This document shows positions 1 to 64,000 of a stretch of DNA of 64,000 nt, one piece after another; position 1 is the stretch's first letter, and every line of letters starts with the position of its first letter. Where the stretch lies: the NCBI RefSeq assembly GCF_000150275.1, contig NW_002060976.1, positions 129,626 to 193,625 on the forward strand. Direction: 5' to 3'. Source of the stretch: Trichoplax adhaerens (taxonomy: Eukaryota; Animalia; Placozoa). The notes beneath the pieces are model-generated. The model worked only from the letters and a program-made list of their open reading frames with translations, made no database searches and was not told the origin of the DNA. The translations under genes were made by a program, and so were the position numbers.

Positions 1-10624: not shown

Positions 10625-13600
10625 ATGGCTACCGATGGGGACAGTGATGAAATAACTGCTCGGAGAAGGCTTTTAAACGACGATCATGGCAACATGGGTA
10701 AGGATGGAGATGATTTGTCTTGATATCAACTCATTCAGTTGTAATTGAACGACTTTATGATAGAAAATGGCTTGACATCGACACGGTCAATACAACATAT
10801 TGATTTATGATTGTTGTTCATTGTTGACAGTTAATTAGATAGTGATGCTGAAATGATTTACAGTTTACTTTATCATGTGCATGGAGATTATTCCACTGCT
10901 GCACAAGTCTATCAATATACCAATTGCTAAGAAATGGGCTCGTAGTGAGTCCATCGTATCCAATATGTCGCTTTCCGCTTAAGACAATAGCCCGCTATGC
11001 TATACTTTGGCATCTGTTATCATATGCAATGGGACGCTGTTACCGCTACTTGACCAATGTTATTAAAAGGACATCATGTATTGTATTTTTTAGATGAGAT
11101 GGACTTCACAGTTCTTCCCCAAACTTGTAGTCCTGATTTAACGCTTTTCACACGTCTAGATAAATCGAAAGAAATTACCGTCAATGAAGTCGTCGAAGCA
11201 ATTGGTTTCGGAAAATTCCAACTCAAATGCCTTGGAATAATGGGATTTATATGGGTACGTCCGCCATCATTGGATTCATGCTGATGCTGGAATAGATAGA
11301 TACATAAATTTAAATTTAAACCATCTTTTAATTGTTATTCAAATAAAGTGAAATCCGTATAATAATCATATATCACAGTATTACTTTGAACGCATCCCAC
11401 GATTATCATTCCATCTGTTTTAAAAATTAGTTATACTGCAGTCCATCAGGATTACAATAAAAATAGAAATATCAACCATTTTGAATAATGGGATGGATTC
11501 TTCTCATGATTTGATCAACATGTTAGAATGCCATAATACTATAGGATTAATCAATACTGAACGATAACTCTACTGATATGATCAATACCATTCTGTAATC
11601 TAGTAAAGTGTAATTAAACTTTACGGATAATCCTACCTTGAATTCATAATCTCGACTACAATGAAGAATCCAATAACAACATCAATTCATTATAGCCCCA
11701 TAATTAACGTCGATGTACTATAAAATCATTCACTCCTTTTTCATTTCGTTTTACGGTAGATGATTGAATCCATGGAAATCACGATGCTGTCATTACTAGG
11801 ACCCCTCCTTGTTTGTGAATGGGGCATTTCCAGTATACAAGAAGCGCTCTTAACAAGTGTATGTATTAAACTGTAGCAAAATTGAAACATGGACTCGTTC
11901 AGATTATCATGGTGTGATAAGTTAACAATATGGTATAACGACTACCTTGTAGATTGTCTTTCTTGGCTACGCTATTGGTTCACCTTGCTTTGGTTGGGTG
12001 AGCGATCATTATGGCAGAAAAGTGGTATTTGAACTTGCATAGCTTCATCAAGGCCACGGTCTTATGACAGTTATCATCAGAATATTTACTGATCCCAATG
12101 ACTCTGATTTAATATTTTGTTATAAAAGGGTCTTACTATAGCGGTTATATGCACGTCCTATTTTGGATTAATATCAGCTGCCGCTGGTGGCCTCGTTATG
12201 ACACTACTGTTAAGATCCCTTGCTGGTATTGGTGTTGGTGGAATCGCGCAATGGTATGCTCTAGTACTGTATATATATATTAATGCTCGTTTTAATTTTT
12301 GAGAATAAAACCAATCGTCATGGTACTAAAGCAACATAGCTTATCTTGTATTCTTGACATCGTAATAGAGACAGTAGTCATCTTACAGTATTTGTGTATT
12401 AATTACTATTGCTGCATAACATCGAAAAAGGTCTCTTCTAACTAAAGTGTCTTGCGTTGCAATGTAATTAATTTCGCAGTGTTACAATGCTAACTGAGTT
12501 AGTGCCATCCAAGACTAGAGCTAAATCAATCATATCGCTGCAGGTAAGTACTTACTATATATGCTATACACAAGATTGACTGAATATTCAAATTGCTTCA
12601 ACTCTATTTCCTTAGGTATTTGTATTTATTGGCATGTCTTTTGAAGGTTTATTAGCTTATCTACTTCTTGTCCCGCTGGGTTGGCGCATGCTTCTAGTGA
12701 TTTCAACAGTCCCTTTGCTTGCTTTCTTACTACTTAGTCCGGTAAAAGCTAGTAGTTAGGGCTTGGCAGATATTGTTGTTAATGTTCATTTTGATAATGA
12801 AACAAATTGACGTAACATTTTTTATTAATAGAGGCTTGTAGAGTCTCCTCGGTTTTTACTTTTAACTGGTAAACGAAAAGAAGCTACTGATATATTAGAA
12901 AAAGGTGCAAAGGCTAATAATAAGAGCATACCAGAGGGTATCTTAGTTGCCGATCTAGAGGTACCGAACGTACTAAATTACTCGATTAATCTTATAAATA
13001 GGCAATTGTCACATTTTGATACCTGTTATAGATTAATTAACAAGTGTATAGTTACTGTCACAGTTAATACTGTATGTCTTTGAATCATTTTTAGACCGAC
13101 CGAGGACGATTTAAGGATTTATTCAGTCCTTCTTATAGAACTCTTACTTTTATGCTATGGTGGATTTGGTATAAAATAGTACATTTCTTGGTCTTCCGTT
13201 ATCTAAATGATTCTAAAGTTGCTGAATTCTATTACTAATTTCAACAGGATAGCAAGTGTTACGCTGTATTATAGCACGATCCTCATGACTCCAGCGTTAA
13301 CCAAAGTTACTAGATGCGGTAAAACAAACATTATTTAGTAGGATTCACATTTTAAATTTTATGTATGTCTGCTTCTATGCAGTATAAGGCAGCAGATGCA
13401 TGCAACGTACTGTAGGCTTAGACCTGAATTGCACAATTCGTGTGCCAGAATTTCACATATTTAACCCGCCATAAATGTTTATAACGTTACTGTATGAACC
13501 TTTTGATCACCGATCAAGTACCTATTCCTTTGCTTCATTAGGCCACGGTGATGGAAATGAAATCGTTCACTGTCGTTGTAAGCAAGTTACTAACAGTGAT

Positions 13601-14661
13601 ATAGTAGCTATTATCATAGCAAGCATTGGAGAATTATTAGGTATTTTCGGTTTGAAACCTTTAAATTTGATATTTTTGATATAAACTTTGGAAGAAATAA
13701 CCAGTCGTTACCCAAAGTGCGATTTCGTTATATTTATGCTGTTATTCGAAATGACTTAAAGGCGGCTTAGTAGCGTTTCTTCTCATTGATCGACTTGGAC
13801 GTAAAAGGACGCTTGCTTTTGGATTTATCCTTGCGATGTTGTCTTATCTTTTATTAATAATATGCGCAGACAGGTGCTTAATAAACGTTCATTTTTTTAT
13901 AGCTTTTATCAGTATCGTATAGTAACTTCTTAATATTAAAATATTTATTTGATGTACGCCATTGCTTACGTATTTTAACATTGAATGTCATTTTTTTTAA
14001 AGAAATTATAATAAAGAAAATAATATTTTACAGAACTACAAAGTATGGACTAACACTGTTTTCGCGATCATGTGGTTCTGGCTTAAGTCTTCTTTGTTAT
14101 GTTTATTCTCCTGAGGTTAGTTCATTGATAAAGTAGACATGTAGAAGGTACCGCAATGGACTGAATCAAATTTTTTATTTCAGGTTTATCCCACAAAGTT
14201 CAGAGCAGTTGGAATTGGCACCGCTAATGCTGTCGGACGAATAGGAGCAATTTTATCACCGTTTATAGCTCAGGTTGGATAAATCAATATTTATGGAAGG
14301 ATTGCTTTTAAAGCTGATGCAATTTTACCATCGATTTACGGTTAAAGCTAGCTGTAGTAGTTTTCATGCGAGGAACGACGTTAATGCTGCACTTGAATTT
14401 GTTTACTAAACGTCAAATTGTTGGGATTTTAAACGTCTAGGTACTATTTTCGGCATCTGATATTTTAGCTCTTGCAGTAGCTGCTGGTTTTGCATTGGTT
14501 GGTGCAATATGTAGCCTATTCCTGCCTTTAGAAACAAAAGGCCGTTTACTTCAGGTCAGCAATAACGTAAATTTTAATCTCTCAGAAATGAATATTATTT
14601 TCCAAATCGAATGAAATATTCTGACTAACAACATAACATCACATGATAGGATACGAATTAG
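10625..14661 (+). CDS. SVOP: SV2-related MFS transporter (SVOP/SVOPL-like), about 14 exons
   Basis: ITVNEVVEAIGFGKFQLKCLGIMGFIW|MIESMEITMLSLLGPLLVCEWGISSIQEALLTS|IVFLGYAIGSPCFGWVSDHYGRK, then ESPRFL, IDRLGRK, YSPE|VYPTKFRAVGIG...GRIGAILSPFIAQ and LPLETKGRLLQ|DTN*. GT-AG introns. Confidence 0.88.
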
Positions 14662-15525
14662 TTTTTTGACAAAGGTCTTTGATCTTGGCTCATCACCAGT
14701 GGTGTCAAGAATGCCAGCTATATTTTATGATTCTCTGAACTGCCAATCAATCTACTTATTTATTAAAATGTTATATTACAAATTGTATAAATTTCTACTA
14801 TTACAACGGTTTTTAATACTCAATCAGAAACTGACCTTCGATAACGACTTCTGTTGTAATTTACTTTTAGCTGCAGACTGATTTATCAATTAAAATATTG
14901 GTAATTTTATTGTTTGTCAACGTTTTATAATATATTTTCTGTTATGTCATATTACAATAATATCTTGTATGGTGGTGTGACGTTTGCTCAAGTACAATTT
15001 AGATTAGACTATGACCAACAGTACTATCTATGAAGTCAATAAAGTTTATTTATTTTGAATATTCTTCATATCATGCATATGTTTTGAACTGTGTAGTTTC
15101 TATCGATCCTTCCTGCTTATGGTATCGGAAATGGCTTCGCTGATTGCTATTGCCTCTTCTGGCTATCATACTATTTCAGTGTAGAATACGAACGAAGATA
15201 TTATCCGTTAGCAATGATTATAATTATTAACGTTGTCCTTTATTTAAGTCTATATTAGTAATTACTACGCAGCACTATTAAGCTATTCTAACGTTGGGGT
15301 AACAGTATAACAGTAATATCGATATAAAATATATTTAAATTTTAGATAGTTGTCTTTATTCAAAAATACACACAATTATTTAGATTGATGCTGAGGCAAT
15401 CCTTCAACTATAATTATAACATGTAATACAGTATAACTTAAAAACGAACAATACTTGCTACCACCAATGAAGTTTAGTGCGAAATTTATTTATTTTGATG
15501 ATAACCAATGTTTTCGTAATTATGA

Positions 15526-18500
15526 TTAGCAATCATCAAGATAATTGCGACAATAAGATTTTGATATATTTCTAACGTATAGAAATAGTCTATTTATTTG
15601 GATGATTTGGGTTAACAACAAGTAAGTATGATTAATTTCCACAGAAGTAGCCTCATTTTGCTTGCTATGATTATGATTAAGAATTCTTAAATTGTCATTT
15701 GACTTGCTAATACGGAGATAATTTTGAGTAAGAATTCTTAATTTTATTTTAATTGCCTTCAATTGCATAAAAATAGCCAGCTTATATTTACACTGATAAG
15801 CATAGGCATTCCCTAGTTTGTTATGTAATGCAGCGACTTGTGGATAATCGTGACCAAAAATTGATAATTGAATTCTGAGTGACTGGTTGTACATATAGAT
15901 AGCCGCTTCGCTTTTACCCTGATCATAAAATACATTTCCCAGATTGTTATATAATGCAGCAACATCGGTATGATTGTGACTAAGCGCTGGCAATCGAATT
16001 TTGAGTGACTTCTCGTACATTGAAATAGCTTCTTCATGCTTGCTTTGATTCGCATAAACTAGACCAATGCTGTTATAAGACTTTGCGATGTCGAGATGAT
16101 TGTGATCGAGGACAGACAATCTAATTTTGAGTGATTTCTTAAACATAAAAACAGCTTCTTCATACTTGCCTTGATAATAATATACAGCACCCATTCTGTC
16201 ATATGATATAGCTACTTCGAGAGAGTTGTGGTTAGTGAAAGATAATTGAATTTTATGTGATTTTTCGTACATAGATATACCCTGCTCATGCTTTCCCGCC
16301 AAAGTATACACAACTCCCAGATTATTATACGAACTTGCAACATAGGGATGATTGTGATCAAGGACTGATAATCGAATTTTGAGTGATTTATCAAACATAG
16401 AAATTGCCTGTTCAAACTTTCCTCGATAAGCATATACAGTGCCCAGGTTGCAATATGAATGAGCGATATCAGGATGATCGTGATCAAGGAGTAATAATCG
16501 AATTTTGAGCGATTTCTCATGCATGGAAATAGCCTCATCTGACTTTCCCAGCATAAGATAATAATTTCCCAGATTGCTGTACGAATGGGCAACATCGGGA
16601 TGATCATGACTAAGGACCAATAGTCGAATTTTGAGAGACTCTTTATGCATAAAAATAGCTTCTTCAAGCTTGTGTTGACGTCCATATAAATCTCCTAAAA
16701 TGCTGTATGATCTGGCTACATCAGGATGATGGTAGCCAAGGGCTACCAATTGAATTTTAAGCGACTTATCGCTGATAGAAATAGCTTCTTCATATTTTCC
16801 CTGATTGTTATAGACAGAACAAATGTTGCTATATGATTTAGCAACATCGGGATGATAGCGACCAAGGGCTGATAGTCGAATTTTAAGTGATTTCTCAAAT
16901 ATAGACAAAGCCTCTTCATACTTGCATAAACAACTATATGCAGCTCCCATGTTGTTATACACTATAGCGATATCTGGATGACTGGGACCAAGAACTAATG
17001 ATTGAATTTCCAGTGATTTCTGAAACATGGCAATAGCCCTGGTATACTGGCCTTGTAGATGATGAGCAGTTCCGATATTGCCGTATGAATGAGCAACATA
17101 AAGATGATTTACACTAAAATTTGACAAATTGATTTTAAGCGACTTCTTAAACATAGAAATAGCCTCTTCATACTTGCCCTGGTCACAACACGCACCTCCT
17201 ATGTTGTTGTATAATTTGGCAAGATCGGGATGATTGTGATCAAGGACTGTCAATAAAATTTTGAGTGATTTCTTATACATGGAAATAGCTTCATCATGCT
17301 TGCCCTGATTACTGTATACCGCTCCCATGTTGTTATATGGTTCAGCAACAGCAAGGTAATTGTTACCACCAATTGACAATCGAATTTTGAGTGACTTTCT
17401 ATACATAGTAATAGCTTCTTGATACTTTCCTACATGCACGTAAGCATGAGCAATACTGCTATATGTATTGGCCATAGTGGGATGATTGTGATCAAGGACC
17501 GACATTTGCATTTTGAGCGATTTCTCAAAGACAGAAATAGCTTCTTCGTACTTGCCTTGATCATTATACACATTTCCTAGATTAATATATATTGTGGCAA
17601 TATCAGGATGATCATGGCCATGAGCTAATAACTGAATACTTAGTGACTTCTCGTACATAGAAATAGCCTCTTGATGTTTGTGCTGATAATAATACGTGAT
17701 GCCTATGTTCATATATGTATCAGCAAGATCAAGATGATTATGACCAAAGACTGCTACTTTAATTTTAAGTGACTTCTGAAACATACGAATAGCCTCTTCG
17801 TGCTTGCCTTGACCACTATAGGCGAGACCAATGTTGTTATATGAACTAGCAACATCAGGATGATTGTGACCGAGGACTGACAATTGAATTTCAAGCGATT
17901 TCTTAAACATAGTAACAGCCTCTTCACGTTTACCTTGACGATAATACGCTTTTCCTAAATTGTTATATAAAATAGCAATATCCGAATGATGATGGCCAAG
18001 AACTGATAGTTGATTTTCGAGTGTCTTCTTATACGTAGAAATAGCTTCTTCATAATTTCCCTGATCAATATAACTAAGACCAATATTATTGTACGATTGG
18101 GCAACATCTGGATGTTTATGATCAAGGATTGATAATCTAATTTTGAGTGACTTTTCTTGCATAGAGATAGATTCATCATCCCTGCCCTGATATCTATGGA
18201 TAAGACTCATGTTGTTATATGATGTGGCTATGTCAGGATGATTGCATTGCAGGACAGAATTTCGAATTTTGAGGGAGTTCTCAAGCATAGAAGTAGCTTC
18301 CATTTGCTTCCCCTGCATAAAGTATAAAACTCCCAGGTTGTTATATGCCGAGGCTATGGATGGATGATTGTGATCAAAGATTGATAGTTTAATTTGCAGT
18401 GACTTCTCAATCATGGAAATAGCTTCTTCATTCTTGGCTTGATTACGGTACACCACTGCTATATTATTATATAATTTTGCAACTAGGCTATGCTTTTCAC

Positions 18501-20160
18501 CAAATATTAGCAATCGAATCTTGAGAGATTTCTTAAACATATCTATAGACTCTTCTAGTTTACCTTGATCAAGGTACAAAGCTCCCATACTACAATATGA
18601 TATTGAAACATCGGGATGATTACAGCCATAGATCGACAACTGAATTTTGAGTGATTTCTCATACATAGAAAGAGCCACTTCATAATTGCCCTGATTTTGA
18701 TAAACTATTCCGATGTTGTTGTATAATTTGGCAATTTGGGGATGATTATGCTGAAAGATTGACATTAAAATTTTGAGCGACTTTTCATACATAGAAATAG
18801 CATCTTCATTCTTCATCATTTGATTATACGCATTTCCTATATTGCAATATGACTTCGCAACTTCGGAGTGCATGTCACCAAGGACAGATAATTGAATTTC
18901 CAGTGACTTGTTAAACATAGAAATAGCCTCTTCATTTTTTTCTTGATCGACGAACACATTGCCCAGAGAGCTATAAGTTTTGGCTGTATCGGGATGTTTG
19001 TGACCAAGAGTCGATAATTGAATTTTGAGCGACTTCTCATACATAGAAATCGCCTCTTCATATTTATTCTGATCAGAAAAGATATTTCCAAGATGAAAAT
19101 ATGTTTTGGCAATATCGGGGTGATTATTCTCAAGAGCTGAGCATTGAATTTCGAGTGAATTTTCGTGCATGGCCATAGCTTCTTCGTGCTTGTACTGATG
19201 GGAAAATACATTTCCCATGTTATTATATAATTCGGCAACATAGAGATGATTGCGGCCAAGAATTGACACCTGAATTTTGAGTGACTTATGATACATGGAA
19301 ATTGCTTCCTTGTACTTAGCCTGTTCGTCAAGAACATTTCCTAGATAGTTATATGTTTTAGCAGTATCAGGATGATTGTGATTCAAAACTGATAGCTGAA
19401 TCTTGAGCGATTTTTCATGCATAGTATAAGCTTCTTCGTATTTAGCCTGATGGTAATACGTATTTCCCATACTGTTATAGGATTGGGCAATCTCGAGATG
19501 ATTTCCTCCAAGCACTGACAATTGAATTTTAATTGACTTTTCATACATTGAAACAGCCTCTTCATACTTGCATTGATCATCAAAAACATTTCCTAAATAG
19601 TTATAGCTTTTTGCAACTTCGGAATAATTGTAATTTAGCACTGAAATTTGAGTTTTAAGCGATTTTTCATAGAAAGAGTCAGCCAGTTTATATTTACCAA
19701 GACAATAATCTACAACTTCCACCTCTTCGTACGAATTACTACCATATGAATTATCATTGCCCAAGTACCTTAACTTTTTGTCTAGTGATTTTATAAAATC
19801 ATCTAATGCCCCTTTCCAATCTCTTTGCATTCGCTTAAATGTACCGTATCGGTCTAAACATCGAGCAATCACTATTTCGTTTTCCAGTTTTTGAGCTATA
19901 TCTTGCGCTTGTTCAATCAATGGTTCAGCTTTCATCCATTCATTTTGCTGTAGATAGATGTCACTAGCACGTAAGCAAACGTCGATTTGAAATCGATGGA
20001 AATCGATGCTGCTTGTGGCCAAAGTTTGAACTTTATCCAAGACTAGCATATAGCAAGAAATCGCCTCATTAAGTTTGCCAAACTCATCATTTTCTTCGCC
20101 CGCCTTATAAAGTGAATTAATTTCTTCAGGGATACCAGCCATAGCAGATCGATTAGCCAT
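15526..20160 (-). CDS. Single-exon tetratricopeptide-repeat protein (1544 aa, about 30 repeats of 42 aa; kinesin-light-chain/nephrocystin-3-like TPRs)
   Basis: Long ORF of repeats with consensus HPDxAxSYNNxGxVYxxQGKYEEAISMYEKSLKIxLSxLGxN. No catalytic or NB-ARC domain is visible. Confidence 0.92.
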   Translation of the reverse strand: MANRSAMAGIPEEINSLYKAGEENDEFGKLNEAISCYMLVLDKVQTLATSSIDFHRFQIDVCLRASDIYLQQNEWMKAEPLIEQAQDIAQKLENEIVIARCLDRYGTFKRMQRDWKGALDDFIKSLDKKLRYLGNDNSYGSNSYEEVEVVDYCLGKYKLADSFYEKSLKTQISVLNYNYSEVAKSYNYLGNVFDDQCKYEEAVSMYEKSIKIQLSVLGGNHLEIAQSYNSMGNTYYHQAKYEEAYTMHEKSLKIQLSVLNHNHPDTAKTYNYLGNVLDEQAKYKEAISMYHKSLKIQVSILGRNHLYVAELYNNMGNVFSHQYKHEEAMAMHENSLEIQCSALENNHPDIAKTYFHLGNIFSDQNKYEEAISMYEKSLKIQLSTLGHKHPDTAKTYSSLGNVFVDQEKNEEAISMFNKSLEIQLSVLGDMHSEVAKSYCNIGNAYNQMMKNEDAISMYEKSLKILMSIFQHNHPQIAKLYNNIGIVYQNQGNYEVALSMYEKSLKIQLSIYGCNHPDVSISYCSMGALYLDQGKLEESIDMFKKSLKIRLLIFGEKHSLVAKLYNNIAVVYRNQAKNEEAISMIEKSLQIKLSIFDHNHPSIASAYNNLGVLYFMQGKQMEATSMLENSLKIRNSVLQCNHPDIATSYNNMSLIHRYQGRDDESISMQEKSLKIRLSILDHKHPDVAQSYNNIGLSYIDQGNYEEAISTYKKTLENQLSVLGHHHSDIAILYNNLGKAYYRQGKREEAVTMFKKSLEIQLSVLGHNHPDVASSYNNIGLAYSGQGKHEEAIRMFQKSLKIKVAVFGHNHLDLADTYMNIGITYYYQHKHQEAISMYEKSLSIQLLAHGHDHPDIATIYINLGNVYNDQGKYEEAISVFEKSLKMQMSVLDHNHPTMANTYSSIAHAYVHVGKYQEAITMYRKSLKIRLSIGGNNYLAVAEPYNNMGAVYSNQGKHDEAISMYKKSLKILLTVLDHNHPDLAKLYNNIGGACCDQGKYEEAISMFKKSLKINLSNFSVNHLYVAHSYGNIGTAHHLQGQYTRAIAMFQKSLEIQSLVLGPSHPDIAIVYNNMGAAYSCLCKYEEALSIFEKSLKIRLSALGRYHPDVAKSYSNICSVYNNQGKYEEAISISDKSLKIQLVALGYHHPDVARSYSILGDLYGRQHKLEEAIFMHKESLKIRLLVLSHDHPDVAHSYSNLGNYYLMLGKSDEAISMHEKSLKIRLLLLDHDHPDIAHSYCNLGTVYAYRGKFEQAISMFDKSLKIRLSVLDHNHPYVASSYNNLGVVYTLAGKHEQGISMYEKSHKIQLSFTNHNSLEVAISYDRMGAVYYYQGKYEEAVFMFKKSLKIRLSVLDHNHLDIAKSYNSIGLVYANQSKHEEAISMYEKSLKIRLPALSHNHTDVAALYNNLGNVFYDQGKSEAAIYMYNQSLRIQLSIFGHDYPQVAALHNKLGNAYAYQCKYKLAIFMQLKAIKIKLRILTQNYLRISKSNDNLRILNHNHSKQNEATSVEINHTYLLLTQIIQINRLFLYVRNISKSYCRNYLDDC

Positions 20161-21979
20161 ACTTTAGAAATCTTATAAAAATAGATTAGTTCAATATCAG
20201 ACAATTCACACATGTAACTTCGAAAAGTGTATATGAAAATTGTTATAAATCCCTCATAATTCTATTAGTAGTGATTGGTGTTACAATATACACAATTTAA
20301 ATGTTTTGGATGATGTAAGAGAATACTAGTGGCCAGGCATTGATCTAAACGCCAAAGGGTTACAGTAAGAAGTGAATAAGCAAGTACATACTTGACGTAT
20401 AAGGTCTATATCTCGTATAATGACATTGATATGTCTTAGATCCTAGCAAACTTATCTTAATAAATTAGAGTTAAAGTGTAACTGTAACGTACTGATAAGG
20501 TGCGTAATAGTTTACATTTAAATTTAAACAAGTTTCAAATTGCTGTGATGCGTGTAGGAATTGTAAGCTAGTCTAAGAGATGTGAGTTTCTTTCAAAATG
20601 TCTAAATATTATTTGTATTTTCGTATTAATTTACGAGATTAAAGATACAGCTGAATTCAAAAAAAAATTTAGCAAATTACTTTAGATCTTTGAAGGCTTT
20701 TTATAGTATGAGAATATAATTTACTAGACATCAAATTATCATGCAGGTTTAACATTTGAAAGCGTTCCTTGTTGGAGCAATAATAAATTGAAGAGATTTT
20801 GTAACGTGAGTCTGAAATTATTTATTTCCTCCTTAGTTTTATGAGAATTACTTCTGAATGCTACTAATTTGGATAGGGAAATACTTGAATAAAAAACAAC
20901 AAAAATATAAAAAATATAAATATCTATACGGATACAGCCTCAATTCAAAAAGCTTTACCACTAAGAATACAAGATTTTTTTCATATCTGTATAGCTTCTA
21001 ATTCAACGTAAAATTTAACCCGTCAGTATCAATTTGACATATGCATATATATATTCAAGATTGACGTGACTTACGATCTAAGATATAAATCAGATAGACA
21101 AATGAGGTAGATTTCTCTGCTTTTAGATCTACGAAAATGTTGTTCTTAACGTAATCTGTAAAACTTGTTATCCAATGATATTTCAAGTTTGTAATAATTA
21201 ACTGGTAAGCTCTGCAACACTATACAATATAGTACTAGCTACAACGCTCGTTTTACGAACAAATAATTCAATGCTTAAATTATGTAGCTCAATTTTACAG
21301 TGATCAATGCTTAATATATTGCAATGTATATTTTATTTAATAGAGTTAATAGAGTTTTAGAAGAGTATTAGGATGAGTAAGAACGGGAGTAGTAGTCGGG
21401 TTTACTAATGTACACAGTAGATGGTGCACAATGTACTGAATATATGAACATATCATAATAGACCACAAGTTGTAACTTATATGGAAGGTAGTAGCATGGA
21501 CTACAAAGTTTCTAGAAGTTAAGTAGTCCATGATAGTAAGTTCTTAATCAGCACTGTAGGGACACTGTACTACACTAATGATAGTGCTAAAAATGGCATT
21601 GAATTCTAGTGGCTGCGCATGGAAGTATGATTGTGACTGAAATAGACAGTTAGGCCCGCAGCGGGTGATTTTATTTTCTAAATGATTTTCCTTATTAAAT
21701 TATAGAACTTTATTTTTAATTCTGTGTCCGGTAGAAATAAACTATTTAGCACTATATCAATAAGCAAATGTACTTAATATCAAGCCGCATGCTTTGAAAA
21801 TGATCCAATTTTAATATCATTGCATCATATCCTACCTTTAGGACAAGTTTTTAATTAAGCGGAAATTTTTCCACTTTCTGACCCTATTTTAGAGGGCTTG
21901 AACACGAAGAACAGCAATAATTCAAAACGTCTATTCCTGATTTATTAATTAGCTAGTCCGGAATTCTCGAGTGTTAACA

Positions 21980-24400
21980 GATAGATATATTAATATCTCA
22001 AATTAGCTGTTTTACAGCGTTTGCTTGTCAAATTCTCTTTTCTCATATTTTCTAAAAATTTTAACTACCACAAAATCGGGGCTATGGTTGAAAAATTTAA
22101 TTCAGTTATCTACGTTACGCTTTTAGTATCTGCAATTAGGCTGATGAGGGTATGAGTGAATTTTATCAGCTACTCTAGCTTATTATACAGCTCTAAAACA
22201 CTCAATATAGAATTTTTAATTATTTCGTTACCTTTATTCGATATATAAATCTTCAAATCTTAACCGCCTAACGTCAGGACTTCCAGCACTTCACAACTTA
22301 GTTCTTCGCTATGATAAGATCAACTAATTCAGCTTTAGCATTTTAAAATTTCGATATTACTACATCGCAGTTCTATATTATATGCTAAATCGAGAGTAGC
22401 AATCATTACGTTGCTGTTGTTATAGAAACTGCCTTCGCACAGCTTCTACAATTACCGTGAATGTCCGTTCAACATACCTTCCGTATATTATATACTAATG
22501 TTGTATTAGCAAGATCGTTTAGCGATTGAGCGACGATCTGTTGAGCTAGACTAATTTATATCATTTAAATAAGACTAATGTATGCTATTTATATATTGGA
22601 CAACCAGGATTTATAGATATAAAGTATACGCTTTTATAAAGTACTGTGGTACTGTCAATGAGTAATAATTAATATCAGAATCACAACAATCTACGGTATA
22701 AGTATTTTAAACTGATCAAAACATAAAAGTTTTCGCTTATTTCTATGTTGATAAATTTTACGCGTAGTACGCGTAAATATTTAGATTCTGTCTTCGAGGC
22801 GAATCTTTCACTACCGTAAAACGAACTGCTATCATTTACCATACGCTATTTTGTGAATTAAAGTCCTGTATTATATTGGAAGTTTCTCACTAAAATTCTA
22901 TTTAAATTTAATTCTCACAAGATAACTGTCTCCGGAAGATGAATTTTAAATATTGCCATTATTAATGCGGAGTTTAAGAGTATTAGAGCAATAATTAATT
23001 AGAACAAAAATCGAATCAAAAGCTTCCTGAGGTCGAAAGAAGTTAAAGTTCCCTGCATGTTTATCTATGCAGTTCTAAAACATATTTCATTTAATCTTTT
23101 ACCATCTATCAGACTTGGGTCACAGAATAGAATACATGTCCTCAATGTAATCAAGATACTTTACCATACGAACCAATCTGCTTTATTCAAGAATAATACT
23201 AGATGAAATTTGGACGGTTGGATTATTTCCATGCAGTAAGAATTTTCTAATATTTCAATCCTTCTTTTATCCGATATAGAACAGGATTCAAAGTTTAAGC
23301 TCTTTAATAATTAGAATTAAATAAAAATTTTTCACAACGGAGGCTGTCATCGAAAGAAGCAGCGCATAAGTAGATAAGGGTAAGGAAAAGTGGAACTCTG
23401 AAGGGTTATGGACCGACATCAAATTGTAATTAATGCCCAATCTTACGGTTTTATTCTTAACCGTAGATTACTATTTTATGTTTATCAACATAGGCAATAA
23501 CAAAGGTAACGTAACCTTCGTCTTGAAATTTTGCATGATTGCTATTGCAATCTTCATCTTGATCCTGGCTCAATAAATAAAGTTCAATGAAGTTCTTATG
23601 AATACAGTACGCTGGCATCGAACATTCTTTTAAAGCCCTTCTGTCGAATATTACTCTGATAGTTTTAAACCATTTTAGAAATAAATATACTTCGATGGCT
23701 ATAGGCTAACATCAAAAATGAACTATCAGGATGATCAAGGCTATTTGACGTTTCGCTGAGTAAACAAGTGCTATTTCGTTGCGCATGCTAGTAAATTCAA
23801 GGTTATTTATTCACCATTGGTGCCACTATATCGCTGCTGCAAGAATAATAATATCGCTCAGTCAATTACTACTAACATAAATAGCGTTCGACTTCATCAA
23901 TGGACTGGACATCATTAATAATAGCCGAAATCAAGATCAACAGACTTAGTCGTTATCCATTTCTAATGCAGAAATATTGCTTTAGCTACTTTATACACTT
24001 GATTTAGAATATAAATTCACGATTAAACCTCTGTACTAGTCAACATCGTAATAAAATCGGAAAAAGTATAATTCGAACGATTCCAGTATTTATAAGGTAC
24101 ATAATGTCCAGCCACCTTAAGTTCATTCTTTATTACTTCATTTTTTTCCCTAACAATTCGAACCTGAGTATTTAATAGCTCTAGCCCATGTCTATATGGC
24201 ACTCTGACATTTTAATTCTACTGGCAGATTTGCGAACCTATCTGACTCGGTTAATACTATAGGTATTGATTAAAATGAACCATTGCTATTGCTACAATTT
24301 AACTGTGAATAATAACAATGGTGCATTTCCTTGCAAGGTTGTTCATATCATTATATGATTACTAATGATAGTTAAGTTCCTTTGAACGGGTATATATTCT
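21980..24400 (+). pseudogene. Heavily decayed LRR-containing GPCR (LGR/RXFP-like) relic; boundaries approximate
   Basis: LRR-like fragment SGLPALHNLVLRYDKI (~22275), hinge/TM1-like SSYEYSTLASNILLKPFCRILL*...ILRW (~23590-23700) and TM2-like QGYLFTIG (~23800). Many stops and frameshifts. Confidence 0.35.
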
Positions 24401-24702
24401 ACACAAAGCAAGATATTGAAAGGAAATTCCCAGCCAGATTATTTCTTACTACTGTACGAATATATGCTTACACTTATGATGAAACTACTATACCTTAAAC
24501 TAAAACTTGACTTATCCATATAAATAATGTGGTCGATAGGATAAATACAAATAGAAAAGAAAATACTTGTAAAATAATGATACCCATATCTGAAGCAGTC
24601 TTCCACTTTCCAACTGACCGCGATATCCAAAGTTATTAAAAGAAATGTTATTCTTCTTATTTTTTGGATCAAAAGTGGACAGGACTAGCGTAGATGTTTC
24701 AA

Positions 24703-25559
24703 ATGGATGATGATGAATTTCAAATCGTAGTCGCTTCCTCGGATCAAATGAAATAGATTATGAAGATGGCAGAAAATGAAGGTTGGAATCCTGGATGTAA
24801 AGATGCAATGACTTTTTCAACTAGCTGATCCAATAGGCCAGTTTGTCGCCTTACTCAAACGGATAAGCTAGAGGTTGTCTTACAGTAATCAACTATGAAG
24901 ATTTTGCATTCGATGAGCAATATATTTTGAAGAAGGAACACCGTGATAAATGCTATGGTATGAAGCTCTCTCAGCATGCACGGAAGTACTGGAAGAAATT
25001 TGAAAATTATAGACTCGAAGCAGTGCCTCAACAAGTCGTAACTATCAAAAGTATTTGGACCTTCAAATTTATCATCGTACTATGCGATATGCTGGAGTAG
25101 TAAGTAAGCCATATACTTATTGTAATGCTGTTATGGATGCTAAAAGCATCTCATTCGACAAATCGTTACAATATGATCGATGCCATTCGCCTAATCTTAG
25201 AAAGTATTTTCTAGTTGTGTGGATTAATCTAGTAACAGGTCGTAGCTTAGTCTATTTAGACGATGATCGAGTTATCCAACAATTTGATGCCATACGCAAA
25301 GGTATTGATAGCTATAAAATCGGAACTTTGTATGCAGAAAGTTTCCAAATGGCCGATAGCTTAATTCATACACTAGCAGGAACGTATGAAAATTGTAAAG
25401 TGGTCTTAGATGCACCAATACCGCAATAAGAATGCTATTAAACTTATTAAAACATTACAATTACAAGAAATATTTGAAACCATTAGAATGCATACTAACC
25501 AATTCCTTACATACGATTTGAATACAGTTTAAGGTCTTATCTGTTTGGAACTTGGATAA
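24703..25559 (+). pseudogene. Disrupted paralog of the GNAT acetyltransferase at 26835
   Basis: Colinear with 26835-27686 (MDDDEFQIVVASSDQMK*IMKMAENEGWNPGCKD...CLELG*). Lesions: TGG>TAG at 24754-24756, +1 insertion near 24815, further frameshifts, and TAT>TAA near 25530. Confidence 0.92.
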
Positions 25560-26834
25560 AGTTTAAATAGATCCAATTTATAGCTTACTAGCAAATCGTC
25601 ATGTTGGATAATTCTACACTATACCTTGTAACTAAAAAATATGGGTTAAATTTTCGAAATAAATTGCCGTCGTTAGAGAACAGTGCTAAATGTTACACCT
25701 ACTTATTGAGATTATCAATCTGTAATGTCTAGTAGGAAAAGATCAATAAAGTACTAGCGCGTAACATCGTCTCTATTTTCAGCCTTCATCTTCTTGGAAA
25801 TGATCTAGAATGACTCCTACTCTCTCTTTAGGGCTATCTTTCTTGGCTTGTTGAAGATAAGTATCTCTTTCCGTCTTCCATTGTAAAATCTACTGGCGCA
25901 GCGTCAGCTGACAATTTTATTATTGTATGGCACTAAAGATCAAGAGATATTTAAAAGTAAAATAATTTGCTCCATTTGATAATGACGGCTATACTCCAAT
26001 ATAAGTAGGATATCAAGATTACCTGTGCTAAATGTAATTGTCGTTTATTTTAAAATTATTTGGACAATATAAAATGCACTATTGTAATTATAATATGCTC
26101 TTTACTGAACCATTGGCTAACATTAGAGAATGGTCATTATATATATATTATGTTATGTAAATGTAAACTTTGTCCCTTATGTTTTCCTCTTGATAACCAA
26201 TCATCTGCCTATGTATATCCGCATATCATATGATATTAAAGTAAATTAGCCATTTGTTTAGCGCCTGACATTGTTACTACTCCTTGGTCACAGCATGATT
26301 ATGATGGAAATGAGTCTTACCAGTAGGAGTACAGGATTCTTCTCAATCATTACTTTGTAGCTGCTCGATTCAAGGTCTTATTGTCACAGACTTTGCCGTC
26401 GCCCATTCCGAAACGAACGCAGAAAAATCCATCGTCGACTACAAATCGATTATTTATCGTCTTTATTTAGTGTGGAATACGAGACATACTCATTCACTGT
26501 AGATAAAAGTAATTCGCTACTTAAATCTGCTTTAATCGAAATTAAAATATTGTAGGTTAAATAAATTTTTTCAATCTGTTTTATATCAATGGTTAATACA
26601 GCATTTACCATACGATCAAAATGATGTTGAGCAACAAAATACACTGCATAAGCGAGCATTACCACTCTATCTTTAAAATTTTACAATGAAATAAAGTTCT
26701 TACCACAGTATATTCTACTGCTCAGCCCGTCCTACCATCAAAACGACTTGTTGTTCTTCAGTTTTATTAGGTTTCATCACAATAACCTAGCTTTTTTTAA
26801 TTTAGGCTAAAACCTCCCCAAATAACAAAGCAAG

Positions 26835-27686
26835 ATGGCTAGTAATGAATTTCAAATTGTAGTTGCTTCTTCGGACCAAGTGAAATGGATTATGAAGATG
26901 GTAGAAGATGAAGGCTGGAACCCTGGATGCAAAGATCCGATCACTTTTCAACTCTCTGATCCATTAGGCATCTTTGTTGGCTTACTCAACGGAGAAGTTA
27001 TCGGCTGCGTAGCAGGAGTCCAGTATGAGGATTTTGGTTTTGGTGGGTTATTTATTATGATGAAAAAATATCGTGGTAAAGGCTATGGCATGAAGTTATT
27101 TCTGCATGCATTGAATCGTTTACGAAAATGTCCAAAAATTGGATTAGATGCAGTGCTTGAACAAGTCAGTAATTACCAAAATGCCGGTTTTCAAACTTTT
27201 CATCACACTATGCGATATATTGGAATAGTTAGTAAGCTAGATTTTCCGTGCAATCATATTGTCGATGCTAAAAGTGTCTCTTTCGACAAATTGCTACAAT
27301 ATGATCGATGTCATTCGCCTGGTCTTCGAAAGTGTTTTCTAGCAGCATGGATTAATCTAGGAACAGATCGTAGCTTAGTGTACTTAGATGATAATCAAAA
27401 TATTCAAGGATTTGGTGCTATTCGTAAAGCTAATGATGGCTATAAAATCGGACCTTTGTACGCAGAAAGTTTCCAAATTGCCGAAAGTTTAATTCATGCG
27501 TTAGCAGGCACATTTGATAAATGCAAACTGGCCTTGGATGTACCCATACCTAATAAAAGTGCTGTAAAGCTTGCCGAGAAATTACAATTAAAGGGAGAAT
27601 TTGAAACCGTTAGAATGTGTTATACTCAACCCTTTACATACGATTGGAACACGGTTTATGGTCTTACTTGCTTGGAACTTGGATAA
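26835..27686 (+). CDS. Intronless bacterial-type two-domain GNAT N-acetyltransferase (GNAT + YitH/Acetyltransf_18-like C-domain), 283 aa
   Basis: EGWNPG motif, acetyl-CoA-binding motif A YRGKGYG, IGLDAVLEQVSNYQNAGF, YKIGPLYA and terminal VYGLTCLELG. Confidence 0.9.
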   Translation: MASNEFQIVVASSDQVKWIMKMVEDEGWNPGCKDPITFQLSDPLGIFVGLLNGEVIGCVAGVQYEDFGFGGLFIMMKKYRGKGYGMKLFLHALNRLRKCPKIGLDAVLEQVSNYQNAGFQTFHHTMRYIGIVSKLDFPCNHIVDAKSVSFDKLLQYDRCHSPGLRKCFLAAWINLGTDRSLVYLDDNQNIQGFGAIRKANDGYKIGPLYAESFQIAESLIHALAGTFDKCKLALDVPIPNKSAVKLAEKLQLKGEFETVRMCYTQPFTYDWNTVYGLTCLELG

Positions 27687-27713
27687 GTTTAGATTAAGCT
27701 AAGGACACGAAGC

Positions 27714-28272
27714 TGTAATGTAACTTAGTATTGTGATTGTAGACTGTTAGCCATGTTTAGTATAATGTATGGTAGCGTAACTTCTATATTTATCCTAAGA
27801 GATATTTGGTAGCCATAACTATAGACTGTAGTGGCATAGACTCTATGCTAGAGTACAGATGACTATATACATTAAGGTGTTGAGTTACTAATAAGGTTAT
27901 AGGTAAAAATAGAACTGTAAATCATATATTAGGATATGGTTACTTCATTGTACTTTGGCTGGTGTGACTAATGTCTACGTAAATACTATAGTCGTATCCA
28001 TATCAATTAATGATGGTCCGCAGTAGAATTGTGTTACTAAGAATAATTTAAGTATGTGTAAAATAAGGTAACAGGTTGCCGTGCTGATTGTAGCTGCGAA
28101 TGCTACGAAAAGTATAAAAACATGCAACTTTAGATTATTCAGTTAGTTCGTTCTAGAAGTCTTTAGTAGTAGTATTCGGCTAGAGTAGAGCTGTGTAGTT
28201 ACTCTTTGTATAAGATTCAATAAAGCCCTTATTTTTCTAAAATTTGGAATTTCGTGATCGGTATATATCACA
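27714..28272 (+). mobile_element. Solo LTR (559 bp) in the 3' flank of the intact GNAT gene
   Basis: TG...CA termini (TGTAAT...ATCACA), perfect 5-bp TSD GAAGC (27709-27713 / 28273-28277), TATAAAA at 28113 and AATAAA at 28219. Confidence 0.8.
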
Positions 28273-29722
28273 GAAGCGTACGAAGCTTGAAGTACTTGAC
28301 TGCTAATGTATAACTGTACTTGTGGGTAATAAACTGTTTTCATGTAGTAGACTCATAAAATAGCTCACAATATTAGCGTGATGATATACAATCGCATATT
28401 CCATACCAGTAATCCCAATTTCCTCTTAATAAACGATACCATCATCTTGAATTAGCTAATACATGCTGTCGTCATATAAAGATCACAACTTTCATGATGA
28501 TTACGACAGTATGAATTACCGGAAAAATTGATAGTACCTCAGATCTGCAACAATTTATTAAGATGCGATTGAAAATGCATTTATTACACTTTCATGAAGT
28601 AATTCTAATAAGTTGCATATATAATATTACATGCTTGACAAAATCATAGAAATTAACAACTCTTCACATTTGCCTCATATTCTTAAACTATACTTATTTA
28701 TTATTGATTTTGGCAGTAGATTATAACCACTTTTCATGCAACAAGGTTGTAGTACAGCCCCAAATATATCTAAGACTATAATTATTAGATTGTACGAAAA
28801 TTGATCAATTGTATGTGAGATTGTAAGATAATAAATTATAGTCTAATTGTAGATAGATAGTCTTTAGTAGTTGTTAGAACCTAACTTACGTAATAAAGTA
28901 AAATTATCAAGAATTGTAGAGCTCGCCTTATTTTTGAGAAGACCCTTTATAGCAAATGTAGCGTATACTGGTAAATATATTGATATCTATTTCGTCATTA
29001 CTGCCGTAACTGACGAAATAGACTTCACCCAATTAAACAATTTAAGTATGTTTAACTTATTTAAATTCATTTTACCTACCTCAATCATTTTCCAAACCAT
29101 ACAATATGCATATAGTAGCTAATCGGCAGTATTTACTCAGACTTAACGAGTACATCAAAATCATTGACGAGAAACACATATTTCTGAAAATAGTTATGAA
29201 GTGACAAATTCTTATAAACATCAAACATCTTATCTTGACCACGAGCACAATATTAGAGAATATCAAACATTAAGATGATCTGTTCTAATAATTTTATTAT
29301 AGTATAACTACATTTTAAATATAGAGTAAAATCTGGAATAATTAATATTAACCATTTTAAATTACTGTGCAAAAGGAGCCGTATAATAACTCATTATTTA
29401 TATTATATTATCGTACAAGTCAAATTGGGTGATAAACAAGCTATTAGTCACTCTTATCTTTGCTAACTCGATAAATAACCTTAGCCTTCAATGTCTTTAC
29501 AATGCTGTATACGCGCATTATCCATACCTTGACAAAATATGATCATGTTAAACATTTCTATCATTAAAGTACAAGCAGCATTTTTCATAAAATAGATCTA
29601 CTGACTGTTACTGTAGGTATTTTTAAAATTAGTTTGTGTACCCATACGATTATTTATCCATCAGGCTATCATCTATTAGGTAGATTGTTAGACAAATCAA
29701 CTTTCGTATATTAGGAGGATCT

Positions 29723-30561
29723 TTAGTGGCATGTAAAGCTATAAATTTTCAATAAATCGACGATAGGAGCCTCGCCAGTGTATAAAGTTCCAAATTTAAA
29801 TACTTAGACTAGCTTTAACTTTTCTACTAATGCCTTTCCATGATTATTCGTTTCTGGAAAGTCGAGAGTAATCCTACAATCACTTTTGTGTTGACAAAGA
29901 GACTTTAACAAAATTTCTGCAATTTCTGGTGTTTCAGCGTAAAGTGGGCCTATACGATAACCATTAACACTTTTTCTAATTGCTTCGAAGCCTTTCACTG
30001 TATCTTTATCCATATAAGCTAAGCAATCTGTTGTTCCAGCATTGATCCTCCTGCTAAAAAGTGTTTTCTCTCATCTGCATAAAATCGTGCATCGTATTGC
30101 AGAATTTTATCGAATGGTAAACTACTAGCTGTACAAACGAAGGGACAAGATATTGTACTATTATCCACAGCTCTTGTATATCGAACATTGACATGAGCTA
30201 TTTTAAAACCAGAATTCTGATATTTAGGTGCATGAATTAGTAGTCCATCGACTCGAACATTATATCCATTCAAGTAGTTCACTGAAAGTTGAAATATTCT
30301 CATGCCATGACCTTGACCACGATGTTCTTTGACAACAACATAGTATCCAATAATAGCAATATGATTAAATTTTATTCCAGCTACACAACACACCGGCTTA
30401 CCATTGATAAGGCCAATAAAATATCCACTGGGATCAGCTTGTTGAAATGCGATTGCATCATTATCACCAGGATTCCATCCTTCTTTCCTAGCCATAGAAA
30501 TGATCCATTCGACTTGATCGGACGAAGCTGATACTATCTCAAGATTGGAATTTTCTGCCAT
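29723..30561 (-). pseudogene. Third, more divergent GNAT acetyltransferase copy (frameshift plus premature stop)
   Basis: ORFs 30019-30561 and 29804-30013 join across a 1-nt deletion near 30047 (FLAG[W]INAGTTDCLAYMD). TAA at 29804-29806 is followed by a homologous tail VFKFGTLYTGEAPIVDLLKIYSFTCH. Confidence 0.88.
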
Positions 30562-30781
30562 TTATAAATATCACATCAATCTAGTTATATAAATAGGAGA
30601 AATAATATCATAGTCCAAAGCTAGTTTGAACTTAACGTCTTCTTTGCTCCTTGTTTTATATTGTTAGAAAATCAGTCTTTAGTAGTATAAATGTTATTCA
30701 CTGCTTGCCAGCTATCTTGCAATACTAGCAATTCTAATTTATATATTATTGGAGTGATTTCAATAGCGAGAGAACAATCCG

Positions 30782-32663
30782 TCAGATAAATGTCATTAAT
30801 TTTGCCGCCCTTTCCAGCTGTGCTTTGGTCACTTGATCTTAACAACACGATTTAATGGCGTCAAAGTTAATGCAATCAATAGTCCGATAAGCTATGATTG
30901 ATGCTTTAGAAAGAGACGACGCTTTGGCGGTCGCTGTCAGAACTCCTCCTTTTTTAGTTAATACTTGGTGATCCATGTCATCTAAGCATTGATAAATAAA
31001 ACCTTATAGCAATACTGTGATCGCTAGCATAATAACTTCAAAATCTAGAATGTTTAGTAACATAAATTTAGTGGGACTTTGAAATTCCTTCAAATTTCGA
31101 TGCTACAGTATGTGGCAAAATTGAATTATACGCGTAAATAAAAATTTTTGAACAGTAGTAACATAATCGTACCTGGCAAGATTAAAGCTAGCTCTTAAAG
31201 TATTTCCGATGCACAATCATTTGTAGCAAGTTACCATAAATGATTTGAAGCTCACACGATCACGATAAGATCTGCTATTAGTCGTTTATGTCAACCATTA
31301 TCTCGTTTTTAATCAGAATATTCAAGTCAGGAGATTGATTTATAGGTATTTAATACTACGATACTAGGATACTATGCAGATATTACGTAAATTTCAATTT
31401 TTACCTGTTAATGCAGTTTCAGCGTGGAATATTTGTATACCAATAAATGTAGCAGCTTTATTAATACTATAAATTTCAACATCAGTCTGGTATGGTCTAG
31501 GGTAACCTCTACTCGCTAGTACTACTCCTACGACATAATCCGGATGCCATTCAACGATACGATTCAAGTTTTGCTTGATGCAATCTTCCAGAATATTGAA
31601 CAAGTCGCTTTTCAGTAAGGGTAGTAAAACCTAAAGCAACATGACAGCGCTCTTCATACTAACGCCTATTCTTAGTATTTCTAGTTTATGAAAGAATAGC
31701 TGAATACAATTTATTTGCTAATACTATTGAAATGAAACCCAAATGGTCCTACCAGGCAATCAATCAGCCATTAGGCATGTACTGCTATTTCTTGGAGTTT
31801 TACCTGCGCTTCAGGATTACCCAATCTACAATTGAACTCTAATACTTTCGGACCATCATTTGTAAGCATTATGTCTACATACAAGATCCCGTCATATGGA
31901 TGACCAAGGCTTTTCATTTTTGAAATGATTTTGAATATAATTTCTTCCCGGATACATCTGTCATCGTCATCTGAAATCTAATATCGGCATGTTACAAAAA
32001 TTAGAAGGCTTTATTAATGGCTTGCTTACAGGATAATGGGCTTATTCTGGTTGCATTTTAGCATAATTATAGAAATTCATGTTAATATTACAACTTTCAA
32101 GTGTAGAGCTATCTTTGCAAAATTCATCTATGAATACTAACCTTAGTATATGGAGCAAATACCCTCATTCCTCCTGTAATTGGACCTAAATCGCGATCGT
32201 ATAGTCTCTTATAATCGTGGATGTGTGGCATTATGCTGACATTAACCCCATCGCAGAAAGCTAGAACCTAATAAAAATCGTGCGCATATATTTAGCCTTT
32301 ATTGCAATCTACGATCGGATGAGCCGTAAATCCTTCAGAAAGGGAAAAGCACAGCATATTTCTTGATTAATGACTAGCCCGTTACCGAGATTCATCTCCA
32401 TGCAAGCATTCTTCAATAATCTTTTTCTCTCCAAATTTATTATTCTGTATGGAACAAGAATAGTCAAGACACTATTACCGTTGATAGTTTCGAGCTCGTT
32501 CAAGTAACTTGAAAGATAAAATCTACCGCAAAATGATAGCTGTAATACGTACTATTAAAATATCGATGATAGCTGTTTCCGCTTCTTCTTGACTACAACA
32601 AATAGCAATGCCTTTTCCAGCTGCAAGGCCATTTGCTTTAATAACGTAACGAGATTGTTGATG
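30782..32663 (-). pseudogene. Degenerate spliced phosphoribosylamine-glycine ligase (GARS/PurD domain of GART); 5' part not found, no AIRS/GART domains follow
   Basis: Six exons: YVIKANGLAAGKGIAIC; KFGEKKIIEECLHGDE(fs); VLAFCDG...DYKRLYDRDLGPITGGMRVFAP; PKVLEFNCRLGNPEAQ; VLLPLLKSDL...VVLASRGYP...IFHAET; KGGVLTATAK...AYRTIDCINFD. There is a phase mismatch at ~32386 and an in-frame TAA at 30839-30841. Confidence 0.88.
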
Positions 32664-34842
32664 CTACAATTAAAAGAAAAAATAACTTGGATCATTTTGT
32701 GTGCTGTACCGCTTGTGGTGTTGTAATTAATCGCAATCTTCCTGAAGCGACAGAATTTAAAGTAAGTATGACTACTAGTGCGGCAATGGTCGTTTTTAAG
32801 TAAGTAATTTATGTGCATGAATAGTCTACTGTAAAGGTTAATTTAGTTAAAACTATCAACTGTGTATCTAATATTTCATCAGGTTCAGTTGATGAACATA
32901 ATTAAATCCGTAATCCTATTAGTAAAAACCTAGGTACTGAATCTTAAATATCCAGTTAATTGCCTCATATAAAATGACACAAATATTTAGTATTAGCCTA
33001 TAGATTTTGTAATTAATTCAAACAAGAATTAACTATAATGGAAACTACATGGATGATCAAGAACATACGCGTAAATTATTTATTACTGGATAGTACATTA
33101 CATAAATCGTGACATAATCCTTTGAGACAGACTAATGAAAACGTGAGTAATTCCGCTGAATTTACGCTATGAACTGACAGTTCATGTAGAATATCTATTT
33201 ATTGTATCTTCTTCGATTAAGCTATTTCTAAGTGGTTATTCCTGTCATGGCTTAAATTGGTTTAATTTCTGCTGCCTTTCAGTCGGACTACTAGACATTA
33301 GATAATTACTAATTCATATATCTAAATTTGATCTCTTGCCCAGTTACTCTTCATTTTTGCAGATAATAATAGCAATGGAACTTATGATGCTTTCCTTGCT
33401 TTCTAAACTCAAAATATTATCACCTTTGTCGGTTTGGGATTGGATTCCTTTCTTTCAGATGGACGTACGATAATTATGGTCGAAAACTTGTACGTGTATT
33501 TAGTCAATCAGAGTGTCCAAATAGTCTTTCAATCTAGGATTTTGATCACTTTTAACTACTCATTTTCTATCGTATGGAATTTTGATGGCAATTTTATGTA
33601 ATTGTTCCTTAATGGCGTTCTCAACAGCCTCTAATGGCAAGGCTATAATGTTAATATTTCAATTTATGATCGGACTCATTGTAGATAGCATCGCTTATTG
33701 CAAACGATTAAATAGCTTCAAGGTTTGAGCATTATTAATTAGAATTTTTATTTTCAAACATTGTTTTTACTGATGATATTATGAAGTGCTACTATAAATA
33801 TATCATATTTTCGAGCCGTTTAATTTTGGGAATTTGAGGAAGGAATATCTGAACCGCGATCTTATAGCAGAATAGGAGAGTGAAATAGCGATAAATATGG
33901 AGCTGACAATTAAAAATAAAAATGTAAATACTGAAATATCATTAATCGCTTGCTTATTTATAGGCTGAGATCTATAGAAAAATACAATCAGTAAATAGCA
34001 TACTGAGAGCTATGAAGTCAACATAGAGATTTAATAATGATTAACCACTGATGATCATTTAATTCAGCGATTGCATTAATTATAGATATTATTCAAAATT
34101 TAAAATGGAACTTAAAATTTAAGTATCAATAATTCAAATCACAAATATCCATCTACGGGTAGAGTAAATTTTAATTGTTATTGCGAATAATTTTTAAACT
34201 GCAGCTAAATCAATCTCTACAATTACAAAGCAATCCTTTCTTATTGAGATTCGGGATAATAAGTCGCTACTATGTATAGTTAATCAGCCTGGAACTTATT
34301 TTTCTTAATTCCTTACAATTATTATCGCGGTAATAATAAGCTAGAATATTTGCACATTTAAAATTAGAAATGAATGAAAATATCGTAAACAATGTACGGC
34401 AAAGTTACGATAGTAACGATGTATATTTTTGCACTAATGTGGTGGCAGGCTCATATTTTATGGTATCGTTATTGCTTACTAAATAAGACTTGGTGAGCGC
34501 AATGCGTGGGGATATATAGAAACATTGAATTTTAATTGGTAGACAGATATTAATAGCATGCAAAATTTCACCATCCCAGTTTTAAATAATTGATCGATTT
34601 ATCTTAAAAGATCAAGACAATAGGCCTGGCTTTTCATGGTAATAATTTATTTCATAACTTCCGTTTAAAGTACACACTATAAAGTAATTCTCATTATCAC
34701 AAGGCTAACAACAAATTTTAATTATATCTGCTTTGATTCATATTGTCATACTCCATTGCATTTGGGAAACAAAATTTCAGCGTTATCATTTCAAGCAACT
34801 CAATTGAAGTACACCCAAAATCCTATTAAGAAGTAAACGAAA

Positions 34843-36501
34843 TTACGATACTTCACTATAGAAACGATTGGACCTGAATGGATTTCTAGGCTTAATGTAG
34901 TTCCAAAATACGGAAGCAACGACTACAATAGCGAGACAAGTAATCAGAGTAATGCCCATAATCACTGCTGGTGACACAAAATTAATTCTTCCATAATTAG
35001 GAATTTTCCGACATGGTATGTGAGCGAAATTTGCCAATTGGTTTGGTATATCCAAATAGCTTAAATATGCAGGAGTGCATGTAGGATCTTGACAATGATT
35101 TTGGTAACCGCAGTCGCATTCCTCACCTTCATCGATTATTCCATTGCCACATACAGGGTAGTACTGATCCACAAAACAACTTTGCTGACTTCTTGCTTTA
35201 TTCAGTAAGGTGTGATAAATTGATTGCCGACTACACGGGGAGAATAATAGATTATTTCTTTGCTTTCCGCTTGTAACCGTAGAATGCATTAAATAATCTC
35301 CATGACTTCCTCCAGGAGAGCATCGATGGCTAGCATTATCATGATTCGCACCAAATATGTGGCCCATTTCATGAGCCATGATTAACAGTCTTATTGGGTA
35401 GATTAAGGAGCTTCGATAACGAGAGATAGACATTAGACCAACATTAGAGCTAGATCGGAGGTGATTGTATTGATAATGATATCGTGTGCATACACCCTGA
35501 TCTGCTTCATAACCGCTACTGGCTATTCCAGTTACTTTTAGAGTAAACTGATGATCGATTAGTAGAAACGCCATACAGTACGAGCTGTAATTATAAAGAG
35601 CTGTCCAGTTGCCGAAGTAATATTTTGGATCATCTATATTATCTAAACGACTGAAATTTCTCTTAGCTGAAAAACTTTGTACAGCAAAGCCAATTCCATC
35701 CGCTTTGCCATCGCCGTTAAAATCTGTGCGTCGATAGATCAGGTTAACACCTTGCAATAACACAGAAGCACCAATCAAAGCATGAAATTGGTCCCCATAT
35801 CGTTGGACAACACGATGATCAATTTCAATACGAGCTAAACAGGTCGTTTTATTTGTATCTTTTTTAGTTTGTTCCGAAAATTGTTTCTTACGCAGAAGAT
35901 GACTATACAAATTTGAGGAAGAAAATGACTCTAATGGATCGAAAAGCCATGGTCCGCTTTCTGCTTCTCCACGTCCCTTCCTTGATCGATGTTGAATATC
36001 AACATCTCGGTAGATAATAAACGAATTACGATCGATGAGATTCCTGATATAAAATAGACTGTATTCAATGTAATATTTAATTTTGTTGTGGATAAATACA
36101 CCTTGAAATTGACCGGATGGATAAATGTAACCGTAGGCCTCCGATGTTGGATAAGATTCGACAAATCCCTGTACAAGATGGTGGTGATCGAATAATTTAA
36201 CAGAATTTGGATCTAAGTCAAGAATGAAATTATCATGATAAAGAAGTGGTTGACTACGTAGAACTAATGGGAAAGTTTTTTTATAGGCATGAACTTGAAT
36301 TCGGAAGCGATATGCAAGATTAGTTTTAATATCGGAAGTATTGGTCGCCACTTTAGAATACCCAGAAAATTCTGCATATTCGTAATTTTTAAGATATAGT
36401 ATAGATGATTGCCTTTGCTGCCATTGTAATGCAAGTGTAAACGATTGGATATCAAATACACAAACTAGTAACAAAGTGACAATAAATCTGGCTGATGGCA
36501 T
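34843..36501 (-). CDS. Intronless ADAM10/17-like zinc metalloprotease (signal peptide, prodomain, reprolysin, truncated disintegrin, TM, short tail)
   Basis: HEMGHIFGANHD zinc motif, Met-turn YLMH, NNLLFSPCS, CGNGIIDEGEECDCG and a C-terminal hydrophobic helix. Confidence 0.92.
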   Translation of the reverse strand: MPSARFIVTLLLVCVFDIQSFTLALQWQQRQSSILYLKNYEYAEFSGYSKVATNTSDIKTNLAYRFRIQVHAYKKTFPLVLRSQPLLYHDNFILDLDPNSVKLFDHHHLVQGFVESYPTSEAYGYIYPSGQFQGVFIHNKIKYYIEYSLFYIRNLIDRNSFIIYRDVDIQHRSRKGRGEAESGPWLFDPLESFSSSNLYSHLLRKKQFSEQTKKDTNKTTCLARIEIDHRVVQRYGDQFHALIGASVLLQGVNLIYRRTDFNGDGKADGIGFAVQSFSAKRNFSRLDNIDDPKYYFGNWTALYNYSSYCMAFLLIDHQFTLKVTGIASSGYEADQGVCTRYHYQYNHLRSSSNVGLMSISRYRSSLIYPIRLLIMAHEMGHIFGANHDNASHRCSPGGSHGDYLMHSTVTSGKQRNNLLFSPCSRQSIYHTLLNKARSQQSCFVDQYYPVCGNGIIDEGEECDCGYQNHCQDPTCTPAYLSYLDIPNQLANFAHIPCRKIPNYGRINFVSPAVIMGITLITCLAIVVVASVFWNYIKPRNPFRSNRFYSEVS

Positions 36502-38559
36502 AATCAGGTTGGAATATCTTCTAGGAATATTTTACGCTAATTTTTTGACCACAATTCTATTTAAAACTGGCTAATTTTACTTGGGAAATCTCGTGCGACG
36601 ACAGTAATCTATTCGAATTTCAAAAATGTTTAAATGAATTGGAAACTAGATGTCGATTGAGTGGGAACGGCTTATTCTTAAATGAATCCATTGATATCAT
36701 ATGAACTTTTCTTCAATAACAATTATTGCATAATTAATACCAATGTAATATGACGAGATTGAGGGTCAATATGGATTCTTTTCATAGTCGTGAATTGAGA
36801 ATTAGATAGAAAGTAATAGAGGAACTGATAATTATGATCATTGTTTTCAGTTTATAGCAGTCAGCATCATTGATTGCTATACAGTAGGCGGGTAAAACGA
36901 ATAATTTAAGATGGAACTAATTTCAAGGAAAAATAAGGCTTATGTTACAGTAGGCTGGAAACAGAGTCTTCCTTGCTTCTTACGTACGATATCATATCAG
37001 TACCATATAAAAGTAACCATAACATACATAAAATACTTCATTAATATAGCACTACTTAACGTAAGTTATGTAAAAAGAAGATACAAGAAGAAATATGACT
37101 AAACAAACAAATCTATTTACGCCTGCACAGTATTAGAAAATTATTTAGAATTTCCATTAAAGATGCAAGCATTAACCAATGAATTATTTATTTTAATATA
37201 CTTCTTGTTATGATTTGAGAAATTTTGTTCTTTACACGCGTAGTTTGGTTCATTTCCATACCTAACAATTTTAATCTTGGTACGTTTCCTCTTAATATTT
37301 AACTTTTATACAGTCTAGTACCTACACAGTTTACGACGTCAATCACAGTATACTTTCTCTTCATCGTTAATTATTGTGTGGCACTTCAGTATATTAAAAT
37401 GCTGATATTATTCATTCTCATGAAGATATAAATATATGAAAAGGATGTAAAATTAACGAAATATTAATTATGAGCACTAGGAATTTGTATGAAGGACTCA
37501 TTGGATGCAAAATGTGTATTAAAGCTTTACACCAGATGCCATCTCATTCATCCTGTGAAAAATACCCAATGTTTTGTCGTTAATTATCATTATTTGTTAA
37601 GTTTAGGTCTCTTCACTTTTCCACATAAGTAGCCAATCTTATGATTTATTGATTTGCGGAACCAATCTTGAGATAATTTATTTAGTTTCATGCCCTTCGT
37701 CGAGATTGCTTTGAGATCTTGTGCAACTAGATAAAGTTAAAAAATTTGCTATTCAAATCTTTCAAATAGAAACTTGAGATACCGGGAGCAATCGAAGTTA
37801 TCAATAAGAGTAAAAAATGATTTGGTACAATCTTTTTAAGTTGTTTGGATTGTAGCTAAATTTGTGTTGTCTAAATTAAGAACTTATGAGATATTCTAAC
37901 GGTAAAATTCTACCTTATGAAACTGCAGATTTATCATACTGTAAGTAGTATTAATTTCTATAACTTGATAGGGTACTGTGACTAATCATTCTTTAAAGTG
38001 TTAAAATTGTGCTACCGAAAGACCGGTTTCTGTTCAATAGTAATGGAAAATTGATCAAACAAAGAGGTGTGAATAAAAGTTTCGAGAAAATAACAATTGA
38101 TTCCAATGCTGCTTCAGTTCTAATAAATGGAGAGTTTATAGAGCTAAGTAAATAAATAAATTTTCTCTGTCCCAATGCCATAATATGTTCATGTTTATAG
38201 AAAGCGTTTTTGAATTTTGGACCTTTCGCACTTAGTCTTCATTATGTTGTTTATGTATGTACTCCATCTTCAGGGGTAATTTATTATAGAATAGCAAATA
38301 GCTAATTATAAATATATACTTAGAACAAAAAACTGGAGTAGATTTTCATATTACTTAACAAAGGCATCATCTTTCTTTTTATACGTGTTAAAATACTTTT
38401 CGTTGTAAATTATGAAGGCATGAAAACATAGTTTAATTAAGAGTGCAGATTGTTTCTATCTCATATTTCATATTCAACTATAGGACGTTATTATGCTAGG
38501 TGATGCTTACATAGTTAGGAATAAATTTACTCGTTTCTCCTACTCCTATTACATTTCCT

Positions 38560-38918
38560 TGTTGTAATTTGGTATTATTTACAGTATATGTTGTATACTC
38601 TAACTTAGCACTGTTGCGAATACTCACGGATCTCAACCTGCTGCACAAGATTAGATAGAATAACTGTATTCGGTACTTGTTATCATAAGAGAACTATGTC
38701 TAGTCAGGTGATCTGACTTATCTGTATCCAACCATTAGCCGAAAGACTACACATAAATGTGCACATCGTGCAATCAGTCATTCAAGGGTTCTAGTTTCTA
38801 AAAGTACGCTCTAGGCTACGAGTAGCGAAGTTCTTGGAATACCTATTTGAGTCTTTACTTGATTAATTCGACATCAAGTCATATATACATATATTCATCA
38901 AGAACTACAAATACAACA
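38560..38918. mobile_element. Solo LTR or short TIR element (359 bp)
   Basis: Termini TGTTGTAATTTG ... CAAATACAACA form an inverted repeat. Flanks TTCCT / ATCCT look like a 5-bp TSD with one mismatch. Confidence 0.6.
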
Positions 38919-38999
38919 ATCCTAAACATCGAAATTTTATCAGGAGAAAAAATAATGAGACCATAAGTAGTAAATTGAACAACAGGATTATAGTCTATG

Positions 39000-40380
39000 G
39001 GTTCTTAATCAATACTTACTTAATGAAGGCAAATAGTTCTACACTGCATCTTATCACTCTATTCCTAACAACTAAATACTGCAATTAGATGAAACTTTGA
39101 CAACAAGCTTACTGTAAGGTAAACCCTTCCCAACATCTACTCTGCCTACAACTCTTAGTACTGGCGATCTCTCCGTTATCAGGAGGTTATAGTAAACTGT
39201 AGTTCTACCTAGACAAGAGCTGAGCGCAAACTTTACTAAAAAATGGTTCGATATTTCGTGAATCTATTGGAATATTTACTCATTATAAACACATATGTAT
39301 TATTATAAAACTATGCAGTCATCTATACAAGTATGTAAAAAATCAAATAATGGTGCTGCATTATAAATTATCTATCAAAATTAAGATATATATTTGTTTA
39401 CGAAAATCTCTTCGCGTCAATATTACAGTACAAACTGGTCTTTAGATAGCAATCTTAGTAACAAGTACGTCGTAGTCTGCCAAGTGGCACATGATCCTTG
39501 ATGCTTAGATTATAGAATGCGAATTTTTCAGTGATTGAGCGATTAGAAACTAATTATTGCTACAGCAAACTCGCCTTATTGTCAGCTTTATGGTAAATAT
39601 TACTCCAATTGGTTAAATAGCTTACCTTGCTACTTAGCATGTAGCGTTGGAACAAAAGCAAGTATTATGTCTATCTTTTGATGCTATTAATTATTATTGA
39701 TCGCTATCTTGATATCGTTTATCTGCTTTCTGCATACAAATTCATCATTAAATAGGCTAATATTCTTGCTATCATTTTTTGGTCCGTTGCATGCTTATTT
39801 GGTATTCGCGATTCTATCTTGATACCGGAATTTGTATGCCCAATAATTTTATTAATATGTATTATCGGATATGGCTACTGGCCTTTGCGATAGCTACGAG
39901 GTTTGCTGGCTTGTTACGTTTGGCCTTTACATTAACATAGTAATAGCCACTCAAAAATTCAACCGCAAAATTCGTATATCAGTAATTATTAACAAAAACG
40001 TATGGCTATGCTCTTTTCTATATTCTACTAAAAGATTTAATATCATGGCTGTCATTCTATTTCACAATTTATGCTGCTAAGGTAAAAAGGTGCAAGCAAT
40101 GCTTTCGAATATTAGTTTATCGTTATCATCGCATTACCGCTGAACTCTTCAATCAATCCCTTTCTTTATAATTTTACCAATACCGAAATGCTATACGCTA
40201 TTATTGGATTTCTAGAAATGCTGTCGCAACATTTTTTAGATAAATTACTACTACCAACAATACTGAATGCCTCGATTACACTTCACTTAAAATGCAGTCA
40301 AAAAAGAAGAAATTCTGATTCGCCTTCAGCAAAGCCAGGATGGACAATCCTTTCGGAGATTTTATTTATGCAATGACGAT
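39000..40380 (+). pseudogene. Decayed LGR/relaxin-receptor-like rhodopsin GPCR (7TM region)
   Basis: IIATANSPYCQLYGKYYSNWLNSLPCYLAC, LIIIDRYLDIVY (DRY at 39699-39707), TGICMP and TM7 ALPLNSSINPFLYNFTN (NPFLY at 40155-40169). Multiple stops and frameshifts. Confidence 0.75.
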
Positions 40381-41891
40381 TCTTTTAAATATGAGGATTT
40401 TAACATGATCGCTAATACCAATGAAAGCAATTACTAAGAATTTCTTTAAAATTCTAACGGTTCTAATAAAATAATGCTAAATTAATTTAAATCTACAAAT
40501 TAATAGCTTACATCGAACTATTGAGCTTTGCTTTTATATGCAATTATGCTTCGATTGTCCTGCGTCTAATTACACTACCAAAGCAAAATCAGAATGTAAT
40601 TTTGAAATAACTTATCTTCAAAATGCGTAGACTCATTCAGTGTTATGTGCATTATTAGCTAAGCGATATGATAATTCATTACTTTCGCCTACATATTCCA
40701 TAGAATTTTCAAATCCATAATACTTCTCATTTCGATAGGCGCAATTTGGTACCCCCTGTGTCATCCATAGCTTATTACAAAACTTTAACTTTTTACAAGA
40801 TTGATTTTTTATCTGGAGAAAATTTAGAACATCGTCTATGTTCGAACATTTTACCGATTGCTATGTTCGCTCATACATAGTATTAAAATTCATCTATTTA
40901 AATGACCTTGTTTCAATTGTGCAGCTTACAGATATGCCTATATATCTATAAACTAAAATTGTAGAGGTAATCATGTTTTTTCACTTTTATAACTTAGAAA
41001 AAAATCTATTCATATGATGAATTCAAATTCTTACCGGTCTGTATTTGTAGGAATAATTAATTCTCCGTTCATGTGTGCATAATTTCCGATATACCTTAAT
41101 ATATAAGGTAGATTATATTCTATGTGATCATATTTTCTCATTATCACTGTGCATAGACTTCAAAATTATTTATAGGATGCATATGAATTGGCACCAGTAC
41201 CGATTGCACAAATAATTAATCAAGCGTTTAATTTATATCTTACTGATATGCTAACTACGTCAAGCTCAATAAACTAAATTATTCATTATAGTTAATCTGA
41301 TAACAGAATAATAACCTTTTTATTAGCTCGTTAGTTAACGTCTTATACCATTTTCTGCTCTTTACTTACATCAAGACTATCTATCTCTGACCTACTACTA
41401 GTTGCAACTTATCTGCTTTACACTCTGTTAACACATAATTTATACTAATATTACATATGGATAATGTTTCTTTATTTTGAAGGATATTGATAACAATTAA
41501 ATTGAATTTCAGTAAGTGAATATAAAGGATGTTTATTAAAAGCGTGACTGATTCATGAAATCTGTCTTACGGGATTTAGCAGGAGCTGAACATCAGTATA
41601 GGAAAATTGAATATTGCATTTGATAACTTTATGGCAAAGGTTTGTACTTGGAAACAAACAGATAGCTTTAAGACAAATATAGCTTCCTGGAATTAAGCAT
41701 GTGCTTTATTCAACTGTAGAACGATTCATAAGGTAACATATTTAAGATTAGATTAATTTTAATCATAATTTATTGTAATTCAGTGCTACTTAACCACAGT
41801 ACTACAAGTGGAATCAGAGATGATTTCGCGAACTACATTAGATAAACATTAGAATCTTCGAGCCTGACGGTATCTAAATATGCCAACACAT

Positions 41892-44800
41892 TTAAAACAT
41901 TTGCGTTTGTGATACAATGTTATTCAGAGCTACAGCTTCATTTTGAGGATCTTTTATTCTTGAAATAAAGAAGATAAAGCCTGGTAAAGTTAATCCTTGA
42001 CAGGATATAGACACAATATATAAAATCCCAAAGAATCTTCTTGCACTTTCTGGATATCTTATGTTAGTCAATGCCAAAGTTAGCCATGTTAATGATAAAA
42101 TGATCATCAGTATTATGATCGTTTTCAAGAACCTAGGAATATCGTTGCTATGACCCATTTTGAACAGTCTTCGAAGTCGGAATAAAAATAGCAATGCAAT
42201 GATCAATATAAAGCCAATGAAACAGTACATTGGATAAGTAAAGAACCAACTGGCATGATAAGGATTCATCCAACAACTGAAAATAATAAATGTAAAGTAA
42301 TTTTAATAGTAAAATAATCAAAATTACTGAATAAAGCATGAAAGCTGACGCAATATGTCTCCATTTAAATAAGAAGACATCAACAATATTAATTAAACAT
42401 CTCATCAATTGATGTAAAGAATTACATAGAACAATTTCTTTTAAGATTTAATGAGTATAAATAGCCACAGAGCTAAATGAAAGTATATAATAAAACAAGA
42501 ATTTTCTATGTAAGTGTTGCTTACAATCCTGCATAATTACGGCCATAAATTTGGGCTTTACTAGCTGCTACAGAAATTCCAGTTACCAAAGTAGGTACAC
42601 CTTTAAAACAATCATTTAAATAATTTATGATATCCCGTTAAATATTTAGGATATGATGGAGTAGGTTAAGGCTGAATAAATAATTACCCTAAATTTAGTG
42701 TAATGTTGTAATGTAATGATTACTAAACGGCTTCAGTTTAACATTGTATCAACGCAATAATGTATGCTTATGTTGATGTTTAAGTATTAGCAGTATGACT
42801 GAAGAAATTTGCAAAAAATTTGATACATCAGATGAACACATGTTAAGTTGGCTACCATTTAAATTTGAATACCTAACAATTTGAAATATCCTCGTGAATT
42901 TTAAGATTATACTGTTTAATTTGCAAATTAGGTACGCAAGCTATTAAGATAACTGTTTTCATGGTCTTAGTAGAGTGTGACTTAATGCGTTTATCTCTTT
43001 CGTAGCATGAGAACTTATTACAATTTTCCTATAAGCTCATTTTGGCTATTGAGATTATGAAAAAGATCGAGTGCCAAAATGTTAAGTAGGATCTTCTCGT
43101 TAATATAATACTTTTAGTATCAAATTAATCTAAAAGATTTTATAATTCGAATGAAGATTTCATTTTTTTCTAAATAATTCAAATCAGTGCAGTGCGATCA
43201 GTAACAAAATTTTAGGATTTTCTACCGTCAGTCATTTCATAAATCTTTTATTCTTGATTTCAGCTACTGCATAAATCAATTAGAAAATGCTTTCATAACA
43301 TGATTATTTTCGTTTATTTAAGGCAATTAATTTGATAGTTTAACATTCAAGGAACGAATAATTCTTATGCTTGATACGGAAATTCATGAAATTTAAATCT
43401 ATATTGCGAAAGAATGCAATGATTTCTGCTAATTGTAGTAGTACCGTAGGTGGCTAACAGTAACTAGACGGCACACTTATACTGTTTCTAGATTGAAAAT
43501 GGGATTCTCCATTCAAGGCCATATCTGATAGCCAAATACAATATTATGTAGACTGTCTTGCATATAAGAGTTAAAGTATAATTATCTGGTTTATCTTAGT
43601 CAGGTGCATAATAGAGCTTTTACAGTCTTGAACAAGTATATCTACTATAGAGTGGAAGCATTTATTTGTGTAGTTTGTATAGAAGTGATTCGTACGCAAA
43701 TTCATCTAAGTGGCATTGTCTGCTTTATCTAATTCGTTTTCAACTGTTCTTATAAGAAGCAAAAATCAGAATTCTTTTTCGACAGACACACGTAGCTGTA
43801 AATGTTATTATTCAAGGCTATTTTTTCAGTGTTGACCTTTAAATTAGGGAATTACTGAATTTTGTTAACTCAAACATTAGGTTACGTAGGCGAACTAACG
43901 GTAATAGCTGGAGATTATTACACAGTCATTACATAGAACAGAATTAAAATCAGTTCGATTTGTCTAAATGGAAATCAAATCTTGGTGATTTTATGACAAC
44001 TTACCATAGGCAATGGTGACTGCAAGTAGCCGCCATTTTGTAATGTTTACGAATTTTATATCGGAAGAGGCTTTAAGAAGTTCAAAATAGGCGTAAACTG
44101 TAGTAGTAGCCATCCAAAGAATTTTTGAAAACATGAATAAATAGACGAGGATCGATATAATCTTGCATAAGATTTCATTATTGGTGGCTCGTTGAACACC
44201 ATATTGCAGCGAACAGACAACAGCCATGGCAATATATAGATTAATAATCATGAATTTGCCCTCTCCAATTTGTATTTTGCTACATAATAGACAAATACTG
44301 CTAGTTATTAATGCATAAAATACAGAACTTAAAAAATCAATATCGCAGTGTTTACAATTTGAGCGTAGATAATGAATAAGATACTGATATTGAAAATTTG
44401 AAATTTTACAATTACTGTTGCTTTTAGTATTAGTAATTCAACTATTTTCAAAAATTGCGAGACCTACAATAATAGCCCATTTAAATTTCAGTAATGGTAT
44501 TTATGCACGAAATTATCGTAGCTTATACGTAAGTTTAGTAGCCTCTTCTATGTAATTTTGTCTCTAATCATTTATTATGAGATCGTATTTCGACGTTTCG
44601 ATATTTCAGCTACCGGCTTAGTATTAACTAAAACGGTGCAGCTATTTTATAGCAAACGTTCAGTATCTGCTACTAAAAGTCTATGTTCTGAGTTTGTGAC
44701 TGATAAGAGAAGATTTAGTACTCCAATAAATGTAGGAAATATATAATATGAACGAGAACCGATACGAAATCGGTCATTTTGCAAACTGCCAACGAGAACC

Positions 44801-47800
44801 GATTTTGCATCGGTTCTTGTTCATATATACTATGATAGTCCGAATGTAGCGAATGATTTAGCATTGCAGATAGTATTGTAGCTTATATATAAGATTAACC
44901 GCCTCTTCCAATGTAGCTTTGTCCCGAATCGCTTTAATGTGCATTTTAAGTAGTCATTTACTGATATTCTGAAACTTTACCAACAGCTAAACAATAATCA
45001 TAATAGTACAGCTATTATAGCAGACGTTCAGCATATGCAACAATAATTGCATGTTATAAGGTCATGACTGTTACAAATTTTGCTCACCACTCGAACGAGG
45101 AAAATGTTGGTAATCTAACTATTAGAGAGAAGGATTAAAGATAGTACAACTTAATCTATGTATACTCAAATATTTATATTGTCTAATAATAACTACTATT
45201 TACTTATATACCCGTATTACGGTAGCTCTATTTTTAGAACTTTACTATAATATTATTCACTAATTGAAACTTAATAGAGTCTGGTCATCAAATTATCGTG
45301 GGCAGACGCCTGCAATACTAGTTGCAAGTTGCTATTTTTTACAAGAACAATCCAAGAATGCTCACGAGTTACTAACTTCATCCTTTATTTCTTGCTTAAC
45401 AAGTTCTTTATATAATAGCCCATACTTAAGAACTGTCCCTAAGAGCAAATAAAGTCCATGCTTGATATGCTAAGCGAAGAATTTATGATACTGTACATTT
45501 CTTTACGATAATAGTGTAATAAAGTAGGTATGTCAATACTAGATAAGATGGTATGTCAATACTACATAAGATGGTATCCGTACTTATTAATACGAGTACG
45601 TACCACAGTCGGCCAATAATTATAACATACTGATAACTATGCTTGCTCACGGAATCGTAATACAAGTAAAGGTTCCTTATAACTTTGTTAGATCGTATAG
45701 TAATGATCTTGTAATTTAGCAATTAAAATCTAAAATCTACTTAAGAGCAGGTCAAACGTAACTCAGGGTGTTTTTTGTGCAGTAAGAAATTTCATATGTA
45801 ATGGATGATAAAGATTACTATTCTTAAACTTAAATACTACAATTACGACAGTGTTATGTACTGTATTAGAGTAGAAATATCTATGTTAGGATAATTCTGT
45901 TAGCTTATCCTTATTTAGTTAACTTTTAATTTGGATATACTATGTTTCAATATAGCACTGACTTTTTATGACAGTGACACTTTGTTACGGAGCCATGCTT
46001 CGAAATATTAATTGCTATGTTATTTAAAATATCTCATTTAAATTATTGTTTGCTCCAGTAGCTTATTAGATATTAATGTTTATTAATAAGCACTTATTAT
46101 AGCCAAGGTATCAGAAAGTTAAATATTGTTGACGTGTCAGAACTAACATACTTAGTCTGTCAACGTTAATTAATAACACCTTAAGTGTAAGATCAATTAC
46201 TTTGTGGAGCCTTGAGGCTCTAGTTGCTATACTAGGATATGTATACTGTACAGTGTAAGCCGCTATTTCAAAAATATTCACAAGTGTACCATCGGCGAGA
46301 CTATAAAAAGCGGAGCACTAGCTTAGCTTCTCAGTTTCAGTTAGTCATTTGCAGTATCTTTTGACTATTATTGCTAAGAATATTCTTACGTTTTTCTTTA
46401 GTACATTTTACGACTAAGGTTAACGAAAATAAAGTAAAGTATTTAAACCTATTACTCAATAGTAGCTTTTTTGTGTAGCTGAGAGTTAGTTCAACTACGA
46501 TAGGTCCCTAAGTTAGTTAGGAACACAAGTACTAGTGAAGATAGTGTTTAAGACCCGGTTTCTTGTTACAAAGAAGATTTGTAACACACTTATACACATA
46601 CTGAAATTAATAGTTATAATGGGGAATGCAAATCATCTACTTACAGTTCCAATCGTTGTGATTGTAATTTATTTATGGTAGATTGTAAATTATCGTAGAA
46701 ATGTTCCGTGATAGGACATATCGTGATCTGACTATTTCTGTATTAGTCACCAGATGTCTATGTTCGTAAATACTGTTGTCTGCATTAAGGGAGCAGTAGC
46801 TAAAATTAATATCTAATTCAGTAAATGATTCCAAACTTAATCGTACTAACTATGACTCATAAGCTATTGAGGAATGGTATATAAATGCAGTATATCGTGT
46901 AATAAAGTGGATTCTTAAACTTAGCATTTAACGTAAAATATGAGGCGTATAAGTCTTTGTATAATCTGCTAGTAAAGCAAAAGTGTTTGTGATAGTGCAG
47001 ATATCGTTCCTTGATACATGGTTCAAGGAATTGACTTATTGATCGTACACTACGTTTTCTTGTTGCAAAGCTGTTTTGTGACAACAATTAGAAATTGTTC
47101 TAAAACAATATTGATGTATTTACATGATTAAGTTAATGCTACGACCCGAGATAATATTTAAGATAAGAGAGATTGTAACTAAAAGACCATGTATAAGAAC
47201 TTTTTTGTATACCTACTGCTGCTATGAACTCTAAATCAGGAATAGTAATATCGAAAAATAACTTTCTGCACAAGATTTTTCTTCATAAATAGGGTATTCT
47301 CATAAAGCAAAAGCAGTCGCAATTGTTGAGGAGGGTCATAGCTATGGCTTTTGACTTTGAATCTCAATTATATCCTATTCTTTCTTGTTATTACATTGGA
47401 TTACTGTTATGATTCTGTATATTATATTTTATCGCGATCATATTTAGTACCAATATGTTTATGCATATCGCTATTTGGTGATCAATAATGGTAGGATTTT
47501 TCGCTTCGAAGAAGGCGAAATGTTATTTTCTAATTGCAATAGTCGTAAGTGGTGCAATCTCAAATAAGCTCAAGACTAAGATAATAGGACTGTACGTAAA
47601 TAGATACAATGTAAGCTATATCGTAAGATTGCATAAGTGTCTTACTTAACGAAATTGGAGTACAAATACAAACATAATATGTTAAAATGACGTATCTATT
47701 CACTCTCAGTAACAGAAGCATAACAAAAGGAAATTTCTGTAATTAATCAATTAAGTCTTTATGGAATTAAAGATGCACAATTAAAACTAATCTAATCGGT

Positions 47801-50800
47801 TAAAATCACATTTACCATTTCGATCTCCAATAGATGAATGAAATAAGGATTGATGCTAACGACAAGCCACTGCAGATTTCTGTTATAAGCCTTATTGCAT
47901 AGTTGTAACCCGTGACGGACCGAACTTTTCGTAATTTTTCGTAGTGATTTATAGCAGGATGTTTTGGGTATGTCGACTACAAAATATTGGATAGTTTAAG
48001 TAGCTCTTAAATAAATTTCCATTACTATAAGTTATAAATAATCGAGTAAGAATATCCGATCTTGGTAGAAGTTTGATACCTTCACCTTTACTATTAGTTT
48101 TGATTTATAAATTCGCACTAAGTCAATGAGGCATATAAACAGATATAAATACTATTTATCATACATGTTTATTTGTCAAATTAGCAGTTCCATTTATTGG
48201 ACTATGGCAATGTATAACTTTACGATATATGCTCTATTTAGTCTAACAGTTTCGTTTTCTGTGCTTATTTTGTTCTAAATCTACCAATGCAGCCAACCAT
48301 TAGTCCATATCTCAGTTACTATAGCTATCGTACTCGTTAGTACGATCTACTGATCCGCATAACATCTTAACTACTAGCATATCAATTTATATTTAACAAC
48401 CGCTATTTTCTTGCGAACCACACACTACAATAAACAGCCTATATTAAAGTGAGATGGTAAATTATAATCTCTGATGATCACTGCAAATGATTTTACTCAT
48501 TGATCAAATCCTCAATACTTTATTGAAGCTATCATCGTTTCTATAAGAATTTGAATTAATGCCATTAAAGTTAATTAAGCCTTAAATAATCCAATCACCT
48601 GCGACAACTTGCAAAGTCTAGGGACCAGCTGTAACTGACCAATATGGCCTTTATTCATAGCTTGATTCCAAATACGCTTGAAATTTATATGTCTGAAGCC
48701 AGTATTAACATAGTATTGAGTTTGAAGTATCGATATTATTTCCAAAACGCCACTGACAATTAAGTGATAATATATGGTAAAGAAGGAAATAGGTATAAAT
48801 ATTTATTTTAATGCATTTATTGCCCTCTTAGCCGTCAATAATTACACTATAGTTACTTTATCCTTATAATAAAGTGTCCCTAATTACCAATAATTATACT
48901 TGAAGTGTAGAACAGATTTGAGTACTAAGCCTATAATCACGTTGTATAATAAATCGCAAAAGTCACAGTAATTATTTCAGCTAGTTACAGTAGCAATCTG
49001 AAGAAAGATTTGCTCTTGATGTAAATTAATTCGACGGGCTTTATGTAGTAATTCTATAATATTGATATTACGAAACGATGCACTTGTATCACGTTAGAAG
49101 TTTGACCAATTGTAATGTCTAAAATTTAGAGTCAGTGTATTGGGAATCTAAGGATTAAAATCTTTCTTTAAAGCTAACATTTTAATATATTATGAAATCT
49201 TAAATAATCCCGTGGCATTAAACTAAGATAAGAAGTTGGAAGATCTCTAAAGTATAATTAGTTAAGCTACTCGTAATTTCTGGCTTCGATTAAATCGAAT
49301 CTACATACGAAATACTTAATTAGAGCTAAATATCCCTACTATTGAAACACTTATCCTTTTTTTCAACAGCAGATGCTAAATTAAAGTTCATGAATTTAAA
49401 AGCAATGGCGATAACGTCTACGAAATTTTACTAAAATCACAATCCAAGACTAGATAAGGAGCGACCATACTAATCTCTAATTTCCATATTTTCTCTATTG
49501 TAAATTGATAAAGTACTGTGCACACAGGGTTGATTAAGATAATGTATAACTCCTAGTTATGTATGCGTGCATGCACATGTCAATACCCTAGGGTTACCTG
49601 CAATTTCTTAGATTGGTTCTTGGTGATGAATTTTGGACTGAAGACGGTAATTCATCCAATGTTTGACAGTAAGGCAAGTTTCTATCCAGCAGATGTAAAA
49701 TAAAATAAGGAATTAAAGAAAGTAAAAGATAAATAATAATTAAAAAATAAGTAATAAATAATATAATGATGCTAAAAGATATTTCGAGATATTTCGCAAA
49801 AATGGATATCTCAAATTATTGCAAATAATGATATTATAAGTCTAATTAGTTCTTAAATTATATGTTCCCTTAGTTTTTTTCCAATAGAAGTCTCTAAGGT
49901 ACCTTATTTTTATTTAAGGCGCCATAGAACTACTATAATGTAACTATCTGGTATAGTTTGATGGGATAGACTTAATCGCTAGATGCTTTAAAATCTTGTA
50001 AGATTGTACTGAGAGGTTAAGCATAACAATGTGAACTAATTTATTAAAAAAGGGCTGTTTGCAGTATCTAAAATTAATAAAATAACGAACGTGTTACGAA
50101 ATAGCGAATCTCAGGATCTTTCTGGTTAAGCTTTGCTTTTATTAAATATGTTTATTCTTTTAATCAGATCTGACAGATATTTAAAACTGGTTGTATCATA
50201 CAAGTTGAGCTTAATTATTTGATTGAAATAGCAATAAATTGGCGTATTTCTCATTTCTTTTATTATTGAATGTGAATAATGCGCCTAATCTGTATATTTT
50301 ATTACTAAACTAATTCATAATAGAATGCACGCAATAATCTGATTGAGTTGGCCATAAATTGCCATAGTTATTTATTCCTCTTCAATTTCCCAACTTAATT
50401 CAATGTAAGCAAATGCAATCAGTATGGTTTTATAGTATTCAAAAGTCATTATATTCGTAAGTAGAAGCTACACTGTCACAAAGGCCAAAAGACCCTATCT
50501 GTACTATAAATTGATTTTTAAGCAGTTAATTTACACATTCAAAGTCTTGAGCATACACAATTACTTCAGTGACTTTGAATAGAATATAATAAAGCACTAA
50601 TAATTTCATATAAATATCTAGAACAAAGTGAAGGCTGAGATAAATTCTACTGAGCATTCATAAACGTAATAGTCGAGCATGTTTCAAATTGTCTAGCCCG
50701 ATTGTTGCATATGTTATGGTGTTATGAACAATGAAGGCATCACTAAATGCAATTTTATTTTCATATGCCAGACTTTATGATAGCATAAAACTAGTGAAAT

Positions 50801-52410
50801 CTTACCTGGTACTTTCCAATTTTAAAACTGTGTGATTTGCACTGTCCCCAGAAAATAGCTTGACAATCTATTAAAGTGGTAATTTTGCATTAAGTTGAAA
50901 TACATTACTGATACGTTAAATATGTATAAATAAATTTTAAAGCTATAAATGGAGATCTTTTCCTTATTCGTAAGTAAATTTTTATGACCCTAATTAAATG
51001 AAGTAACCTTATTATGAAGGAGACGTTAACTAAGTAAAGAGATCAGAAAGTATAGACTTCATAATTGCATCAATATACTCGTTTCTTGTGCGCATATAAT
51101 ATTAATCAAATATTATAGTACTCATAACAACTTTGAACTAGTGGCATAAGGATTTCTATTATAAATTTTTAAAATTAATTTTTTTCTCGCTGATTTATCT
51201 TGAAATCTATTGTTATCCTGACTTAGCAATCCTTCAAAAAACGAAGCATAAATCATATCTAGACTTTCTCAGACAAGGCACATAACATCTTGATCATACG
51301 CACAAAAGTTGTAAGCCGTATGATCATGACAGTAAATGAATATGCAGCTACTAACACTAGCTTCGAATTACATTTACTCGATCATAGCAATACGTGACAA
51401 ATTATTGGGAAGTTTAATATCGATCTTGATATAACGTAATCTTAACAGATAATAAACAACTACTGATTTGACGTTTTTGGTATTCAAGAACTAATATTTC
51501 ATTTTCAACGGTATCTGTAGAAGCTAGCACTATACTTCAAGATAATATAAAGCCAATAAATATGATATCGATTCAATTAAATCATATACTCGTAAGAAGA
51601 ATTCCACTGACGCTATATTGTAATTGATATATTAAATATTTAAGTAAAGTTATCAAAATATATTTAAAGCTTTCAGTTATGTAATCACGACCAACTATGT
51701 AAGTCTAGAATAAAAGGATTAAAAAATTCATGAAAATAAACTCAATGTTCTATAGCATACAGTTTTTTGGATGTCTTTCGTTAGCTGTGGAGAAATATCA
51801 AAGTTTCCTGTCTCCCTTAAGGAATTGAACTCCAGATTTTTGATAACCAAGCTGCAATTCCAGTGAAGTCGTTTTATAGGGCTATTGGTTGCACCTTCAA
51901 TAGGAAAATAATTCATACGATTTTACGAATGTAAAAATGTTGTGGTTATAACAAGACCCAAATTTATCTGTGTTATAAGATGCCGTTAAGCTTCGCAAGA
52001 GATAATTCAATGATTAGCAATTTAACCAGTTTTGGTAGCGTAATTGATATTCTTATTATTGTTATCTAATAATTAAATGATTATCACATAACCGAATACA
52101 TCTTAAATTATTAGAAAAAAGTTTGTAGTTTGTAATACATAATATCTCTTATAATTAATATTACCTAATATATCCTAGCTGCATGTATATCAATCAGTGT
52201 AATATACCAACGAATTAACGTGACAAAAAGGATTTTTTATTCAAAATGTATAGAGTATTTCAGTTAAATTATAACATTTAAGACTTGTTAATTAATTAAT
52301 CTAATTGTAAAATTCCTCAAATAATTTTACAGACAGGATTACTAACCGGCACTTGTTAGTCCCAGGAGCACTAATAGTAAAATTGCAATCATTTTTCTCA
52401 ATGCGCTCAT
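41892..52410 (-). CDS. Signal peptide + SEA-like domain + family-B/adhesion-type 7TM receptor, 9 exons, 464 aa
   Basis: Exons 52347-52410, 51761-51894, 50806-50867, 49598-49681, 48599-48752, 47816-47976, 44005-44279, 42525-42600 and 41892-42276. All introns are GT-AG with compatible phases, and the exons total 1395 nt with no internal stop. Signal peptide MSALRKMIAILLLVLLGLTSA. TM motifs ICSGLSLASILISF, MIINL, LCKIISILVYLFMFSKILWM, AYGVP, YG...CW and SCQG. Confidence 0.85.
44746..44826. repeat. Mini fold-back element (~29-bp imperfect terminal inverted repeats, TA-rich flanks); possible MITE remnant
   Basis: ATATGAACGAGAACCGATACGAAATCGGT ... ACCGATTTTGCATCGGTTCTTGTTCATAT. Each arm is itself a hairpin. 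Confidence 0.6.
45529..45578. repeat. 23-bp tandem duplication
   Basis: GTATGTCAATACTA(G/C)ATAAGATG x2 followed by GTAT. Confidence 0.75.
45844..47083 (+). mobile_element. Solo LTR family A, copy 1 (~631 bp net, interrupted by a nested LTR), in a GPCR intron
   Basis: Highly similar to 63300-63928. Perfect TSD ACAAT (45839-45843 / 47084-47088), ends in TGTGACA, TATATAAA at 46878, AATAAA at 46901. Confidence 0.85.
45983..46586 (+). mobile_element. Solo LTR family B (604 bp) nested inside LTR-A copy 1
   Basis: TGTTAC...GTAACA termini, perfect TSD CACTT (45978-45982 / 46587-46591), TATAAAA at 46302 and AATAAA at 46428. It is absent from the paralogous site at ~63435. Confidence 0.9.
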
Positions 52411-53363
52411 ATTTTGGCTTTCTTTACTGCGGTGATTATTGTAGCATTAAGAGAAATGAAAATAAATCTTGAGTAAGATCGCAAGCCCTAAAATATCGTC
52501 GTTACTGTACTGTAGCGCATATAGATTTCTTATCATACATGCCCTTATATGTATACAACTGGTCTGCTTTGGTGGAATAATTCATTTGAAAATGACTATT
52601 TGACGTTAATAATAGATTATCTTGAAATGAAAAGAGTTCAAAGTTTAAAATTTGATGACGCTTGACAAGAAGACTTTAGCGAAATACAAAACATCCTTGA
52701 TATTGGTAAAATACGGGTAATTCAGTACGAATAGTTATTCATATACGTATAATTCTCATTTAATTAATGAATAGTGAATGAAAACTAGCTCAATTGAGGC
52801 ATTAGATATTAAAATTATATAATAGATAGAACGACAGTTATATTCATCCATTCTCCTTTTAAGTATAGCCAACAATGACACGCAGACATTTCAAATAGAA
52901 GAGCTAAACTCTTTTGTTGTTAAGGTTAAATATTGATGGATACTATTCCATGCGAAACCGTTTTTAGCCTCAATTAAGCTAATTAATTTAAAGATATTTG
53001 TTAGTCTACCCATTCCTAAATTATTAGCGATGCATGATACTTGCTACCAAAATTAGCTGCTGGAAGGAATTCTGAAAATTCAATTTTAATATGGAGTTAG
53101 GTAGTTAGGATTGTAGATCTCACGAATGCTTATTGGCTAGAATCATGTAAATACACGTAAAGCATTCTTTACAATTTCTGTCAATTTTTAAGCTAATAAA
53201 AGGAATAAGCCATATCCTGGTGTATTTGCTTTTGACATATTGCCATAATCATTGTAAAGCAGAAATTATATTAAATGACCCATTTGCGTAAGGTTACAAA
53301 TATTGAGTTGCTAGATGATAGATTTTGCAGAGATTAAATTTTCAGAAGTTAGTCTTCCGACGC

Positions 53364-53789
53364 TGTTACAGTGGTATGGAAATGTTCCGTGATAGGACAT
53401 ATCAGAATCTGACTATTTTGTATTTTTAGTCATTAGACGTCTGTGTTCGTAAATACCGTTGTCATTAGGCGGTGTTTCATTAGGCAGCACTAGGTAAAAT
53501 TAGCTATTGATTCATAGGTAGGTTTCAATGTTTATATCACTAACTAGGATATCTAAACTATTGTAAAAGAGTATATAAATGCGGTATATCGCACAGTAAA
53601 GTTAGTTCTTAACAATTAGTGTTTAACGTATAATATGAGGGGTCGAAGTCTTTGTGTAGTCTAATATTATATAATAATTATAGTAAAAAAGTTCATGATA
53701 GAGTAGATATTGCTCCCTGATACGCGGTTCAGGGGATTGACCTATTGATCGTGCATTACTTTACCTTGTAGCAAAGCTGTTTTGTCGCA
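53364..53789 (+). mobile_element. Solo LTR family A, diverged and shorter copy (426 bp)
   Basis: Starts TGTTACAGTGGTAT, then jumps to the shared GGAAATGTTCCGTGATAGGACATATC core, and ends GCAAAGCTGTTTTGTCGCA. Flanks GACGC / GACAC. Confidence 0.78.
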
Positions 53790-54499
53790 GACACTAATAA
53801 CGAATAAAGCTTTTACTTGAGGGTAATTCTGCGGTATATGGAATAGAGCACGATGCATTTACGCTGAAATTTCATTTCATCATGTTTTAGCTTCCGCAAA
53901 AGCTTATCCAATCAATATAGAGACGTAGGCCTTTATTCACGCGATATCCTTAAACATTTATATCTGTTTCAAGAATATGATATCAAAAAAGTTAGAGAAT
54001 CGATCTTCTTAAATTTGTACGATAAATTACTTATTATGACATTTAAAAGAATTTTAATTAAAAAACTTAAACTTGGCCGTCGTAAAGAAATTACGGTACT
54101 TAACAAATTAAAATCTGCATTAGCTTATTGAACTTTGGTAACGTAATATCATTACAGTTTTCTTTCTAAACATGTAATTATACTAAATTCTTTTAGGTAT
54201 AGACTCGTCAGGTGAAATTGGAAAAAAAATCGAAGGAAATCAAATTCATTATATTTCTAGTTCGCATTCACTACTCGTATTAAATATTTAAGAGCTGGTT
54301 AACACTTAGAGACCATATCTTAGTTTTTTCTAATTATAAAGCTTCTTGAATTTGGTAAAATATTCATTAGTTAATCAAATTAATTCTGATGGATGATGAA
54401 AGCCTTGTCTTATGATGTGAAATAAAGACTAATTCATCCTATAAACTACTCAAATAGACTTATTAAACAACATCAAAATTTAGGAATATTAAATGAAAG

Positions 54500-56120
54500 T
54501 TAGTTTATTACTTAATAGGGTTAGAAACAATCTTTAACATAGTCAAAAATCTAACAACGCATCTACCTATAATTCTGCTACTAGCAATCCTGAATCGTAA
54601 CACAAAACGATAACTTTTATAGATTCTTTAATAGCCTAATTTACAGTTATTTACTTAAATAATCCTTAATTTAATTCTGACATACAAGATATTGAATCTT
54701 CCTGTATTAATGATTTATATCAATCATAGGGCATTGATGTAATCGTCACTTTAGGTGCATACTTATTACTAGTCTTTAACAATTTTACTCTTTCTAACAA
54801 ATTCCTTTAATGGACTAATATTGTTCACAATCGAGATTTAAATTCTATATCCTCTATAATTCTCTACAGCTAATTACTAAACCTGCAGAAATTGTCTAGT
54901 ACTAATACTGTTTTTATTTACAAAATACGCGGTTTCTATTTAAATGGGAATATTTGAGTTGAGTTATTATGAAAAGCTATAGATGTGTCTACGTTTATAA
55001 AATTTCTGTCTTTACGGTACATTGTTGTGTATTTAACGTAGAGTAAAAGAGCGTTTAAGTCAGTAGCTCCAAATAAACCTAAACTTTATGTTTCTTTCTC
55101 GCTGAGCATAAATTTTGAAACCTTGATTTTGGTATCCCTAGCTAAATTTAATCGAGTCGAAATCATCTGCGTGATAAGTAAAGTAGATGAATAGGAGTAG
55201 GGCTTACAATCATTGTTAAGGCAATTATTAATTCTAGCCATATGAATAGGACCCTTTCTATTTAAATTATCTTAAACAATGGGCTGCTTACTTGATAAAA
55301 TGAATTGTAATCCTTAACAACTAAGCTGATGTAATTACGTACTGTAGTAATCGATAGATTCTAAGTCGATTAACATTTATTATTGAGAAAAAATACGCGT
55401 AATGTTACCCGTTATAATTCATTGATATTTTGATGATCAATTGCTAAAATTTATCGCCAAATATGGAATCAAGATACAATCTTTATACCTTATTCAGGAG
55501 TCTAGACTACTATGGTGAATAGATTCAAGTTTTTAGGTCACAATTATCTAAATAGAAAGAATTTTTGTCACAAACCAGCTTCGTGACATGGATAACGTAA
55601 AATAAATCTCGAAATTACTATAGTCTCCTGGATTCAGTATCATTTAACTACCTCACAAGAATTTAGACGCCTTTGATTCTACGTTAAACTCAACTAGACA
55701 ATTGAGAACTACTTTATTCAACTATCTGACGAGCTTACATACCCTTCTACAGCAGCTAACATTCACGAGTCATCTTATAAAAATACTTAGGTGAGAACAT
55801 CTACTAACTAATTTTTCACAGTCGGACTTCGGTATGTCCATTCACAGAATCATTTCAGTGCACATTACAGCACAGCATTAAATCTACTGTAACACATTTA
55901 TAGTTAGAGTAATTCCTATTGTAAGTAACTAATTGTAATATATTATCACTATATTATATTAACCAAATTTAGATAGCTATTTCTTCACGTTATTTCGTAC
56001 CGTGACACTTTTATAAGCTTAAATTAGAATAGTGTAATTATTTCTAAAGTATGCCTATAACTTGTATCAATTGCTGTATCCCTTAGCAACAATTATCATA
56101 CAAAAATTTGTTCGTGAATA
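54500..56120 (+). pseudogene. Very decayed LGR-like GPCR relic; boundaries approximate
   Basis: LRR-like NSFNGL (~54800), TM3-like TVVIDRF (~55340-55360) and TM7-like MPITCIN/LYPLAT (~56050-56090). Fragmentary. Confidence 0.3.
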
Positions 56121-58226
56121 ACAGTAAAAATTTTCAAGTTTACTGATTTTATAAATAAAGTCTTAGACAATGATGCTAATAATTTGTAGTATAATAAATT
56201 TTACTGATTGCAGATAAATTTGTATACCATAATTCGAGTAGGAGAGTATTATTATGAAGGCTAACCTTGTTAGTTGACGAACAGTATTATGTCAGTTGTC
56301 GACTATTCAATATGATAGTTCATCGAGGTAAAAATTCAATTTAGGTACACCTAAAATATCCATGACCAAATACATAAGTTAAGCTTCGTCTAAGATTGAT
56401 TATATTATTATTTCATCTACGAAAAATGTAGAACATTGGCTATATTCGAGTTTTTGACCAATTGTTTGATGGCTCATACATAATATTTAAAACTTTATGA
56501 TTTCATTGGCCTCGGTCTAAATTGATACTTATTTCAGCTTAAGGTGCCTTAAAGATTCTCTGCTAACCTACCCTACGAGAAAACAGTTGATAAATACTAT
56601 TATAAATGCTCGCTGAAATAATGAGCAGGTCTTTTCAATACAACGATTTTGATAGATCAAACTTTTAGAATCTAAAATTTAAGTTGTTTTATCATTGACT
56701 CTCTACCAAATTATTTACTGAATAGATTTAAATTGATATCAGTTACGGATTATACTAATAATAATTAATATAGCGTTTACTTGTGTGATTATTAGTGTGC
56801 CTAATATATAACCAACGTTAAGTTCTAAAAGTAGTCATATTTTCTTATTCTCCAGACTATGAAATTATTTCATATAGTATGCACTTGAATTCGTACCGGT
56901 CTAGATTTTTATGAATAATTTATCCTGTATTTCTTTTTGTGATTTTCGAGATGCCTTAATATGCGAAATACTTTATATCTAAATAGACGTTGAGCGAAAG
57001 ATATCTTGAAATTAAAAGAACCAACTACTTCAAAAAAGAAACTAGCAGGTAGCTATTTGATTTAATGTATTTAACTGTGAATGATTAAATCATTACGAAA
57101 TATTAAGCAATCTTAGCTTCCACTTTATGTTGTTAATAATAAATTAGCTTCTCCATTGATTAAAAATATGCACTACATTTATATCCGCGAAATTTAGTGG
57201 CGAAATGCAACTTAAAATAAGTACGCCATACGGTGAAATTCCAGATTTGAAGCGGGCTTCACTATGACAGATTCTGTGCCTTGACCTTTCCGTATTTATT
57301 CGGTTTTTATTTATTAATAAAAGCTTCATATTAGCTGCGCTAGCAATTTGATCAATTAGTTACATTTTGTAAATAAGCTACCCTTAGTATTTGCAAAACA
57401 TCTCCATTAAAATATCTACGTGCTACGTAAGTATAATTTATCATTTACTTAGCTGCTAAGGTGCTTTCCAATTTAATATAACACTAAAATAAAAGCTGCA
57501 ATCAATAATGATCTCTAGAAAGAAGACCAAATAACTTATCGCTATTATAATATAAAATGCAACATAACTGTTTCTTTTCTAATCGTATGTAGCTCAGTGA
57601 TAGAGAGAAAAGCAACAGCACTTTAACATCGAAGTCAAAAACTAAACTTTAGCATACATTAAATATATAAGACTGGATCGATCTGTTTTATTTCAAACAT
57701 AAACAAATTGAATCAAAAGAAATATAACTTTAAAGGCAGCTGTTTATACCATAGAATCATCAAAGTAAAGTTTAACTATCAAAATAAGTAACTCACATTG
57801 GTAATTTTGTATACTATCCACCAACTTATTATAAATTAAAAATTAAGGCACTATGTAATAGGTAATATTTGTCACAAAGTCCGAAATTTTAATTGTCAAC
57901 TTTTAAATGCATCAAATATTGAAGCCGCTGGTAATGCTATTGAATTTTTTTAAAATTTCAAGCTAGCAGGCAACGAATGCATAATAAATTTATTCAATTC
58001 ATATGAATTATTTAGAAAAAGATTTGTCTGACCTGTAACTAAGCATCGGAAGATAATACTGTCCAGTTAATAAACAGTATTAATTTTTGAGTAGAATTCT
58101 TCTATATTGGTCAATAAATCTAGCTAAATACTGTTAGCTTAAACAGACATTGATAAAAATTAAATAATTTTCAAGAATTCCACCGAGATTTATTAACTTT
58201 ATCTTTAACTAGCTATTTTGTCATAG

Positions 58227-59837
58227 TTAGGAAATTAAATCCATTAACTGCTGATTATTAGTTGTTTTTGATTTTCGAATGCACTGCTTCCAGACAACAG
58301 TAAAAAATACACTAATGATTAATGTGCCAATTAAACCCGCAACAACATATATTATAGCAAATTGATTGGATTGATTGCAATTAGGGATTCTCCGACAAGG
58401 TGCGTTGCCAGACATATCCATAAAACTATGAAAAGCTGGAGTGCAGCAAGAATCATTACAATTGCTTTGATATCCGCAATCGCATTCTTCTCCTTCATCT
58501 ATAATTCCGTTACCGCATATTGGATAATGCTGATTAATTAAGCACCCACGCTGCTTATTCCAACCTTTTGTGACGATGGAATGATAAATTGCTTGTCGAC
58601 TACACGGAGAAAATAAATAATTATTCATTTTTTCCCCACTAGAAACTGCTGCATGCATAAGATAAAACCCTTTTTCGCCAGTCGGTGAACATAACTTGGT
58701 AAAGTTATCGTGTTTAGAACCAAATATATGGCCAATTTCGTGGGCTGCAATCATTTCACGTAAAGGATAGATTAAAGTTTTACTTAGTCGAGACACTGAT
58801 AATAAACCTACGTTAGAACTGGACAGAACTCCATTGTCTTCATAATGATATTTAGTACAGATTCCTTCGTCAATTTTGTAGCCACTATTTGCAATTCCTG
58901 TCACTTGCTGCTTGAAATGATGATCTATGAATAGAAATCCCATACAGTATTGACTGTAGTTATAATAGGCCGTCCAATTATTGAAGTAATATGTTGGATT
59001 CGCTATCGGATCCAACCGACTAAAATTCGTTTTTGCTGAAATAGATTGGATAGCAATGCCAATGCTGTCGGCTTGTCCATCGCCATTAAAGTCAGTCTTC
59101 CTGAAGATTTGATTAACGCCTTGCAGTAATACCGAAATACCAATAAGAGCATGAAATGGATCGCCATAGCGTTGAAGAACATGCCGATCAATATCAATAC
59201 GTGCCAAACAGGTATTATTGATATTGTTAAAATTATGATTCTGCTGTCTAGCTTGCCTCGTATTTAAATGATGATTGTAAGATGCAAAAGATGAAAATAA
59301 CGGATCATGTAACCATCTGTCGGAAGATTGAACATCCCTAGAAGCTCGAAAGCGTGAACTAATATCGATGTTGCGATAGATGATGAACTGATTACCGTTG
59401 CTTGCTAATGAAGGAAAGAATTTTGCGTATTCGACGTAGTATTTAACACGATCAAGAGTGAAGACGCCTTGAAACTGACCAGAATTATAGATGTATCCAA
59501 ATGCTTCCGTTTCAGGATGTGATTGGATTGAGCCATATACAAAATGTGATCGATCAAAGGAAGCTATGGTGCTAGGATCAAATTCTAATACTAAATCAGA
59601 ATGAAATAGTAGTGACTGACTATGTAAGACTAACTTAAATACTCGATTATAAGCTTCGACTTGCAATTCAAACTGATAAACGTTGCTATGCTGATTGGAA
59701 GAATTGAACAGTGCTTTAGAATAAGAAGTAAACTTAGGAACTTGATAATCCTTAAGATAGGCAACCTTACCACTTGAGCATAGAAAAATGTCACAGCTGA
59801 TTATCGTTATGACGAGGAGGAGCGATGATTTAATCAT
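58227..59837 (-). CDS. Second intronless ADAM10/17-like metalloprotease, paralog of 34843-36501
   Basis: Likely ATG at 59837 (MIKSSLLLVITIISC signal peptide), HEIGHIFGSKHD, YLMH, CGNGIIDEGEECDCG and a C-terminal TM helix. Confidence 0.92.
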   Translation of the reverse strand: MIKSSLLLVITIISCDIFLCSSGKVAYLKDYQVPKFTSYSKALFNSSNQHSNVYQFELQVEAYNRVFKLVLHSQSLLFHSDLVLEFDPSTIASFDRSHFVYGSIQSHPETEAFGYIYNSGQFQGVFTLDRVKYYVEYAKFFPSLASNGNQFIIYRNIDISSRFRASRDVQSSDRWLHDPLFSSFASYNHHLNTRQARQQNHNFNNINNTCLARIDIDRHVLQRYGDPFHALIGISVLLQGVNQIFRKTDFNGDGQADSIGIAIQSISAKTNFSRLDPIANPTYYFNNWTAYYNYSQYCMGFLFIDHHFKQQVTGIANSGYKIDEGICTKYHYEDNGVLSSSNVGLLSVSRLSKTLIYPLREMIAAHEIGHIFGSKHDNFTKLCSPTGEKGFYLMHAAVSSGEKMNNYLFSPCSRQAIYHSIVTKGWNKQRGCLINQHYPICGNGIIDEGEECDCGYQSNCNDSCCTPAFHSFMDMSGNAPCRRIPNCNQSNQFAIIYVVAGLIGTLIISVFFTVVWKQCIRKSKTTNNQQLMDLIS

Positions 59838-62800
59838 GGTAAAATAACCAGTTAAGATTATATTTTCAAAGTGCGAAATTAAGAGCAATGAAGGCAGCAG
59901 TAAAATTTAAAAGCTTGATATCAGCGATAAAATTGGCCTAGCCTACTTATAATGATTCGCGTAAGAATTTAGGAATTTACTAAGTATATCACCGGATCTT
60001 GGTACAATGTTGCTGTGGCTTTTAATCCTGAAAGAAGTTATTCGATCAATCTGAGCAATCTTATAATTTACGAATAATAAATATAAGAACAACATTGAAA
60101 ATTTAAAATAAAAGTTTGAATAAAACATAAAATTATATAAATATGATACAATTTGATAAATTAAGGTCTAACTTACAAAAGTTGAATTTGCTATAATTAA
60201 CTATTTATTCCAATTGACGATATCAGATTAACATTTAATGAAGCAGCTGCAGACGTTGATCATGAAATCGGTGAATAATTGATGTTTTTGAAGACAGAAA
60301 CTTCCTTTGGTATCAGAAATAGCCCAGTAAAATACTTTGTTTAAATGAGATATCGAAATTCACATTTCTTTGCAAAGTATACATCACTCTAACGTTTAAT
60401 AAAGTTCAAATAAGGATACTATTAAATCAAAGATTTCGAAAACCTAACTTTTCTTATCGATTTATTCAGGTATTTCATTAGCAGGTGATAATGAATGAGA
60501 ACATGATAAGAACTACAAGTTAATTCTGGTAATGCATTTTGGCATTAATGCAGCCCGAGGTTGATTTAAAATTTGTGAAATTGAGTAGAGTTAAAGTCGT
60601 TTCATTGATTGCAAATTGGATAATATTATGAGCAGACATTAAGAAATTCTATATTAACAACTTCGTTTTAGCATTCCTTTCGCCACAACGTAAAAAATTG
60701 CGTTATGATACCAAGTGAGGTAACTTTTACTTGTTCCAGAATATCGTGAACTCGATTTTGAATAATTAAATGAAGCGCGATGTAAATATTTCTATATAAC
60801 CTGAAAAAGCATATTAATTAACACCTGGCCTACGCATATGTCACGCATGATTACTCAGTTGGTAAAATATATTTCGAAAATATTTTAAAGTTAAGATCAA
60901 TGGATGTAAATACTATTATCAGATCGCTTCATCGATTACTCAAACGAACGAAATGACGGAAAATAATCATGTTCGGTTAATCAATTTTACTTATTTTCTC
61001 AAGTAAAATTTCGATAATCATAGTTCCATCCAAAACATTATCTCTGTTACCTAGATTAGAATAAAATTTTCTGTTCATAAATCCAAAAACAACTGCAAGT
61101 AGTCTACTGAAGCATAGTTAAGACTGCATTCTGTATATGTGTCAAATTTTTTTGACAGAGATTCGTTTTCAAACTGAAAACTACCATAAAGCCTTATGAA
61201 GCCTCAATAGCCCAATATATTCGATTCTTAATCAATTAATAACCTGTTAACATATGAGAGGGGTTCAATCTTAAAAGCTTATGGAATGAAAGCCACAAAA
61301 TCCGATCTATTAGGCATAAATAGTTCTGAACCCGTAATTATGAATTAATCAAGATTTATTAGGCTGTACTCTAGCTAGAGTAAATTGTAAAACATTTAAA
61401 GCATATTACAATATAATCCCTCTGAACACGCAAAAGATAATTTTTTAATTACGATCATAGACACATTGCCATTCATAGCTGTGCTATAAATCTCTAAATT
61501 CGATTTGCGTTACAAAGCAAACTATTCACTTTTTTTAAATAAAAGATTATCTCACCATTGGATCAATAGGCTTTACTAATTCTGATAAGGTCTCAGATTG
61601 AAATCGATAATAATAAGCTTTAACCCTATCTTAGACAAAAAATTGTTCTTGAGGCTATAATAAGTAAAGGATACCGACGTAAAATTGCAATGTGTAATAA
61701 TGGGAAAGCGACCCTGATTGCTTTCTTTATCCATGCTTTAAGGTTATTATTCCAATATGAGATAATTCATGTTACAATATCAGTATGTCCTTTTTCGGTA
61801 AATTATTAAATCAGTATCCGTACAGCATATCACATCAAATAATATACTGAACTGTCTTTCTGTATCAGTTCCGTAGAAGATGCAGGTATGAAGTTGATCA
61901 ACAATTTAAATTACGAATTTGAAAATACTACATAGGATTATTGAGATCCAATCATTATTTTTCTATACATTTATCACGCAAGCTTGACGTAAGTCAATAA
62001 AATAGATTTCCATGATTCCGCCGTTCTTTTTCGCCTATTTAATAATCAATACTGCTGCAATGTTTCCGTCCGTAAATAAAAAGGCGATAGCTGAATATAA
62101 ACTGATTTCAATAATATTGATTAAACAAATATATTCTTAATGAAAAGTAAAAAAGTTTAAGGAAGCACCTTATGTAATATAATATTAATGAATACAATTT
62201 TTAGTCTGGCAAAATACTGTTCTTAAGAGGTTAAAATAAAATTGCCCTTATCTTGTAATGCATTTAGCTAAAGATAATTTTCTATTTATATTCTTAAATT
62301 TGCTTTTTACTGTTCTTAATTTATTAATATATTAATACCACATTTCCCCTTTAAGCTTATGATTGAACTATTACATTCTGATCATGATGCATAAGTAATC
62401 AAGCAGTTTTAAAGCACTCGATCGTCAGTATTTTATAGCGAAGTCTGTCGTCATAAAACTAGATGCACTAAGCAAACGAATATTCTATAACCGATGCTTC
62501 ATTACGAATATCATTCTACTTAGTAGAAATAGAATCAAGTCGTACGCTTCCTCAAAATGGCAGAGTAGAAATTCTTATAAGATGATTCACCTATTTCACT
62601 GTCTGACGCCAAGTTCAGAAATGTATAACGAAATATTTATATTGACATTGCCGGACTTGAGCAATGCACTCTTCCAGATTTCTTCTCCTTAGATTTGTAG
62701 GATGCTGAAAGTTGCAATCCAATATTCTACCCACCGCTTTTTCAATTACAATACTGCATAGTAGAAAGGATCAACCTTATGTGTAGTAAGTTAGAATAGT

Positions 62801-63299
62801 AATAGCTACGATAGAGCCATGTTAAAGATATCTAAAATATAAATTGCATGGTAGCTTCAACATTTTCTTCCAGACTGGAAAGCAGTACATGATTTATTGA
62901 TCTTTATTGAGAGCCACTGATGAAATTTGTTATGTAGGTGGTACAATGCGCTTAAAATAGTGTTAGTACACATTGAAGCTGCGAGGAGACTCTTATAACT
63001 AGTTTTCTACGTAATTCCTTCCGTTGACCCAGTTTAGTAAGCAAAAGCTTTCAGTACGAGTCTAATTGCTTGCAATGAGGATAATGAATGATGTGGGAAA
63101 GATAGCCCTCTTATTACGCTACAAGAGAAATAGATATAACTTAGAATAAAATGAAGGATGTGAAGTGATCAAACGAATGGTCATTTCTTTTTTCCGTTTT
63201 TTGATTAATTGAAGATTAACTATGAAAAGAAGAACTAGTGTAGTACGGTCTTAATATCACATACTCGTATATCAATGCACTATGATGGTTGATTATCAT

Positions 63300-63928
63300 T
63301 GTGACAGTGTTATATACTGTATTACAGTAGAAATATCTATGCTAGGATTATTCTGTTAGCCTATCCTATTTAGTTAACTTCTAATTTGGATATACTGTGT
63401 TTTAATATAGCACTGACTTTTTATGACAGTGATACATATACTTATACTGAAATTAACGGTTATAATACGGAATGCAAATCATCTACATACAGTTCCAATC
63501 ATTGTGATTGTAATTTACTTATGGTAGATTGCAAATTATCGTGGAAATGTTCCGTGATAGGACATATCGTGATCTGACTATTCTGTATTAGTCACCAGAT
63601 GTCTATGTTCGTAAATACTGTTGTCTGCATTAAGGGAGCAGTAGCTAAAATTAATATCTAATTCAGTAAATAATTCCAAACTTAATCCTACTAACTATGA
63701 CTCATAAACTATTGAGGAAGAGTATATAAATGCAGTATATCGTGTAATAAAGTGGATTCTTAAACTTAGCGTTTAACGTAAAATACGAGGCGTTTAAGTC
63801 TTTGTGTAGTCTGCTAATAGAGCAAAAGTGTTTCCGATAGTGCAGATATCGTTCCTTGATACGTGGTTCAAGGAATTGACTTATTGATCGTACATTACGT
63901 TTTCTTGTTGCAAAGCTGTTTTGTGACA
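63300..63928 (+). mobile_element. Solo LTR family A, uninterrupted copy (629 bp)
   Basis: TGTGACAG...TGTGACA termini, flanks ATCAT / GTCAT, TATATAAA at 63723 and AATAAA at 63746. Confidence 0.85.
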
Positions 63929-64000
63929 GTCATAAATCAATATTACTCAAGTAACATTCACGCCTTCGAATAGAGTTGATAATTCGTTCAGGAACAAAAC

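What the first reader, a model, noticed from the sequence alone, without database searches (positions are those of the whole stretch)
41892..52410. GAIN-less SEA-domain 7TM receptor assembled from 9 scattered exons
Seen: nine phase-compatible exons give a 464-aa open frame. It has a signal peptide, then an ectodomain HWNCSLVIKNLEFNSLRETGNFDISPQLTKDIQKTIVKLF...GVLEIISIL...FKRIWNQAMNKGHIGQLQLVP, a short stalk and a family-B-type 7TM with a very short C-tail. The ORF track shows only three of these exons. Known: adhesion GPCRs almost always carry a GAIN/GPS domain directly before TM1, and in ADGRF/ADGRG6 the SEA domain occurs together with GAIN. Inference: the ectodomain follows the SEA pattern, and there is neither room for GAIN nor a C-x-C-x-H-L-T/S motif. 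This would be a minimal SEA-7TM receptor architecture, possibly a mechano- or protease-sensor that uses SEA in place of GAIN.
Basis: partly seen in the sequence, partly recalled or inferred. Interest (0 to 1): 0.8.

Follow-up and report, generated by a model that had tools for sequence, protein, structure and literature searches.

The report
Placozoan adhesion-type receptor, SEA-like head, no GAIN
This is a real nine-exon Trichoplax gene for a small adhesion-class G-protein-coupled receptor whose whole outer part is one probably SEA-like domain instead of the usual GAIN domain; it is a diverged member of a small placozoan-only family, but nothing shows that the domain self-cleaves or takes over GAIN's job.

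Summary
Nine minus-strand exons (52410 to 41892), all GT-AG and phase-compatible, give 1395 nt, or 464 aa plus stop. The same structure is annotated in Trichoplax sp. H2 as RDD39088.1, "G-protein coupled receptor 126" (485 aa, with 21 extra N-terminal residues). The contig is Trichoplax adhaerens, not human.

The 7TM is adhesion-class, shown through kin. The gene itself gets no Pfam hit. Its paralog TRIADDRAFT_57516 aligns with it over ectodomain and 7TM (E 4e-28), hits 7tm_2 at 2.4e-20, and matches only adhesion GPCRs in the PDB.

No GAIN, GPS or Stachel is present. Whole-genome scans place none near this gene or its relatives, and no motif occurs in any frame of the exons or introns. Intron 6 holds a high-copy repeat.

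The SEA reading is probable, not proven (about 0.7). There is no Pfam SEA hit. The family profile's best PDB match is the MUC1 SEA domain (E 0.11), and protein-language-model neighbours are SEA clusters (0.86 and 0.92). Both AlphaFold models are poor.

There is no G-S-V-V-V cleavage motif. The 84-nt exon encodes a Cys-bounded loop kept in three paralogs. At least six genes share the head. Verdict: a new variant of a known kind, of moderate interest.

The parts
52347..52410 (-). Coding exon 1: start codon and signal-peptide-like leader. It ends in phase 1 with a GTTAGT donor.
   Evidence: 100% identical to P0001 residues 17-43.
51761..51894 (-). Exon 2: beta1 and most of alpha1 of the SEA-like domain, with the motif I-K-N-L-E-F-N-S-L.
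   Evidence: Paralog counterparts carry the motif L-x-I-K-N-R-P-Y. This part of the family profile aligns with beta1-alpha1 of the MUC1 SEA domain.
50806..50867 (-). Exon 3: end of alpha1 and beta2.
   Evidence: Paralog counterparts found.
49598..49681 (-). Exon 4 (84 nt, phase 2 to 2): a loop closed by two Cys (Y-C ... C). It sits where canonical SEA domains self-cleave.
   Evidence: A homologous Y-C...C loop is present in P0004 and in paralogs L017 and L018. It is included in the H2 model.
48599..48752 (-). Exon 5: beta3, alpha2 and beta4 of the SEA-like domain. This is the best-conserved ectodomain exon.
   Evidence: Own-genome matches at 2e-9 to 4e-4 for the single exon and at 1e-26 to 7e-16 for its profile. 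Alignment A5.
47816..47976 (-). Exon 6: hydrophilic stalk of about 25 aa, then TM1.
   Evidence: TM1 exons of paralogs align. Helix 209-240 in the P0001 model.
44005..44279 (-). Exon 7: TM2, TM3 (with the conserved Cys and W-M motif) and the start of TM4.
   Evidence: The counterpart exon of paralog L003 hits 7tm_2.
42525..42600 (-). Exon 8: end of TM4 and part of extracellular loop 2.
   Evidence: The ortholog exon is seen in metagenome scaffold L032.
41892..42276 (-). Exon 9: the C-W of loop 2, TM5-TM7, a short tail and the stop codon.
   Evidence: Counterpart exons of paralogs hit 7tm_2 at 1e-8 to 1e-11.
52514..52585 (-). Possible upstream exon used by the H2 model. It would add 21 residues in front of the signal peptide; its status is uncertain.
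   Evidence: tblastn of P0001 residues 1-24 gives only 67% identity here.
46698..47079 (+). Dispersed high-copy repeat inside intron 6. It helps explain the long intron and is not an exon.
   Evidence: 644 first-look candidates in the genome; the 39 other copies scored are 92-96% identical. Related copies seen.

Best explanation
The locus is an intact nine-exon Trichoplax adhaerens gene. It is a fast-evolving member of a placozoan-restricted family of adhesion-class (Pfam 7tm_2) GPCRs; at least six genes share the ectodomain and up to nine share the TM5-7 exon. The family's entire ectodomain is a signal peptide, one alpha/beta module of about 140 aa that is most likely a diverged SEA domain, and a hydrophilic stalk of about 25 aa. 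A disulfide-closed loop sits between beta2 and beta3 of the module. GAIN, GPS and a tethered-agonist (Stachel) peptide are absent. The SEA self-cleavage motif is also absent. I therefore infer that the receptor stays in one piece. On this reading the SEA-like module works as a small ligand- or contact-sensing cap that talks to the 7TM through the stalk and extracellular loops, and not as a cleavable force switch. Shown: the gene structure, homology to adhesion 7TMs, absence of GAIN/GPS, and family-wide conservation of the architecture. Inferred: the SEA fold (about 0.7), the lack of cleavage, and the activation mode.
For: Gene model. Identical architecture in RDD39088.1. The H2 locus is 98.4% identical over 15.5 kb, with exons differing at 0.57% against 1.38% for introns. 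An ortholog fragment from a more distant placozoan in a metagenome scaffold is 44.5% identical and keeps the same short tail and the G-L-T-L-P-G-F insert. 7TM class: P0001 against P0004 gives E 4e-28 over residues 72-475; P0004 hits 7tm_2 at 2.4e-20; all 23 PDB matches of P0004 are adhesion GPCRs, ADGRG2 best at 3.6e-21; P0001's own best PDB match is ADGRG6 at 1e-3. No GAIN/GPS: 64 GPS and 12 GAIN matches in the genome, none on this contig or near any relative. No GPS, Stachel or SEA-cleavage motif occurs in any minus-strand frame across the exons and introns. In paralog L017 the head exon and the TM1 exon lie about 230 bp apart; in a second placozoan, L030, they lie about 160 bp apart. In paralog L019 the signal peptide and beta1 share one exon. 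SEA-likeness. The secondary-structure order is E-H-E-E-H-E in P0001 and H-E-E-H-E in the N-truncated P0004.
Against: Pfam gives no SEA hit and no 7tm_2 hit for this gene itself. Profile-profile comparison with six canonical Trichoplax SEA domains is not significant (E 0.28; 0.037 for a single local comparison). Both AlphaFold2 models are poor (pLDDT 53 and 54, pTM 0.31 and 0.33). Their Foldseek hits are non-significant and mix SEA (1ivz, rank 4) with other small alpha/beta folds. No transcript or protein data were available, so splicing, inclusion of the 84-nt exon and the true start codon rest on gene models. The five amino-acid and three silent differences from H2 are too few to show strong constraint.
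Confidence: 0.6

Rival explanations
1. One reading: the SEA-like module replaces GAIN functionally. It would be cut by itself or by a sheddase, would hold the two halves together non-covalently, and would release or unfold under force to switch the 7TM on.
For: The domain lies next to the membrane, as SEA and SEA-like modules do in mucins and Notch (established knowledge). An exposed Cys-bounded loop sits exactly at the canonical cleavage turn. The gene is flanked by two ADAM10-like metalloprotease genes, which may be coincidence.
Against: No G-S-[VI]-[VI]-[VI] motif occurs in the gene or in any frame of the locus, and none is conserved in the paralogs. The stalk before TM1 is hydrophilic, with no T-x-F-x-x-L-M-like agonist. 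No dibasic furin site was seen in the loop. No experiment bears on it.
Confidence: 0.12
2. The ectodomain is not SEA. It is another small alpha/beta sandwich or a placozoan-specific fold that only mimics the SEA pattern.
For: Every SEA-specific statistic is sub-threshold. Foldseek on the AlphaFold models returns ribosomal S10-like proteins, FliF ring-building motifs and OsmC alongside SEA. ESM structure rows also include non-SEA proteins.
Against: Of 177,635 distinct PDB sequences, the profile's best hit is a SEA domain in the correct beta1-alpha1 register. Two paralogs only 24-27% identical each get SEA clusters as their top three language-model neighbours; one scores 0.92 with 178 shared features.
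Confidence: 0.23
3. The gene model is incomplete or the gene is decaying. Either more 5' or intronic exons, possibly encoding GAIN, exist, or this diverged copy with long introns is a pseudogene.
For: The introns are long for Trichoplax (up to 3.5 kb). The 7TM is too diverged for Pfam. The tail is short. The H2 model adds an upstream exon.
Against: A signal peptide directly precedes beta1. No GPS or GAIN signal exists on the contig. Intron 6 carries a high-copy repeat. The compact paralogs have the same architecture. The frame is open in H1 and H2, and an ortholog at 44.5% identity keeps the frame and the tail.
Confidence: 0.05

Closest known systems
ADGRG6/GPR126 and ADGRF1/ADGRF5 (adhesion GPCRs that contain a SEA domain)
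   Same: An adhesion-class 7TM and a SEA-type module in the ectodomain. ADGRG6 is the best PDB match of this protein's 7TM. The H2 ortholog is even named GPR126.
   Different: Those receptors place HormR and GAIN/GPS between SEA and TM1 and signal through a Stachel peptide. They also carry further domains (CUB and pentraxin in ADGRG6). Here SEA-like is the only domain and is joined to TM1 by a stalk of about 25 aa. It does not match Pfam SEA or SEA_Gpr126.
Adhesion-class receptors without GAIN/GPS: human ADGRA1/GPR123 and the short sponge adhesion GPCRs
   Same: A 7tm_2 core without a GPS site and with a short N-terminus. Twelve of 40 Amphimedon adhesion GPCRs lack GPS (PMC4302439). Human ADGRA1 has no GAIN (PMC11697300).
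   Different: Those are described as having no recognised ectodomain. This family keeps a conserved folded module with a signal peptide.
Membrane-proximal SEA and SEA-like modules: MUC1, MUC16, TMPRSS/enteropeptidase, and the non-autocleaving SEA-like modules of Notch and dystroglycan (the last two from general knowledge)
   Same: The juxtamembrane position and the beta-alpha-beta-beta-alpha-beta order. beta1-alpha1 aligns with MUC1 SEA. Top ESM structure rows include TMPRSS-type SEA proteins.
   Different: The anchor is a 7TM receptor, not a single pass. There is no G-S-V-V-V site. A Cys-closed loop of about 20-28 residues is inserted at the cleavage turn.
Secretin (B1) and Methuselah (B3) receptors
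   Same: Family-B 7TM receptors that use a compact non-GAIN ectodomain and are not autoproteolysed (PMC4768249).
   Different: No HRM or Methuselah_N match. The paralog's 7TM matches only adhesion GPCRs in the PDB, not secretin receptors.

Membership tests
Adhesion GPCR (class B2, Pfam 7tm_2 PF00002) | Seven-helix core homologous to 7tm_2, adhesion branch | tested here: met
   Met only through kin. The gene and P0001 have no Pfam hit. P0001 aligns with P0004 at E 4e-28. P0004 hits 7tm_2 at 2.4e-20 over positions 5-249 of 250 and matches only adhesion GPCRs in the PDB. Paralog exons hit 7tm_2. The loop-2 C-W, the TM6 L-x-L-x-W and the TM7 Q-G are conserved.
Adhesion GPCR (class B2) | GAIN domain with a GPS motif directly before TM1 | tested here: not met
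   Six-frame genome scans give 64 GPS and 12 GAIN matches, none on contig C1381 or near any relative. No C-x-C...H-L-[ST] occurs in any frame of the locus. The mature ectodomain is only about 165 aa.
Adhesion GPCR (class B2) | Tethered agonist (Stachel, T-x-F-x-x-L-M-like) upstream of TM1 | tested here: not met
   Regex search of all frames. The stalk is hydrophilic in this gene and its paralogs. PDB alignments of P0004 start only at TM1.
SEA domain (Pfam PF01390; PF25307 SEA_Gpr126) | Match to the family model above its curated cut-off | tested here: not met
   No hit for the exons, P0001 or P0004. Genome scans with PF01390 find 12 other loci, and PF25307 finds none.
SEA domain | Remote sequence similarity in the right register | tested here: inconclusive
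   Family profile against the PDB: best hit MUC1 SEA (2acm_A) at E 0.11 over beta1-alpha1. hhalign against Trichoplax SEA domains: E 0.28 and 0.037. ESM Atlas feature neighbours are SEA clusters at 0.86 (P0001) and at 0.92 with 178 shared features (P0004).
SEA domain | Alpha/beta sandwich fold with beta-alpha-beta-beta-alpha-beta order | tested here: inconclusive
   The secondary-structure order fits. The ESM model aligns to SEA-containing proteins at TM 0.57-0.62. AlphaFold2 confidence is low, however, and the Foldseek hits are non-significant and mixed.
SEA domain (autoproteolytic subgroup) | G-S-[VI]-[VI]-[VI] self-cleavage site in the beta2-beta3 turn | tested here: not met
   Absent from the gene and from every frame of the locus. 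It is not conserved in the paralogs. A Cys-bounded loop occupies the turn.
Secretin-type (B1) or Methuselah-type (B3) receptor | HRM or Methuselah_N ectodomain | tested here: not met
   No such Pfam hit for P0001 at E up to 5 or for P0004 at E up to 1. The PDB matches of P0004 at E up to 1e-5 are all adhesion GPCRs.

The most novel reading that the evidence does not exclude
Placozoans evolved an adhesion-class GPCR lineage in which a SEA-type module stands where GAIN normally does. This SEA-type module belongs to the other great family of membrane-proximal, force- or protease-gated domains of animals. Its inserted Cys-bounded loop would act as a regulated cleavage or unfolding site that gates the 7TM. 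That would be an independent, minimal solution to mechano- or protease-sensing by a GPCR.
Probability: 0.12. Interest if true: 0.8.

Novelty: new variant of a known kind. Interest (0 to 1): 0.45.

Why it matters
In holozoans, adhesion GPCRs are defined by the GAIN/7TM pair (PMC12716839). Receptors that break this rule show what the 7TM can do without a tethered agonist. This family is small (about 460-660 aa), conserved across placozoan lineages, and has a single folded head. That makes it a convenient natural test case for how an adhesion-class 7TM is controlled by a non-GAIN juxtamembrane domain. If the SEA assignment holds, it is also a SEA-to-7TM fusion that I found in none of the papers I could search. 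The practical gain is modest: the H2 annotation "GPR126" should be read as "adhesion-class, GAIN-less, SEA-like head", not as an ADGRG6 ortholog.

Tried and rejected
Pfam on single exons and on P0001 gave nothing useful.

The word-indexed protein search returned only the queries themselves plus P0004. In one search I set the threshold too strictly (1e-8), so that blank says little.

The exhaustive representative search with the last exon found only three proteins.

MAFFT alignments of exon fragments were partly scrambled (A1, A7, A8). I used A6 and A9, in which only a few short fragment ends are misplaced. I also built a block-wise alignment in a script.

AlphaFold2 on P0001 and P0004 with shallow alignments gave pLDDT 53 and 54. 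Foldseek on these models gave no hit below E 0.01, so the fold test is inconclusive. I did not run the VIA searches, because they drop low-confidence stretches and would have dropped the ectodomain.

Considered and rejected:
- GAIN exons hidden in the introns.
- A secretin or Methuselah affiliation.
- The 84-nt exon being a dispensable cassette. It is conserved in paralogs, although skipping would keep the frame.
- A human origin of the contig.

A 7TM tree against GAIN-bearing Trichoplax receptors was not built, because the own-genome profile search returned only the family itself. No complex prediction was run, since no binding claim is made.
Full report
**Origin of the contig**

The window is AT-rich eukaryotic DNA (about 32% GC). 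It lies in a 105.6-Mb genome of 1414 contigs. A public protein of Trichoplax sp. H2 (P0001, RDD39088.1) maps to it at 93-100% identity. The H2 locus is 98.4% identical over 15.5 kb. Earlier notes of this scan also call the genome Trichoplax adhaerens. It is not human.

**How the spliced model was handled**

Exons were searched one by one, by reference. The contiguous public ortholog P0001 and the paralog P0004 served as stand-ins. In one search the exons were concatenated once inside a script, only to count length and stop codons. That product was neither printed nor searched.

**Observation**

Nine minus-strand exons run from the ATG at 52410 to the stop at 41892. All have GT-AG borders and matching phases, and they total 1395 nt, or 464 aa. 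P0001 has the same blocks plus one upstream exon that adds 21 residues before the signal peptide. From its second Met it is 464 aa long.

Introns measure 248-3536 bp. Intron 6 contains a 382-bp dispersed repeat with at least 644 first-look candidates in the genome. This explains part of the unusual length without any hidden exon.

Between T. adhaerens and H2 the exons differ at 8 of 1395 sites (0.57%), against 1.38% in introns. That is consistent with constraint but rests on few sites. A metagenome scaffold from a more distant placozoan (L032) carries the last two exons of an ortholog. It is 44.5% identical in protein and keeps the same short tail and the same small TM7 insert. The gene is therefore old, kept and fast-evolving.

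**The seven-helix core**

Neither the exons nor P0001 hit any Pfam GPCR model. P0001's best PDB match is the ADGRG6 7TM at E 1e-3, followed by Smoothened.

The genome holds paralogs with the same exon layout.
- Their last exons hit 7tm_2 at 1e-8 to 1e-11.
- One paralog has a public model, P0004 (TRIADDRAFT_57516). It aligns with P0001 from the ectodomain to TM7 at E 4e-28.
- P0004 hits 7tm_2 at 2.4e-20 over nearly the whole model.
- All 23 of its PDB matches below 1e-5 are adhesion GPCRs (ADGRG2, L3, G4, D1, G6, E1, E5, F1 and others). None is a secretin receptor.

The loop-2 C-W, the TM6 L-x-L-x-W and the TM7 Q-G are invariant in the family. The core is therefore adhesion-class, and this gene is a diverged member.

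**No GAIN**

Six-frame Pfam scans of the whole genome find 64 GPS matches (60 over the cut-off) and 12 GAIN matches, so the method does see such exons here. None lies on this contig or within 100 kb of any family member (compared with the places). A pattern search of all three minus-strand frames from 41892 to 52700, introns included, finds no GPS-like, Stachel-like or SEA-cleavage motif.

The mature ectodomain is about 165 aa, against about 320 aa for a GAIN domain (PMC3321182). The compact paralogs make the point independently:
- In L017 the last ectodomain exon and the TM1 exon are about 230 bp apart.
- In the L017 ortholog of another placozoan (L030) they are about 160 bp apart.
- In L019 the signal peptide and the first strand share one exon.

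**The ectodomain**

Six genes share it. Exon-by-exon counterparts could be placed for most parts. Conserved features are:
- a first strand L-x-I-K-N-R-P-[YWF];
- a helix ending in L-F-x-G;
- a strand G-N-[YH]-x-V;
- a loop bounded by Y-C and C;
- a strand-helix-strand exon with I-W-x-x-A-M-x-x-G-x-I-G.

Tests for SEA gave the following.
- Pfam SEA and SEA_Gpr126 do not match.
- hhalign against six canonical Trichoplax SEA domains (A4, which carry G-S-I-I) gives E 0.28. With my block alignment it gives 0.037 for one local comparison, in the expected register.
- The family profile (A6) searched against all 177,635 distinct PDB sequences has the MUC1 SEA domain as its best hit (2acm_A, E 0.11; also 6bsb_A, E 0.15). 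The alignment covers the first strand and helix. The E-value is not significant by itself. However, SEA domains are a tiny share of the PDB, so a chance top hit of exactly this family in the right register is unlikely.
- ESM Atlas neighbours of P0001 residues 44-190 are SEA clusters (0.86-0.84). The Atlas model of that part aligns to SEA-bearing proteins, among them TMPRSS-type proteases and a CUB/pentraxin/SEA_Gpr126 cluster of ADGRG6 type, at TM 0.57-0.62.
- The paralog P0004, residues 1-128, gives SEA clusters at 0.92 with 178 shared features.
- AlphaFold2 with the shallow family alignments failed to give confident models (pLDDT 53 and 54). The strand and helix order fits SEA. The Foldseek hits are non-significant and mix a MUC16-type SEA (1ivz, rank 4) with other small alpha/beta folds.

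I rate the SEA assignment at about 0.7.

**What this means for mechanism**

Canonical SEA domains cut themselves at G-S-V-V-V in the beta2-beta3 turn. Here that motif is absent. The turn is occupied by a loop of about 20-28 residues closed by two Cys. This loop is encoded by the 84-nt exon, is conserved in P0004, L017 and L018, and is included in the H2 model. The exon is thus a standing part of the domain and not an obviously optional cassette, although skipping it would keep the reading frame.

The stalk before TM1 is hydrophilic and shows nothing like a tethered agonist.

The most economical reading is an uncleaved receptor whose small head binds a ligand or partner and acts on the 7TM directly. 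The two ADAM10-like genes that flank the locus are noted only as a curiosity.

**Comparison with known systems, and novelty**

Adhesion GPCRs with SEA (ADGRG6, ADGRF1, ADGRF5) always keep GAIN between SEA and TM1. GAIN-less adhesion-class receptors are known: human ADGRA1 (PMC11697300) and 12 of 40 sponge receptors (PMC4302439). These are described as lacking N-terminal domains. Family-B receptors with other compact heads exist in the secretin and Methuselah groups (PMC4768249). I found no paper describing a SEA-to-7TM fusion or naming these two proteins.

The gene itself is already in public annotation under a misleading name. I class it as a new variant of a known kind, of moderate interest.

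Noticed in passing
window 34843-36501 (-) and 58227-59888 (-): Two intronless paralogous ADAM10/17-like metalloprotease genes (Reprolysin_2 at 1e-20 and 1e-18, a weak sub-threshold disintegrin match, a C-terminal TM) flank the receptor gene on the same strand.
   Followed up: partly
window 46698-47079; also 63544-63924 and, diverged, 53379-53785: A 382-bp dispersed repeat with at least 644 first-look candidates in the genome at 92-96% identity, probably a SINE- or MITE-like element. One copy sits in intron 6 of the receptor gene.
   Followed up: partly
window 15526-20160 (-): A single open frame of 1544 aa made of many kinesin-light-chain-type TPR repeats, apparently intronless. Read from the translation only.
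   Followed up: no
window 25055-25429 (+), 26835-27686 (+), 30019-30561 (-): Three related ORFs, which another first-reader note (s1-751129) calls a bacterial-type GNAT acetyltransferase triplet. The family was not checked here.
   Followed up: no
window 1135-1216 (-): One tRNA gene (Rfam RF00005, 56 bits).
   Followed up: no
L030, L031, L032 (ENA metagenome assemblies ERZ23499115 and ERZ27263980): Scaffolds labelled as metagenome carry placozoan receptor genes. The exons of L030 are 72-82% identical in DNA to T. adhaerens. L032 holds the 44.5%-identical protein ortholog of the window gene. So DNA of another placozoan lineage is present in those samples.
   Followed up: partly
G000:C1412:7139977-7140540 and 7142464-7142718: Two further TM5-7 exons related to the family (E 1e-29 and 2e-16). 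No ectodomain exon was found for them by the profile, and no GPS lies nearby. Their heads were not examined.
   Followed up: no
L018 about 6230-6630 (G000:C1411, about 7256230-7256630): A run of N (assembly gap or withheld stretch) inside an intron of the paralog on C1411.
   Followed up: no
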